The translations under genes and the position numbers were made by a program. DNA of 64,000 bases, taken from positions 62,001 to 126,000 of the forward strand of contig CAZWDO010000001.1 in the NCBI GenBank assembly GCA_964632485.1. The letters run 5' to 3'. Below are positions 1 through 64,000 of the stretch, one piece after another. The notes beneath the pieces are model-generated. The model saw nothing but the letters and a program-made list of their open reading frames with translations. It made no database searches and was not told where the DNA came from. Origin of the DNA: an uncultured bacterium (lineage in GTDB: Bacteria > JAGOEH01). Position 1 is the stretch's first letter. Each line of letters opens with the position of its first letter.

Positions 1-1520
1 ACAGGCGCGCCCCAGAATGCCATGACAGCATCCCCAATAAATTTATCAATATAGCCCTGGTTATCTTCTACGATCACTTTGGTCACATCATCCAGATAAA
101 TATTAAGCAACTGAATGAGTTCCGCCGGCGTAATTTTTTCCGAAAGGGTAGTAAAATCTGCGATATCCGAAAAAAAAACTGAAGCTTCCACCGATTTTCC
201 ACCCACATTGAGCTTCTCCGGATGAATGATCAAGTCTTTCATAATTACCGGAGAGACCAATTGGGAAAAGGCCGATTGAATAAACTGTTTCTGGCGTTTC
301 TGCCGGTAGTATGCCACCATCGTTTGGTCTATATAACCGAAGAGGATGGCGCTTACATATAATGTATAAGGAAAAATCAAATTAATATAGCGGTAGGCAA
401 GTATAAAAAAAAGCGCAAGAAAAGCCAGACTTGCGACAAACCCGGTCATACTCCAAAGGATATGGCGTTCATTCACCAGGATGCAACCGAGCAATGCAAG
501 GCCCAAAACAACGAGACCCGTATATAACCAGGAATCTACTTTCCGCGAGAAATCAAAATTAACCAGATTATTATAAAAAGTACCATGAATATGGACTCCA
601 GGATCAAGGGAATGAAACGGATTGGGTCTCAAGTCTTTCAAGCCGGGAGCCGTTGAACCGATAAAAACTGATTTCCCTCTAAAAAAACCGGGCGGGATGG
701 GTGATTCTTCGGGAAGTTGTTCCACCATCTGTTTGATATAAGCGCTCATAACGGTGCGTAGCGGATAAACGGGATAGGCATCAAAAGGACCGTAATATCT
801 CAGATTGACACTACCATCACGATTCAGCGGCATTCGCCGATTGCCGATCCGCAGGGCATCGCTTTCACGCTCCAGCTCGGCCCGGCCACTTCCATACCAA
901 AACCCGGCAAAAGTTAAACTCGGGCATAGTGTACCGTTTAATTCAAACAGCGGATAGGCCCGACGGTTTATGCCATCAGGATCGTTCACAAAATTTACCG
1001 CTCCGACAGATGTCAGCGATTGATCAATTATAGCGGCTAAAGGCTGGTATCCCGTATAAACGGGAAATCCGGACGCAGAATGATTTATTATGGTGATCCC
1101 ATAGCGTCGATAAAGCGTATCGTTCTTAGCGATCATTCCAGAATCCAAGACAAAACCCAACGAAACATGTTCATGAAAATGATTTAAAGCGGCCTGAAAG
1201 GCCTGGTCATCTTCCATGCCAAACGATGATGATTCGGAAAAAATAAAATCAAAATAAATATGGCGCGCGCTATCAGCTTCCAGGTATTTAACCAGGCCAG
1301 CATAAAATTCACGCGGCCAGGGCCAGCCATAGCCCAATTCGGATGCCCAGTCCAAACACCCCTGGGTGATCACGGCATATACAATCGAAGAATCAATCCG
1401 TTGCTGGTCAGAGGTGATTCGAGTAATCAGATCCCGGCCCCTGGCATCAAAGAATTCCGGCAGGGAACTCAAAGCCAACAAAAATATCATAAAAAGAGAA
1501 ACAATCCAGGTTTTCCACAT
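1..1520 (-). CDS. CHASE2-domain adenylate/guanylate cyclase (class III), 3' end runs off the window
   Basis: Missing from the ORF track and translated by hand from ATG at 1520: MWKTWIVSLF...GYGWPWPREFYA...IYFDFIFSE (CHASE2 motifs), TM helices, then SVFFSDIADFT and GYIDKFIGDAVMAFWGAP (class III cyclase motifs). Confidence 0.9.
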   Translation of the reverse strand, partial: MWKTWIVSLFMIFLLALSSLPEFFDARGRDLITRITSDQQRIDSSIVYAVITQGCLDWASELGYGWPWPREFYAGLVKYLEADSARHIYFDFIFSESSSFGMEDDQAFQAALNHFHEHVSLGFVLDSGMIAKNDTLYRRYGITIINHSASGFPVYTGYQPLAAIIDQSLTSVGAVNFVNDPDGINRRAYPLFELNGTLCPSLTFAGFWYGSGRAELERESDALRIGNRRMPLNRDGSVNLRYYGPFDAYPVYPLRTVMSAYIKQMVEQLPEESPIPPGFFRGKSVFIGSTAPGLKDLRPNPFHSLDPGVHIHGTFYNNLVNFDFSRKVDSWLYTGLVVLGLALLGCILVNERHILWSMTGFVASLAFLALFFILAYRYINLIFPYTLYVSAILFGYIDQTMVAYYRQKRQKQFIQSAFSQLVSPVIMKDLIIHPEKLNVGGKSVEASVFFSDIADFTTLSEKITPAELIQLLNIYLDDVTKVIVEDNQGYIDKFIGDAVMAFWGAP

Positions 1521-1523
1521 GCG

Positions 1524-2195
1524 CTAATTACCTTCTTTGTCGATATAAAACAAATAGAGAACCGCTACCAGGGTGATCAATGTGATAACACCCTCCCAGA
1601 GAGGATTTTCCTGACCGGGAAGTTTTTCCTGTTTGATCAAGGCGGGATCATCCATAGCCGCTTCCGCCTGGGCATAACTCAGGGTATCAAATGCTTCACC
1701 GTAGATCACAAACTGCTGGCCAACGCGATTATCACTCAGGATCAATCGGCAGCCGACCGTAATACGCGCCCGTCTTTCAACCTTTCCGGATTGAAAGAGA
1801 TACCGCTTTTTCAGGGATTTATAGACAATATCAAAATCGCGGATACGATATTCAAAACGGCTGAAGGGAATATCAGCAGTTGAGCTGTCATAAACCATCA
1901 GCCCTCTATCCATTATTTTTTGAAACAACACCATTTCAATCAGATAATTATAGCCGTGTGGCGAAGCCGGAAATAAGACGAATCCCTGATCGGATACCAG
2001 TAGTGTATCAACTATATTCTGACCAGCGTTTCGTTTCACGTTATTCAAAACCGTATCAAGGGAATTCTCTATTATTCCAGAACAAAGCTGCATCATCAAC
2101 TCCCGATTTGAGACAACTGGGGAACCTGACTGGGGAATAGTAGCCGCACAGCCTATCCAAAGACTGAAGAGTATTAATAAAGTAAATCTTGCCAG
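1524..2195 (-). CDS. hypothetical lipoprotein with C-terminal membrane anchor (probable CTG start)
   Basis: The track ORF 1524..2099 stays open upstream to a CTG at 2195, with GGAG 9 nt before it, giving MARFTLLILFSLWIGC (lipobox-like). C-terminal hydrophobic helix. Confidence 0.6.
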   Translation of the reverse strand: MARFTLLILFSLWIGCAATIPQSGSPVVSNRELMMQLCSGIIENSLDTVLNNVKRNAGQNIVDTLLVSDQGFVLFPASPHGYNYLIEMVLFQKIMDRGLMVYDSSTADIPFSRFEYRIRDFDIVYKSLKKRYLFQSGKVERRARITVGCRLILSDNRVGQQFVIYGEAFDTLSYAQAEAAMDDPALIKQEKLPGQENPLWEGVITLITLVAVLYLFYIDKEGN

Positions 2196-2689
2196 ATTTT
2201 AATTCTCCATCCATCTACGTTTTTAACCAGGGTAAATTGGGCAAAACCGTCAGCGCTGTAACGGGTTTCCCTATCATCATATACATTAAGCTGGTATTGA
2301 TATTTAACCTGGACTTCATCATCCGCAACTTCACGACGAAAAACCTGAATCAATTTCAATTGAATTTCAAGGGCATGAAGAAACAAATTGCGATGAATTT
2401 CCTGCTCATGCGCCTTATCCCACCAGTTTTGTTGCAACTGGAAATATGTCTGATCCTCAAAGCGCAAAATAAATATAAAATCGTCACTCAAACAATCAAG
2501 ATACTCTGTCAATTCTTTCCGTGAATACGCATTTTGAAGCTTTTGTATTACTCCTTCGGGAGTCACTAATTCGTTATTTACCAAATAATCAGGGGGAAGC
2601 TCCTCCGGTTCAAATGGGTTCCAGGCTGAACCGCAATATAACAGCGAAAATAAGAAGCAAACCCATATCCAGTTAAAATATTTTTTCAT
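2174..2689 (-). CDS. exported NTF2/SnoaL-like fold protein
   Basis: N-terminal hydrophobic signal with Cys; pattern TPEGVIQKLQNAY...YLDCLSDDFIF...GWRIKIWQD is typical of NTF2-like proteins. Confidence 0.55.
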   Translation of the reverse strand: MKKYFNWIWVCFLFSLLYCGSAWNPFEPEELPPDYLVNNELVTPEGVIQKLQNAYSRKELTEYLDCLSDDFIFILRFEDQTYFQLQQNWWDKAHEQEIHRNLFLHALEIQLKLIQVFRREVADDEVQVKYQYQLNVYDDRETRYSADGFAQFTLVKNVDGWRIKIWQDLLY

Positions 2690-2942
2690 ACCTGTATATA
2701 ATATAGTGAAACTTCATGCAATGTCAATATAAAAAATGAATAATGTTTAAATTTCATTTCTAATCTTTTCTGTATTATACCCTGTATTTTACATAGATAG
2801 GGTTTGAGCCGGTCATATTTTTTTTAGGCAAGGAAGTCAGATTACATATTTCAACATTTATAGCGCAAAGAGAGATGGAACAGCTATTCGTTATTCAAAA
2901 AGGCCGTATCAAGTTTGCCCGACAAAAAAACAGGATTGCGGT

Positions 2943-4628
2943 TCAATTTTTGATTTGAAGCGAAGCAGGAACCAACTGCCAATTGCGATTTGTTACAGGA
3001 GTAATGACGGGTTTATTCTTTAAATAGCGGCAGATGATTTGCGGCAAGAGGTCCGGATACTCTCTTACCAATGGTAATTGGCTGACTCCCAAAGCGGCCA
3101 GAAATCCGCCGCCCCCATTGTACCGGTAACTGTTCATAGCGACCGTCAAACTTGTGTCAGCGGGTAAAAGTCGGCCATCGAGCGTCGAAAGATTTTTCAC
3201 CCGTTGGCCCACGGCTTGAGTAACATCGAGGGTATAGCGCAGCCCTTCGATGGTATCAAAATTATACCAACGCACTTCGGGATTGAAAAACGAATCGCGA
3301 TCAATACTGGTAACTTCCTGCGCAACACGGTTAAAAAAACGGGCGTTGTATTCGAGATATCGGCGAATCTGATCTCCCGTCATACGGGTTATTACCAGTG
3401 TATTCTCATAGGGATAAAGGTCCAGAATATGGAAAGTTCTAACGGCTCCCGCGCCAATTTTCTGCCAGGGGCTAAATGTAGCGGTAATCGAAATATCCGC
3501 GCGAGTGAAATCGAGTTGCGCTTGATGAATCAAATCAATCAGAGGATTGTCCCGCCATTGGGCGCCATAAGCGGAGAACTCAGCAGTGGCAGTGGTCAGC
3601 GAATCGTTTAAATATTGGATGAGCTTATCCTTGGCAGGCTGCATGGTCTGAAGTAATTGACTATCCGGGGGGAGCATGTTTGCCGGCAAGACCTGAACGC
3701 GCAGGGAATCGAGAGTAAAGCGCTGTTCGTTTTTAGCGCCGGAAAAAGTACAGACCCCAAGATAGCGACCATACGCCCCGGCCTGAGCCAGCCTCGTTTT
3801 TCCAATCCGATTGATGGGGTCCATAGCAGGAAGATCCTCGTTTATAGTATCGGCAATCAGTTTATGTGAATGCGCGGTAAGAATCAGATCAAACTCAGGC
3901 GCTGATCGGGCCACATTTAAAACATCATTTGCCGGGGGAATTCCCTTTTCTTCACAGTAAGTTCTGTCCCATTCTTCATTGATGCTACTATGGAACAAAC
4001 CAATCAAGATGTCGGGATTAACTGCTTTCCGGATATAAGGAACCCAGTAACGGGCGGCTTCTGCCATATCGCCGAAAGTTATGCCGGGATAAAGTGAAGC
4101 ATTCAGCCATAAGGGAATCCCCGGAGTCGTGAGTCCTAAAACCGCAATCACAACTCCATCAAGGGTATCGCAGATATAGGGCGTAAAATAGCTGGTATCC
4201 CGCCGATCGCCAACCCAGGCATTCGCGCTTAAAAAGGGAAAAAGAGCCTGTTTTTGTATTTGCAGCAGATAATCCAGCCCCTGTTCGATATCATGATTAC
4301 CGAGCGACAACGCCTGATACCCGATTACATTCATAGCCTGGACCATTGGATTAACATTCAAGGTATCAATATAATGCGAAAAATAGGTCAACGGAGAACC
4401 CTGGAATGTATCGCCGCCGCTCAGCACCATCGTATGAGGATTTGCCTTGCGTAGCTGTTTAATCAACGTCGCGCAATTTAGCAGACTATAATCGCGAGTA
4501 GTTTGCCGGCGAAAATCCTCATTAAAAAGCTGGCCATGTTCATCATTAGTAAACAATATCTGAATTTCATAGGCAGAAATGGAAATAAACCCCATTAAAA
4601 AAAAGCAGATTACGATTATTTTTTTCAT
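2943..4628 (-). CDS. secreted bifunctional metallophosphoesterase/5'-nucleotidase (CpdB/UshA-like)
   Basis: Motifs NDEHG, GDTFQG, GNHD, AHSH, YPYEN, NSYR-GGG; signal peptide from MKKIIV (ATG 4628, AAGGAGG SD). Confidence 0.9.
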   Translation of the reverse strand: MKKIIVICFFLMGFISISAYEIQILFTNDEHGQLFNEDFRRQTTRDYSLLNCATLIKQLRKANPHTMVLSGGDTFQGSPLTYFSHYIDTLNVNPMVQAMNVIGYQALSLGNHDIEQGLDYLLQIQKQALFPFLSANAWVGDRRDTSYFTPYICDTLDGVVIAVLGLTTPGIPLWLNASLYPGITFGDMAEAARYWVPYIRKAVNPDILIGLFHSSINEEWDRTYCEEKGIPPANDVLNVARSAPEFDLILTAHSHKLIADTINEDLPAMDPINRIGKTRLAQAGAYGRYLGVCTFSGAKNEQRFTLDSLRVQVLPANMLPPDSQLLQTMQPAKDKLIQYLNDSLTTATAEFSAYGAQWRDNPLIDLIHQAQLDFTRADISITATFSPWQKIGAGAVRTFHILDLYPYENTLVITRMTGDQIRRYLEYNARFFNRVAQEVTSIDRDSFFNPEVRWYNFDTIEGLRYTLDVTQAVGQRVKNLSTLDGRLLPADTSLTVAMNSYRYNGGGGFLAALGVSQLPLVREYPDLLPQIICRYLKNKPVITPVTNRNWQLVPASLQIKN

Positions 4629-4820
4629 TGTTCCTCCTTTAGTCAAAAATGATTCTTTAAGTATCATCTCGTCAAAGAGATTTCAGAATTTTCCTTACAC
4701 AAGCCGAATCAAATTCTGAATGATAAAATTTGAAGATATCAGATCAGGATCGAAGACCGGAACAACACAAGACATCTCACTTTCCTAAGCTGACGGTTCC
4801 CGCCGCATGGTCCCGGTCAG

Positions 4821-5555
4821 TTATTTTTTTTCTTCGGCTATTTTTTTTAGATGTCGAATCTCATGTTCCTTTAGATAGCGCCATTGGCCGATCTTCAGAT
4901 TACCCAAAGAGAGTCCGGCGAATTTAGTCCGGTTCAAGCGCACCACCGTCGCTCCAATATGCTGAAACATACGCTTAATTTGACGTTTTCGACCTTCATG
5001 GATCACGATTTTAAATTTATGAATGCGTCCGAATCGGTCATTCCAGAAAATACCAGCCGGAGAAGTTTTACCATCACTCAGTTCAACCCCCTGGCGCAAA
5101 CGTTCCACCATACTTTCAGAGATATCCCCCAAAACGACCGCTTTGTATTCCTTTTCCACATGTTGGGAAGGATGCAGCAATTGATGGGTTAAATCGCCAT
5201 CATTGGTAATCAAGAGCAAACCGGAGGTATCTTTATCGAGGCGGCCAATGGGATAAAGGCGTTCTTTACCTTTGGGAAGCAAAGAAATGACGGTTTTAGT
5301 GCGGTTCTGGTCGCTTTTTGTAGAAGAAAGGCATTCCTTAGGTTTATTTATCATGATATAAACCAGATTGGATTGAGGTTTTAACACTCGCCGTTTACAG
5401 GTAATCCGGTCATTTTCGGGGTCAATCAGCAAACCGAGTTTTGTCACAGGATGTCCATTGACGCAAACCAGCCCGTCCTGTATATACCGATCCGCTTCAC
5501 GGCGGGAGCACAGCCCGCAATCGGCGATAAATTTATTCAATCTTCTGAGCATCAT
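4821..5555 (-). CDS. rluB: 23S rRNA pseudouridine synthase, RluB/RsuA family
   Basis: S4 domain RLNKFIADCGLCSRREAD, catalytic GRLD, EGRKRQIKRM; located after scpAB as is usual. Confidence 0.9.
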   Translation of the reverse strand: MMLRRLNKFIADCGLCSRREADRYIQDGLVCVNGHPVTKLGLLIDPENDRITCKRRVLKPQSNLVYIMINKPKECLSSTKSDQNRTKTVISLLPKGKERLYPIGRLDKDTSGLLLITNDGDLTHQLLHPSQHVEKEYKAVVLGDISESMVERLRQGVELSDGKTSPAGIFWNDRFGRIHKFKIVIHEGRKRQIKRMFQHIGATVVRLNRTKFAGLSLGNLKIGQWRYLKEHEIRHLKKIAEEKK

Positions 5556-6129
5556 TTCCCTCCTTGGGTATTAGCAACATTTTTTCCTCCAGGCTTTTAT
5601 TGACAACTGCCATAATTTTTTCATAGTTAGGCAGGGATTCCACCCGATCTATTCCCAAATGTTTCAGGAAAGTCTCAGTCGTTCCATAAAGCAGAGGATT
5701 CCCAACCGTTTTTTTATGGCCGGTAACGGTAATTAATTCTTTTTCCAGCAGACTGGTAATACAGCCGGAAGAATTAACGCCTCTGATTTTATCGATTTCG
5801 ATTCGGGTAACAGGTTGTTTGATGGCCACAATCGCTAAGCATTCCAGACTGGAAGAGCTTAAGCGTGTGGTAGTGCGTGATTTATACAATTGCTTGATAA
5901 AGGAGCTGAATTCAGGACGCGTTGTCAGGCAATATCCACCGGCGATTTTTTCAATTCTAAACGCCCGTTCGGTCTGATCATAATCCGAGTTGAGCAGTTC
6001 GACGATTTCCTGAATATTCTGGGTATTGAGTCCATTACCCAGTATCTCAATGAGCAAGGCAGCTTCCAGAGGGGCGTCACTGGCGAAAATCATAGCTTCC
6101 ACAATCGCTTTGAACGATTCTTTCGTCAT
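5533..6129 (-). CDS. scpB: SMC-Scp complex subunit ScpB
   Basis: EAMIFAS, LECLAIVAIKQPVTRIEIDKIRGVNS, LYGTTETFLKHLG. Confidence 0.95.
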   Translation of the reverse strand: MTKESFKAIVEAMIFASDAPLEAALLIEILGNGLNTQNIQEIVELLNSDYDQTERAFRIEKIAGGYCLTTRPEFSSFIKQLYKSRTTTRLSSSSLECLAIVAIKQPVTRIEIDKIRGVNSSGCITSLLEKELITVTGHKKTVGNPLLYGTTETFLKHLGIDRVESLPNYEKIMAVVNKSLEEKMLLIPKEGNDAQKIE

Positions 6130-6833
6130 GAAGCAACCTTTTCAACCCAGATTTCATCAAAATTTTGATTTTGGATCAAATGCAACCGCTGTTGCCGGGC
6201 CATTTCTAAAATCGCCACAAATCCCAGCACCAGGTCCCGGGCATCTCCTGGGCGATATAAATAAGAAAAGCGCACGTGGTTATTTTTCTGCAAACAGGTC
6301 CAAACTTCCTCGATTTTAAACTCTACGGATCGTTGTTCCAATTCAATCTCATAATCTGGCTGAGTCTGCATGCGGTTTGCCATCTGCTGGAAAGCGCGCA
6401 TAAACTGATTGATATCAAGACTGACGAATTTCTCTTTCAGCAGCGTTTCCAGTTCAGGATAAAAAGTGCGGTAAAAAACTTCCCCCCGCCGACGGGCTAT
6501 TTGATGCATTTCCTCGGCTAATTCCTTAAAATGCTGGTATTCGAGCAGTTGCAAAACTAATTCGCTGCGAGGATCTTCAATATTCGCCCGCTCGTCATCC
6601 TGAATTCGCGGCAGCAACATCTGCGTTTTAATACGAATCAGGGTCGCAGCCATCACAAAAAATTCACCGGCCAAAGAGATTCGGTCTTTTTTCATTTCAT
6701 CGAGATAGTTTAGATATTGTTCAGTGATTTTAGCGATAGGAATATCGTAAATATCGACTTCTTCCCGTTTAATTAAATAAAGCAGCAGGTCCATTGGACC
6801 TTCAAACTGGTCAAGCTTGACTTCTAAAAGCAT
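6126..6833 (-). CDS. scpA: segregation/condensation protein ScpA (kleisin)
   Basis: FEGPMDLLLYLIKREEVDIYDIPI, FFVMAATLIRIK, DPRSELV; ATG at 6833 with GGAG SD. Confidence 0.95.
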   Translation of the reverse strand: MLLEVKLDQFEGPMDLLLYLIKREEVDIYDIPIAKITEQYLNYLDEMKKDRISLAGEFFVMAATLIRIKTQMLLPRIQDDERANIEDPRSELVLQLLEYQHFKELAEEMHQIARRRGEVFYRTFYPELETLLKEKFVSLDINQFMRAFQQMANRMQTQPDYEIELEQRSVEFKIEEVWTCLQKNNHVRFSYLYRPGDARDLVLGFVAILEMARQQRLHLIQNQNFDEIWVEKVAS

Positions 6834-6859
6834 ATACACTCCGGTTGGGGTTTGGCTAT

Positions 6860-6888
6860 ATAATAAAATTATTATTAGAGTTTGTCAA
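6860..6888 (-). promoter_or_regulatory. sigma70-type promoter of the scpA operon
   Basis: TTGACA-17 nt-TATTAT on the minus strand. Confidence 0.6.
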
Positions 6889-6940
6889 TAGCTTTTCTAT
6901 CGATAAATTTTAAAAAAGCATGAAAAAAAATACTTTGAGC

Positions 6941-6969
6941 TTGACAATTGCGGGCTAAAATTGTATTTT
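6941..6969 (+). promoter_or_regulatory. sigma70-type promoter of the hydrogenase cluster
   Basis: TTGACA-17 nt-TATTTT. Confidence 0.55.
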
Positions 6970-7002
6970 AGGGCAACATTAACTGTTTTTCAAGGGAAAG
7001 AT

Positions 7003-7242
7003 ATGCACACGATTACCGTATGTGTCGGCAGTTCCTGCCATCTTAAAGGAGCGCATGAATTTATCAGTTTTCTAAAAACTGCGATCGATGAGAATAACCT
7101 CTACAATGATCTGGAGCTAAAAGGAAGTTTTTGCATGGGTCATTGCACGGAAGGTGTGAATATCAAAATCGATGATGAATTGATTTCATTAAAAAGTCTG
7201 GATGATTTAAAAGAATTATTTGCCCGACGATTTTTAGATTAG
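7003..7242 (+). CDS. small thioredoxin-like [2Fe-2S] protein (HfsA-like)
   Basis: VCVGSSCHLKG...FCMGHC; ATG at 7003 after AAGGGA; precedes the PAS hydrogenase. Confidence 0.85.
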   Translation: MHTITVCVGSSCHLKGAHEFISFLKTAIDENNLYNDLELKGSFCMGHCTEGVNIKIDDELISLKSLDDLKELFARRFLD

Positions 7243-7253
7243 CGAGGAAAACC

Positions 7254-8987
7254 ATGGAAATCATTCACACAAAAACATCGCAATGCGTGGATTGTTATAA
7301 ATGTGTCCGACGGTGCGTGGTCAAATCGATCCAGATCAAGGGCGGCCATGCCCAGGTCGTGCCGGAACGGTGCATTCTTGACGGTCGCTGCGTACAAGTA
7401 TGCCCCCAAAGCGCTAAGGAAGTCCATTCTTCGCTCGAACCGGTCAAAAAACTTCTGAAGGGAGCGGTTCCGGTTGTCGCCAGTCTGGCGCCCTCATTTA
7501 TTGCCGCTTTTCCCGACGTCCATCCCGCGCAGATTTACGCGGCCTTGTTGAAACTGGGTTTCTACGCCGTCGAGGAAACTTCAGTCGCCGCTTATTACGT
7601 TGCCAAGGAATATACAAACGTACTGGAAGAAAAAGCCTTTGTAATCAGTACCGATTGTCCGTCGCTGGTGAATCTGGTCGAAAAATATTACCCACAATAC
7701 CAACAATACCTGGCGCCGGTAGTATCGCCCATGATCGCCCATGCGCGCATGTTGTCCCAAGCCTACCGACAAATCAACTCCCTGGATATCCGGATTGTAT
7801 TTATTGGTCCTTGCATTGCAAAAATCGATGAAACATACAATAGCGATATTGAAAAGGAAGCGTTGAGTGAAACGATTTCGTTTATCGACCTCCAACATTG
7901 GTTCCTTGATGCCGGAATCGAACCCGCCGAACTGCCTCTGCCGGATTTTAAAAACCAGAAAAGCCGCTATATTGATTCTCGGCTTTACCCGATTGAAGGA
8001 GGTTTTCTAAAAAGCGCCGGCTTGAGTCGGGACCTGAATCCGGGATTAAAAACCATTACGGGATTTGAAAACTGCGAGCATTTTTTTAAAGAAATGCCTG
8101 CGGATACCGGAGGCTTACGGATCGTTGAAATGATGATATGCAGCGAAGGCTGCATCAATGGCCCTTTGCTGGATTCCCCATTACCCCTGATCAGCAGACG
8201 GGAGCGAATTTTCCAGTATGCTACAAGCGACGACATTTTACCCCAGCTATTTAACTACGACCAGGTGGAGTTTAATTTACGGCGCACATTTCTGGATCGA
8301 CATTTCCCCGTGGCTGAACCTACAGCCGATGATTTGAAAATTCTCATGCTCCGAATTGGAAAATACAGCCGCAAAGACGAATTGGATTGCGGCGCTTGCG
8401 GATATTACACCTGCAGGGAAAAGGCCCGCGCGGTATTCCAGGGAATGGCCGAGTTGGAGATGTGCCTGCCCTATATGCGCAAAAAAGCCGAATCCCGGGC
8501 TAACAAAATTATTGAACAGGACCCCAACGGTGTTGTCCTCATGGATAACCATTATCGCATTATTCAATACAACCCGGCATTCCGACGGATTTTCTCCATC
8601 AATGACACTCAGCCGATTATCAATCAAACTATCGAAGATATTCTGGGAAACAATTGTTTTAATAATATTGAAAAAAGCACGGAACCCACTGGATTTGTCT
8701 ATAATCATGCGCCATTAAGCAAAACACTGGAAATTATTGCATTCCAATTAGAAGCCGAGGATATGCTCGTTGGAATTTTTGTGGATATAACCTCCCGCAT
8801 ACGCAACAACCAGCATTTAATGAAAATCAAACATGAAACCATTGAAAAAACCCAGGAGGTTATCCACAAACAGATGCGCGTTGCCCAGGAAATTGCCAGT
8901 TTGATGGGTGAAACAACCGCAGAGACTAAAGTTTCATTACTCAAACTAATAACAATTTTGAAAGAGGAAAGCGACCTTGGAGAATAA
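7254..8987 (+). CDS. putative sensory [FeFe]-hydrogenase (group C, HydS/HfsB-like) with FeS and PAS domains
   Basis: N-terminal ferredoxin Cys motifs; H-cluster-like STDCPS, GPCIAKIDE, EMMICSEGCING; LDCGACGYYTC FeS domain; PAS (DPNGVV...YNPAFRRIF); tail QMRVAQEIASLMGETTAETK. Confidence 0.9.
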   Translation: MEIIHTKTSQCVDCYKCVRRCVVKSIQIKGGHAQVVPERCILDGRCVQVCPQSAKEVHSSLEPVKKLLKGAVPVVASLAPSFIAAFPDVHPAQIYAALLKLGFYAVEETSVAAYYVAKEYTNVLEEKAFVISTDCPSLVNLVEKYYPQYQQYLAPVVSPMIAHARMLSQAYRQINSLDIRIVFIGPCIAKIDETYNSDIEKEALSETISFIDLQHWFLDAGIEPAELPLPDFKNQKSRYIDSRLYPIEGGFLKSAGLSRDLNPGLKTITGFENCEHFFKEMPADTGGLRIVEMMICSEGCINGPLLDSPLPLISRRERIFQYATSDDILPQLFNYDQVEFNLRRTFLDRHFPVAEPTADDLKILMLRIGKYSRKDELDCGACGYYTCREKARAVFQGMAELEMCLPYMRKKAESRANKIIEQDPNGVVLMDNHYRIIQYNPAFRRIFSINDTQPIINQTIEDILGNNCFNNIEKSTEPTGFVYNHAPLSKTLEIIAFQLEAEDMLVGIFVDITSRIRNNQHLMKIKHETIEKTQEVIHKQMRVAQEIASLMGETTAETKVSLLKLITILKEESDLGE

Positions 8988-10140
8988 ACCGACACTATTT
9001 TTCGAATTCGGTATTTCCCAATTATTGAAGCATAGTGAAGAACTTTGCGGCGACTCTATTGTTACGATTTCCGACAATGATTCAGCGACCGTAATACTCT
9101 CAGACGGACTCGGCAGTGGGGTTAAAGCCAACATACTGGCCACACTGACTTCCCGCATTATTTCAGTCATGGTGCAAAATGGGTGTTCGCTCAATGAAGT
9201 TGTCAGTACACTGACCGAGACACTCCCGATGTGTTCAGTAAGAAAACTGGCTTACAGCACATTTTCAGTGGGACAACTCTACCGCAGCGGGAAAGCGCAT
9301 CTGGTGGAATATGACAATCCCCCTGCAATTTTTTTGCATGAAAACCGCGTGATAAAAGTTGATTATACTCTCAGGGAAATTGAAGGAAAAAAAATCAAGG
9401 AAGCGGAAATCCCGATAGAAAAAGGTGATTGGTTGATTTTTATCAGTGATGGCGAAGTTCATGCCGGGATCGGCGGAGTATGGAATTTAGGGTGGTCCTG
9501 GGATCGCATTGCCCGTTTTGTGGAAACCCGGATTAATGAGAAGATGAGCGCTCAGGAGATGGCAACCGAGATGACAAGTGTTGCCAACAAGCTCTACGGG
9601 CAGAAACCGGGCGATGATACCTCCGTTGCAGTTGTTAAGATTCGTTACAAAAACTACACAACGGTGATGATCGGAGCGCCCAAGACAGTTGATGACGATC
9701 GAAAAGTCGTGCAGAAACTGCTGGAAGCCCCTGGACGGAAAATTGTCTGTGGAGGGACAACCGGAAATATCGTCAGCCGCGAAATGAACCGCGAAATCCG
9801 GGTTGATTTACGGACTCTGACCGATAAAATTCCCCCCATTGGCTACTTGGAAGGAATTGAATTATGCACAGAAGGAATTTTTACTATCAGTTATGTTCTT
9901 AAAATGATGAAGGAGGGTATTTCGTCAAAGGATTTAGGCTATAAACTGGATGGCGCCAGCATGTTGTTGAAAGAATTGCTCAGCGCGGATGAAATTCGAT
10001 TTCTGATCGGACAATCAATGAATCCGGCTCATCAAAATCCCAACATGCCACCTGAATTTGAACTGAAAACCCAAATTACCGAGGAGATTGGAAATCGTCT
10101 CTGTCAATTGGGTAAACGCGTACATTTCGAATACTATTAA
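8977..10140 (+). CDS. SpoIIE/PP2C-family Ser/Thr phosphatase (HfsC-like)
   Basis: LCGD, LSDGLGSGVKANIL, ISDGE, PGDDTSV, VCGGTT, NPAHQ. Confidence 0.9.
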   Translation: MENKPTLFFEFGISQLLKHSEELCGDSIVTISDNDSATVILSDGLGSGVKANILATLTSRIISVMVQNGCSLNEVVSTLTETLPMCSVRKLAYSTFSVGQLYRSGKAHLVEYDNPPAIFLHENRVIKVDYTLREIEGKKIKEAEIPIEKGDWLIFISDGEVHAGIGGVWNLGWSWDRIARFVETRINEKMSAQEMATEMTSVANKLYGQKPGDDTSVAVVKIRYKNYTTVMIGAPKTVDDDRKVVQKLLEAPGRKIVCGGTTGNIVSREMNREIRVDLRTLTDKIPPIGYLEGIELCTEGIFTISYVLKMMKEGISSKDLGYKLDGASMLLKELLSADEIRFLIGQSMNPAHQNPNMPPEFELKTQITEEIGNRLCQLGKRVHFEYY

Positions 10141-10153
10141 TGGAGGAGCGTTC

Positions 10154-10660
10154 ATGTATAAAGAAGAAATGAAGGATCAACCTTTGCGTCGATTCCAACG
10201 AGTGAATGAGATTATCGAAGAATACGGTAAACAGCGTTCGGCCTTAGTGCCGATTCTGCAGGCCGTTCAAGCTGAATTCCGCTATTTGCCGGAAGAAATG
10301 CTGTCCTTTATCGCCACAGCTCTGAGTCTTTCCCCGGCCACGGTCTATGGCGTGGCGACCTTTTACGCTCAATTTTCCACCGAACCCAAGGGGAAGCACA
10401 TCATCCAGGTATGCGATGGCACGGCATGCCATGTCCGGGGTTCAATGGATGTGATAAAAGTTGTCCAGGAAAAATTGAACCTTACCCATGAAAAACGAAC
10501 GACTGACGATCTGGCTTTTACGCTGGAAACCGTTGCCTGCATCGGCGCCTGCGCATTAGCGCCCGCCATGATGATCAACGGTAAAATCTACGGTCAATTA
10601 ACCGTTGAATCAGTTAAAGAAATTATCGATGACCTGTTGCAAGAGGAAAGGAGCAATTAA
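10154..10660 (+). CDS. hydC: bifurcating [FeFe]-hydrogenase [2Fe-2S] subunit (NuoE-like)
   Basis: GVATFYAQF, VCDGTACHVRG, VACIGACALAP; ATG at 10154 after GGAGG. Confidence 0.9.
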   Translation: MYKEEMKDQPLRRFQRVNEIIEEYGKQRSALVPILQAVQAEFRYLPEEMLSFIATALSLSPATVYGVATFYAQFSTEPKGKHIIQVCDGTACHVRGSMDVIKVVQEKLNLTHEKRTTDDLAFTLETVACIGACALAPAMMINGKIYGQLTVESVKEIIDDLLQEERSN

Positions 10661-10661
10661 G

Positions 10662-12539
10662 ATGCTGACGGATCGAGCAGATTTAAACCAGTTAAAACAG
10701 CAACTTTCCAGCGCATTACGTAAAGAAAAATACCGTATTAATATATGCGCCGGACTGGGTTGCGTAGCTAAAGGCTCTATCGGCGTCTTCAATCGTTTCA
10801 TCGAGGAGTTGAAAAAACAAGGGTTGGATGGCAGTATCCAGGTTTTTCTCCATGATGAAAAAGAGGGCGTTAATACAATTAAAACCGGATGTATCGGATT
10901 ATGTGAAGCAGGACCGGTTATTTTAATCACTCCCGGGGAAATTCTCTACATCAAAGTTACAGAAGAGGATGTGTCCGCCATAATCAATCAGACGATCATA
11001 AATGGTCAACTGGTTGAGCATCTGTTACCGCAGACAAATCAGGGCAAAGCCTGCCGTTCCATCAAGGAAGTCCCCTTTTATGCCAAACAGGAAAAAATCG
11101 TTCTGCGCAATTGCGGCCAGATTGATCCGACCGATATCCGCGACTATATTGCTCATGACGGCTATCAGGCATTAGCTAAGGCTTTATTCGACCAAACTCC
11201 GGAAGAGGTAGTGGATACGATGATCCGCTCCAATTTGCGAGGTCGGGGAGGCGGAGGTTTTCCGACTGGCCGCAAGTGGAAATTCGCCCAGATCGAAAAG
11301 GATCCAGTCAAATATATTGTAATCAATGCCGATGAAGGGGATCCAGGCGCGTTTATGGACCGCTCAGTACTGGAAGGCGATCCGCATAGCGTGATCGAAG
11401 GGGCGGCGATCGCCGCCTATGCGATTGGCGCTCAGGAAGCCTATGTTTATGTTCGCGCTGAATATCCGCTGGCGGTCGAACGTTTGAACATTGCCATAAA
11501 AGAGGCCAAGGAATATGGGCTGTTGGGCGACTCGATACTGGGCAGCCAATTTTCATTGCACTTAAAGATAAAAGAGGGAGCCGGAGCATTTGTTTGCGGT
11601 GAAGAAACGGCCTTAATTTCCTCGATAGAGGGAGATCGCGGCATGCCGAAACCCAAGCCCCCTTTTCCAGCGCAAAAAGGTCTTTGGGGCCATCCTACCA
11701 TTATTAATAATGTAGAAACCATGTCCTGTATCGCGCCAATTATCCTCAAAGGCGCTGAATGGTTTACCTCATTCGGCACACCCACTTCCCCCGGTACAAA
11801 AACCTTTGCTTTATCGGGGAAATTACGCAATACCGGACTAGCGGAAGTGCCTTTCGGCATCACATTGCGCGAACTGGTATTCGATATCGGTGGCGGAATT
11901 CAGGATAATAATCAGTTTAAAGCCGCCCAGATTGGCGGACCTTCCGGCGGGTGTTTAACCGTTGAACATCTGGATATGCCCTTAGACTACGATTCACTGC
12001 AAAAAGCGGGCGCAATTGTGGGCTCAGGCGGACTGGTCATTCTGGACGACAAAACCTGTATGGTGGAAACCGCGCGCTTTTTTATGAATTTCACTCAATC
12101 TGAATCCTGCGGCAAATGCGTTCCCTGTCGGGAAGGCACTAACCGTATGCTGGAAATCATGGAGCGAATCGTCATCGGTGAAGGCGTGGAAGAACCCCTG
12201 GGACTGTTGGCGGAAATCGCAGCCGTCGTCAAAGATGGCAGTTTGTGCGGCTTGGGAAAAACCGCGCCCAATCCGGTATTATCCACTATCAATTATTTCA
12301 GAAATGAATACTTGTCTCATATCCGTGATCGTGTCTGCCTGGCTAAACAATGCAAAGACCTTGAACATTATTACGTCAATCCTGAACTTTGCCGCGGATG
12401 TATGAAATGCGCAAAGGAATGCCCCAGCCGGGCCATTTTGGGCGTGCTGAAGGAACCCTTCGTCATACTCCAGGAACGCTGCACGAAGTGCGGTAACTGT
12501 ATCACCATTTGCCCTTTCAACGCGATCTATTTAGCTTAA
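10662..12539 (+). CDS. hydB: bifurcating [FeFe]-hydrogenase flavoprotein subunit (NuoF-like)
   Basis: LRGRGGGGFPTG, NADEGDPGAFMDR, GAGAFVCGEETAL, ESCGKCVPCREG, N-terminal [2Fe-2S] and C-terminal 2x[4Fe-4S] motifs. Confidence 0.93.
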   Translation: MLTDRADLNQLKQQLSSALRKEKYRINICAGLGCVAKGSIGVFNRFIEELKKQGLDGSIQVFLHDEKEGVNTIKTGCIGLCEAGPVILITPGEILYIKVTEEDVSAIINQTIINGQLVEHLLPQTNQGKACRSIKEVPFYAKQEKIVLRNCGQIDPTDIRDYIAHDGYQALAKALFDQTPEEVVDTMIRSNLRGRGGGGFPTGRKWKFAQIEKDPVKYIVINADEGDPGAFMDRSVLEGDPHSVIEGAAIAAYAIGAQEAYVYVRAEYPLAVERLNIAIKEAKEYGLLGDSILGSQFSLHLKIKEGAGAFVCGEETALISSIEGDRGMPKPKPPFPAQKGLWGHPTIINNVETMSCIAPIILKGAEWFTSFGTPTSPGTKTFALSGKLRNTGLAEVPFGITLRELVFDIGGGIQDNNQFKAAQIGGPSGGCLTVEHLDMPLDYDSLQKAGAIVGSGGLVILDDKTCMVETARFFMNFTQSESCGKCVPCREGTNRMLEIMERIVIGEGVEEPLGLLAEIAAVVKDGSLCGLGKTAPNPVLSTINYFRNEYLSHIRDRVCLAKQCKDLEHYYVNPELCRGCMKCAKECPSRAILGVLKEPFVILQERCTKCGNCITICPFNAIYLA

Positions 12540-12555
12540 GCGGAGGACACGGAAC

Positions 12556-14568
12556 ATGCAAAACATTATAAAAATCAACAATAAAAGCGTGCCGATCACC
12601 GGACAGGAAAAAAATCTATTGGAGATCATCCGCGGAATCGGCATTGAAATACCCACCTTTTGTTATCATTCGGAACTCAGCATTTACGGCGCTTGCCGAA
12701 TGTGTTTGGTGGAAGACGAAAAAGGAAATTTAATGGCGGCCTGTTCTACCAGGCCGATGGCCGGAATGTCGCTAAAAACCCATTCCGCGCGGATTTTACG
12801 CATTCGCCGAATGATTATCGAACTATTACTCGCCAACCATCACCAGGATTGCACAATTTGTGAAAAAAGCGGACATTGCAAACTTCAGGATTTAGCCAAT
12901 TCACTTGGAGTCAACAAAGTACGCTTTACGCCCCGCAAGCCGTTGGAAGACCTGGACCGATCCTCACTCTCGATTGTCCGCAATGCCAACAAATGCATAC
13001 TCTGTGGCGATTGTGTGCGTATGTGCGCCGAAGCCCAGGGGATCGGAGTGCTCGGATTCGTCAATCGTGGCCCCAAAATTACTGTGGCCCCGGCGTTTGA
13101 ACGCCCCATTGCCGAGGTTGAATGCATTAACTGCGGCCAGTGCGTAGCGGTTTGTCCCACCGGCGCTTTGATCGTTCGCGATGATACGGAAATGGTATGG
13201 GAAGCCCTGAATGATCCATCCAAAACAGTGATCGCCCAGATTGCGCCGGCCGTACGCGTCGCTATCGGCGAGGAGTTCGATCTCCCCGAAGGTGAAAACA
13301 ATCTTTTTCGCATCGTGTCCGCTCTGAAACTTATGGGTTTTGATAAAGTGTTCGACACCTGTTTCACCGCTGATTTAACCGTTGTTGAAGAAACCTATGA
13401 ATTCATCAATCGCGTCGGAAAAGGAGAAAAACTTCCACAATTTACTTCATGCTGTCCGGGATGGGTAACATACGCTGAACGGAGTTGTCCTGATCTGCTC
13501 GAGAAACTCTCCACTTGCCGCTCTCCCCAGCAGATGTTCGGCTCGTTAGCCAAAAAACATTATGCCAAACAGATCGGCGTTGATCCTAAAGATTTAGTTG
13601 TAATTTCGATTATGCCCTGTACCGCAAAAAAATTTGAAGCCCGTCGCGACGAATTTAACACTGACGGAATAATTGATGTCGACCACGTGATAACCACCAC
13701 CGAGCTGGCGCGCATGGTCCGGGAAATGGGTATCCGTTTTGAAGAACTGGAACCGGAATCGTTGGACATGCCATTCGGTTTTTTCAGCGGCGCCGGAGTT
13801 ATTTTTGCCAGTAGCGGAGGTGTTGCGGAAGCCGCTTTGCGTTTGGCCGCTGAAAAAATCACCGGAAAATCTCTCGATGCGGTTGAATTTTATGATGTCC
13901 GCGGAATGAACGGGATAAAAGAAGCGACTCTCAACCTTGACGGACTCGAAGTAAAGGTCGCGGTTGTTTCCGGATTGGCCAATGCTCAAAAAATTATTGA
14001 AAAGGTACGCAACAAAGAAGTGAATTATCACTTGATCGAAATTATGGCCTGTCCCGGCGGGTGCGTCGGCGGAGGCGGACAACCAGTGCCCAATGACATG
14101 GAACATCGCGCCAAACGGTCTAAAGGCATCTATCAGATTGATGCGACTATGCCCCTGAAAAAATCCCAGGATAACCCGATCATTACCCAACTCTACAATG
14201 AATGGCTCAAGGAACCCAATAGCCATGAGGCCCATCTGGCGCTGCATACTCATTATGGCCATCGTAAACGCATCAGTGGACTGGAAATTTCCGACGGGGA
14301 TACAGGATCATCGCAACGACTGGTCGTTTCCGTCTGTGTCGGTACGAACTGTTACCTCAAAGGCTCCTACGACGTCCTGCAACAATTGATCCATCTCAGT
14401 CAGAAACATCACCTTGAAGAGAAAGTCGAATTCAAGGGAACATTCTGTGTGGAAAACTGCGCCCATGGCCCATCAGTCCGGATTGGCATGGAAAACCAAA
14501 AGTATGGTGTCGATCGCGCCGAAGTCGCCGAATTCTTCGAGCAATACATAATGCCTAAGTTAACCTGA
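12556..14568 (+). CDS. hydA: [FeFe]-hydrogenase catalytic subunit, group A3, with C-terminal thioredoxin-like [2Fe-2S] domain
   Basis: Canonical H-cluster motifs FTSCCPGW, MPCTAKKFE, EIMACPGGCVGGGG; NuoG-like N-terminal FeS clusters; tail VCVGTNCYLKG...FCVENC. Confidence 0.95.
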   Translation: MQNIIKINNKSVPITGQEKNLLEIIRGIGIEIPTFCYHSELSIYGACRMCLVEDEKGNLMAACSTRPMAGMSLKTHSARILRIRRMIIELLLANHHQDCTICEKSGHCKLQDLANSLGVNKVRFTPRKPLEDLDRSSLSIVRNANKCILCGDCVRMCAEAQGIGVLGFVNRGPKITVAPAFERPIAEVECINCGQCVAVCPTGALIVRDDTEMVWEALNDPSKTVIAQIAPAVRVAIGEEFDLPEGENNLFRIVSALKLMGFDKVFDTCFTADLTVVEETYEFINRVGKGEKLPQFTSCCPGWVTYAERSCPDLLEKLSTCRSPQQMFGSLAKKHYAKQIGVDPKDLVVISIMPCTAKKFEARRDEFNTDGIIDVDHVITTTELARMVREMGIRFEELEPESLDMPFGFFSGAGVIFASSGGVAEAALRLAAEKITGKSLDAVEFYDVRGMNGIKEATLNLDGLEVKVAVVSGLANAQKIIEKVRNKEVNYHLIEIMACPGGCVGGGGQPVPNDMEHRAKRSKGIYQIDATMPLKKSQDNPIITQLYNEWLKEPNSHEAHLALHTHYGHRKRISGLEISDGDTGSSQRLVVSVCVGTNCYLKGSYDVLQQLIHLSQKHHLEEKVEFKGTFCVENCAHGPSVRIGMENQKYGVDRAEVAEFFEQYIMPKLT

Positions 14569-14588
14569 TTATTACTATTTTCAGATAG

Positions 14589-14630
14589 CAGCGGCCTGAA
14601 CTTTCAGGCCGCTGTCATACTGCTTTTTTT
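14589..14630 (+). terminator. intrinsic terminator after hydA
   Basis: CAGCGGCCTGAA-CT-TTCAGGCCGCTG inverted repeat, followed a few nt later by T7. Confidence 0.65.
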
Positions 14631-14760
14631 GGTAGTTTGAACAAAAATCTGCTGATCTATTCCTGAGTATTCTCCGCTCCCTGATGAACGAGACAAAGCC
14701 CAGGGAAATCAGATCATATTTTTATCCATGGGTAAATGTTTAACAATTAGGAGAAATTGA

Positions 14761-16251
14761 ATGAAAAAGGCTCTGTTCATTATTGCCGGAATCTCTTTTT
14801 TTTGTCAATGCGCCCGCAAGGAACCCCCCATTGCCTATAAAGAAGAACTTTTTTGGAATCAAGCCAGTTATGCGACCCGTATGCTTAATCATATCCTGGC
14901 GGATAGCAGTCAGATTATCTGGAGCACCGGCAATCACACCTCGGAGATGGTGCCTCTCGGCGCGGTCGGACCTCGCCAATGGCTGAACCGGTTACAAGGA
15001 ATTTGCGCAAATACAGATATCGGTAACGTCATGAAAGATGCAATAGCGGAAGGACATACGGTCATATTGGTGATCGGAGACGGAATGGGGATGACCCACA
15101 TGAGTTTGCCAATTCTGTTGAATAAAGCTGAACACATTTCACAACCCACATCTTTTGAGACAATCATGCGCGAAGGAATCAGCGCGATGTGTACGAATCA
15201 ACTGACCGATTATGTTGTAACAGGATCGGCAGAAGCTGCGACGGCCATCGCCAGCGGTAGCCGGGCGCTGACCTCGATGATTGGAATTAATGACGACGGC
15301 TATCCGGTACGTACGGTTCTGGACAGCGCTGAGAGTTTGGGATATCCCACCGGATTATTAACCGATACCCGCATTACCCATGCCACACCGGCGGGGTTTT
15401 ATGCCAACATTCTGGATCGCGGCGATGAAGATACGATAGCTTGGGACTTAGCCGTCCAAAACCGGATTGAAGTGCTGATGGGTGGCGGCGCCCGATTTTT
15501 TATCCCTGAAAGCGCCAAAGTTGGCGATCATCCAGCGTTTACCACACTCGACAAGCAACTGGACTGCCAATCAGGCCGCAAAGACAAAACAGATTTGATC
15601 CAGGAGATGCAGAACCAGGGATATCGCGTTATTGCCAGTCAGAATCAGATGGATACGCTCACGGCCAATGGACAGCCGCTTTTGGGTTTGTTTGCCGGGG
15701 ATGCAATGTCCGCAGCCATTGACCGGGATGATGAACCGACCAGCCAACCCGGACTGAACCGCATGACCGAAGTCGCTCTGCAACAGCTTCAAGCCCCGCA
15801 AAAACCGTTTTTTCTGATGGTGGAATGCGGTCGTATCGATTGGGAAGCCCATGCCAATGATGCCGGCGCCGTGTTGGTAGCGGTCAAGGAGATGGATACC
15901 GTCCTTCAAACCTGTTATCATTATTATCAAAAAGACCCTGAACATACCCTGCTTATTTTTACGGCCGATCATGAAACGGGAGGCATGGGGATCAGTTATT
16001 ACGTTGACAGAAAACATCCCCTGACGCGGGACCTGGCATCGGGAGTTTCCTGGGAAACATCGGTCCATCCGCTTGCATTCACCGGGTTTAAAAAATTGGC
16101 CCAGCAAAAAATGTCGCTGTTCAAATTGCTACAATCCGCCCAGTCAGCGCAGGACTTGGCGCGCCTGATCGAAACTAACACTGCATTTACAATTTCCCCC
16201 TCCGATGCGGAACGCGTAATGGAACTGGTCATTAAAAGCGAGATATATTAA
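14761..16251 (+). CDS. alkaline phosphatase (lipoprotein), circularly permuted
   Basis: VILVIGDGMG, TGSAEAATA (catalytic Ser), ITHATPAGF, VECGRIDWEAH, TADHETGG; the normally C-terminal WSTGNHT segment lies N-terminal. Confidence 0.9.
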   Translation: MKKALFIIAGISFFCQCARKEPPIAYKEELFWNQASYATRMLNHILADSSQIIWSTGNHTSEMVPLGAVGPRQWLNRLQGICANTDIGNVMKDAIAEGHTVILVIGDGMGMTHMSLPILLNKAEHISQPTSFETIMREGISAMCTNQLTDYVVTGSAEAATAIASGSRALTSMIGINDDGYPVRTVLDSAESLGYPTGLLTDTRITHATPAGFYANILDRGDEDTIAWDLAVQNRIEVLMGGGARFFIPESAKVGDHPAFTTLDKQLDCQSGRKDKTDLIQEMQNQGYRVIASQNQMDTLTANGQPLLGLFAGDAMSAAIDRDDEPTSQPGLNRMTEVALQQLQAPQKPFFLMVECGRIDWEAHANDAGAVLVAVKEMDTVLQTCYHYYQKDPEHTLLIFTADHETGGMGISYYVDRKHPLTRDLASGVSWETSVHPLAFTGFKKLAQQKMSLFKLLQSAQSAQDLARLIETNTAFTISPSDAERVMELVIKSEIY

Positions 16252-16679
16252 TGGGCTATTTTGAAAGTTCGCTCACCGTTCGCTACGTGGAAACGGATCA
16301 AATGGGAATTGCGCACCACTCGAATTATTTTGCCTGGTTTGAAGTCGGACGCACCGACTTTATCGCCAGCGCTGGCATCCGTTACAGCCAGGTCGAAGAA
16401 ATGGGAGTACTGATGCCCCTGGTGCATTGCGATTGCCGATTCCTAAAAGGCGCCAAATATGAAGACTCTCTCCTGATACGCACTTCCATCAACGAACTTA
16501 AATACAGCTCCATCGCATTCTTATATGAACTCTTTTTTCAACCGGAACAGGTTAAACTTGCCGAGGGCCATACCCGTCATGCTTTTACTAATAAAAATCT
16601 GCAACCCATCAGTCTAAAAAAGAATCACCCGCTATTATGGGAAAAATTCCAAGCGCTCAACCACTCCACCGGGTCTTAG
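16251..16679 (+). CDS. acyl-CoA thioesterase, YbgC/FadM (4HBT) family
   Basis: VRYVETDQMGIAHHSNYFAWFEVGR. Confidence 0.9.
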   Translation: MGYFESSLTVRYVETDQMGIAHHSNYFAWFEVGRTDFIASAGIRYSQVEEMGVLMPLVHCDCRFLKGAKYEDSLLIRTSINELKYSSIAFLYELFFQPEQVKLAEGHTRHAFTNKNLQPISLKKNHPLLWEKFQALNHSTGS

Positions 16680-17809
16680 TCTATTCGCATTCGGCAGTTA
16701 CTCCACACCACCAGGACAAATACAGACAAATTGCCCGGCAGTTCCCCGTTTCCATTCGATTGCTACTCCCCGAGTTCGGGCGGGAAGAGGGAATACTTCA
16801 TTATTCAAAAACCGAAAAAATTGCCGAAAACTTTCAGATTATCCAAATTCCAAGCGTATTGACACAAAAAATTTACTGGACAATTCCATTAAAAATAGCA
16901 GAACATTTAGCTGATTTTCAACCGGATCTGGTCTATATCGATGAAGAGCCGCAAACGCTAAGCGCCTGGGTTATCCAAAAACTGACAAGGAAATGGCGCG
17001 CATCCACTCCCATTATATTCTACAGTTGGGAAAACCTGCAACTTCCCTGGACCCACCGGTTTCCCCGAGGCTTAATCTATGAAGTCCGGAGACGGCTCAA
17101 TCTAGCGCATGCCACAGCAGTTATTTGCGGCAACCAGGCGGCGTCGCAGATCATCCGAACCTATTCCCAGTTACCGGCTCCCGTTATCCCCCAATATGGG
17201 GTAACCGATGATTGGTTCGATATTCCCCTGCAATTCAATACTGGAAAACCCATTCGTCTGGGTTTTGTGGGTCGGCTCCTGCCGGAAAAAGGGATTGCCA
17301 CACTGCTGCAAAGCCTGTGCGGCCTTACGTTCCCTTACTTTCTGGATATAGTCGGGACCGGGCCTTACGAACAACCAATTCGCGACCAAATCCGAACACT
17401 GGGAGTTTCAGCCGCCATGCGAGGACATATCCCTCATGCGCAGTTGCCTGAAATCATGCAAGAATGGGATTGTCTGATTATCCCCTCACAACCGGTGTCT
17501 AACTGGCAGGAACAGTTCGGCCGGGTGATTACTGAAGCCCTGGCTTTAGGGAAAATGGTCATCGGCAGCGATTCCGGCGCCATTCCGGAAATCGTGGGGG
17601 ATTCCGGACTCATCTTCCCCTGGCATGATGTCCGAGCCCTGCAAAACTGTTTAAACCACTACTACCAGCATCGCGCAAGCTATCAGCAAAGCGCATCGGA
17701 AAGACGCGCCGATACCAAAAAAAAATTTTCAGGAACGGCAATCGCCCAGGCAACCGGCCATATCTGGCTTCAAGCCGTCAATCGTAGCGGGTTGTTTTCT
17801 TCTGGCTGA
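16637..17809 (+). CDS. glycosyltransferase family 4
   Basis: GFVGRLLPEKG, WQEQFGRVITEALA, GSDSGAIPEIVG. Confidence 0.88.
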   Translation: MGKIPSAQPLHRVLVYSHSAVTPHHQDKYRQIARQFPVSIRLLLPEFGREEGILHYSKTEKIAENFQIIQIPSVLTQKIYWTIPLKIAEHLADFQPDLVYIDEEPQTLSAWVIQKLTRKWRASTPIIFYSWENLQLPWTHRFPRGLIYEVRRRLNLAHATAVICGNQAASQIIRTYSQLPAPVIPQYGVTDDWFDIPLQFNTGKPIRLGFVGRLLPEKGIATLLQSLCGLTFPYFLDIVGTGPYEQPIRDQIRTLGVSAAMRGHIPHAQLPEIMQEWDCLIIPSQPVSNWQEQFGRVITEALALGKMVIGSDSGAIPEIVGDSGLIFPWHDVRALQNCLNHYYQHRASYQQSASERRADTKKKFSGTAIAQATGHIWLQAVNRSGLFSSG

Positions 17810-17942
17810 TTGTGTCTAAGTGACTCTCAATTTTTTTCATAATCCGCGTCAAATCTCTCAATTTCTGCACCATCTCAATCTCCCGTTCCTCCTTAGTCAT
17901 CTCCTTGGGATCCTTATCAACATTAATTCCCCATGGGCTCAT
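17778..17942 (-). CDS. small 54-aa charged helical protein (below the ORF-track cutoff)
   Basis: AAGGAG-6 nt-ATG; MSPWGINVDKDPKEMTKEEREIEMVQKLRDLTRIMKKIESHLDTISQKKTTRYD; upstream TTGACA-17-CATTAT at 18112-18140 (minus strand). Confidence 0.6.
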   Translation of the reverse strand: MSPWGINVDKDPKEMTKEEREIEMVQKLRDLTRIMKKIESHLDTISQKKTTRYD

Positions 17943-18446
17943 TGCATACTCCTTGCTAAAATTAATGATTTCTTGAATTATAAACGTCTGGCTTAACCCA
18001 ACCTTTAAACCCCACTCCGATCGAATGCCGAATGCCCCTCAAATTGGACGACCTTCACACTTTCAGTATTTGCATAATTTCCGGATACCACAAAAAAAAC
18101 CACCATTACCCATAATGCAAAAAAAAAATCAAAGTGTCAAGTTTTTTTTAAATTTAAAAATTTATCCAGTTTCCACGCACTCTATTTTATCATTCGTAAT
18201 GATATCAGCCATTTTCAAGAATTTTCGAGAGATTGATAAAAGATGAATTCACCAAAAAGCTTCAGTTTTAAGGTATTTTTCAAACAAATATTTCTCATTT
18301 TATAAAAAAAAATCCAATTTTAAATTTTTCACTTGAATTTAACTTTTTTTATATTATATTAGAAAAATTGAAAGGAGTCCCTATAGCCGCCAAAAATTCT
18401 GCGTTATTTGAGTAAAGTTGAAACTGAACCTGGAAATTAACATTCT

Positions 18447-21400
18447 ATGAAAAAGATACTCCTGGTATTTTTTTGGGCGGTAATATTAACGACATCCTAT
18501 CCCGCTTGGGAAATACGTTTAACCGAAACCAGACATCATCGGCGAAGCGCTATGAATATAAATAGCGAGGGCTTCGCAATTGTCGATTCTATCAATTGGG
18601 TAACGACGTCCCAAGTGATATTTCAAAGCGGAAATCACTATTTTACGGGCAAAGTAAACGATACCCTTGCTTTTTTACCTGATTCTGTTTATGGTATCTA
18701 TATGGAACGCGATTTTATGGATTGGCAAAAGCCGATCCCGCGCGTATGGTCGATCCGCGAGCGTCGGGAATTACTACAGGAAGCCTTATGGCGGGAAACT
18801 ATCTATTCCGGCGTCATGAACCTTGAATCAAAACAAAATCAAAAAGAACAATCCCTCTTCAATATTGAAATTCCCATGAATCTGCCGGCCAATATTTTCG
18901 GCAGCGATAAAGTTTCCCTGCAATTGCGTGGTAATCGGCAAATCAGTTTTGAAGGACGCTCAGAAAACCGGACAGGAGTTGTAACCAGCGACTATTACAA
19001 CCAGAATCAGAATTTTTCGATCAATATGGACCAGCGTTACGATTTCTCCATTACAGGAAAAATCGGAACCAAGATCAATGTGGATATTCATCAAAACTCA
19101 GAGATATCTTCCAGTTTGCAAAACAACATTAAAATCAATTTCCGGGGAGATGAAAACGATTTGATCCAGGAGATTGACGGAGGCAATACCAGTTTATCAT
19201 TGCCCAGCACACAGTTCGTTGGATTTTCAGCCGGTTCCCAAGGGCTTTTCGGGATACGGACCAAGATGCAGTTGGGCGATTTACAGCTCATTACCATTGC
19301 CGCCCAGGAGAAAAGCGATAACGAAAAGCAAAGCTTTGACGTGGGGGGCCCTTCAGGCGCCGCGCAAGCGAATACCGTCAATGTGGAAGATTATATCTCG
19401 CGAACTTATTTTTTTATTGATACGCTCTATTTTTTAAATTTTCCCTACCCTCCCACTGAAAATGATCAGGTCGATCCCAACAGCCTCACTCTCTATGTGG
19501 ATGATTATAATAATATGAATAACCAAACGGCCGTACGTTGCTCTGCCTACTATGACTATAGCAACGGCAAGTCCGATGATCGGGAAAAGCATGAAGGCTA
19601 TTTTACGATCATCGATAAATCAGATTATCAATTTGACCCCAACACCGGGGTAATTTCACTGAAAAATGGCCTTGACCGCAGCCATGTGCTGGGGGTCACC
19701 TATGCTACCAAAGGCGGTAGAAAAATTGGCGACTATGATCGCGAATTTATTATTGACTCCAGCTATGCCTACAAACTCAAGCTGATCGCGCCGACACAAT
19801 CAAAAATGGTTTATGATTCCGTACTATTTACCACCTGGGACTACGAACTACGCAACACATATCGCATTGGCCAGGGACGGTTGGAGAACATTCGCATCAA
19901 AGACTCCAAAAAAAATGTGAATGATCTTCCCGATAAGCAGGATGGAGTGGAACCCTTTGTTTATATTACCGGTATTGCGGCCAGCGCGTCTGACAAAACA
20001 AAATACACCCAGGACGAGGGTTACTGGCTGATCAATTTGACAGTGGGGCTCCTGCGATTTCCAGACATCTACCCGTTTGCGCCCGAACTCAACCGCAAGG
20101 TGATCGGAATGCGCGCAAAAATCAATACCGTATTCAACCTGGAACGAGGCGACCTCATCCTCGATACGGCGTACCAATATCCGGACCTCTATACCAATTT
20201 TCCGATTACCCAGGACATCCGCGAGACTATCATATTAAAAATCGAATATGAGGGAACCGCAACGCGGCAACGAGTCGTCAATTTGGGAAAAACCAATATT
20301 GCCAGCGCAACCATCACCTTGGGCAACGAACGTCTCGAAGAAGGAAAAGATTATCAACTCATCGGAGAAATCGGCCAGATTACGTTTATCAATGATAAAG
20401 TTTTAAACCGCGTTAATGAGAAATTGACAATTGAGTATGAATTTGAACCGTTTTTCAAGACCGGTCAGACCACCTTATTCGGAACGCGGGCCGAATATGG
20501 TATCGGTGAGAATTTAAAATTCGGCGGCACGGTCGTCTATCGCAGCGAACGCGTGATTGATAAAAAACCGCGTCTGGGCTCCGAACCCGCTCGAAATGCT
20601 GTTTTTGATCTGGATGTAGCCTACCGCTATCAACCGGAATTTTTAACAAAAGCCGTTAATTTGCTCCCCTTCTTCTATTCCGATGCGCCATCTTCATTTA
20701 CAGTTCAGGCAGAAATCGGCCACAGCATGCCGGATCATAACGTCAGCAAATACAAAGCCGCTTATATCGACGATTTCGAAAGCAGCCGACAGGCCGACGG
20801 ATTGGGGACTTTTCGCTACAATTGGCAAAAATCCTCCTACCCTCTGGAGACAACAGGCATCAAACGCGGCAAGTTGATTTGGTTCACTTACCCCACACCG
20901 ACATCTTCACGATCAGTATGGCCCAATAAAGACGTCCGGCAACAGGACGATCCAATCTATCCACTTGAGCTCATTTTGATCCCCGATTCCACCGATATCC
21001 TGCCATCCCAGACCTGGGGAGGCATTATGCGCCCTATTTGGAATCCCGACCACTCCCGCAGCAAATATATTGAAGTATGGCTTAAAGGCGACGAGGGGGT
21101 TGACCTGTATATCGATCTGGGGATTATCTCAGAAGATGTGGACAATGACGGCGGTTTTTTACGTACCGAAGACAAAGACCTCAATGGCGTCCTCACGACT
21201 GAAGCCGAAGATACCGGCTTGTGGAGCGATTCCACCGACCTCTGGTTCGATCCCTATGATAATTGGAGTCAATGGGAATCAGACCGCAATTATAACAATA
21301 CCGATCAACTCAAGTATATTAATGGAACTAAAAACAATAAAAACGATCAAAACTCCGGACAATCACCCGATACAGAGGATATGAACCGCAACAGTGTTTT

Positions 21401-24395
21401 AGATACTGAAAACAAATATTTCCAATATCATTTCCGGATTACACGACCCGATCCTCTCAATCCTGGCTATTATATTCCCGGCACACAAAGCGATTCTTCG
21501 TCCAACCCCTGGCGGCTCTACCGCATCCCCATTGAGGATTATACACGTAAAGTCGGCAATGCCTCGCTGGCAAAAATCGAAGCAGTCCGGCTCTGGGTCA
21601 GCGGCGCCGATCAAATGAAACATGTGCGTATCGCTAAAATTGAAATTGTCGAAAACCGCTGGATCGATAATAAAATTCAAAAATCGAACCTCAAAGTTTT
21701 ACCTGATTCCGCTTACCTGCCGATTGTCGATACTACCCATGAAAAATTCAGGGTTTCGGTTGTCAGTGTTTATGAGAATGCGGATTATGTTATCCCTCCC
21801 GGTATCGAACAGATTCGCGACAATCAGTATGACTATTTGCAGAATGAACAATCATTGGCATTGATTCTGGAAAATCTGGAATACGGCCATGAGACATCGG
21901 TTCGCCAGATCGCCACTCAGCCCTATAATTTTACAATGTACCAAAATCTCGAGATTTTTATCCACGGCCCCCTGTTTTCACCGGACAGTATGTTCTTTTT
22001 TATCCGACTGGGCTCGGATGAAAACAATTATTATCAGTACCACAAACTGATCGCCAACGATTGGGAAAAAGTCATCATTCCATTGCAGGAACTAATGTTT
22101 TTTAAGAAGGATTCACTCCTTTTCCTGGAACAATTGATCGAACGCAGCAAAGCCGACAGTTCATTTATCCTTTCCCCAACCGACAGCATGCGCTATGCCC
22201 ACCCCGAATTCTACTTAGACCGTTTCTACATAAAAGGGAAACCGACCCTCAACAATGTGCGACGAATCGATATCGGTGTTGTGAACGCTAACCCCAGCAA
22301 ACAAGCGATCGGACGCGGGGAGGAAGCGCAAGTCTGGTTCAATGAAATGCGCCTGACCAATCCCTATAACCAAAGCGGTACCGCCAAGCGGATAACGGTG
22401 CAGACCAGTTTATCGAACCTGGGTTCTGTAAGTTACAACCTGAGCGAACAGGACGCTTTTTTCCATGATTTGAGGAATGATTTTGGCAGCAACAGGTTTA
22501 CAGTTCAAAATTCTTATTCTGCTCAACTGGATTTCGGACGATTTTTCCCCCAGAAAGCGCAAATCGCGATTCCTGTAAATTTTACACAATCCAACAGTTC
22601 TGACATCCCGCGGATTATCCCCGGTTCCGATATAATCCTCAGCGATAACAAAAACGAAATAGAAAATGATCCGGACATGGAAATATATAAGGGAACGACC
22701 TCGAACTCAACCTTCAGCGTCAGTTACAACAAAGGAGCATCCTCCACTAACCCACTGATCGGCTTACTCTTTGAACGCATCAAACTTAGCTATTCCAAAG
22801 GAGAAAGCGACCGTGTCGATTATACAACGGTCATCAATCGCAGTTCCAATAGTACCGCGAGGTTTTCATTAGATTTGAAACCCAAGAAAACCCCCACTTG
22901 GGCTATATTCAAATGGACCAAACCGATACCCATTGTTAACAGCATGATGCAGAATGCCCAGTTCACCATACTACCCAATCAATTTGATCTATCCTTGGAC
23001 TATTCGGAAACAGACAGCGAGGTGCAACGCCGCTTTGAACAGGAAGCCACTTCGCGCATTTCCCGTTTTTTAGATGGCCGGTTCAATTTTGGACTTTCGT
23101 TATTTAACTCACTGCCATTCCGGTATTCTTTGACCCTCAAACGGGATATGAAGTTTCAACCGTTATCATGGCCGGGAATTCAGCAGGGGAAACTCGGATA
23201 TGAACTCAACCGGGCTCACCAGTATTCACTCAATATGCAGCCCAAAATTTTTTCCTGGTTAAGTCCCAGCGCTAATTACAATTATAACTATACCCAAAAC
23301 CGGATTGAAAAGAATGTAACCACTCAAACAACAACCGATCAAACTAACGAAGCCATCAATCTGAACCTCAGCCGCAACTATCGTTTCAGTTTAAACTACA
23401 ATCTGTTATTGATGATGGATACGGGCGCTCGCAAACTGAAAATGGAAGCCGCTCCAGTATGGAAATTTTTCCGGTCCCTGATCTTCAACCGTCTTGGAGC
23501 GATCACCTATTCCGTTGACCGCACATTAAGTTACACCTTTGCCCAGTCGTATGTAGAACCTGGCTTGAAATACCAACTCGGTTTTGGCCAGGATATACGC
23601 CCTGACCTTTTTCTCTACACCGATTCGGCAGCCATTGCTCAATATACAACCCGCGACGCCCAAAGTCAGGCCGATGGGTGGAGTTTGAGTACATCCCTAA
23701 ATCTGACCAGTTTCATGCGGGGAAATATCAGCTATAAAAATTCGGTTGCTTCCAGCATATCCGGGTCCAGAAACAATGGCGAACGCACGTCCAACACACT
23801 GGGTTGGGGCGGAAATCTATCCAATTTCGCCCAAAAAATACCCATTCTTAAAACCTATGTTCCCAACCTGGCCATTAATCATGCCGGTTCTTATACCGAA
23901 CAAATTCAAGAAAATCAAAATAGCAATACCCTCGCCTTCAGCCCCTTAGCCAGCTTTTCAACCAATATTAAAAAGATTGCTTTGTCCTACACTTATAATA
24001 ATTCACTGACTACCACCGACAATAAAAACGGCAGTATAACAAAAAATGAAAATAACGGACATTCCTTAACCCTGAATTATTCATTTTCAGCAGAAAAAGG
24101 AATTGGTTTGAATTTCCTCTTTTTTAAAAATAAAACTCTAAAATTTAGTAACAACATGAATTTAAGTGTGACAATTAGCCAAAATCATGTAAAAAACTAC
24201 ACAGAGGGACAATCCGCGCTGGCTACCGCCAACTCGGATAAAACGGATGTATCTATCAAACCCCAAATCAGTTATAATTTCAGTTCCCGTATCAATGGCG
24301 GATTGACCGGAGAATATACGCGCAGTCAGGACAATCAACGAAAACAGGGCATGATAATTAAAGCCCTAAAGTTATGGGCTGAATTGCGCTTTTAA
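18447..24395 (+). CDS. sprA: type IX secretion system outer-membrane translocon SprA/Sov homolog
   Basis: ITGKIG, GNTSLSLP...QGLFGI, AYIDDFE, RGKLIWF, LYIDLGIISED, PDTEDMN, WRLYRIPI, VWFNEMRL; long amphipathic beta-strand C-terminus ending in F. Confidence 0.9.
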   Translation: MKKILLVFFWAVILTTSYPAWEIRLTETRHHRRSAMNINSEGFAIVDSINWVTTSQVIFQSGNHYFTGKVNDTLAFLPDSVYGIYMERDFMDWQKPIPRVWSIRERRELLQEALWRETIYSGVMNLESKQNQKEQSLFNIEIPMNLPANIFGSDKVSLQLRGNRQISFEGRSENRTGVVTSDYYNQNQNFSINMDQRYDFSITGKIGTKINVDIHQNSEISSSLQNNIKINFRGDENDLIQEIDGGNTSLSLPSTQFVGFSAGSQGLFGIRTKMQLGDLQLITIAAQEKSDNEKQSFDVGGPSGAAQANTVNVEDYISRTYFFIDTLYFLNFPYPPTENDQVDPNSLTLYVDDYNNMNNQTAVRCSAYYDYSNGKSDDREKHEGYFTIIDKSDYQFDPNTGVISLKNGLDRSHVLGVTYATKGGRKIGDYDREFIIDSSYAYKLKLIAPTQSKMVYDSVLFTTWDYELRNTYRIGQGRLENIRIKDSKKNVNDLPDKQDGVEPFVYITGIAASASDKTKYTQDEGYWLINLTVGLLRFPDIYPFAPELNRKVIGMRAKINTVFNLERGDLILDTAYQYPDLYTNFPITQDIRETIILKIEYEGTATRQRVVNLGKTNIASATITLGNERLEEGKDYQLIGEIGQITFINDKVLNRVNEKLTIEYEFEPFFKTGQTTLFGTRAEYGIGENLKFGGTVVYRSERVIDKKPRLGSEPARNAVFDLDVAYRYQPEFLTKAVNLLPFFYSDAPSSFTVQAEIGHSMPDHNVSKYKAAYIDDFESSRQADGLGTFRYNWQKSSYPLETTGIKRGKLIWFTYPTPTSSRSVWPNKDVRQQDDPIYPLELILIPDSTDILPSQTWGGIMRPIWNPDHSRSKYIEVWLKGDEGVDLYIDLGIISEDVDNDGGFLRTEDKDLNGVLTTEAEDTGLWSDSTDLWFDPYDNWSQWESDRNYNNTDQLKYINGTKNNKNDQNSGQSPDTEDMNRNSVLDTENKYFQYHFRITRPDPLNPGYYIPGTQSDSSSNPWRLYRIPIEDYTRKVGNASLAKIEAVRLWVSGADQMKHVRIAKIEIVENRWIDNKIQKSNLKVLPDSAYLPIVDTTHEKFRVSVVSVYENADYVIPPGIEQIRDNQYDYLQNEQSLALILENLEYGHETSVRQIATQPYNFTMYQNLEIFIHGPLFSPDSMFFFIRLGSDENNYYQYHKLIANDWEKVIIPLQELMFFKKDSLLFLEQLIERSKADSSFILSPTDSMRYAHPEFYLDRFYIKGKPTLNNVRRIDIGVVNANPSKQAIGRGEEAQVWFNEMRLTNPYNQSGTAKRITVQTSLSNLGSVSYNLSEQDAFFHDLRNDFGSNRFTVQNSYSAQLDFGRFFPQKAQIAIPVNFTQSNSSDIPRIIPGSDIILSDNKNEIENDPDMEIYKGTTSNSTFSVSYNKGASSTNPLIGLLFERIKLSYSKGESDRVDYTTVINRSSNSTARFSLDLKPKKTPTWAIFKWTKPIPIVNSMMQNAQFTILPNQFDLSLDYSETDSEVQRRFEQEATSRISRFLDGRFNFGLSLFNSLPFRYSLTLKRDMKFQPLSWPGIQQGKLGYELNRAHQYSLNMQPKIFSWLSPSANYNYNYTQNRIEKNVTTQTTTDQTNEAINLNLSRNYRFSLNYNLLLMMDTGARKLKMEAAPVWKFFRSLIFNRLGAITYSVDRTLSYTFAQSYVEPGLKYQLGFGQDIRPDLFLYTDSAAIAQYTTRDAQSQADGWSLSTSLNLTSFMRGNISYKNSVASSISGSRNNGERTSNTLGWGGNLSNFAQKIPILKTYVPNLAINHAGSYTEQIQENQNSNTLAFSPLASFSTNIKKIALSYTYNNSLTTTDNKNGSITKNENNGHSLTLNYSFSAEKGIGLNFLFFKNKTLKFSNNMNLSVTISQNHVKNYTEGQSALATANSDKTDVSIKPQISYNFSSRINGGLTGEYTRSQDNQRKQGMIIKALKLWAELRF

Positions 24396-24466
24396 ATAAG
24401 AAGCAGGGGCATGAATCTTGACCTCGGCAAAGAGGCGGCTCAATGGGAATTCTCAAAAAAAAGCGC

Positions 24467-24495
24467 TTGACATTTACTGGAGACCCGTTTATATT
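24467..24495 (+). promoter_or_regulatory. sigma70-type promoter of asnA
   Basis: TTGACA-17 nt-TATATT. Confidence 0.65.
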
Positions 24496-24517
24496 GAAAA
24501 CCAGTTAAACTTAAACA

Positions 24518-25567
24518 ATGGAGTCCATAATGTCATCACCGCTTTATATTCCCGAAAATTATCAACCATTATTATCGCTTAAACAAACTGAAATCGCCAT
24601 CAAGCGACTCAAGGATTTCTTTCAGAACAACCTATCGGCGGAATTACGCCTGACCCGTGTTACCGCTCCCCTTTTCGTTAAAAAAGGCACCGGAATCAAC
24701 GATGATCTGAATGGAATTGAACGCCCGGTATCGTTTCCCATCAAAGGCATGAATGAGACCCAGGCAGAAATCGTTCAGTCCTTAGCCAAGTGGAAACGGC
24801 TGATGCTGGCTGAATACCAGGTTGAAACCGGGTACGGAATCTATACGGACATGAACGCCATTCGCCCCGATGAAATTCTCGATAATATTCATTCACTCTA
24901 TGTAGACCAGTGGGACTGGGAAATGGTTATAACCCGGGAACAACGAAATCTTGATCTCTTAAAATCGATCGTACGCAAAATCTACACCGTGTTAAAACAG
25001 ACTGAATTTTTTATTTTTGAAAACTATGATATCAAACCCGAATTACCCGAATCCATCTATTTTATCCATAGTGAGGAACTTCAGGCTCGATATCCGCAAC
25101 TCACTCCCCGGGAAAGAGAGCAGGAGATTGTCAGGCAATATGGAGCGGTCTTTGTCATTGGTATTGGCGGAGTATTGGCAGACAACCAGGTTCATGACGG
25201 CCGCGCTCCCGATTACGATGATTGGACTACCCCAACGATAAACGGGTACCACGGATTAAACGGCGATATTATCATCTGGAATCCGGTGTTACAATCAGCG
25301 TATGAAATTTCTTCCATGGGGATTCGAGTGGATGAAAACGCCATGAATACCCAATTAAAAATATGCGGCGCGCAAGACCGGCAAAATCTTTATTTTCACA
25401 ATCGTCTTCTTAAGGGTGAATTGCCTTACTCCATCGGTGGTGGAATCGGCCAGTCGCGATTATGTATGTATTACCTGCGAAAAGCCCATATTGGTGAAAT
25501 TCAGTCCAGCCTCTGGCCCGAGGATATGATCGAAACTTGTCACGCCAACCGGATTTTCTTGTTATAG
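24518..25567 (+). CDS. asnA: aspartate-ammonia ligase
   Basis: NDDLNGIERPV, VQSLAKWKR, HSLYVDQWDWE, HDGRAPDYDDW, SIGGGIGQSR. The true start may be ATG 24530. Confidence 0.96.
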   Translation: MESIMSSPLYIPENYQPLLSLKQTEIAIKRLKDFFQNNLSAELRLTRVTAPLFVKKGTGINDDLNGIERPVSFPIKGMNETQAEIVQSLAKWKRLMLAEYQVETGYGIYTDMNAIRPDEILDNIHSLYVDQWDWEMVITREQRNLDLLKSIVRKIYTVLKQTEFFIFENYDIKPELPESIYFIHSEELQARYPQLTPREREQEIVRQYGAVFVIGIGGVLADNQVHDGRAPDYDDWTTPTINGYHGLNGDIIIWNPVLQSAYEISSMGIRVDENAMNTQLKICGAQDRQNLYFHNRLLKGELPYSIGGGIGQSRLCMYYLRKAHIGEIQSSLWPEDMIETCHANRIFLL

Positions 25568-25580
25568 AAACTCTCTTATT

Positions 25581-25686
25581 CGACAAAATTGTCGTTCAAT
25601 AGTCGTCATTTTTGTCGAATTTTATATAGTCAAATTTTTAAGTAGTTGCTGATTAATAGCTTGAAATTAATGGCTTAATAAATGCA
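25581..25686 (+). promoter_or_regulatory. putative sigma54 promoter with tandem upstream activator sites
   Basis: TGGC-TTAATAAA-TGCA (GG-N10-GC) at 25671-25686; palindrome CGACAAAATTGTCG (25581-25594) and near-copy CGTCATTTTTGTCG (25604-25617). Confidence 0.6.
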
Positions 25687-25724
25687 AACTATTAATTGTA
25701 ACCACTAACTCAAAGGAGTCACTT

Positions 25725-26117
25725 ATGAAAATGAGACAACAATGGCTGATGTTACTTTCCATTATCATCGGAATCACTGCTTTCCAATCCGCCTGGGCGT
25801 GTGATATTTCAATCAAGTTCGACGATGCCAAGAAAAATGAATTTAACAGAGGGGATACGGTACTAATAACCGTAAAGGTTAATCTCCCTCATCGCAATTG
25901 TCCCAACAGTATTGAGCAGACAGAGTTTGCCTATGATGGCATCAAGGTGCTCGGTTCGACCGGTTGGAAAGATATGAAACAACAGACCTGGCAAAAACGT
26001 TTTAAAGTAATAGTACTGGATACCTTGGTTGAAAAGGTATATTTTAAAGCTTACCGGTTATGCAGCGCGGGTGGGGATGAAGAAATACTACCCATTCCGG
26101 TTAAAGCGAAGGATTAA
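25725..26117 (+). CDS. small secreted beta-rich protein with Cys/His motif
   Basis: AAGGAG SD; signal peptide ending AWA-C; HRNC and RLC motifs. Confidence 0.75.
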   Translation: MKMRQQWLMLLSIIIGITAFQSAWACDISIKFDDAKKNEFNRGDTVLITVKVNLPHRNCPNSIEQTEFAYDGIKVLGSTGWKDMKQQTWQKRFKVIVLDTLVEKVYFKAYRLCSAGGDEEILPIPVKAKD

Positions 26118-26120
26118 ACA

Positions 26121-27398
26121 ATGAATTCAAAGCGCGCTATCTTATACAAGCTAATTGGCGGGTTGATCCTGCTAACAGGATTATTTCCAGAATATTCGTT
26201 AGCCAAAGAGGATTGCCGCTCTCAGATTGGCGCAAGTTTGAATCCCCTGGGAAAAGAAACCCCCTTTTACTGGGGGTTTGAGATAATCGGCGGATATGGA
26301 TTGCGCACAAATGCCCAACTGGCTAATATCAATTTATATCAGGCGCTATCTTTCAATCATGACAACTACAAATTATATGTTGAGACTGGCTACAAATGGC
26401 GCGATAAAAACTTTGAGAATCATGAACAGCGTTCTATCCGACATGCGCATTTTGGGGCGCGGGCGCTTTACGCTTCATTTTATTTTGAACATTTAGAAAT
26501 GACTACAGGTCTATTTGAAGCGTCCTTGAAAAATTCTTTTATTTTGGACGAACGGGTTGTGGGAATCGACATCAAGAGCGATCTGGCGCGTTGGCAGTGG
26601 CAACTCTCAGCCGGCAGCATTCTCAAGGATTTTGCCCGCCATGGAGCGTTTTGTAGTGTATCACACCTGTTAAAGACCACAATTGATGATCCCAGTCCCC
26701 TTTTAGGCAACAAACTGGGGGATATGACTTTTGCCGCTTTTTCCTGGCAATTAATTCCCCGGCAGGCGCTTCCGTCTGAAAAGGAGGATGAATTTGAAGA
26801 CTTTAATGAGCCAGTGGAAGAAAGCGCGCCCGTATTAGTGCCTTCAAAACTAAAAATTGAAGGCCTCGCATTGCATGCTTATTCTGAATTCGGAAGATGG
26901 ATTAAATCCCCATCATATTTCAATGGGATTACTTTATCTATTGGAACACCTCTAATTGAAAAGCTGACAGCCGAATCCTGGATTCAAATTCAATCTGACC
27001 AATGGAACTCCATCCATAAAATCGCCGCCGAAAAATCCCTGGGATGGCAGCAATCAGCCATCAGTTGCGCGTATTATACATACTGGGGGGATCATTATGG
27101 CCATTTTACTCCTCCCTCTTTCAGCAATCTGTTTCTGGGAGAAATGGCGCAATTGGATGTGATTCATCTGCCCCTCTTAACGTTCAATCTGTTTATTCCC
27201 GTGCAACCCTGGAAAACCAATATTCAATTCGAGCATATCATTCAATTGGAACATGCCCATACCCGTGAGACTGATTTGATGATCAGCCATCGATTCTTTG
27301 GAAAAATGATGACTTATTTCTGGGTCGGCCGTCTTTCGTCTCAAACGATTGACGAAACATATTGGCTGACCCGCTTAGAATTACACTGGACACTGTAG
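26121..27398 (+). CDS. hypothetical exported protein, probable outer-membrane beta-barrel
   Basis: Signal peptide (SLA-K), many aromatic-rich alternating strands, C-terminus YWLTRLELHWTL. Confidence 0.55.
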   Translation: MNSKRAILYKLIGGLILLTGLFPEYSLAKEDCRSQIGASLNPLGKETPFYWGFEIIGGYGLRTNAQLANINLYQALSFNHDNYKLYVETGYKWRDKNFENHEQRSIRHAHFGARALYASFYFEHLEMTTGLFEASLKNSFILDERVVGIDIKSDLARWQWQLSAGSILKDFARHGAFCSVSHLLKTTIDDPSPLLGNKLGDMTFAAFSWQLIPRQALPSEKEDEFEDFNEPVEESAPVLVPSKLKIEGLALHAYSEFGRWIKSPSYFNGITLSIGTPLIEKLTAESWIQIQSDQWNSIHKIAAEKSLGWQQSAISCAYYTYWGDHYGHFTPPSFSNLFLGEMAQLDVIHLPLLTFNLFIPVQPWKTNIQFEHIIQLEHAHTRETDLMISHRFFGKMMTYFWVGRLSSQTIDETYWLTRLELHWTL

Positions 27399-27413
27399 GG
27401 AAAAAGGCTAAAT

Positions 27414-28415
27414 ATGAATAGACGTAACTTCATTCAAATGGCCGGAAAATCTTTAGGATCCATCACACTGGTTGGCGGTTGGGTGGGATTCAGTTGTTCC
27501 GGTTCGCTATATGAATCGTACCGTATTGATGCCGGGAAATGTATCGGCTGCGGAATTTGCTCTGATGAATGTCGGTATCAGGCAATTAGCTTACCTATTA
27601 AAAGCGAGTATCGGATTGATGTGGAAAACTGTAGGGAATGCGGCGTATGTGTCGATCATTGTCCGGAAGGCGCTATCCATGTCGCTGCCATTGAATATGC
27701 TATAAACAATGATCAGTGCACTGATTGCGGCGATTGCCAAAAAGTCTGCGATCCGGACGCAATCATAATTTCATGGGCAGACTACGGTATTTTAGACGAT
27801 AAATGTGTTGGCTGCGGGGATTGTATTGGAATCTGTGAAACCAACGCCATAAATTATATCCGGGAATACTATACCGTTAATACACAACTCTGCGGCCAGG
27901 GTTGCGGCCACGGATGCGTCAGCGTCTGCCCGGAACAAGCTATCAAATCCTCCGGCAGAAATACCGTCATTGATCTGGCGAAATGCACACGATGCGGGTT
28001 ATGTCTTAGCGCCTGCCCACGCGATGCCATTCTGCCGGCGCTGGTTGCTTTGCAAACTGATTTATGCACACAATGCGGCAAGTGTTTCCCAATTTGCAGC
28101 TATGATGCCATTGATAAAAAATATCAAAATTCCGATCTAAGAACTTCCATTGACAAGAGTAAATGTAATCGGTGCGGAAACTGCCTTCCCATCTGCCCAT
28201 CCCAGGCAATCATCAAAATCGATCCGGTTGTTTATTTTTCTCCCTATATCGAACCAGCCATTTGTACCCATTGCGGCAAGTGCTTTAAAGGGGAGGTTTG
28301 CATCTATGAAGGAGCGCTGATCAGAACTCTGTACCAGGCGCAAATTCTCCATAAGGAATGTGTTAAATGCGGTGATTGCATTGATCTTTGCCCTGAAAAA
28401 GCGATCGATTCGTAA
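27414..28415 (+). CDS. Tat-signal (lipo)protein polyferredoxin with ten [4Fe-4S] motifs
   Basis: MNRRNFI twin-Arg, GFS-C lipobox-like; eight CxxCxxCxxxC motifs plus two spacing variants (CGQGCGHGCVSVC, CTHCGKCFKGEVC). Confidence 0.88.
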   Translation: MNRRNFIQMAGKSLGSITLVGGWVGFSCSGSLYESYRIDAGKCIGCGICSDECRYQAISLPIKSEYRIDVENCRECGVCVDHCPEGAIHVAAIEYAINNDQCTDCGDCQKVCDPDAIIISWADYGILDDKCVGCGDCIGICETNAINYIREYYTVNTQLCGQGCGHGCVSVCPEQAIKSSGRNTVIDLAKCTRCGLCLSACPRDAILPALVALQTDLCTQCGKCFPICSYDAIDKKYQNSDLRTSIDKSKCNRCGNCLPICPSQAIIKIDPVVYFSPYIEPAICTHCGKCFKGEVCIYEGALIRTLYQAQILHKECVKCGDCIDLCPEKAIDS

Positions 28416-28465
28416 TGATCTGATATAAAATCTGACTATTCAGCTTAAATTTCCAGTGATACACT

Positions 28466-28501
28466 AAAAAAAAAACGCCCGTCCGGGTGAAACGGGCGTT
28501 T
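28466..28501 (-). terminator. intrinsic terminator (minus strand)
   Basis: AAACGCCCGT/ACGGGCGTTT stem followed by a long T run on the minus strand. Confidence 0.75.
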
Positions 28502-28534
28502 GGGGGACTTAAAAAGGAGAGAGTTTCCTTATAT
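28466..28534 (-). ncRNA. candidate sigma28-dependent small RNA
   Basis: TCAAG-N14-GTCGATA upstream (28541-28566), CU-rich CTCTCTCCTTTTT tract, own terminator. Confidence 0.4.
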
Positions 28535-28569
28535 TAATAATATCGACTTTATACACCAAATCTTGAGAA

Positions 28570-31500
28570 TTATTTTAATAAAATCATTTTTTTAATCTGG
28601 AATTGCCCTTTTTCATTGTTTAATCGATAATAATAGATTCCATTCGGCCAATTTCCCGTTTGAAGTTGAATTATTATTTTTTGAGGTACTTGAGGATAAT
28701 ATTTTTCCATCCACATAATCAACCCTAATGCATTATAAACAGTCAACATGAGTTGCTTTGAAACCCCACTCCAAAAGCTGATCTGCGTCGTTTGATTAAA
28801 AGGATTTGGAAAATTTGAATATAATTTAGTTGTCGGAGTATTAGTTTCTGAGCCATCTTCGATAGAAGAACTCGGAAATTCAATTCGAAATATAGCTGAT
28901 AACGCATACACAGAATCATCATCGGTCCTGGAAATTTTAAATTGCGCGACCGACGTTGTATCAATATTAATGGGCCAGATATATTGACCCGAATTATCAA
29001 GATTTGCTGCAATCAATTCAAAATGGTTGCCCCTGTCATCTGAAAAATATAGATTTACTTTCAAGCACTGACCCGAGGTGTGCCATCGAATCGTATCAGA
29101 TTGTCCCACAAACCATCGATCGCCATCCAATGGATTAGAGAATATAAAACGGACCGGCTCATCTTCTGTCGTCAGGCTCCAAACCGGGCCCTGGCTGCTC
29201 AGTTCTCNNNNNNNNNNNNNNNNNNNNNNNNNNNNNNNNNNNNNNNNNNNNNNNNNNNNNNNNNNNNNNNNNNNNNNNNNNNNNNNNNNNNNNNNNNNNN
29301 NNNNNNNTCCATTCGAGCGTCAGCTCCAGCGCCTGGTCAACGGCCCCGTCCACCGGTTGGGGCGTGTGCGGTATCTCCGGCGCCCGATTGACTACCGGCT
29401 CATCTTCTGTCGTCAGGCTCCAAACCGGGCCCTGGCTGCTCAGTTCTCCGTCCGTCGCGGTTACCCGCCAGTAATAGGTCGTTCCGTAAGAGAGTCCGCT
29501 GCGTTCCAGTCCGGTCGCTGCTTGGTTCGAACTCACGACCGTCACGGGCGGATTGACGGTTCCCCAATACACTGTGTAGCGCAGCGTATCGCCATCTACA
29601 TCCGCGCAACTCCATTCGAGCGTCAGCTCCAGCGCCTGGTCAACGGCCCCGTCCACCGGTTGGGGTGTGTGCGGAATCTCCGGCGCCCGATTGACTACCG
29701 GCTCATCTTCCAAAGAAATAAAATTTGATATTTGTGATTCCTGCCAATCCCGGCTACAGAGAGTTGCGTAATAATATTCTTGAGAAGAAACAGTCGATGT
29801 TTTCATCAATTTCGAGTTTATCGGAATCTCAGTTGAAAAACTCGAATGGCAAAAATGAATACTGACAATCTCATCCTGATCAATAGGATCAAAATTTTTA
29901 TCCGGGGAGCGGTAAAGGACGCACCAATGATCAGAAGACAAACCACTTGGGGGCGTTATCTGGACAACAATTTGCTGGTCATTACTTGAAATTTTAGCTA
30001 TAGACGGGGGTTGAGGAGGATTGGAGCTACGATTGCCTACTGGTCTAACCTTGGTTAAGCGTGTAAAAAAAAGAGATCGGGCAGTAGCCCAGTATTGATG
30101 ATCGCGCCAGGAAGCATAACTATAAAAAGAAAACCCATCAATCCAATCTCCCGTATCCCTGGAACGTGAAACAACAGCAGGATGATTATCCCAGATTCCA
30201 TTATCATTGAGGATATAGGAACCAGGGCCCACTGTGAATAAAATTCCCGCATTAATTCCATCCAACAAGTATTGTTGCCAACATGATGGACAGGAACCGC
30301 TTAACATATTATAGAATTCATCGCCAGTTTTCCAATGATAATGCATCGGCACGAGTTGCTCGATATGCCCTTCATTAAACCATTTAGCGCCATCCTGGAA
30401 GACTGTATTATATCCATCCCACCCGGCATCCCAGTTGTATTTTCCCAATACGGTGGTTGATAAGCGAACATGGGGTTTTTCCGACTGAATTGCATCATGT
30501 AAATCTGCAACAAATTGAGTTACTGAAGACCGCCACCATTCCTCCCAGCTTAAAAATCCGGCAGGAATACCGGAATTATACGGATGATCCGTATCCCACA
30601 AATAGCGATTGGTTGTTGAAAGTTGTTGAAGTTCAAATGCCAATTCTGAGGGAATCACTCCATCCGGTAGTTCGAGATCATACTTTGACATCTCTTTGAG
30701 CCGCTTTTTCAAATAGCTGCTGGTATATTCATTCCAGCGTATATAATCGAGATGGATTCCATCAATATCATAATTTCGAACAATCGACAACGCCAGATTC
30801 AATGTGTAATCTCTAACCGCAGCAAGTCCAGGGGAAAGACATCGGTTGCTGGTCATCGCAGTTCCCTGACGATCGCGGCAAACCCATTCCGGATGTTCAT
30901 AAGCGGGAGCTCCAGACCGTAATTCCCCTACAGCAAACGTATTAAACCAGGCATGAAGTTCCATACCACGGGCATGAGCTTGTTCAATTGCATAAGCCAA
31001 TGGATCGAAACCCGGATTATTATATCCAACGGAAGCTCCCCAAGGTTCAGGCGAAGAGGGATCGTCATAATATCGCGTACCAGATCGACGGACGTGCCAG
31101 AAAATCGCGTTGAAACCACCGGCTTGTAAACTATCTAAAATTTGCCGGCAGAGTTGTTTATTCTGTTCTACTGTTTTTGAAGAACTGATCAAATCCCAAA
31201 TAGCAATCCATACTGCCCTAAATTCTTCATTTTGACCATCTTGACGTGAAATGGAGGGCCGTTGATGGATTTGAAGGGATAAAACTGCGTAATCCGATTC
31301 ACTTCCTCCACTATCCCGCGCTTTCACTCTCACAGAATATGTCCCAGCACCATTCCAGGTTTTAAATTGGGTGCAAAGGGTTCCTGAAGCATAAGGACCC
31401 AGCCAGTCGGATTGTGTTCCGTCTCCCCATTCAAAACGGAAAAATATCGAATCGCCGTTGGGATCGGTTGACTGGGCGGTGAAACGATAACTCACTCCCG

Positions 31501-32935
31501 GATATCCATTACTATAGCCAACCAATTGCGGGGTAAGCGGCGGTAATGGATTTCCGCCTGAAGTGGTTTGAAAACTCCAAACCGGTCCCATTGTTTGGAC
31601 TAAACCATCACTGGCGCTGATTTTCCAATAATAGAGAGTATTAGTTTCCAACCCGGTTAAAGAATACGTAGTTTGAACTGATCCGTTTTGCAGGATTGGA
31701 GGAGTGGCGGCAGTGCCGAAATAAATAGCATACGTCAAAGGATTTCCATCCGGATCGCTGGAGCTCCAACTGAGAGTGGGATTCAAGGAAATTTGATTAC
31801 TTCCATTAGTCGGGAAAATGCAAGTTGGGACTGTTGGCGGGCGATTGTCTTGAGTAGAAGATTCGATTGTCTGCCAGGCAGCGATTCCGTTATTGGTTAT
31901 CAACTGATAAAATGTGATCGTATTATCACTATTGATATGCCATGCAATATCCCCCGTTACATTAGAGTTAGCTTCATACGTCGTATTCAATGATACGGAT
32001 TCATATAATTCGGGTTGAGTTTTTGAATTTGTAATATTATAAAGCTGAAATTTTAATCCATCCGCTTCTGATGATATCGCCGTAACAGCTAAAAACTCAA
32101 GAGTGGTGGAAAAAGCGTAACTCAATGCATTCCAAGCAGAAGAGATGGAACCAGCGTTCACAATACTGGTCACCGTGCCGCTGGATTCAACGAGTTTAAT
32201 CGTACTATTCGCTCCATTGATCCACAGAGGAGCGCTTAATCCGGCTTGAGTGGGGCAAATCGCGCCCCTGGCATTATTCGCTTCGACTGTAATAGCATCA
32301 TAAGCGCTAAAAACTTGTCCATCAAGGGTCGTAAACCGATACAGTTGCGTATTGCCACTTGACCCACTTACATAAATTATCGTTTGTGTTCCGCTGCCGG
32401 CAATTCCCATGGCATCACCCACTCGACCCGAAACATCACCGAGAAAGGCGACTGTTGGTTGAGTATTTTCATCACTCCAACGATAGAGCTTAAAACCGGT
32501 ACCGGAAGTCGTAAGATTGCACGCATAAACAACTCCGGCTTCATCAACCCGGATCATATTAAAAGCATACGTTCCACCACTAACACCCGTCATATTTAAC
32601 GAAGCAATCTGGGACCCGTCATCGGGATTAATCACGAATATTCCGGGTTGAGTGCGGGATGCGACCAGAAGATGCCCGCTTGCTACATTATAAGCCAGGC
32701 TACGAGTGGCATGATCATTGGCCAACCAATCATAGTCGCCCCGATGCTTTTCCCATAATAAAACCAGATTTGATTCTCGGGCAGGAGTCGTTTGTGTTGA
32801 ATTCTTTAATGAATCACTCCCTGCAGAGTTCGTATTGTTTACATGTTGCCCAGCGCAGGCCGTATCGGATTGAGGGTAAATAGTGGATAGCCAAGTCACC
32901 ACGATTAATGCTATAGTAAAAATTTTCAGCGTCAT
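28570..32935 (-). CDS. large T9SS-cargo protein: N-terminal propeller-like domain, FN3/PKD, GHL10 (DUF187) glycoside hydrolase, tandem FN3-like repeats, CTD; frame broken only by an N gap
   Basis: EFRAVWIA, HARGMELHAWFN, YDIDGIHLDYIR (GHL10); FEWGDG (PKD). After the gap, ELSSQGPVWSLTTEDEPVRFIFSNPLDGDRW is in frame with ORF 28570..29130, which ends NFPNPFN...GIYYYRL...KKMILLK. Confidence 0.85.
29155..29710 (-). repeat. 303-bp (101-aa) near-identical tandem repeat within the CDS, at least two copies, interrupted by 100 N
   Basis: GCTCATCTTC recurs at 29701, 29398 and 29157; visible overlapping parts of the copies differ at only about two synonymous positions. Confidence 0.9.
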
Positions 32936-33056
32936 AGATATATACTCCTTAATAATAGCTAATTATGCAAATAATTAATTCATCCAAGTCGGTTTGTCAA
33001 GTGAAATCTTTATACTTAACTCAATAATTATATTATTCTGGTGAGTAAAAAAGTTA

Positions 33057-33085
33057 TTGACAAACAGAGACTTTTTTTTTATACT
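33057..33085 (+). promoter_or_regulatory. sigma70-type promoter
   Basis: TTGACA-17 nt-TATACT. Confidence 0.65.
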
Positions 33086-33108
33086 TATTTAAATGTAAAA
33101 CCGGAAAA

Positions 33109-35148
33109 TTGATGAAACAAAAATATAATATTACACTTTTAATTGTTGAAGACGACCAGATAATACTAAATATGATCGTAGAAGTCCTCAAAGATTCAGT
33201 TAAAATGATTGATACAGCCGAAGATGGCCGGGAGGGATTGTGTAAATTCCATTCATTGAATCCGGACATTATGCTTAGCGATATTACAATGCCGAATTTA
33301 GACGGGATCAGCATGATCCAGGAGATTCGAAAAGTATCTCCGAATATTCCGATTGTAATCATGTCTTCCCATAAAGATACAAGCTGGTTTATTAAAGCCA
33401 TTGAATTGGGCGTTGATAAATTTTTATTGAAGCCCCTGCAATTTGAAACCTTGAAAGATGTTCTACATAAACTTAGCCAGCAAATTGAAACTAACCGTAC
33501 GCTGTTAGCTAAAGAAAAAATACTTAACGATTATAAAAATGCCCTGGATGCTTCAGCATTGATTCTGAAATTCGATGAAAAGGGGAAAATTACATATTGC
33601 AATGAAATGCTTTCGCGTGTCTCTGAATATGAACCTGATGAAATTATCGGAAAACCATTCAATTTTTTACATCAAGAAACCACTTCCAGGTCAACATCCG
33701 ATCAAATCTGGGAAGCATTACATAAAGGGGAGAAATGGAAGGGAATACTTGAATGCAAAAAAAAGAATCATCAAATTTTTTTTGTGGAGATGATGATTGT
33801 ACCCATCAGCGATATCCATAATAGCATCACCGAATTTATAGCCATTCAAACCGAGATTACCGATCAGATATTTAAAGATCACCTGATCGACCAGCTCTAT
33901 ACGGACCATTTAACTCATTTAGGCAATCGCCCGAAACTCACTAAAGAGATCGTAGAAAATCCCGATGCCACACTGGTGCTCATCAATATGGATTCTTTCA
34001 AAGAAGTTAATAATTTTTATGGTAATAAAGTTGGCGACCAACTACTTATCGTCATTGGCGAACAATTGAAACAGCTTACCCCCAATAAAACCTTTCAAAT
34101 TTACAAACTGCAAGCTGATGAATTTGCCATACTCATTCCAGACCCAATTTCGGACCAGGAATTAACGGAGCTTATCGAGTTAATTCAATTTGAAATCAGC
34201 CATAAACTGCAGATTGTTGATGAAAACCAGATACAGATTACCTGTACTCTTGGAATTGCGGGAGTATCTACAGCCAACATAGAGACATCGTCCTATCATG
34301 ACCTGATCAGCCGGGCTGATATGGCTTTAAAAGCGGCTAAACGCCAATTCAAACCCTATCTTTTTTTTGATGATTCGATCAGTATACCCCTCGAATATGA
34401 GCGGAATGTCACCTGGACTAAAAAACTCAGAGAAGCCATTTTTAATAACCGTATTATCGCTTATTACCAGCCGATATATAATAACCAGTCCCGGAAAATT
34501 GAAAAATTTGAGTGTTTAGTCCGCTATCTGGAAACTGATAATACAGTAATTGGCCCTTACGCATTTTTGCACATTGCCAAAAAATCTAAGCTTTATTCCA
34601 AATTGACGCGAACAGTCATGAACCAAGCGTTCAATGTATTCGCCGACCTACCCTACGAATTTTCGATCAATCTATCGCTGGATGATATTGTCAATCAACA
34701 GACAAAAACTGCGATTTACAATAAACTCATGGATTATCCTCAAATCGCTTCCCGGGTTGTGTTTGAGATCCTCGAGTCGGAAGGAATCGAGAAATACGAT
34801 GAGGTCATCGATTTTATCCGCATTTTAAAGAAATCAAACTGCAAAATCGCTATTGATGATTTTGGAAGCGGCTATTCCAATTTTGAACATATTTTACGCC
34901 TGCAAGTCGATTATATCAAAATTGATGCTTCATTAGTCAGAAAATGCGACCAGGATTATTATTCACAAATTATATTAGAAAACATTGTCAATTTTTCGCA
35001 AAAGCTTAACATTAAGACAATTGCTGAATTTGTTCATTCCCAATCAGTTTTTAAAAAAATTAACGAGTTGGGCATTAACTATTCACAGGGATTTTTCATT
35101 GGTGAACCACGGGGAGAAATTTTCGAATTCCCTCAAAATCACCTTTGA
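33109..35148 (+). CDS. REC-PAS-GGDEF(degenerate)-EAL protein, probable c-di-GMP phosphodiesterase
   Basis: LIVEDD/SDITMP/KP receiver, PAS, QADEF in place of GGDEF, FECLVR, IAIDDFGSGYS, IKID, IAEFV, SQGF. Confidence 0.9.
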   Translation: MMKQKYNITLLIVEDDQIILNMIVEVLKDSVKMIDTAEDGREGLCKFHSLNPDIMLSDITMPNLDGISMIQEIRKVSPNIPIVIMSSHKDTSWFIKAIELGVDKFLLKPLQFETLKDVLHKLSQQIETNRTLLAKEKILNDYKNALDASALILKFDEKGKITYCNEMLSRVSEYEPDEIIGKPFNFLHQETTSRSTSDQIWEALHKGEKWKGILECKKKNHQIFFVEMMIVPISDIHNSITEFIAIQTEITDQIFKDHLIDQLYTDHLTHLGNRPKLTKEIVENPDATLVLINMDSFKEVNNFYGNKVGDQLLIVIGEQLKQLTPNKTFQIYKLQADEFAILIPDPISDQELTELIELIQFEISHKLQIVDENQIQITCTLGIAGVSTANIETSSYHDLISRADMALKAAKRQFKPYLFFDDSISIPLEYERNVTWTKKLREAIFNNRIIAYYQPIYNNQSRKIEKFECLVRYLETDNTVIGPYAFLHIAKKSKLYSKLTRTVMNQAFNVFADLPYEFSINLSLDDIVNQQTKTAIYNKLMDYPQIASRVVFEILESEGIEKYDEVIDFIRILKKSNCKIAIDDFGSGYSNFEHILRLQVDYIKIDASLVRKCDQDYYSQIILENIVNFSQKLNIKTIAEFVHSQSVFKKINELGINYSQGFFIGEPRGEIFEFPQNHL

Positions 35149-35201
35149 CCCACGCAAATCCCAATGAGTAGATTTTTCGCTCATATCCAAGGATTAGCCG
35201 A

Positions 35202-37115
35202 ATGGATTTTTTTTTAAAAAATAGACTAAAAGTCAATTTTTTTTGGAATATTATTTCTTTTTCATTATATATCAATTTAGTTTACTCTGGCAATTATACT
35301 GCAAACACTTTTTCCATTGCGTGGTTGAGTGATACACATGTAGGTTCCAATACGGGCGAGGAGGATTTAAGAAAAGCGATCGCCACAATCCAGCAGATGC
35401 CCTTAATCAAACAGGTGATTGTCAGTGGCGATATCAGCCAAATGGACATCAAAGACAATCTTTTGTGCGCAAAAAAAATTTTAGACGAACTCTCCATACC
35501 GTATGCCATCATTCCAGGCAATCATGACTTGAAGTGGTCAGCTTCGGGCGGGCAGAAATTCATTGATCTCTGGGGAGATGATAAATTTTCATTGAATTTT
35601 GCGGGAATCCAATGGATTGGATTAGCGCAGGGCCCTGTGATGAGAATGGGCCCGGGATGTTTTAATCCCCGGGATATCGATTGGTTGAGAACCACTTTAG
35701 AGCCATTGAGAAAATCGCAAATTCCCATATTTTTTGTGACTCATTACCCCATGGATAGTAGCGTCTGTAATTACCGTCCAGTTCTTGATCTTCTGAAGGA
35801 ATGCAATGTCCAGTTTATTTTACATGGCCATGAACATCGATTAGAAATAACAAATTATGATGGAATCACCGCAATTATGGCGCCCGCTAATATCAGAGAC
35901 GATAGCCCTAAGGGCCAGTTTATGGTTATAAAAATTATACCAGATTCACTTCTACTTTTTGAGCATCCTCATGGCAATACCGTGGGCGTTTGCCGAGCGC
36001 GCCTGGCGCGCCGATCTCCTACCGGAAACACTCCCGATTTAGCGCCACACGACCAGGATATCCGATTCGATCCGGAGCTTACTAATATAATATGGCGCCA
36101 CGATTACCACGACTTGCTGCTTTCCCCTCCCGCTGTGGATAAAACCACTTTATATTGCGCGTTATATAGCGGACGAGTTGAAGCCCGTTCCCTCGAAAAG
36201 GGCCAACTACTTTGGCATTATTCCCTTGACGAAACAATTACAGCCTCTCCAACACTTTACGATTCATTATTGATCATCGGCACGGATCGCCATCACCTTT
36301 TCATATTCAATAATCAAACAGGCAGACTTCTAAGAAAAATTAATCTCCCCGGGCCTCTGCTGGCTACTCCCTTGATAGAGTATTCAATTGCATATTGCCC
36401 CATCAGCGAACAAGGAGTTTTAGCCTGGGATATAAAAAACAATCGACAGCTATGGTTTGCCGATGATATTCGGGGATATTGCGAAACACAACCCATAATT
36501 TATCGTGACTTGATATTATGCGGCGCCTGGGATGAGAACTTTTATGCATTTGCTAAAAGTACAGGGGAAAAAGTCTGGACCTGGCATGATCATCGCCCGG
36601 GGCTCCTCTATTCCCCCGGAGCTTGTCAGCCGGTTATCACGCAAGATATTCTATTCCTGGTTACTCCGGATCGATTCCTCTCGGCCATTCAACCGAAAAC
36701 CGGGAAAACGTTATGGCGATCCAACCAACTGAAAGTCAGGGAGTCCTTAGGGTATTGCCCAATGACATCCACCATATATGTAAAATGTATGACCGATACG
36801 CTGGCAGCCATAGAACCTTCAGCGGATTCATTAATCATCCATTGGATTTCGGACCAAAAATTTGGTTACGATATCAATCCGGCATCCCCCGTAGCAAACG
36901 GTCATCTTGTTTTCATCCCAACCCAAAAAGGTGAACTATTGATTCTTGATCAGCAAAATGGAAAACGCGTAACCCAAATTAAATTAGGGCAATGTCAACT
37001 CAACCTTCCAGTATTTTGTTCTGATAACCGTGTTATTCTATCAGCAATGGATGGGAAACTGGCAGTAATACGTTATAAAGCAAATCTTAATGAAAGGATT
37101 CTCAATGAAAACTAA
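35202..37115 (+). CDS. calcineurin-like metallophosphoesterase fused to PQQ-like beta-propeller
   Basis: SDTH, SGDI, PGNHD, THYP, HGHEH; repeated G..LW propeller blades. Confidence 0.85.
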   Translation: MDFFLKNRLKVNFFWNIISFSLYINLVYSGNYTANTFSIAWLSDTHVGSNTGEEDLRKAIATIQQMPLIKQVIVSGDISQMDIKDNLLCAKKILDELSIPYAIIPGNHDLKWSASGGQKFIDLWGDDKFSLNFAGIQWIGLAQGPVMRMGPGCFNPRDIDWLRTTLEPLRKSQIPIFFVTHYPMDSSVCNYRPVLDLLKECNVQFILHGHEHRLEITNYDGITAIMAPANIRDDSPKGQFMVIKIIPDSLLLFEHPHGNTVGVCRARLARRSPTGNTPDLAPHDQDIRFDPELTNIIWRHDYHDLLLSPPAVDKTTLYCALYSGRVEARSLEKGQLLWHYSLDETITASPTLYDSLLIIGTDRHHLFIFNNQTGRLLRKINLPGPLLATPLIEYSIAYCPISEQGVLAWDIKNNRQLWFADDIRGYCETQPIIYRDLILCGAWDENFYAFAKSTGEKVWTWHDHRPGLLYSPGACQPVITQDILFLVTPDRFLSAIQPKTGKTLWRSNQLKVRESLGYCPMTSTIYVKCMTDTLAAIEPSADSLIIHWISDQKFGYDINPASPVANGHLVFIPTQKGELLILDQQNGKRVTQIKLGQCQLNLPVFCSDNRVILSAMDGKLAVIRYKANLNERILNEN

Positions 37116-38391
37116 AAGTTTATGCCTGATCTGGCTCGTTCTTTTTACCACAAGCGCTTATTCTTATCAATGGGGAAAATTGAGTTTTTCTCTTCAGGAG
37201 CGGTATCGTATAGTAATGTGGGATAACACGGTTAGCCTTGACGAAGGCGCAGCCGACGTGTCAGCGTTTACCCGCCACCGCACTAATCTCTGTTTCGGAT
37301 ATCAACCCATGCAAAACATAGAAATCGCACTACAATTCACCAATGAATTTCGCAAATATATTTCTCCTAAAAACCGCGCATTTACCATTCATGAATGGGT
37401 GATTGATCAGCTCTATGTGAAAATGAACAAACCCGGAAATTTACCGTTCAATGTAACCTTAGGAAGGCAAAATATAATCCTGGGTGAAGGGTTCGTTGTC
37501 ATTGAGGGAAATCCCCTCGACGGCTCGCGCACCATCTATTTCAACGCCGCCCGATTCGATATTATTCCCAACGATCAACATCAATTGACCCTGGCCATTG
37601 TTTATAACCAGGCGATAGACAGTTTATTACCAATTATTATGGACCAGGACCAGGCGCTCTCCGATCAGGATGAAACCGGAGCCATTGCTTATTACCAAGG
37701 CAAATTTAATGGGCAGACAGCCGAGGCCTATTATATTATGAAACAGAACAAGGAGATGAACAGCCGACCTGAACAAACCCTGCATACCATTGGCGCCCGC
37801 GGATTATTTAATTTACTGGATAAAAAACTGAGCGCTCAAGGAGAATTTGCCCTGCAATTCGGCAAACAAGCCGAAACAGACCGTAGCGGGTGGGGTGGAA
37901 ATTTCTATGTCAAATATACTCTTCCCAGCAAAGAGCTGACTTTTTTAGATTACTTTAAACTCGGCTCCGTAATGTTGAGCGGGGATGATGCAGATACCGG
38001 TGATAAAATTGAAGGATGGGATCCGCTGTTTGCCCGTTTTCCAAAATGGAGCGAATCCTATATTTATACTCAGATCAAAGAGTGTGGCGTGGCTAACTGG
38101 ACAAATTTTCAATCTTTCTACGCCCACCTCTCCCTCAGATTCAGTAACGATATTACATGGTTATGGGGATATCAACTACTCGGCGCGTTTGAAAAAATGC
38201 CGGTTATTGCCGGATTCAACGGCAGTGGGACGAAACGCGGCACATTGATTCAAACTAATCTGGAATACAAAATGAATCAATATCTGAGTATGCATGCTAT
38301 CTGGGAACATTTCAACCCCGACGATTATTATTTTGCTGAAGCCAATGCAGCAACCTGGATTCGCTTTCAACTATTGCTGAATCTTAAGTAG
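37105..38391 (+). CDS. alginate-export-family outer-membrane beta-barrel
   Basis: Signal peptide, [17 protein letters not shown]...[15 protein letters not shown]...WDPLF. Confidence 0.75.
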
Positions 38392-38407
38392 AAATGGAAA
38401 CGAAACA

Positions 38408-40390
38408 ATGAAACTGCAAGCAAAATTTATGCTGATTGTCGGTAGCCTCATTGCGCTAATAACCGCGCTGACTCTCTACATAACAACATATCTGAATATA
38501 AATGCATCAATTGAATTGGGAAAAACCAGCCTTGAGACAATTACCGATGCAACGGTTAATAGTGCAGATTTATGGTTAAGTGAAAAACGAATCCTGTTGC
38601 AATCCATAAGCCGGCATCTCGAATTCTCAGCCTTTTTGACCGGAGAAAGCGATGGGCAGGACGCCCGATCGCTATTAGACAACTATAATAAATCCTCCCA
38701 TGATTTTGAAAATCTGGAGATCGCTAATATTGATGGACAGATCGTCATGGATATTCAAAACATCGAGAGTATGAATCTTAATGTTAGTGAGTTGCCACTT
38801 TGGCAGGAGATGAAACAAAATACATCTTTTTTTTATCAATCCCTATCTCCAATGATTTCCTCAGAGACCCAAAAACCCGTATTTACAATGATCCAGGGAA
38901 TTACCAGCCCTGATGGGACATTTCAGGGCGCCGTCATTATGACGCTTGACTGGGAAAAATTTGTCGATACGCAAATCCGCTCCATCAAAATCAAAAAAAG
39001 CGGATATATTTCCATTACTAACAGCCAATGCCAGAACATCGCGCACCCCGATTCTTCTCTATTTCTTAAAGATTTGTCTGAATTATCCTTTATTAAAAAA
39101 ATCATAACTGAGAAAAAAGGAATACAGGAGTATGAATTTAACGAAAAGCTGAAATTTATGGCATTCAGACCGCTCCAAAATGCCCCCTGGATTATCAGCG
39201 CCACGATTGAAAAGAATGAGCTCCTTGAAGGAGTCTATCACTCCCGCAACATGGCGGTGATGATTGGTTGTCTGCTGATGCTTTTCGTAGTGCTGGGTGT
39301 TACGATAACGGTAAAAAAGACCATCATCAATAAAATTGATCAAATATTGGCTATCATCAGCCGGGCGGAACAAGGCGATCTCCAAGCGCGGATTGAATTG
39401 AACACTCAGGATGAAGTCGGCAAAATTGCGTATGGGTTTAACGATTTTATCATTCAATTAGCGGGTGGAGTGCGTGATATAAAAAATATCAGTAACCACC
39501 TGGCCGCCGCTTTATTTGAAATCACCTCGACCAGCGAGCAATTATCGATCAATACGGAAAGTACCACCGGCCAAATCAACACGATTGCCGGAGCGATTAC
39601 CGAACTTAACAGTAATGTGAACGAAATTACGAACAGCACCGAGGTTGTTCGCCAACAGGCTGGCGATAATCAACGGCTCGCTGAAGAAAGTAGTTCACAA
39701 AATATACAGCTCCAACGTAGTATTCAAAATTTACTGCAGCAGGAAAAGGCGTTTGTTAAGGATATTGAGCGGCTGAATGACCAATCCAATCAAATCACCA
39801 GCATCGTACAGGTCATTGAGGATATAGCGGACCAGACCAATCTGCTGGCGTTGAACGCGGCCATAGAAGCCGCTCGCGCCGGGGAACATGGCCGTGGATT
39901 TGCTGTTGTGGCTGATGAAGTGCGAAAACTGGCTGAAAAGACGCAAAACTCTACTAAGGAAATATCCACTATGGTAGGAGAGATTCGACAAAACATGCAA
40001 AAAGCGGTGGGCACAATCACCAAAAACATGGATATTATCCAAAAAGTCGATATGGACGTGCAACTCAGCGCTCAATCCAATGAAAAAGTTAAATCGTCCA
40101 GCCATCAGACACTGGAACTCATTAAACATATCAGCCAGGCCTTAATCGAACAAAAACGAGCTATGGACCAGATGCTGGAAAATGTTGAACAGATCAACCG
40201 CAGTAGCATGGAGAACAACACCGGTTTAGGTGAAATCGTCAGAACTATAGTCGAAATCCAGCAGACATCGGAACAGCTTTTAACGTTTACCCACCATTAT
40301 CAACTTGAGGCGGGGACATCAGTGGATTCACCCCCGTCAGAAACAAGTCACCATAAAAATAAAAAGATGGGGATGAGACTCGTCGATTAA
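38408..40390 (+). CDS. methyl-accepting chemotaxis protein (dCache, HAMP)
   Basis: [38 protein letters not shown]; two TM helices; IAHPD Cache motif; DEVG HAMP. Confidence 0.95.
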
Positions 40391-40429
40391 GAATGAATAA
40401 AACCTGGATACCATTGGAAGGTGTAGGTC

Positions 40430-43400
40430 ATGAAAAAAAGCAGACTGCTTATAATTTGTCTAATTACTATTTACTGGGTAATATGCCACCCGCCGCAGAG
40501 ACATGACCTGCATCAGCCAGCGAAGCCCGCATCAAATGGCGTTCAAGACACAATCGTTTCCCGAGAATTGCGCGGGGTCTGGATTACCCGCTTCGATTGG
40601 GCTCCCCGTCCAGGAGAAACCATTCAGGAAAAGCTGCAGTCACTATTTAAAAAACTGGCTGAGGCAAATTTTAATACGGTTTTCTTTCAGGTTCGGGCGC
40701 AAGCGGATGTCTTGTATCCGTCTCCCTATGAACCCTGGTCTCCTTTAGTTCAAGAAAAAAATCCCGGCTGCGATCCCCTGCTGATAGCAATCGAAGAGGC
40801 TCATCGACAGGGACTGCAATTTCATGCCTATGTCAACCTGCTTCCGCTCTGGGGTGAAGCAAATCCTCCTCATGATACAACTCATCTTTTTTATCATCAT
40901 GGCCCCCAGGTTGAACCGGGGCAATCCTGGGTGTGTTTCACCGATTCAATAACCCCCATGAAGATCAATGAATACTATTATCTAAATCCAGCGATCCCGC
41001 AAGTCAAATCCTACCTGAAAAAAATTATGCGCCATCTGACAATGAACTACGATATGGATGGCATCCATTTTGATCGTGTTCGATACCCGGGGTCTAATTA
41101 TTTGAACGACCCCTATTCAAAAAAACAATATCAACACGATAGTCTTGAAACAGGAATATCCCGTGAAGACTGGGCGAGAAATCAACTGACCTCACTTGTT
41201 GAACAAACTGTAGCTGAAATACTGACGATTAAACCTTATTTGGCCATATCCTGCGCTTCCTGGGGACTTTATCGGACTCAACATTTAAATGGTTACGAAC
41301 AATTCCGTTCGGGTTATGACACCTATTACCAGGATGCAATCCTTTGGCTCGAACGGGGAATCATGGATTTTATAGTTCCCATGACCTATTGGGATATGAG
41401 CGATCCTAAACCCAATTTCGGAGAACTTTGGGATGAATTTCAAAATCAAAGTTCACATTTTCCGGCCATTCATCAAGGAATTTCAGCTAAAAAAGAGTGG
41501 TTCGATAAAGGGGAAATCCATCATCAAATTGAGTATCTCCGGAAAAACCGAAGTCAAGGGCATGTTTTTTTCTCTTATCGTGGAATTGCCCGGCATCTGG
41601 ATCAGATTAAAAATGAACTCTATACCCAAGCGGTAAGCCCTCTATATCCCCGAACGCGACAACTGAAACGAAAGGCTTATTTGATAAAGCTGGCGCAAGC
41701 CAACCAATCTAACCCCTACGTATCCCTGAAGATGCCCGAACCGTGGGAGCAATGGCTAGATTTAGCGGGAGAAATCGGACTAATCCTTCCGGACACCGTT
41801 GGCCAGCTCATCGTCCAAAACAATGGAGTCACAAGTAGAGCTTCCCTCAAAGAGTGGACCCACCCTCTACGCTACACGTTGACAACAGATGGATTCACTC
41901 ATAATTCCGATTGGTTTGAAATCCGCAATCTGCCCTCTAAAGCGATTAAACGCGAGCGCTTTCACCTTCTGGCTAAAACCCTACTTGCCGGGCAAACCCG
42001 GATCAATCAGGATACTTGTCATCTTTACCGCACTGGAATTTTTTTCTCAACGCTGGACCTTACTCCCGGCTATAATCCATATCAAATATCACTGACGATA
42101 AATGATACAGTGAAGGCGTTTTTCGCCCACTATTTGGAGTATCAGCCCCAAGTAATAATTCAGCGAGATACTTTTCCATTATGGATTGACACCGCGACGA
42201 TTGAGCCAAAAGATACATTGATTGCCTCGCAGGATGATCAATTAAAGTTCCAATTCATCGGCTCTCCGGGACAGCAGGCATCCCTCATCATTCCGGAACT
42301 TAATAAAAAAATATTATTTGTTCGCCGTGATTTTAATGATTATAGTTTATATCAATTGAGCATTAACAGTTGTACATTTCCAATTGATAAGCCCATAGCG
42401 ATGAACGTTGAATTAACGACCCCATTATCCCACTCCCGGCGTGAGCGTTTGGTTTTTTCAATTCCCGCGCCGATTACGATTTTTCCCCGACAGGCATATC
42501 AACTACTGGAAGTCAAAACCAACCACGCGATTTTAAATTATGAAATGGGACAAATCAGACTTGGAGGACCTATCCGCGCAGAATTGGATAGCGGGATTAT
42601 TCTTAAAAGCAATGGACGGACGGGTGAGTTATATCGGATAATTTTGGATGAACAGACACAGGGATTCATCCATCAAAATGATATTAGATTTTTGCCGTCA
42701 GGTTATCCTATTCCTGAATTTTATATCAATTCCATTATCGCAACGGCTGTCGATAGTGGAACACTCATTATTATCCCTTATCCAGAACCAGTTCCCTACG
42801 AGATTACTCCCAATCCGGACGGTTCTGTTATTTCTGTAACACTCTACGGAGCTAAAACGAACAGCACCTGGATCATTCACCGTACTGATTTACCCATGGT
42901 GAAGCAACTTTCATGGGAACAGAGGACGCCTTCGTCCTATACGCTCAATGTCCACCTTAAAAACGCAAAGTTATGGGGATATCGTATTTATAGAGACGGC
43001 GCCAATATAAAGCTTTTTCTTCGTTCCGCGCCGGCCTTGACGATGGAAAACGGGCAACTCTCCATGAAAGGTTTGCATATCGCGCTGGAAGCGGGGCACG
43101 GGGGAACCAATTCGGGGGCAATCGGTCTTTCCGGGTTATTGGAGAAAGATATAAACCTTGCATTGACCAAAGAAATCGAAAAAATTTGTATCCAAAACGG
43201 ACTAAAAGTTACACTGATTCGGCCGGATGACCGAGAGATGGCTTTAAATGAAAAGCGAGATGACGTGGAAAAAAGTTCCGCAGATCTCTTTATTAGTATC
43301 CACGCCAATGCAAGCAGTACGGCAAATGGATTTCTGGGTGTCAAAGGCGCCAGCACCTACTACCACAATATATTTTGGCATCCATTTGCCCAATTTATCT

Positions 43401-43633
43401 ATCAGCGCTTACTTACTCTCGAACTCGCACCCTTTGGAGTTGTCGGTTCATTCAATTACAAACCGATTCGCATGAGTTCCCGCCCGGCCATATTGGTCGA
43501 ACAAGCGTTCATGTCCCAGGCGGAAGACGAAGAAAAACTGGCTGATCCGGTGTTCCGACAAAAAATGGCCCACGCGATTTTTCAAGGGATTAAAGATTAT
43601 GTATTCTGGATGTTCGATCAGCCTGCCAAATAA
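40430..43633 (+). CDS. GHL10 (DUF187) glycoside hydrolase fused to N-acetylmuramoyl-L-alanine amidase (Amidase_3)
   Basis: ELRGVWIT, FFQVR, YDMDGIHFDRVRYP; C-terminal LEAGHGG, EKDINL, FISIHAN, AILVE. Confidence 0.88.
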   Translation: MKKSRLLIICLITIYWVICHPPQRHDLHQPAKPASNGVQDTIVSRELRGVWITRFDWAPRPGETIQEKLQSLFKKLAEANFNTVFFQVRAQADVLYPSPYEPWSPLVQEKNPGCDPLLIAIEEAHRQGLQFHAYVNLLPLWGEANPPHDTTHLFYHHGPQVEPGQSWVCFTDSITPMKINEYYYLNPAIPQVKSYLKKIMRHLTMNYDMDGIHFDRVRYPGSNYLNDPYSKKQYQHDSLETGISREDWARNQLTSLVEQTVAEILTIKPYLAISCASWGLYRTQHLNGYEQFRSGYDTYYQDAILWLERGIMDFIVPMTYWDMSDPKPNFGELWDEFQNQSSHFPAIHQGISAKKEWFDKGEIHHQIEYLRKNRSQGHVFFSYRGIARHLDQIKNELYTQAVSPLYPRTRQLKRKAYLIKLAQANQSNPYVSLKMPEPWEQWLDLAGEIGLILPDTVGQLIVQNNGVTSRASLKEWTHPLRYTLTTDGFTHNSDWFEIRNLPSKAIKRERFHLLAKTLLAGQTRINQDTCHLYRTGIFFSTLDLTPGYNPYQISLTINDTVKAFFAHYLEYQPQVIIQRDTFPLWIDTATIEPKDTLIASQDDQLKFQFIGSPGQQASLIIPELNKKILFVRRDFNDYSLYQLSINSCTFPIDKPIAMNVELTTPLSHSRRERLVFSIPAPITIFPRQAYQLLEVKTNHAILNYEMGQIRLGGPIRAELDSGIILKSNGRTGELYRIILDEQTQGFIHQNDIRFLPSGYPIPEFYINSIIATAVDSGTLIIIPYPEPVPYEITPNPDGSVISVTLYGAKTNSTWIIHRTDLPMVKQLSWEQRTPSSYTLNVHLKNAKLWGYRIYRDGANIKLFLRSAPALTMENGQLSMKGLHIALEAGHGGTNSGAIGLSGLLEKDINLALTKEIEKICIQNGLKVTLIRPDDREMALNEKRDDVEKSSADLFISIHANASSTANGFLGVKGASTYYHNIFWHPFAQFIYQRLLTLELAPFGVVGSFNYKPIRMSSRPAILVEQAFMSQAEDEEKLADPVFRQKMAHAIFQGIKDYVFWMFDQPAK

Positions 43634-43649
43634 ATCTTGTGAAAGGCTA

Positions 43650-44675
43650 TTATAAATCCGGAGAATTTATTTGGTGTAATTCACCGTTAATATTTTCAAT
43701 TAGCAAATATCGGAATTGCGGATAATAGGTCTTCATAAACCGAACCCCATCATTGATACCCAAAGCGAAAATTGCCGTACTCAAGCCATCGCACACCATA
43801 GCGGAATGCCCCGTAACAGTAACTCCAACCAATGTGAATTGTACAGGATAACCTGTAAGAGGATCAATAATATGAGAATATCGATGCCCATCATTCCCCA
43901 AAAAATAGCGTTCATAATCGCCACTGGTCGCGACAGCTTCATCGTCATTAATTTCAAGTGTACACCATATCGAATCATTAGCGCGGGGATTTCTAACCCC
44001 TATCTTCCATCGACCGCCATCCACGGGTTTTTTGCCAAACGTTTTGATATTGCCACCCACGTTGATTAATCCCGCAATCATCCCGGGGGTATGCTGAATA
44101 TAATCCGCCAGTGAATCCGCGATAAATCCTTTGGCAACGGCGCCCAAATCGATATTAATATCAGAGCTGGAACGAATCAACACTGAATCAGCCACTAAGT
44201 TTAAGTTTTCAAATCCCACATGTTTCAACGTTTCTTCGATTTGCAGTGGAGTGGGAATTTTTGCTTTACGAAAATCCCATAATTTGACCAGTGGATGAAC
44301 AGTAATATCAAAAGCGCCGCTGCTTTCCCCGCTGAGTTTCAATGAGAAAGCGATTACTTTTCGCAAAGGGTCTGGCAAAATGACGGAATTCCCCCATTCC
44401 CCCTGATTGAAACGCGCAGGCCAGCTTAACGTATCATAAATAGAAAAAGAACGATTGGCGGCAGCAAGCTCATTTTGAATCTTTTCCACTAACCCAGTTT
44501 CGTCGATAGAGAATTTAGGATCACAATAATAGATCACTTCAATAAATGTATCAAAATATTCAAGAAATAACTCATGTCGAGGATAGCGGTGAGTATATTG
44601 CCGATATAAAGCGACAGCGATTAAAACGGCAAGAAAAAGAGACACAAACCAGCGAGATTTTACATATTTCAGCAT
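43650..44675 (-). CDS. apbE: FAD:protein FMN transferase
   Basis: GAFDITV, IDLGAVAKG, VATSGDYERY, HIIDPLTG, CDGLSTA. Confidence 0.93.
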   Translation of the reverse strand: MLKYVKSRWFVSLFLAVLIAVALYRQYTHRYPRHELFLEYFDTFIEVIYYCDPKFSIDETGLVEKIQNELAAANRSFSIYDTLSWPARFNQGEWGNSVILPDPLRKVIAFSLKLSGESSGAFDITVHPLVKLWDFRKAKIPTPLQIEETLKHVGFENLNLVADSVLIRSSSDINIDLGAVAKGFIADSLADYIQHTPGMIAGLINVGGNIKTFGKKPVDGGRWKIGVRNPRANDSIWCTLEINDDEAVATSGDYERYFLGNDGHRYSHIIDPLTGYPVQFTLVGVTVTGHSAMVCDGLSTAIFALGINDGVRFMKTYYPQFRYLLIENINGELHQINSPDL

Positions 44676-44679
44676 CCGC

Positions 44680-46491
44680 TTATTTCCTATGGAACTCTAA
44701 GGGCAGATGAACAGCTTCCAAAGCATACCAAAGATTACGTCGTTTCCGGTGTTCAATTTTCCATTGCTCAATAACCGAATAATAGGTCGGGGGATCAAGT
44801 TCATAAACGACTAACAGCCAATGCGCGTACTGACTATAATCACTATGCCGCGCCTGGGCCGGATTCGGAACCAGCGTTGCAATATTACCCCGCCAGCATT
44901 CGATTAAGTTCTCTTCAATTTCCATCTGATAGCGAAGCACATCTTTCAACCGATCCTGCCGGAATTTCTGAAGAAGTGGATACTCATCGGGAGTTGAAAG
45001 GATATAAGTAAATAGATGGGGATAATGTTTTGGCATTTCGCTGATCTGCATGATATCACGGGTCAAGCTGTAGATTGAGGCATAATTAACGCGAAACAGA
45101 TGATCCTTTTTTTGAATACCGCGGATCCATTCCAATAAGCGGGATGCTGTTTTTTGGACGGTTTCCTCCTGCAGTATATCGATATCCAGCAACCAGTCCA
45201 CCCAAGTATCCAATCGTTCCCGTTTAATATCCAACGGAATATTAAAGGTATGGGAAACAAGAAAAGTTTTCCAGCGTCGGTACAAGCGTTCAATGACGTT
45301 CGGTGAGGATTTTTCCCTAAGATTGATGTAGTCACTTTTAAAATCGTCCCAACTATCGACGATTCCATAAACTTTACGTTGGAAATGAATGACAGCCGCT
45401 AAAGCAGGGGTATCGGTATACTCTAAGGCTTGTTCCCACCATTCCAAAAGACCCAACATATCCGGGTCAGGATTCCCCAGTTGGAAATGGGGATCAATTT
45501 CAACCAACAACTGATCTTGAACCTGCCAGCGCTTATTTTTCTGTTTCAGATAGATCGGCCAGACTTGCGCGATAACCTGCAAGCCTTCGCGCCACTCTCC
45601 CCGTTTTTTCAAAAAATCGAGTAAAGCCAATACACTCCGCCAGTTTTGATGAAGCTTATCACGGTAAGTGGCTAAATATTTTTCCGGATTAAACTCTTCA
45701 GACAACTGGTTATAGAAACGCTGCCAATAGCCGTCGGCCTGATGCAGCCGTTGATGCCATTCACCCAGTTCCTGCCTGTCATTAAGATATTGATAAAATT
45801 TCTGGCGTGTTTCTCGCGGCAATCCAGTCAAATAATTATACCAACTTGCATTATCCAGCTTCACTAACTCCAGTTCATTTTCAGTTTCAATAAAATGCTG
45901 AAGAAAAACATGAATTGGATCATCATAATTACAAGCATTAAGCCATTCCCAAATTGTATATGCCCGTGAGAAATGGGGTCCGATCGAAAATATATTATCA
46001 TCCAGTTCCATCCACTCGGGAAATTCATAAATTCCCATTTCAATCTCTTCCAGACATTTTTGGAAAAAGTTTTCCGGTACCATACTTTTCTGAAAAAAGG
46101 ATTCAATATCCTCAAGAAAAAGACCTGCCCATTTTTCCACAGTTTCAAAAAAAAACTCACAATTAAAAGTCGTCATTTCCCATTCACATTTGCGATGAAT
46201 ATAGACTCCTTCATCATTGCCTAAATCACCGACTATCCGCTTCCATTCATCCAGAAGGGTATTTAACCGCAACGTCAATTCATCAATCGGTTCCGGAAGG
46301 CTCATTTTTTGTTGATCTGGAACCTGTTGGGCAAGCAAACGATTTAATAATTCGGCTGTTTGTTTATCAAGGTCATCAAGTATTGTTTGGATTTGCTGAT
46401 ATTCAAGTATTCCAAAAATTTTTGCCAGCAAATCGGCAATTTGATGTACGGAAAGATTTTGTAGCAATTCCTGGGCGATTCGTTTAGGCAT
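44680..46491 (-). CDS. hypothetical alpha-helical protein
   Basis: 603-aa ORF with upstream TTGACA-17-TATATT; no motif recognised with confidence. Confidence 0.7.
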   Translation of the reverse strand: MPKRIAQELLQNLSVHQIADLLAKIFGILEYQQIQTILDDLDKQTAELLNRLLAQQVPDQQKMSLPEPIDELTLRLNTLLDEWKRIVGDLGNDEGVYIHRKCEWEMTTFNCEFFFETVEKWAGLFLEDIESFFQKSMVPENFFQKCLEEIEMGIYEFPEWMELDDNIFSIGPHFSRAYTIWEWLNACNYDDPIHVFLQHFIETENELELVKLDNASWYNYLTGLPRETRQKFYQYLNDRQELGEWHQRLHQADGYWQRFYNQLSEEFNPEKYLATYRDKLHQNWRSVLALLDFLKKRGEWREGLQVIAQVWPIYLKQKNKRWQVQDQLLVEIDPHFQLGNPDPDMLGLLEWWEQALEYTDTPALAAVIHFQRKVYGIVDSWDDFKSDYINLREKSSPNVIERLYRRWKTFLVSHTFNIPLDIKRERLDTWVDWLLDIDILQEETVQKTASRLLEWIRGIQKKDHLFRVNYASIYSLTRDIMQISEMPKHYPHLFTYILSTPDEYPLLQKFRQDRLKDVLRYQMEIEENLIECWRGNIATLVPNPAQARHSDYSQYAHWLLVVYELDPPTYYSVIEQWKIEHRKRRNLWYALEAVHLPLEFHRK

Positions 46492-46559
46492 TGACCTTCT
46501 CTCGCACTTTTAATTAATGCTTAAATATAACACATTTTAGATTACTTGTCAAACACTTT

Positions 46560-47999
46560 TTATATTTTTTTATAAAGCCATAGTCCGGCGCTGAGCGCAA
46601 AAAGACCTGCATAGTATCCCATCAAAGCCTCTATTGATTGAAACCAATGGACCTGCCAATATGCCCAAGGGTGTTGAGCAAACCATCCTGTCATTGTTAA
46701 CAAGCCTGAACCGGCCGTATTGACTATTCCTCCTAATGCGCAAGCCGCGAAAGGGATAGGAGAAAAAAGCGCCAGTAAAAATCCGCCGCTAATGGCGACA
46801 CTGAGGGGCAGCCCAATCAACATATTACCAATAAAAGCGTAGGGATGAATCAAACCGAAATGAAAAATCAACAGCGGACCAATCAAAAGAGTTATGAAAG
46901 ATGTCAATACTGACGGCAATAAAAAATAATTAAATATCCATCGGGCGGTTGTCTTAGTTAAATCCTTACGCCATTTTGCGGAGAAATCAAGCCCCCAAAA
47001 GATTCCTAATGTTGCCAGATAGGTCAATTGAAAACCCAATTCCCGATAAACCTCCGGATTCCATCCCAATAAAAGCGCGGCAGAAAGAAGTAACACTTGA
47101 TACTTGGAAATACGAAAATAAAAAACAGGAGCGAGCAGGTATATCAGAATCATAAGGTAAGCGCGTCCAATTGAGCTTTTCCACCCAATTAAAAGCAGAT
47201 AGAGTGTCAACAAAAAGGCGATAGCCACTCGCTTCCACCGATATCCGGGGAAAAAATAGAACAGAATACCTATAATACCGGCAACAATCGAAAAATGCAA
47301 ACCGGAAATGACCAGGATATGGTACAACCCAGCATAGCGAAACTGGTCTTTTACCATTTGATCCAGCAATGCCGATTGATTTAAAAGCATAGCGGAAAGC
47401 AATGCATGGTTTTCTCTTGTTAGATATTGGACAAAACGAGAATGGATGTAAGAGTGGACATTATAACGGCACTGTTGATAGAAATTCATTTCACCGATGG
47501 TTATACTATCCACACCAGCGCGGTCCAAGTTAAGCGCACGTTGATGAGTCCAACCAGCGTTAGACATCCAGGCATCGCAATCAATGGAGAACGCGACAGG
47601 CCGATTGATCAGGTCCTCCCAATTCCAAACTTTATAATATTCCACACGGCGTGAGGGCCATGATGTTCCGTCAGCCAGCAATTTTAAATCAGAATCATAA
47701 ATACGTATATCCTCCAAATGCGCTAAAACCCTCCAGGAGGAAAGGGATAGCGGTGTAAGTTTTCCCCGTACGACAATCCGCTCAGGCCAGGTATCCGTTT
47801 GCTCATAGTGAACACTCCGCCCATCATAGAAATAGCAAATAAAACTGATCAGGCAAAAAAGAAATGTCCATGCGTATTGCTTATAATAGAAGCCGGCAAG
47901 TAAAAAAAATATAATAACGCACCCAAAAGCAACTGTATCCCAGTGAAATAAGCCATACAGACCAGGAATTAAAAAAACCAGTCCCAGAGTGGGATTTAT
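46560..47999 (-). CDS. comEC: ComEC/Rec2-family competence membrane protein (short form, non-canonical start)
   Basis: GLYHILVISGLHF, GFQLTYLATLGI. The frame is open upstream of track start 47717 through hydrophobic segments to an ATA overlapping the upstream stop. Confidence 0.8.
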   Translation of the reverse strand: MNPTLGLVFLIPGLYGLFHWDTVAFGCVIIFFLLAGFYYKQYAWTFLFCLISFICYFYDGRSVHYEQTDTWPERIVVRGKLTPLSLSSWRVLAHLEDIRIYDSDLKLLADGTSWPSRRVEYYKVWNWEDLINRPVAFSIDCDAWMSNAGWTHQRALNLDRAGVDSITIGEMNFYQQCRYNVHSYIHSRFVQYLTRENHALLSAMLLNQSALLDQMVKDQFRYAGLYHILVISGLHFSIVAGIIGILFYFFPGYRWKRVAIAFLLTLYLLLIGWKSSIGRAYLMILIYLLAPVFYFRISKYQVLLLSAALLLGWNPEVYRELGFQLTYLATLGIFWGLDFSAKWRKDLTKTTARWIFNYFLLPSVLTSFITLLIGPLLIFHFGLIHPYAFIGNMLIGLPLSVAISGGFLLALFSPIPFAACALGGIVNTAGSGLLTMTGWFAQHPWAYWQVHWFQSIEALMGYYAGLFALSAGLWLYKKI

Positions 48000-48688
48000 T
48001 GATTTAAAGCGTGATATAAGATATTTATCCCCATTTTGAAGGCTTCTTCCCGGATTTCAGGCGGATCATGATGAACATCACTATCCGCCCAACCATCACT
48101 GATATTCGATTCATAGCTATAAAACAAAACGAGGCGCCCTTCATGAAAAATCCCCAATCCTTCCGGGGGTTTTTCATCGTGCAGGTGAATTTTGGGTACA
48201 CCCCGGGGAAATGAATAAAAACAATGATAAATAGGATGAGAAAAGGGTACGGGAATCAACTCTTTTTCGGGGAACAGCCGGGAAACTTCACGCCGGAAGG
48301 CTTTATCCAACCCATAATCATCATCCACATAGAGAAATCCTCCGTTCTGAAGATGTTTACGCAACATGCGGATATCTTCATCGGAAAAAACAATATTCCC
48401 ATGGCCGGTAATAAACAGAATCGGATAATAGAAAATATTGGGATCAGAGGGAGTAAGAATTGCTTGATCCGGATCACACTGAGCTCCGGCGCGTTTACTA
48501 AATTCATTCAGTAGATTGGGAATAATTGACCGGTCGTTGTACCAATCACCTCCCCCTCCATATTTTAACCGACAGACCGTCAGTTTCGTTTGCTGGAGCG
48601 ACTGTGCGGTTAAAGAGGAACTGAACAAAACCCATACAAAATATATCACATTGAAATAAAGCTTAAACCTGACTGGATGCATAGACAT
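47996..48688 (-). CDS. DUF4159-domain protein
   Basis: LKYGGGGDWY, FITGHG, GGFLYVDDDYG, SDGWAD, AFKMGINI. Confidence 0.85.
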   Translation of the reverse strand: MSMHPVRFKLYFNVIYFVWVLFSSSLTAQSLQQTKLTVCRLKYGGGGDWYNDRSIIPNLLNEFSKRAGAQCDPDQAILTPSDPNIFYYPILFITGHGNIVFSDEDIRMLRKHLQNGGFLYVDDDYGLDKAFRREVSRLFPEKELIPVPFSHPIYHCFYSFPRGVPKIHLHDEKPPEGLGIFHEGRLVLFYSYESNISDGWADSDVHHDPPEIREEAFKMGINILYHALNQ

Positions 48689-49997
48689 TCTCCATTAACC
48701 AGGGGCAGGCAGTCACATTATCTACTACCGTCAGTTCCGACCCCATTTTTTGAATTTTTTTAAAAAAGGAAACTAAGGGTTCTCGTAGATAAAGTTGGCG
48801 GATTCCATAAACCAGCTTGCCCTGCTTATAATATTGACCATATCCCAAGAGATGAAGATTTTGAAATTTATCGATAAAGATATCATTCAAACTCACCAGA
48901 TAGATACCCGGATCAAGCGACATCAATAAATTGGCAATTTTTTCCTTGCCGGCGGTCATCACCAGATTAGTGGGCTGAGTAAACAGATTCAAACTTCCAT
49001 CAAACGAGTGGATCGCATGAATATCAGCGGCATCTGCACCTGAATCGGAGTATGCGCGCAATCGATTTTTAACGAATCCCTGATGGATCAATTCCATCCG
49101 TTGAGAATTGATTCCCAGAACATCGAATGGCCGCGTCCGCCATCCATTAGTGAGGGTACCATCATCCCAAAGCGAAAAATCGCGGGGGAAATACTGTACG
49201 TTGGGATCGTCAAACCAGGTCGTGGCGTTATCCACTGTTTTGATGAATGAAGCCGAGATAAAATTCATCAATGAGGCGACTGCGCTCGTTCCCATCAACA
49301 ATCGGGATTCTTTGCCATAAATGACGTTCTGGTTGGACATGCTTCCAATTAAGTCATTAATGATACTTTTAAATTGATTCGTGTCCAGAAGCTTAGCAAA
49401 TTGGTGCGAACGTTGCCAATGTTCAAATTGTTGCTGGTCGGTTCCTGCTCCAATTTGAAAACTGCCGCCTAATTCCCAATCGCTTTTTTGGTACCGCTTA
49501 TGAAAAGTCTGGCCTATCATATCATGATGGGTTACTGTCAGGCGGAGCCGAATCCAGGGAATCGACGTAATGGCTCGGTATTGTGTAATAATGGCGTTTT
49601 CTAAATCTGTCAGCAATTTAGTACGATCTTTATCGGTATGCAGGTCCAGTTCATTATCATAAATTTGAAAATTCAGATCCCGATAGCCACTATCAAGAGG
49701 TATCAAGAAAAATTCTCCTGTTGACGAGTCGGCGAATTTCAAACGCTTCAACTGCTGGTTAAGGTATTTATTAATCGTATCTGCGTCCGCAAATTGATTA
49801 ACAATAAAACTAATAATCTGGTTCTGACTTCGGACTTGAACCCGCACAGATTGAAAGCGGCTTTCCTGAACACAGGATAACTGCCCTTTTTGGGAGGTGT
49901 ACTCTGTAACCGATTCATTGATACCATACAATAGATATTCTAACGAAAGGGTATCGAGTTCCGTTTTAATTATCGCCAGGATTTCATTCCAATCCAC
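48663..49997 (-). CDS. TldD/PmbA-family protein (PmbA/TldE-like)
   Basis: LWDDGT...TRPFDVLG...LIHQG, PTNLVM, G-Y..QGKLV; no HExxxH metal motif seen. Confidence 0.7.
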   Translation of the reverse strand: MDWNEILAIIKTELDTLSLEYLLYGINESVTEYTSQKGQLSCVQESRFQSVRVQVRSQNQIISFIVNQFADADTINKYLNQQLKRLKFADSSTGEFFLIPLDSGYRDLNFQIYDNELDLHTDKDRTKLLTDLENAIITQYRAITSIPWIRLRLTVTHHDMIGQTFHKRYQKSDWELGGSFQIGAGTDQQQFEHWQRSHQFAKLLDTNQFKSIINDLIGSMSNQNVIYGKESRLLMGTSAVASLMNFISASFIKTVDNATTWFDDPNVQYFPRDFSLWDDGTLTNGWRTRPFDVLGINSQRMELIHQGFVKNRLRAYSDSGADAADIHAIHSFDGSLNLFTQPTNLVMTAGKEKIANLLMSLDPGIYLVSLNDIFIDKFQNLHLLGYGQYYKQGKLVYGIRQLYLREPLVSFFKKIQKMGSELTVVDNVTACPWLMENVYASSQV

Positions 49998-50007
49998 TCA
50001 AAACTCC

Positions 50008-51717
50008 TTAATGTTTAATATTTAAAAATGGTTTTTTGAGTGTATCGATATCAGCGCCGTATTGATCGGCGATTTCACGAATAAACTGAAGAAGAGAGGC
50101 AACTTTTTGCGATGAGGAGAGATAAAAGAAACGGAAAATTTCCCGCCGTGACTCATTTGATTCGGCAACAGGCAAGTAAAGAGTCATACGATAAAGGTAA
50201 GAAACCGCTTCGACTAAATGATTCGCGCAAAAATCGATTATCTCTTTGGAATTTAATTTTTTCAGATAATCGACTTGATGGTTAAGGTCATCGATTAGCA
50301 GGAGGATATCCTTTTTTTCGGCGCCATATATTTCTGTCTCAACAGCCCGAAACCGATCCCATTCAGTATTCAAGGTGAAACTGGTAATGGCGCCGATAGT
50401 GGCAATAATCTGCAATTGAGTTGTCCCCTCATAAATATTAGTGATACGGGCGTCCCTGTATAACCGTTCAATAGGGAAATCCTTCATATAACCACATCCG
50501 CCATGGACTTGCAATGCGTTATATGCGACTTGGTTCGCCATCTCGGTGGCTGTAAATTTTGAAAGGGGGGTTAAGAATCCGGCTTGAACCGAATATTTTT
50601 TAACTTCATCTTTAACCGGTTTTCCCTCGGCTTCTTTCCGCTCATACATATCGAGGTAATCGATGATCAAAGAAGTATGCATCAGCAAAGCGCGCGTCGT
50701 TTCTATTTCTGCCAGCATATTCATCATCATCTGGTATATTGCCGGAAAGTGAATGATCTTTTGCCCGAATTGTTCCCTCTCATTGGCATATTTGAGGGCC
50801 TCTTCATAAGCGGCCTGGGCAATCCCCAAAGCTTGAAAAGAAACAGCTAACCGCGCACCGTTCATCAGGCTCATCGTATATTTGATCAAACCGAATTTAC
50901 GACGGCCAACCAGTTCAGCTTCCGCCATATTGAATTGCAGTTCGCAGGTAGGAGATCCATGAATCCCTAATTTATGTTCAATGCGGCGCACAATCATATT
51001 GGAGTCTCGGGTACGGTCATAAAGAAAAAGGCTCAACCCCCGGCCCCCACGGCTATCTGCTTCAGAACGCGCTAAAACGAGGGAGATTTCACCGCATCCA
51101 TTCGTAATAAATCGTTTAACACCGTCAAGATACCATTTCCCATCCTTTTCAGTGGCTTTAAGCTCGACCACTTGCAGATCGCTCCCTGCATCGGGCTCGG
51201 TCAATGCCATGGAACCGCTTACTTCCCCACTGGCAAAAAGAGGCAATATCCGGCGTTTCTGTTCATCAGATCCATATTTCCAAATTGTCACCGCGATATC
51301 CTGCAATCCATATAAATTCATCAGACTGGCATCGGCTTGAGAAACCATTTCAACCATGACATTGTTCACCGTATTCGGGAGATTTAAACCGCCATATTGG
51401 CGGGGTAGAGTCCCTCCCATAAATCCTGCCTGGGCCAATACTTTCATATTTTCGCGGGTTTCTTCGGCCCAGAAAACAACCCCCTGGTCAAACGAAGCGC
51501 CCTTCTCATCAACCGCGGTAGCGCGGGGCGCAATAAACTCATCACAAATCTGCCCGCCATTGCGCAACACCATCTCATACCAGGTTCGGGCTTCTTCCAC
51601 AGATTGAAAATCATCGCCACTCTGTCCCTGAAAATTATCTTCCAAATCCGCGATAATTTCTTCAAAATTTATATTGTTCAAATGAAATTGACGGCTCTCA
51701 TTATAAAAATTCGACAT
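50008..51717 (-). CDS. acyl-CoA dehydrogenase
   Basis: MALTEPDAGSDL, GVKRFITNG, KLGIHGSPTC, REQFG, LQVHGGCGY, IYEGTTQLQ. Confidence 0.95.
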   Translation of the reverse strand: MSNFYNESRQFHLNNINFEEIIADLEDNFQGQSGDDFQSVEEARTWYEMVLRNGGQICDEFIAPRATAVDEKGASFDQGVVFWAEETRENMKVLAQAGFMGGTLPRQYGGLNLPNTVNNVMVEMVSQADASLMNLYGLQDIAVTIWKYGSDEQKRRILPLFASGEVSGSMALTEPDAGSDLQVVELKATEKDGKWYLDGVKRFITNGCGEISLVLARSEADSRGGRGLSLFLYDRTRDSNMIVRRIEHKLGIHGSPTCELQFNMAEAELVGRRKFGLIKYTMSLMNGARLAVSFQALGIAQAAYEEALKYANEREQFGQKIIHFPAIYQMMMNMLAEIETTRALLMHTSLIIDYLDMYERKEAEGKPVKDEVKKYSVQAGFLTPLSKFTATEMANQVAYNALQVHGGCGYMKDFPIERLYRDARITNIYEGTTQLQIIATIGAITSFTLNTEWDRFRAVETEIYGAEKKDILLLIDDLNHQVDYLKKLNSKEIIDFCANHLVEAVSYLYRMTLYLPVAESNESRREIFRFFYLSSSQKVASLLQFIREIADQYGADIDTLKKPFLNIKH

Positions 51718-51720
51718 GAA

Positions 51721-52713
51721 TCAGTCCTCCTTCAAATAACGAATCATTACCGGGATCACTTCCTTGAGATCGCCGACAATTCCCATGTGAGCAATCTGAA
51801 AAATTGGAGCATGAGGATCGCTGTTAATGGCAATGATCTTATTGGATTCTTCCATTCCGGCGCGATGCTGGATCGAGCCAGAAACACCACAGGCGATATA
51901 AATTTTAGGACGGACAACCGACCCGGTTTGTCCGATTTGCCGTTCCTTGGGAGCGAAACCAAAATCAACAGCGGCGCGACTGGCGCCGATCTCCGCATGC
52001 AGGGCGTCGGCTAATTGTTGAACCAGTTTGAAGTTTTCACGGCTTCCAACTCCCGCGCCTCCCGTCACAATAATCTGCGCATGAGAAAAATCCACCCGGC
52101 CTTTCTTGACTTCAACCTCCAGAAATTGATTCTTAATCCAGCTTTCCCGCCAATCAATTTTGAAGGGTTCAATTCTGGTTGGAATAGATAACTTTTCCTC
52201 AGGAAGAAGCATGACCCCTTCACGCACAGTCGCCATCATGGGCCGACAATCGGGATTGACAATAGTCGCTAAAATATTGCCACCAAACGCCGGACGGACC
52301 TGATATAAAATCTTTCCTTTATCTTTATAATCATCAATATAAAGTTGTGTGCAGTCAGCAGTTAAACCGGTTTTTAAGGATGAGGCGATCAAGGGCGCGA
52401 TATCCCGCCCCGTATGCGTTGCTCCAAAGAGAACAATGTCCGGTTTTTCCTCTTCCACCATCGCTTTGATAATATATTTATACGCCACGGAATGAAGATG
52501 ACGCAAATGGGGGTTAAGATAACTCAATACCCGGTGCATACCGTATTCAAAAACATCGTCCAAATTGTTCGGCTCCCGGTCGCCTACCAGCATACCGACG
52601 ACTTCCCCCTGGAACGGAGCCATTAATTGAAACGCTTTGGCAGTCAATTCAAGGCTTACATTGCGCAGATCGCCAGTAACAGGATTTTTTTCTAAAAATA
52701 CCATAATTTTCAT
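51721..52713 (-). CDS. etfA: electron transfer flavoprotein alpha subunit
   Basis: TGLTADCT, RPAFGG, GASRAAVD, QIGQTG, GVSGSIQHRAGM. Confidence 0.95.
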   Translation of the reverse strand: MKIMVFLEKNPVTGDLRNVSLELTAKAFQLMAPFQGEVVGMLVGDREPNNLDDVFEYGMHRVLSYLNPHLRHLHSVAYKYIIKAMVEEEKPDIVLFGATHTGRDIAPLIASSLKTGLTADCTQLYIDDYKDKGKILYQVRPAFGGNILATIVNPDCRPMMATVREGVMLLPEEKLSIPTRIEPFKIDWRESWIKNQFLEVEVKKGRVDFSHAQIIVTGGAGVGSRENFKLVQQLADALHAEIGASRAAVDFGFAPKERQIGQTGSVVRPKIYIACGVSGSIQHRAGMEESNKIIAINSDPHAPIFQIAHMGIVGDLKEVIPVMIRYLKED

Positions 52714-53573
52714 TGTTCCACCTCGACATAATCTTTCATAATATCACGAATCAATTGGCGAATTCCCATATCCTGGGATTCATAAATAGCCAGATTACCT
52801 CCGGCAAGAGAAATATTCTTGATCTGATGGACTTTGGTCGGGCTGCCTTTGAGACCGCACAAAGCCGGATCGATATTCAATTCAGCCTGGGTCAATACAG
52901 GAATGGACCAGCCCTTCTCTTCTGCGGAAGATCGTTCGTCATCATTCCAAAGAGTTGAAAGTCGCGCCCGAAAATATTTCCGCATTTTAAATGAAGAAGG
53001 ATAACGTGGGGTGTTCGCCTGGGAGGTTATCGTCAGGAGAACAGGTAGCGGAGCCCGCAACGTTTCAATTTGCAATTCTCCATCCCGTTTCACCACTACA
53101 TATTCCGGAGCAACCTCGCACAACTCGGAGACATAGGTGACCTGATCAAAATCGAGCTTTTCCGCCACTTGCGGGCCAACTTGAGCGGTATCGCCATCAA
53201 TAGCCTGGCGGCCGGCAAGTATAATATCCGCTCCACCCAGGCAAACAATGGCGCGCGCCAGAATCAGAGACGTTACTAAGGTATCTGAACCCGCATACGC
53301 GCGGTCAGTAATCAAATACACCCGGTCAGCTCCCATATAGAGCGCCATCTTTAAAATTTCAACTGCCGCGGGCGGCCCCATCGATACGACAGTAACCTCA
53401 CCTTTTAACCGCTCTTTTATCTCTAATGCCATTTCCAGCGCATTCAAATCCTCAGGATTAAAAACCGCCGGCAATACCGCACGATTGACCGTTCCGTCTT
53501 CTTTCATCGCATTGCCTTTAATATTGGCAGTATCCGGAACTTGCTTAGCCAGCACAATGATTCTCTTTTTCAT
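52710..53573 (-). CDS. etfB: electron transfer flavoprotein beta subunit
   Basis: KQVPDT, NPEDLNALEMA, AGSDTLVT, GRQAIDGDTAQVGP, GLKGSPT. Confidence 0.95.
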   Translation of the reverse strand: MKKRIIVLAKQVPDTANIKGNAMKEDGTVNRAVLPAVFNPEDLNALEMALEIKERLKGEVTVVSMGPPAAVEILKMALYMGADRVYLITDRAYAGSDTLVTSLILARAIVCLGGADIILAGRQAIDGDTAQVGPQVAEKLDFDQVTYVSELCEVAPEYVVVKRDGELQIETLRAPLPVLLTITSQANTPRYPSSFKMRKYFRARLSTLWNDDERSSAEEKGWSIPVLTQAELNIDPALCGLKGSPTKVHQIKNISLAGGNLAIYESQDMGIRQLIRDIMKDYVEVEQ

Positions 53574-53877
53574 CGTTCCTCCGCATTTTTACGTTACTTA
53601 GGGCTTAATAATAACCAAAATTTAACAAAAAGTCAATCCATAAAAACAAATTATCCATGACAAATCACTTTTTTTATCTGAATTTCTGAAAACGGTTTTC
53701 TCCGGTTTCAGCCTATCAATCTCACTCGATTCAAATCAAAACCATGAGTATAAGCTGTAATTTTTAAGTTTGAATCCGTTTAAAATTTGAGAATCCAGCC
53801 AATAGTATTAAAGCAAAAGATTATTTGTTCATTTTTTTTTATTGACAATGAACGATTTTTTTGCTAAATTAACGTTT

Positions 53878-55079
53878 ATGAATGCAATGTGTGAAAATTT
53901 AAAACAACTCAATGAAAAATCGATAGAAGACCCAACTGGCNNNNNNNNNNAACTGGCGCATTTCCAGAAAATGATGAACTTAAGTTTTTAGATGAAACGG
54001 AAACCTACCAGCCTGGCGGTTCTGAACAGATTGCCCAGAATTCCTGGAAAATACTGATCGTTGATGACGATGGAGAAGTTCATAATGTAACGAAACTGGC
54101 TTTAAAAAACCTGATTTTCGATAATAGACCTCTTTGTTTTTTGAGCGCATATACAGGAAAAGAAGCCAAAGAATTAATCGCCACTCATCACGATATTGCA
54201 GTGATTCTTTTAGATGTCGTTATGGAAGAAGATGATTCAGGATTAAAATATGTAAAGTATTTGCGGGACGAAGAAAAAAATTATTTAGTCAGAGTTATTC
54301 TACGCACAGGCCAGCCCGGATTCGCTCCAGAGAATAAAATTGTTGTTGAATATGATATCAATGACTATAAGACTAAAACAGAACTAACATCGCAAAAACT
54401 ATTTACTACCATGATTACTGCCTTACGGACGTATAAATCCCTGCGATTGGTCGAAGAAAGCTATCAGGAATTACAAAAATATAAAAATCATCTGGAAAAA
54501 CTGGTTGAGGAGCGGACATATCAACTTCAAAGAACCAATAATCAGCTTCAAAAGGCTTTGGCGGAAGTTGAAAAAATGGCTATCACCGATAAATTAACCG
54601 GACTATACAACCGGCACAAATTAGACGAAGTACTTTTCCAGGAATTCAATCGACAGCGCCGCTATGCCGAGCCGTTCTCATTTTCGATCATTGATGTTGA
54701 TTATTTCAAGCGGATCAACGATGGATTCGGTCATTTAATCGGGGATGTCGCGTTACAAGAACTATCCGAAATAATCAGAAACAACATCCGGCAGACGGAT
54801 ACCATTGCCCGCTGGGGGGGAGAAGAATTTGCTATTTTAGCCCCCAATACATCGCTGGAGCAAATGTCGGTTTTAGCCGAAAAAATTAGACTGATCGTAG
54901 CGGCTCACGAGTTTGAAATAATCGGATATTTAACAATCAGTCTGGGAATTGCGCAAGTCGCGCCCAAAGATACGATTACATCATTGATCAAACGGGCCGA
55001 TGATGCCCTTTATCTGGCAAAACAGTTGGGTAGAAATAGAATCGTTCACGAGTTAGAATTAGCGCCCGGCGAATGCTGA
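53878..55079 (+). CDS. response-regulator diguanylate cyclase (REC-GGDEF), spanning a 10-N gap
   Basis: WKILIVDDD lies upstream of the track start; AACTGGC is duplicated on both sides of the gap, and merging the copies restores one frame from ATG 53878; DKLTGLYNR, RWGGEEF. Confidence 0.88.
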
Positions 55080-55130
55080 ACGCTTCGGAATTTTTTCGTT
55101 AGTTTGAACAATAGAAAAAGGAGCCACAAT

Positions 55131-57218
55131 ATGACAAAATCAGTATTAGTGATGCTATTCATGATGTTGAGTATCGAATTAGCATTTGGCCAAAATAACC
55201 CGAAATCCCAAGTGGCTGACGACCATCTGCAAGATGAACTTAATTGGCTCCGCGCAGAAGCCTTAACAGTGGTCACTGCAAGTAAATATGCTCAGAAGAT
55301 AAACGATGCGCCCGCCAAAATGGTGGTTTGGACCGATGAGATGATCCGGAGATGCGGATTGACGACCCTTGACGAATTATTAGCTCATACTCCCGGGTTT
55401 TATTATGGGTTTAATGCTGATTACGCTTCATTTTCAGTACGCGGGATGCATCCGATCGCCCCGGGATTGCCTCAACCTAACATTCTCTTCATGATTGACG
55501 GGGTCCGCATTAATGAAGCGACTTTTTTCGGACATTATTACAACTACTATCATAATCTTGATTTTGTAAAACAAGTGGAAATCATTCTGGGACCTGGCGG
55601 GGCATTATATGGCCTTAATGCAATTGTCGGAGTTGTCAATATTATCACTCAAAAAGGCCCCGATTCTATGAGCTGCCATTCAAACACCTCGATCCACTAC
55701 GACTATCCGCTGGAGCAGATGGGCATCACTAAAACCTTTCAAATAAACAACGGAAAGGGTTTAAAATTGTTTGGAGGTATCGAGATGCTGATGTATCTTC
55801 ATGGGGAATGGGAAACCGGTGTAGAGCGTCTGGGCGCTGTAGATTGGTACCAGCTTACGCCCTGGCATACCGGTCTAAACCGGCAAGGAGGCTCAATGCC
55901 TAACTGGAATTTAAATGTTCAATATAATAAATGGCGGTTTTTCACCTACCGGACCTCAATAATGTATCCGGAATTCAATGCTCCCTGGTGGGATATCACT
56001 GCCGACCGTTTCCGAAGTTTCGAACGGCGAATTTATGATCTGGCGTTCACTCCTGATTTCGCCAACACAGAAATCCACTTGAACTATAACCAACACTGGG
56101 ATTTCCATGAATCAAAGGGGAATGGACTGTGGTTCGATACCTTGGGTGTTCATACTAATCTGTATGGATTGACAAACGTAAATGAGATGTATGGGAGTAT
56201 CCAGTCATCACCATTGAAAAATGAGAGCCATCACATCATAGAGGGATTGGAATTTGCTCATGCAGAACGACGGGCAAATTTCCTGGGAGATAAAACCGGC
56301 CGGTCGCTGGATCAATGGCGCTATTCAGCCCTGGTTCAATGGGAGAACCGCACCCTCGATAAAATTACTTTTTTAGCGGGACTTCGCTACGATATCGTTA
56401 CAATTAATAGCAAAGACGCCGCGCAAAACCAAAAAAAATTGATTGATTATTTCGGCGCCCTCAGTCCACGGGTCTCCATTCAATATACCCTCTCTGCCGA
56501 TCATCGGTTGCGGTTGATCTACGCGCGCTCATCCCGCCAGTTTGTGCTGGGAGATTTCATCGATTCTCTTTGGGCAAAAAAAACCGATTATATTGATGAT
56601 TTCGAGCTGAATATCAACTCCATTATTTCCGATAACCTTACTTCGGATATTAACTTTTTTTATATGAATGCCCCTTATTCATCCCTGGCCATCCATAACA
56701 ATTTCCAACCGACCACCGGCCGTACCGAATTCACAACCGCCGGAATTGAGAGCGACTTAAAAGCGCGGATCAAGGCCTTCGATGTGAGTCTTGGTTTTAC
56801 CTACTGGCAGGCAAAAACCGACCAAATCGATCAAGCTGGCCTGGACCGTATGCCGTATGCGCCCCAAATGATGTTTAAACTGAATCTGAACGGCCCCCTC
56901 GTCCCCCAATGGGTCAGCTTCGCCCTGTTAGTTAATGGAAATGTGAATGTAATGCATGTGGATGATCTTTCCGGAGCCAACCAGGAAGAGTGGAGCTATT
57001 TTCCAATCAATCTGATTTTAACCTCCGATCCCCAATGGCCGCTTCCCTTTCAATTAACATTGGGCGTGAAAAACCTGCTCAATCAAAAATACAATTATCC
57101 GGGCTATGGTAAAAGCGCCCCATTTTTCGATTGGAATGCCCCTGACTATATGGTGCAGGAATCCCGCGTTCAAGATCCCGGGCTATCGCTTTATACTAAA
57201 CTCACTTTAAGTTTTTAA
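55131..57218 (+). CDS. TonB-dependent receptor-like outer-membrane protein
   Basis: VVTASKYAQKINDAPA, plug motifs ILFMIDG and VEIILGPGGALYG.NA..GVVNIIT, LAGLRYD, GVKNLLN, terminal F. Confidence 0.88.
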   Translation: MTKSVLVMLFMMLSIELAFGQNNPKSQVADDHLQDELNWLRAEALTVVTASKYAQKINDAPAKMVVWTDEMIRRCGLTTLDELLAHTPGFYYGFNADYASFSVRGMHPIAPGLPQPNILFMIDGVRINEATFFGHYYNYYHNLDFVKQVEIILGPGGALYGLNAIVGVVNIITQKGPDSMSCHSNTSIHYDYPLEQMGITKTFQINNGKGLKLFGGIEMLMYLHGEWETGVERLGAVDWYQLTPWHTGLNRQGGSMPNWNLNVQYNKWRFFTYRTSIMYPEFNAPWWDITADRFRSFERRIYDLAFTPDFANTEIHLNYNQHWDFHESKGNGLWFDTLGVHTNLYGLTNVNEMYGSIQSSPLKNESHHIIEGLEFAHAERRANFLGDKTGRSLDQWRYSALVQWENRTLDKITFLAGLRYDIVTINSKDAAQNQKKLIDYFGALSPRVSIQYTLSADHRLRLIYARSSRQFVLGDFIDSLWAKKTDYIDDFELNINSIISDNLTSDINFFYMNAPYSSLAIHNNFQPTTGRTEFTTAGIESDLKARIKAFDVSLGFTYWQAKTDQIDQAGLDRMPYAPQMMFKLNLNGPLVPQWVSFALLVNGNVNVMHVDDLSGANQEEWSYFPINLILTSDPQWPLPFQLTLGVKNLLNQKYNYPGYGKSAPFFDWNAPDYMVQESRVQDPGLSLYTKLTLSF

Positions 57219-57230
57219 TCAAGGAACGGG

Positions 57231-58043
57231 ATGCTTCACATTAAACGATTATATATCATTTTATTTTGCGCGCTGCTACCGATACAGAAACCCCTGCAGG
57301 CACTTAATGATCAACTGACCGTTTATTTTTATAACCCGGAATCAAGCGCTGCCAGTTTCGCTATGTTAAAAACGGAATTTGACACATACTTGACTGGATT
57401 TGGTAATTTTCGTTTTCAACCCTTTGGCGATCGCAATATGTTCATCCAGGTCGCTAAATCCCAACCCAACGGTGTTTTTATTCTCTCAAGTTTCGATTAT
57501 CGTCACCTCAACCAGGATAATTCTTTGGTACCGGTTTTGATTGGAATATTCGACAATAAAACCACCTATCGCAAGATTTTGATCGGGAAAAGCCAGAGCA
57601 GCAGCATTAACCCACAAAAAAAGACCCGCATCGCCTCCTGCGGTTCCAAAGAGCATAATCTTGCCACGATTCACGAAATGCTTAATCTTCCCAGCTATTC
57701 AGCTAATATCGATATACTGATTGTTCCCAAGGACCTTGATGCCTTAATGTCGGTCATCTTTGGGATGAGTTCAAACGCGTTAGTATCAGAAAACAGTTTC
57801 AAGCAACTCGCTAAGACAAATCCCCATCAATATGAGATGCTGGCAATTCAATTTGAAAGTAAACCAATCCAACTACCGATAGTATCCGTTACAAAAAATG
57901 CGCAAATCAATTATACGGATTTATTGGCGATAATTGAAAAGATGGACCATTCGAATGAAGGTGAAAAAAAACTCAAACTGCTGGGTGTTGACGGTTGGCG
58001 TAAAATTTCAGATTCGGATATGAAAATGTTGGAGGGAAGATGA
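57231..58043 (+). CDS. periplasmic binding protein (PhnD/phosphonate-binding-like fold, tentative)
   Basis: Signal peptide; VPKDLDALMSVIFG pattern; ends LKLLGVDGWR. Confidence 0.55.
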   Translation: MLHIKRLYIILFCALLPIQKPLQALNDQLTVYFYNPESSAASFAMLKTEFDTYLTGFGNFRFQPFGDRNMFIQVAKSQPNGVFILSSFDYRHLNQDNSLVPVLIGIFDNKTTYRKILIGKSQSSSINPQKKTRIASCGSKEHNLATIHEMLNLPSYSANIDILIVPKDLDALMSVIFGMSSNALVSENSFKQLAKTNPHQYEMLAIQFESKPIQLPIVSVTKNAQINYTDLLAIIEKMDHSNEGEKKLKLLGVDGWRKISDSDMKMLEGR

Positions 58044-58969
58044 AATTAAAATATTTAGTATTAATCCTATTAGTAGTAATTGTTAACACTATCCTAATAC
58101 CCGCCCAAACCAAAACAGAGGGACGGCAGGTGTTGGTGATAAACTCAAACAATCTTATTGGCAGATACCTGAGCGCTCAGAACGAATTTATCAAGCAGGT
58201 TGATTGCTCGGTACAAATTTATGACATGAACGAACAACTTGATGATTCCAAACAAAATTTAGAACAAACCATACAGCATATCAACCCAGACATTCTTTAT
58301 TGTATCGGGGCGGGAGCCTATCAATCCGCCGCTAAATATGCCCATCCCAGAGAGATTATATTTTCTTCAATCATCAATTGGCAACGATTTTCTATTTATA
58401 AAAACTGCTATGGGATTTCAAATGAAATTCCACCGGCATACCAGTTGACCATGTTTCGATTCCTATGCCCCGATATCCGGAAAATCGGCATCATCTACAA
58501 CCCTGAGTTAAATAAAGAATGGATTGAAGAGGCGATAGCAGCCGGTAGGGATACGAAATTTGAATTCGTTATAAAAAAAATAAAAAATTTTGGAGATGTC
58601 CATAAGAAGTTCAATTCCTTCATCGAACAGATTGATGCCCTTTGGCTAATTCCCGATCCAACATTATTAGAAAATCCCCAGGAAGTTAATTGGCTTTTTC
58701 AGACAATAGATTCACTGCAGAAACCGATTTTTGCATATAGTCCTGTCTATGAAAATCTGGGGGCGAGTCTCGTCGTTTCAGAAGACCAGGCGACAATTGG
58801 GCGCCAGGCGGCAGGTATCGCGATGGATATTATCCACCGGCAGCCGATAGATCAACAAGTTCAAAACCCAGCCGGAACCGATGTTTCAATCAATTTAACA
58901 AAATTTGCAAAATATGGTGTTGTCGTGAATCCCGAAGCTCTAAATATGGTCAATCGAATTATTGAATAA
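58040..58969 (+). CDS. ABC-type substrate-binding-fold protein (ABC_sub_bind)
   Basis: Signal peptide; KIGIIYNP, IDALWLIPD, IGRQAA, INLTKFAKYG. Confidence 0.75.
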   Translation: MKLKYLVLILLVVIVNTILIPAQTKTEGRQVLVINSNNLIGRYLSAQNEFIKQVDCSVQIYDMNEQLDDSKQNLEQTIQHINPDILYCIGAGAYQSAAKYAHPREIIFSSIINWQRFSIYKNCYGISNEIPPAYQLTMFRFLCPDIRKIGIIYNPELNKEWIEEAIAAGRDTKFEFVIKKIKNFGDVHKKFNSFIEQIDALWLIPDPTLLENPQEVNWLFQTIDSLQKPIFAYSPVYENLGASLVVSEDQATIGRQAAGIAMDIIHRQPIDQQVQNPAGTDVSINLTKFAKYGVVVNPEALNMVNRIIE

Positions 58970-59000
58970 GGCCCTTTATCTCCACTGAAAGCATGGTCCG

Positions 59001-60647
59001 ATGTTTAATATCAGAATGAATATCCGTTTTAAATTGCTGATGATGATGATCAGCCTTACTGTTATGCTGGTTACAGTTCAGGCGTTGATAGAATTCAGTA
59101 ACAAACGCGATATCTTTCAACGTGAATTGGATGAACGAATCCATCTTATGAAGGACAATCTGCTTGAAAAAGGAAAAAGTCTCTCCTATAATCTAGTCGG
59201 TCAAATCGAAAACGATTTGGCAGGTTATAATTTATCCAATATCCAGATTACTCTTAATAAGGCCATTGCGGATATGGAGGAATTTAAATACGCCATATTA
59301 GTCGATCGTAACGGTTTCATCATGAATGATACCCGGCATCCTGAAAAACAGATGGAAATATATACTCAATTCAACCGAATCCGTCAGGTTATCGAAGAAA
59401 ACAAACTCCGGGTAGAAGAGATATACCTTGAAAAGAAAACATATATGGAATTTGTATCCCCCATCAACATCAGTATCGAACCGTGGGGAGGGGCCATCTT
59501 CGGATTAAGCCTGGAAAAACTGGAAAAAGAAATTGAAAAATCCCAACAAAATATAAAAATGCAAATTCGTGGAATGATATTTCGCACTCTGCTCTATTCG
59601 ATGATTTATATATTAATTGGCATTGCTATTACCACCGTTTTAGCTAACCGGTTATCTCGGCCGATCAGTTCACTTACTCATACAGCTAACCAGTTATCCA
59701 AAGGGGAATTTTCTGCCGCCCAGAATCTTTTTGTGGATAGCACTGATGAAATTGGTATTTTAGCGCAATCGTTTATTGATATGGCTCATAGCCTCGAAGC
59801 TTCCTATAAACAGATCGAAGAATACAGCCATACACTGGAACAGAAGGTCAATGAACGAACACAAGAATTAGTGGAAGCTCTGGAAAATCTCAAAAAAACA
59901 CAGAGTTATCTGGTTGAAGCCGAAAAAATGGCTTCTCTCGGCGGACTCGTTGCCGGCGTCGCTCATGAAATTAATACTCCCCTGGGAATCAGCGTCACCG
60001 CCGTCACTCATTTACAGGGAAAAAATCAGGAGTTTTCTGAATTATATCATTCCGGCCGCATGAAACGTTCCGATTTTGAAAATTACCTCGAGCTGATTGC
60101 TGAAACCATGACCATTATTTTTACTAATTTGAACCGTGCCGCCGAGTTGGTTCAAAACTTCAAACAGGTTTCAGTAGATCAATCCAGTGAAGAAAAACGA
60201 ATTTTCAACATGAAAGAATATATCGAGGGTGTCATTCTGAGCCTGCGCCATCAACTCAAAAAAACGAACCACACGATTGAAATCGAATGCAGTAATAGCA
60301 TAGAAATTAATAGTTACCCTGGAACTTATTCACAAATTCTTACCAATTTCATCATGAATTCCTTAATCCACGCATTTGATAAAAACGAAACGGGAATCAT
60401 GCGCATATACGCTGAAAAAAAAGAACGCTCGCTAATGTTGGTTTATAGTGATAATGGCGCGGGAATGCCAGAAAACGTGGTTAAACATATTTTCGAACCT
60501 TTTTTTACGACTCGTCGCAACCAGGGTGGCAGTGGTTTGGGGATGCATATCGTTTTTAATCTGGTCACCCAAAAACTTAAAGGATTTATTTCCGTTGAAA
60601 GCTCGCCTGGAACGGGAACCCGTTTCTCTATAGAAGTTCCCGATTAA
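59001..60647 (+). CDS. membrane sensor histidine kinase (HAMP)
   Basis: EKMASLGGLVAGVAHEINTPLG, NFIMNSLIHAF, DNGAGM, FEPFFTT, GSGLG. Confidence 0.95.
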   Translation: MFNIRMNIRFKLLMMMISLTVMLVTVQALIEFSNKRDIFQRELDERIHLMKDNLLEKGKSLSYNLVGQIENDLAGYNLSNIQITLNKAIADMEEFKYAILVDRNGFIMNDTRHPEKQMEIYTQFNRIRQVIEENKLRVEEIYLEKKTYMEFVSPINISIEPWGGAIFGLSLEKLEKEIEKSQQNIKMQIRGMIFRTLLYSMIYILIGIAITTVLANRLSRPISSLTHTANQLSKGEFSAAQNLFVDSTDEIGILAQSFIDMAHSLEASYKQIEEYSHTLEQKVNERTQELVEALENLKKTQSYLVEAEKMASLGGLVAGVAHEINTPLGISVTAVTHLQGKNQEFSELYHSGRMKRSDFENYLELIAETMTIIFTNLNRAAELVQNFKQVSVDQSSEEKRIFNMKEYIEGVILSLRHQLKKTNHTIEIECSNSIEINSYPGTYSQILTNFIMNSLIHAFDKNETGIMRIYAEKKERSLMLVYSDNGAGMPENVVKHIFEPFFTTRRNQGGSGLGMHIVFNLVTQKLKGFISVESSPGTGTRFSIEVPD

Positions 60648-60664
60648 ATTGAAATGAGGTAACT

Positions 60665-61636
60665 ATGCAAAACTCCAGCAACGATGAGATATTTTTTTTG
60701 GACGAAAAGGAAGAATCCATACCAAGCATACCCGTCAGAGGAATTTGGAAAGTTCTGATTGTTGATGACGAACCGGAAGTTCATAGCGTAACTAAATTAG
60801 CGCTGAACGATTTCAAGTTCGATCAACGGGAAATCGCCTTTATGGATGCTTATTCTGGTCAGGAAGCAATCGATATGATGAAAAAATATACCGATATTGC
60901 TGTAATATTCCTGGATGTTGTCATGGAAGAAGATGATTCAGGGCTCAAATTCGTGCATTTTATCCGCAAAGAATTGAAGAATTATTTGGTCAGGATTATT
61001 CTCCGCACCGGTCAACCCGGGCAAGCCCCGGAAAAACGGATCATTGTTGACTATGATATCAACGATTATAAAACCAAAACTGAATTGACGTCTCACAAAT
61101 TGTTCACGACTCTGGTCGCCTCATTGAGAACCTACCGTGATATGAAGATAATCGATGACAATAAAAAAGGCTTGGAAAAAATCCTCGAAGCATCATCGGC
61201 GATTTTTGAAATTCGTTCCCTGGAAAAATTTATTACCGGGGTGCTTTATCAAATCACTTCATTACTTGATTTCTCTGAAAACTCGGTTTTTTTGAATAAT
61301 TCGGGATTTGCCGTAACACTCAATCACGATGAGTTTTTTATTCTGGGAGGGACCGGGAAATACTCCCAATCCATAGGCCAAAATATCCAGGAAATCGTTC
61401 CCGAACCCATTATTATCCTTCTCCGGGAAACACGGCTACTAAAAAAAACAAACTTTTGTCACAATGGATGCGTGTTTTATTTTCAATCCAATCATGGGAT
61501 CGAAAACATGATTTTTTTTGAAAATTGCTTGATGTTGGAAGAATGGCAGCAAAACCTGCTGAATATATTCAGCCGCAACGTATCCATTGCATTGGACAAT
61601 ATTTATTTACTCAATTCTGCCCAAACCAAGCGGTAA
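60665..61636 (+). CDS. response regulator, REC plus DUF3369-like domain, no enzymatic output domain
   Basis: VLIVDDEPEVH, FLDVVME, RTGQPG, GLEKILEAS, NVSIALDNIYL followed by a stop. Confidence 0.85.
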   Translation: MQNSSNDEIFFLDEKEESIPSIPVRGIWKVLIVDDEPEVHSVTKLALNDFKFDQREIAFMDAYSGQEAIDMMKKYTDIAVIFLDVVMEEDDSGLKFVHFIRKELKNYLVRIILRTGQPGQAPEKRIIVDYDINDYKTKTELTSHKLFTTLVASLRTYRDMKIIDDNKKGLEKILEASSAIFEIRSLEKFITGVLYQITSLLDFSENSVFLNNSGFAVTLNHDEFFILGGTGKYSQSIGQNIQEIVPEPIIILLRETRLLKKTNFCHNGCVFYFQSNHGIENMIFFENCLMLEEWQQNLLNIFSRNVSIALDNIYLLNSAQTKR

Positions 61637-61786
61637 AGATCGCAAGCCTTGCCAATTCAAGCTAAAATGGAATTATGGAATATTAATAAAGGGTTTCGCG
61701 CTAATACAAAATCGATGCACCCTATTGCAATTAAATTCATCAGGCAAGCTTGTCGATGAATCTCAATTAAAAATTTATTGCTGGTA

Positions 61787-61860
<74 letters not shown>

Positions 61861-62236
61861 GTGTTGATCCTAATATAACCAATTAATAAATAAAGTCAAG
61901 CTCTTTTTTACTAAATCCCGTTTTTTTTTAATTCTTGATCAATTTTCCTCACAATTCTTCAAAAAGCTATTCAAAAAAAATAAAAAATATCCAATTTCAG
62001 CCTTATCTATTGCATTATTAGTTCGATTATGTTAAACTAATCATGTCTGTAATCAGTATCAATCACTTAAAAGTGGGAAAAACCTGTTGCATTTGTCTGT
62101 CCGGTTTGACCTTGAAAAACTTTGCTTACCAACGGTTGGCGTAAATTCTGGACTAATAACTTTTAAAATGACAGGAAATATGAAGTATTTAGAGACAATT
62201 TTAGCGTAGTTCAAACCTAAAACCCAGGAGGAACTT

Positions 62237-63229
62237 GTGAAAAAGAAAGTATTGTTGATTCATACGGGCGGTACTATTGGGATGGTCAGAAATATTCAGA
62301 ACGGAACACTTAAACCGGACCAATTCTATGAAAGCATTCTGAAATTTGTACCTGAGCTGGAACAAATCGCTCACATAGAAGTAGAGATACCCTGTTTATT
62401 AGACAGCGCTGAAATCCATATTCCCCATTGGCAAGCGATTGGGCGGTTAATCCGGCGCTATCAGAATCAAGTTCAGGGAGTCGTGATTACACACGGTACA
62501 GATACATTAGCCTATACAGCTTCCGCACTTTCCTATATGCTGATGAACGTCCCTTTTCCCGTAATACTTACAGGCGCCCAAAAACCATTAGGGGAACTTC
62601 GTACCGATGCTCGCAACAATTTTGTGAATGCTATTGAAATGGCAACTTTGGATATTCCAGAAGTCGCGATCTACTTTGATTACAAATTAATGCGGGGCAA
62701 TAGAACTATTAAAAGCCATATTACCCATTTCGATGCCTTCTCTTCCCCCAATTATCCATTATTGGGTGAAGTAGGACTGGATATTGTCATCTATCCGCAG
62801 AATATGATAAAACCTCAAGGACTATTTCATGTTTTTGACGCCTTCGACGCATCGATAGCAGTACTCAAACTATTCCCGGGAATAGACATCCGTTATTTCA
62901 ATCCCGATGATCAAGTCAAAGCAGTTCTTTTGATCGCATGGGGCGCCGGAACCGTACCGACGGCTTATACACAATTGTTGCCTCAGATTAAGAAATGGTT
63001 AGACGCAGGCAAAATTGTAGCGATGATCAGTGAAACCAAAGCCGGATGCGCCGCACCCCAACTGTACGAATCGGGTAACCGATTACTCGACATGGGAGTT
63101 CTATCAGCGGGAGACATGACCTTCGAAGCAGCCTTGACTAAGCTGATGTTTCTGATGGCCCAACGCGACAATTACGAGGAAATCAAGCGGAATTTCATGA
63201 AATCGCTGGCAGGGGAACGTTCTGTTTAA
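62237..63229 (+). CDS. ansA: L-asparaginase, type I (cytoplasmic)
   Basis: HTGGTIGM, ITHGTDTLAYTASALS, ILTGAQ, RGNR, AFSSPN. Confidence 0.93.
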   Translation: MKKKVLLIHTGGTIGMVRNIQNGTLKPDQFYESILKFVPELEQIAHIEVEIPCLLDSAEIHIPHWQAIGRLIRRYQNQVQGVVITHGTDTLAYTASALSYMLMNVPFPVILTGAQKPLGELRTDARNNFVNAIEMATLDIPEVAIYFDYKLMRGNRTIKSHITHFDAFSSPNYPLLGEVGLDIVIYPQNMIKPQGLFHVFDAFDASIAVLKLFPGIDIRYFNPDDQVKAVLLIAWGAGTVPTAYTQLLPQIKKWLDAGKIVAMISETKAGCAAPQLYESGNRLLDMGVLSAGDMTFEAALTKLMFLMAQRDNYEEIKRNFMKSLAGERSV

Positions 63230-63230
63230 T

Positions 63231-64000
63231 TTATTTTAACAGTAATAGCTTTTTTGTTTCATGAAAACTCGCAGTATTAATCCGTAAAAAATATATCCCG
63301 GACGCGGCACTTTCTCCGTTGTCATTCAATCCGTCCCAATAGAATGAATGCCGTTTGGGGGACAATAGATCGTTATGAATGCGCCTGATTCTCTGGCCCA
63401 GTACATTCACGATTTCAATCACAGCGTTTTCTTTATACGGCAACAACGCTTCTATGCATAATCGAGCATTAAATGGATTGGGATAACAAGTTAAGAGCAT
63501 TTTATTTTTTACCGGCAAGAGTTGGCCATCATCTAATAACGTGATCAACCCGGAATCCGGCAAACTCAGACGTTTGGATGTATAGATATGGAACTCCCCC
63601 GGATTCAGAGCGATGGGGGCATTGATGCTCTCGACCCAGATGCTGTCACCAGGGAAAAAATCATACCACCAACCACTATGGCTGAAATAGGGATGACCAC
63701 TTTGCGCGGTCACATCAAAGTTGCCTAAAATAACCGCTTTAAGCGAGTCATTGCTTAGATTGATGCGTTTGACAGCCCCGGTAACCGATAAGCTGATATT
63801 AGTACCAGCCTGACGGAATAACTCATTTTCAGCTCGTATTTTCAATAGAGCGCTATACGTTTTATACAGTCGCCATCTATTCGCGTGATGATAATAATCC
63901 CAACGAATCGGTTTTTCGCCAGTCCGGCTATTATAATCAATCGAGTAATCGTAGCCTAATTCACCAAATTGCCAGATCATTTTTGGGCCGGGCAAGGTTA
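63231..64000 (-). CDS. C-terminal part of a secreted alpha-amylase-family (GH13) protein with T9SS/FlgD-Ig CTD; 5' end outside the window
   Basis: PGPKMIWQFGELGYD...KPIRWDY, GWWYDFF; CTD YPNPFN...WDGLNDNG...SGIYFLR...KKLLLLK. Confidence 0.8.
   Translation of the reverse strand, partial: TLPGPKMIWQFGELGYDYSIDYNSRTGEKPIRWDYYHHANRWRLYKTYSALLKIRAENELFRQAGTNISLSVTGAVKRINLSNDSLKAVILGNFDVTAQSGHPYFSHSGWWYDFFPGDSIWVESINAPIALNPGEFHIYTSKRLSLPDSGLITLLDDGQLLPVKNKMLLTCYPNPFNARLCIEALLPYKENAVIEIVNVLGQRIRRIHNDLLSPKRHSFYWDGLNDNGESAASGIYFLRINTASFHETKKLLLLK

Follow-up and report, generated by a model that had tools for sequence, protein, structure and literature searches.

As far as is known, electrons cross the envelope of Gram-negative bacteria by way of multiheme cytochromes. 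Among the components with which the present locus invites comparison, the MtrB barrel has 26 strands, AlgE and OprD are 18-strand channels, and the polyferredoxins MvhB and FwdF are cytoplasmic subunits of the Mvh/Hdr and Fwd complexes. PMC5449189 presents NapGH as a Sec-inserted NapH with cytoplasmic [4Fe-4S] clusters, working with a Tat-exported periplasmic poly-[4Fe-4S] ferredoxin. PMC7558416 describes CcoG as a cupric reductase of the Fer4_5 Fe-S type that has an Ig-like domain in the periplasm and binds metal at Cys-based sites.

The locus studied here had been put forward as a system without a described counterpart. This holds for its composition as a whole, of which no published description was found in the full-text literature (most subscription journals lay outside the scope of the search), but exported polyferredoxins as such are already described, as NapG and NapH-NapG fusions (PMC5449189). 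Gene order and homology place the three genes in a conserved envelope cassette that has not been described before, A-H-B(-C), of which they form a version lacking the NapH-type protein H.

Gene trio and its surroundings

Three genes of the window (the whole stretch of 64,000 nucleotides that was analysed) were taken from the ORF list:

Gene A: 25725..26117, plus strand, 130 aa, predicted Sec-exported Ig-like beta-sandwich
Gene B: 26121..27398, plus strand, 425 aa, predicted 18-strand outer-membrane channel
Gene C: 27414..28415, plus strand, 333 aa, polyferredoxin with a Tat signal, a lipobox and ten [4Fe-4S]-type Cys motifs

The ORF list confirmed the coordinates of the original prediction, with intergenic gaps of 3 nt (A-B) and 15 nt (B-C), as well as the export signals it had proposed, all three N-termini being hydrophobic and signal-like. 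Because each of A, B and C has homologs in the same order in other genomes, comparison of sequences indicates that they are real genes and not chance ORFs. The layout of the trio is likewise real: contigs of a related strain from an independent sample bridge both the A-B and the B-C junctions, and in that strain, too, the trio is without H.

Upstream of the trio lie AsnA and an SprA-like T9SS protein, and downstream, on the minus strand, T9SS-tail proteins. No molybdoenzyme, NrfD-type protein or hydrogenase subunit adjoins the trio in the window neighbourhood; the closest hydrogenase genes lie at a distance of 11 kb upstream. One further feature is located between C and the next gene downstream, which converges on it:

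Hairpin: 28473..28501, no strand assigned (listed on the minus strand in the terminator scan), G+C-rich, with a 12-bp stem and a T run

Both transcription units likely end at this hairpin. Across the region, terminator-like sites did not exceed the number expected from shuffles (4 found versus 3.8 expected), so that the hairpin is taken to mark a boundary and not to prove one. Sites returned by a promoter scan of the region were also no more numerous than in shuffles.

Sequence features and predicted folds of A, B and C

C starts with MNRRNFIQ, which contains a twin-arginine motif, and its h-region ends in GFSC, whose Cys28 is lipobox-like. Its 41 Cys residues include eight canonical CX2CX2CX3C motifs and two variants, CX3CX3CX3C (residue 160) and CX2CX2CX5C (residue 284), giving the ten candidate [4Fe-4S] cluster sites that had been claimed for it together with the twin-arginine and lipobox-like features. 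Also as claimed, a catalytic domain was not found by Pfam, which returned only 4Fe-4S ferredoxin families (Fer4, E = 2.1e-48; Fer4_6 in 10 stretches). The expected conservation of the RR motif was borne out: RR and the lipobox-like Cys occur together in 7/7 aligned homologs and in all 11 long homologs. The lipobox conforms to [LI]-x-[SG]-C in six of the seven aligned homologs and reads GFSC in the window. The genome encodes both TatC and signal peptidase II (LspA, PF01252), and C is predicted from its sequence to be a Tat-exported, lipid-anchored lipoprotein. In E. coli, lipoproteins without Asp at position +2 go to the outer membrane; C has no Asp at +2, which by that rule would place it there.

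The nearest solved relatives of C by profile were MvhB (9sw6_G, 7.7e-35) and FwdF (5t5i_F, 3.3e-23), with which it appears to share tandem 2x[4Fe-4S] repeats, compared to just 6.9e-7 for NrfC; against the NCBIfam FwdF model it scored 84.6 bits (cut-off 375). Unlike MvhB and FwdF, C bears a Tat signal together with a lipobox, and its neighbours include no Mvh, Hdr or Fwd genes. It resembles the exported ferredoxin of NapGH in combining an RR signal with Cys motifs, ten in number (predicted Tat export), but differs in having ten predicted clusters rather than four, in its lipobox and in a profile nearer to archaeal MvhB/FwdF than to NrfC-type four-cluster subunits.

B matched no Pfam family at E <= 0.1 and no NCBIfam family, and has homologs in 171 representative clusters at E <= 1e-3. 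Its model consists of 18 long strands (pLDDT 71.9, pTM 0.71). Foldseek matched this model to OccD3 (7.9e-12), and VIA-align matched it to AlgE (7acg; Z 26.1, rmsd 3.7 over 329 residues) and to OccK/OprD (Z 22-25, >300 aligned residues), with Alginate_exp and Campylo_MOMP among the Atlas look-alikes. On the strength of the model and both structure searches, B is predicted to be an 18-strand outer-membrane barrel of AlgE/OprD (Occ) type, in agreement with the barrel originally proposed. Unlike AlgE and OprD themselves, to which it has no detectable sequence relationship, B has two invariant Cys residues, [DE]EF repeats and a redox gene context. Of the two invariant residues, Cys32 and Cys178, one lies at the mature N-terminus and the other in a long loop; the loops also include an acidic [DE]EF loop (about residues 216-241) and a conserved FSNLFLGE loop, and the protein has an aromatic or hydrophobic C-terminal end. 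The [DE]EF repeats were considered as a docking site for C and rejected, being equally present in loci without C and in loci with B alone. A second barrel gene of the window was compared with B:

Alginate_exp barrel: 37090-38388, a separate window gene

The two are unrelated (hhalign probability 0.3%). In the tree of B homologs, the window protein sits on a long separate branch shared with its nearest relative, P0002, and may therefore work differently from the majority form. B is absent from the other two of the three species genomes of the window genome's phylum.

No Pfam or NCBIfam family matched A, whose homologs fall into 173 clusters, every one named 'hypothetical'; the A family is also represented in cultured bacteria, among them Draconibacterium sp., Labilibacter sediminis and Prolixibacteraceae bacterium Z1-6. 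Across 45 aligned sequences, A25, C26, H56, C59 and C113 are invariant, and the cleavage region is of the type [AVT]-[K/R/S/Q]-A|C-E-I-E-F, with Ala at -1 in 45/45 and K/R/S/Q/E/N at -2 in 38/45. From this alignment, the mature N-terminus of A is Cys26, generated at an AxA-type signal peptidase I site. The possibility that A is a lipoprotein was ruled out by this site type and by the lack of a lipobox before Cys26. A was modelled as a seven-strand Ig-like sandwich (pLDDT 88.5). Foldseek and VIA-align searches with the model returned generic Ig, CnaB and MG matches only, so that the fold tells nothing about function; Atlas look-alikes include BatD, DUF11 and DsbD_N at TM 0.67. Going by Ig topology rather than coordinates, Cys26, His56, Cys59 and Cys113 would be located at one pole of the domain.

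The cassette in other genomes and the missing H

The order A-H-B(-C) was found in 22 non-window loci from Bacteroidales, KSB1 and Acidobacteriota, of which about 20 are independent, L013 being a near-duplicate of L005 and L038 of L037. The cassette was present in 27/301 sampled genomes of one Bacteroidales-level order, and two of its four protein families carry no annotation. H adjoins B in 20/22 loci, and A occurs with B in 19/21 testable loci. B is followed by a long C in 10/22 loci, by a two-cluster C in 2/22 and by no C in the remaining 10/22. The anticipated co-occurrence of the three genes in other genomes is thus strong for A with B and weaker for C, which accompanies B in just 12/22 loci. 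Among the best 150 B representatives, H-B fusions were identified in P0066, P0072, P0075 and the fragment P0105, and no B-C fusion was seen.

H carries PF12801 above cut-off and, as in NapGH and MauMN, matches the NapH/MauN model TIGR02163 at around 1e-20 (1e-19 to 2e-23; 71-83 bits, below the cut-off of 213). NapH, MauN and NosR were the NCBIfam matches listed, with no CcoG model among them. H has motifs for two cytoplasmic [4Fe-4S] clusters, two CX3C(P/H) motifs and an intramembrane CPC, preceded by an additional acidic segment at the N-terminus, and on this evidence is a probable inner-membrane Fe-S protein of the NapH/MauN/NosR type. With H standing between A and B in 20 of the 22 relatives, C and H together resemble the NapG/NapH pair. 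The claim that nothing nearby explains the ferredoxin accordingly stands for molybdoenzymes, NrfD-type proteins and hydrogenases at the window, while the absence of a membrane anchor is true of the window genome only.

Several features set the cassette apart from NapGH. H falls short of the curated NapH cut-off and carries the extra acidic segment and the CPC motif; the cassette has a barrel of its own (B) as well as protein A; neither NapA/NapB nor any other terminal enzyme was found near the window trio or the scanned cassettes; and the window trio is without H. In domain content, the only level at which the two were compared, H and A resemble a split version of CcoG (FixG), but A is encoded separately and brings an N-terminal-Cys motif of its own, and there is no cbb3 oxidase context around the cassette.

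No conserved catalytic partner was found beside the cassette in any locus scanned, which makes its substrate a guess. The flanks of L002 and L029 encode PF03773-type or SO_0444-type Cu/Zn-efflux-like permeases and that of L030 an ArsM-like methyltransferase, a weak hint of a link to metals. In L033, a peroxiredoxin is encoded beside the cassette. Regulators of the TetR or ECF type also lie next to it in carriers.

The window is the sole locus of 23 with A-B-C and no H: no gene for H separates A from B, and the 98%-complete window genome yielded no true homolog of it. The only PF12801 gene of this genome is FMN-bind/NosR-like and lies unlinked on another contig; the idea that it, or the only other candidate, the equally unlinked RnfB, substitutes for H is speculative. 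A search of the genome for multiheme cytochromes returned 0 stop-to-stop ORFs with at least three CXXCH motifs, so that a heme route is not available to it. No periplasmic hydrogenase or formate dehydrogenase was detected by a crude Tat scan.

Possible roles of the cassette

Our preferred explanation, held tentatively and at somewhat less than an even chance, is that the cassette is a heme-free, NapGH-like module for the export of reducing power, with C as wire, B as solute channel and A as metal or thiol carrier. Low-potential electrons would pass from cytoplasm to periplasm on Fe-S clusters, as in NapGH, MauMN, NosR and CcoG, and would be spent on a small substrate handled at the outer membrane. 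In the relatives, NapH-type H would pass the electrons through the inner membrane. C would fold in the cytoplasm, where it would also receive about ten clusters, leave by way of Tat and then, fixed by a lipid anchor, serve as a wire in the periplasm. B would act as an AlgE/OprD-like channel passing the substrate or product over the outer membrane, and not as a sheath for the wire. A would be a soluble periplasmic terminal carrier, with Cys26, His56, Cys59 and Cys113 providing a Cys3His metal site or a redox-active thiol site. Gene order, the motifs with their conservation, the predicted folds and the genes for Tat and signal peptidase II are observations; cofactor loading, the location of each protein, the way the electrons flow, contacts between the proteins and the substrate, which we would guess to be a metal, metalloid or sulfur species, are inferred.

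Several observations count against this NapGH-like reading: H is missing from the window cassette and genome, the crude Tat scan gave no periplasmic hydrogenase or formate dehydrogenase, no catalytic partner is conserved, and the window copy of B lies on its long separate branch. In the cassette, a NapH-type Fe-S protein is combined with a private, predicted outer-membrane channel, an unannotated N-terminal-Cys protein and, in about half of cases, a polyferredoxin with 7 to 11 canonical Cys motifs that is predicted to be Tat-exported. Its substrate, once worked out, could bring to light a hitherto unknown reductase or metal-handling system in the periplasm of anaerobic sediment bacteria or, with less likelihood, extracellular electron transfer in a heme-free form.

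The original prediction had offered two readings of the trio, a heme-free analogue of MtrAB or a periplasmic electron- or metal-handling system, of which the second fits the evidence better. The first would have lipoprotein C dock on or in B, forming a true trans-outer-membrane conduit in which electrons would exit or enter via the two invariant Cys residues of B, via a bound metal or via a surface-located A. The cassette does share with MtrCAB and PioAB a periplasmic ten-centre carrier, a barrel and a small extra protein, and in the relatives also an inner-membrane donor, so that H, C, B and A parallel CymA, MtrA, MtrB and MtrC; the genome is free of multiheme cytochromes, two Cys residues of B are invariant at its mature N-terminus and in a long loop, and C is predicted to be lipid-anchored, with an outer-membrane destination by the +2 rule. 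Unlike MtrCAB and PioAB, it has no hemes, C bearing Fe-S motifs only, and the modelled B has 18 strands of AlgE/OprD type versus 26 in MtrB. Going by the dimensions of such channels, the lumen of the predicted barrel looks too narrow for a folded 2x[4Fe-4S] domain, and an MtrAB-style sheathing of the wire by B is unlikely. The carrier is also optional, A-H-B persisting without C in 10/22 loci; fusions join H to B and never C to B among the B representatives inspected; and A, with a signal peptidase I site and no lipobox, has nothing that marks it for the cell surface. The MtrAB analogy is weakened by these points, and we regard a heme-free conduit as improbable. The original prediction as a whole is nevertheless partly supported, since B is predicted to be a membrane barrel, the RR motif is conserved and the genes co-occur in other genomes, C less regularly than A. 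A route from H or another donor through C and the Cys pair or a metal of B to an exit or entry at A, which would be the first envelope-spanning conduit wholly without heme, is a less likely outcome to which we assign a low probability; if true, it would open extracellular electron acceptors or donors to fermentative, cytochrome-free bacteria.

We consider it similarly doubtful that the cassette is a thiol-disulfide relay, an Fe-S-driven alternative to DsbD in which H would reduce its membrane Cys pairs with its clusters and hand reducing equivalents to A, which would in turn reduce the Cys residues of B or oxidised substrates, with C as an optional booster. By analogy, H would correspond to ferredoxin:thioredoxin reductase or heterodisulfide reductase and A to the N-terminal domain of DsbD. 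The invariant Cys residues of A (C26, C59, C113) and B (C32, C178), the CPC and two CX3C motifs of H, the DsbD_N look-alike of A and the peroxiredoxin of the single locus L033 are consistent with such a relay. However, the Ig fold is generic and PDB searches with A gave no specific DsbD match, the invariant His56 and N-terminal Cys of A fit a metal site at least equally well, thiol exchange needs no ten-cluster wire, and a thioredoxin-fold partner is not conserved in the flanks of the cassettes scanned.

Lastly, the window copy might be a decaying or re-purposed remnant that has lost H, leaving C without a donor and the three genes as neighbours with no joint function, as its unique A-B-C arrangement, the absence of H elsewhere in the genome and the long branch of B could suggest, but this is very unlikely given three intact ORFs with tight 3- and 15-nt gaps, the retention of all invariant residues and motifs in A, B and C, and a related strain that keeps the same junctions with no indels in the three coding regions (at the reporting thresholds used) and whose A gene shows 18 listed differences, 11 of them synonymous and none at an invariant site. 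The window copy amounts to a natural experiment, the same system minus H, its proposed membrane donor.

Genes and proteins of the window trio

The original prediction of three closely spaced genes was reproduced exactly by the ORF listing, with intergenic gaps of 3 nt (A–B) and 15 nt (B–C):

25725–26117, plus strand: gene A, ORF for a 130-aa Cys/His protein
26121–27398, plus strand: gene B, ORF for a 425-aa barrel candidate
27414–28415, plus strand: gene C, ORF for a 333-aa polyferredoxin

Upstream lie AsnA and a SprA-like T9SS protein, and downstream, on the opposite strand, proteins carrying T9SS sorting tails; none of these neighbours explains the trio. The SprA-like T9SS translocon gene (1982 aa) occupies 18447–24395. 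Of the two secreted-protein genes just past the trio (28570–29130 and 29159–32935, both minus strand), one has a Por_Secre_tail domain and the other (1258 aa) is broken by an N run at 29208–29307.

Protein C begins with a twin-arginine motif (MNRRNFIQ) and contains 41 Cys, one of which, Cys28, sits in a GFSC sequence where the hydrophobic segment ends. Its ten predicted [4Fe-4S] clusters were matched by ten candidate sites, eight canonical (CX2CX2CX3C) and two variant (CX3CX3CX3C at residue 160, CX2CX2CX5C at residue 284). The predicted lack of a catalytic domain also held, Pfam matches being solely to 4Fe-4S ferredoxin families (Fer4 2.1e-48; Fer4_6 in 10 stretches) and NCBIfam agreeing. The closest profile relatives were the archaeal polyferredoxins MvhB (7.7e-35) and FwdF (3.3e-23), with NrfC-type four-cluster subunits far removed (6.9e-7 in profile comparison). 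Conservation of the RR motif was confirmed: together with the lipobox-like Cys it was kept in 7/7 aligned homologs and in 11/11 long homologs, ten of them independent. The window genome encodes both TatC and signal peptidase II, with tatC directly after rnfB (rnfCDGEAB then tatC, G000:C5:53954-59943).

For protein B, a word index of 5.8 billion proteins returned only three homologs, while a profile built from ten sequences extended this to 171 representative clusters at E ≤ 1e-3 (114 of them at E ≤ 1e-30), so that B belongs to a small but real family. It matched no Pfam or NCBIfam family. The AlphaFold2 model had 18 long strands (pLDDT 71.9, pTM 0.71), and its top Foldseek matches were OccD3, OprD, OccK, AlgE and chitoporin (7.9e-12 and weaker), all of them 18-strand monomeric channels. 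VIA-align likewise ranked outer-membrane channels first (AlgE, Z 26.1, rmsd 3.7 over 329 residues; OccK/OprD, Z 22–25), which upholds the predicted membrane barrel. Atlas look-alikes were Alginate_exp and Campylo_MOMP; no sequence relation to the look-alike families was detectable by Pfam or by comparison with the Alginate_exp barrel of the window. The latter, a second 18-strand-type barrel unrelated to B in sequence (37090–38388; Pfam Alginate_exp 2.6e-9), is preceded by a metallophosphatase/PQQ-like beta-propeller protein and followed by a Cache-domain chemoreceptor. Invariant in B were two Cys, one just past the signal peptide (Cys32) and one within a long loop (Cys178), together with the loop FSNLFLGE and an aromatic or hydrophobic terminal residue.

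Protein A also matched no Pfam or NCBIfam family, and its homologs formed 173 clusters, every one named hypothetical, with sources including cultured Draconibacterium, Labilibacter and Prolixibacteraceae strains. A25, C26, H56, C59 and C113 were invariant in the alignment (n = 45), and the signal peptide ended in [AVT]-[K/R/S/Q]-A|C-E-I-E-F in 45/45 sequences. This is, by its motif, a signal peptidase I-type site, and mature A would thus be soluble with Cys as residue 1. The same site ruled out a lipoprotein, the N-terminal Cys not being a lipobox Cys. Because the signal is Sec-type, A is unlikely to carry a pre-assembled cluster. The model was a seven-strand Ig-like sandwich (pLDDT 88.5) with only generic matches in structure searches. 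Ig topology, rather than model coordinates, would place H56 and C59 (in the loop that follows strand 2) and C113 (in the last hairpin) at the same pole as the N-terminus, which suggests either metal binding by a Cys3His site or a site of redox-active thiols.

Gene order in related loci

HMM scans and ORF listings of 22 loci outside the window revealed the order A-H-B(-C). Seven loci came from the genome collection, three distinct ones from metagenomes (L016 was removed as a duplicate of L007) and 12 from a 301-genome sample of one order, in which B was present in 27 genomes; these 12, chosen mostly for their longer contigs, represent 12 of 25 further matching genomes. L013 is near-identical to L005, leaving ~20 independent loci.

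H is a 312–499-aa membrane protein with an acidic N-terminal segment and Pfam Fer4_5 (PF12801) above cut-off. It matched the NapH/MauN model TIGR02163 at 1e-19 to 2e-23, under the curated cut-off, and also NosR. It has two C-terminal CX2CX2CX3C motifs, CX3C(H/P) motifs, and G-[GA]-C-P-C within a hydrophobic segment.

H adjoined B in 20/22 loci and A adjoined B in 19 of the 21 testable (L008 is cut); B stood alone in two (the near-identical L037 and L038). A long C with 7–11 canonical motifs followed B in 10/22 loci, a 2-cluster C only was found in 2/22, and 10/22 had no C. Among the best 150 B representatives, H–B fusions were found (full-length P0066, P0072 and P0075, and the fragment P0105), which retain the B signal peptide and whose full-length members form one clade on the B tree; B–C or A–B fusions were absent from this set. 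By these tallies A-H-B is the conserved core and C is accessory, so the predicted co-occurrence stood for A with B but was patchy for C.

Acidic [DE]EF repeats were observed in the long low-confidence loop of B (residues ~216–241) in most of 26 sequences compared; strand count on the model makes this loop a periplasmic turn. The repeats recur in the extracytoplasmic N-terminal H segment (L002–L007, P0066, P0072, P0075), are fewest in H–B fusions and are independent of C presence. The short-C variant (L030:7750-8064, minus strand; L029:7800-8066, minus strand; L002:6831-7160) encodes a 2-cluster ferredoxin of ~90–110 aa after B and then a paralog of A, which in L002, the only one aligned, lacks C26, H56 and C113. 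As to export, the short C of L002 carries an RR signal, that of L029 has HRK instead, and that of L030 has a Sec-type lipoprotein signal, odd for an Fe-S protein.

No conserved catalytic partner lay beside the cassette in any locus scanned. A TetR-type regulator gene immediately upstream of A (4 loci), and flanking ECF sigma factors, HAE3/MMPL transporters and PF03773-type or SO_0444-type permeases (2 loci each), an ArsM-like methyltransferase and a peroxiredoxin (1 locus each) are weak hints to function.

Relation to known systems and possible function

H and C together resemble NapH and NapG. In its account of these proteins, PMC5449189 describes NapH as Sec-inserted, crossing the membrane four times and carrying its clusters on the cytoplasmic side, NapG as Tat-exported with four clusters, and a NapH–NapG fusion polyferredoxin as Tat-dependent; an exported polyferredoxin is thus no novelty by itself. 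H and A recall CcoG, which PMC7558416 presents as a cupric reductase of the Fer4_5 Fe-S type whose periplasmic Ig-like domain has no assigned function. The cassette can be counted as a variant of the NapGH-type electron-export module with two components lacking annotation. What is new is a ferredoxin in the form of a ten-cluster lipoprotein, a private AlgE/OprD-like barrel that is obligatory and in some proteins even fused to H, the Ig-fold protein with its N-terminal Cys, and the [DE]EF repeats. No published description of such a cassette was found in full-text literature containing few subscription journals.

On the best-supported reading, which we hold with slightly less than even confidence, the cassette would be a heme-free device exporting reducing power. 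The analysis itself shows the order of the genes, their motifs and how well these are kept, the folds predicted for the proteins and the encoded machinery for export. H of the relatives would relay electrons through the inner membrane, starting from clusters on the cytoplasmic side, as NapH, NosR and CcoG do; C, which would receive its clusters in the cytoplasm before Tat export and then be lipid-anchored, would extend the chain into the periplasm; A would be the terminal metal or thiol carrier and B a dedicated solute channel. The cofactor content, location and contacts of these proteins, like the substrate and the direction of electron flow, are as we infer them.

A true trans-outer-membrane conduit would offer a full parallel with CymA-MtrA-MtrB-MtrC in a genome without cytochromes (no ORF in the window genome had three or more CXXCH motifs); the 18-strand size of the barrel, the optional C and the lack of B–C fusions among the best 150 representatives make it improbable. 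The porin-wire prediction is upheld in part: the link between a periplasmic Fe-S system and an outer-membrane barrel is real and conserved, but an MtrAB-style sheath of B around C is unlikely. We likewise doubt a DsbD-like thiol relay: A, H and B do have invariant Cys and A resembles DsbD_N in the Atlas (TM 0.67), but this fold is generic.

The H-less layout of the window genome

A-B-C without H was seen only in the window, of 23 loci. The A–B gap is so short that it leaves no room for H, and no true H homolog was found in the 98%-complete window genome, whose sole PF12801 gene encodes an unlinked FMN-bind/NosR-like protein adjoining a TonB-dependent receptor. In this only Fer4_5 protein (G000:C13, L011:7997-9214), the FMN-binding domain is RnfG-like and could be flavinylated by an ApbE flavin transferase such as that encoded in the window beside a 602-aa protein without a Pfam family (43650–46488, minus strand).

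The layout is real and no assembly artefact, because related-strain contigs from an independent sample (sets X2 and X3) bridge both junctions, A–B by X2 record 5 (25400–26337) and X3 record 16 (25950–27311), and B–C by X2 record 10 (26970–27624). The coding regions of A, B and C showed no indels at the thresholds applied for reporting. Within A, 18 differences were listed, 11 of them synonymous (a count resting on those listed, with 46 more differences beyond them) and zero at invariant residues. With its genes intact and under apparent constraint, the trio is very unlikely to be a functionless remnant in this genome.

Divergence of the related strain was ~4–7% left of ~26600 (55 in 938 nt; 18 in 263 nt) and ~0.1–0.5% right of ~26770 (1 in 228, 3 in 655, 1 in 1003); this step at 26584–26770 suggests a recombination boundary inside B. 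Window B and its nearest relative P0002 (51% identity) form a long separate branch of the B tree, and B was not found in the other two of the three species genomes of the window phylum in the collection searched.

The window genome encodes Rnf and [FeFe] hydrogenases; neither a hydrogenase nor a formate dehydrogenase with a Tat signal turned up in a crude scan. An [FeFe]-hydrogenase cluster at 7254–14568 encodes a NuoF-like 644-aa subunit, a 670-aa HydA with a small-subunit domain, and a 577-aa Fe_hyd_lg_C protein in which a putative Fe-S domain is followed by a SpoIIE-type phosphatase and which looks sensory.
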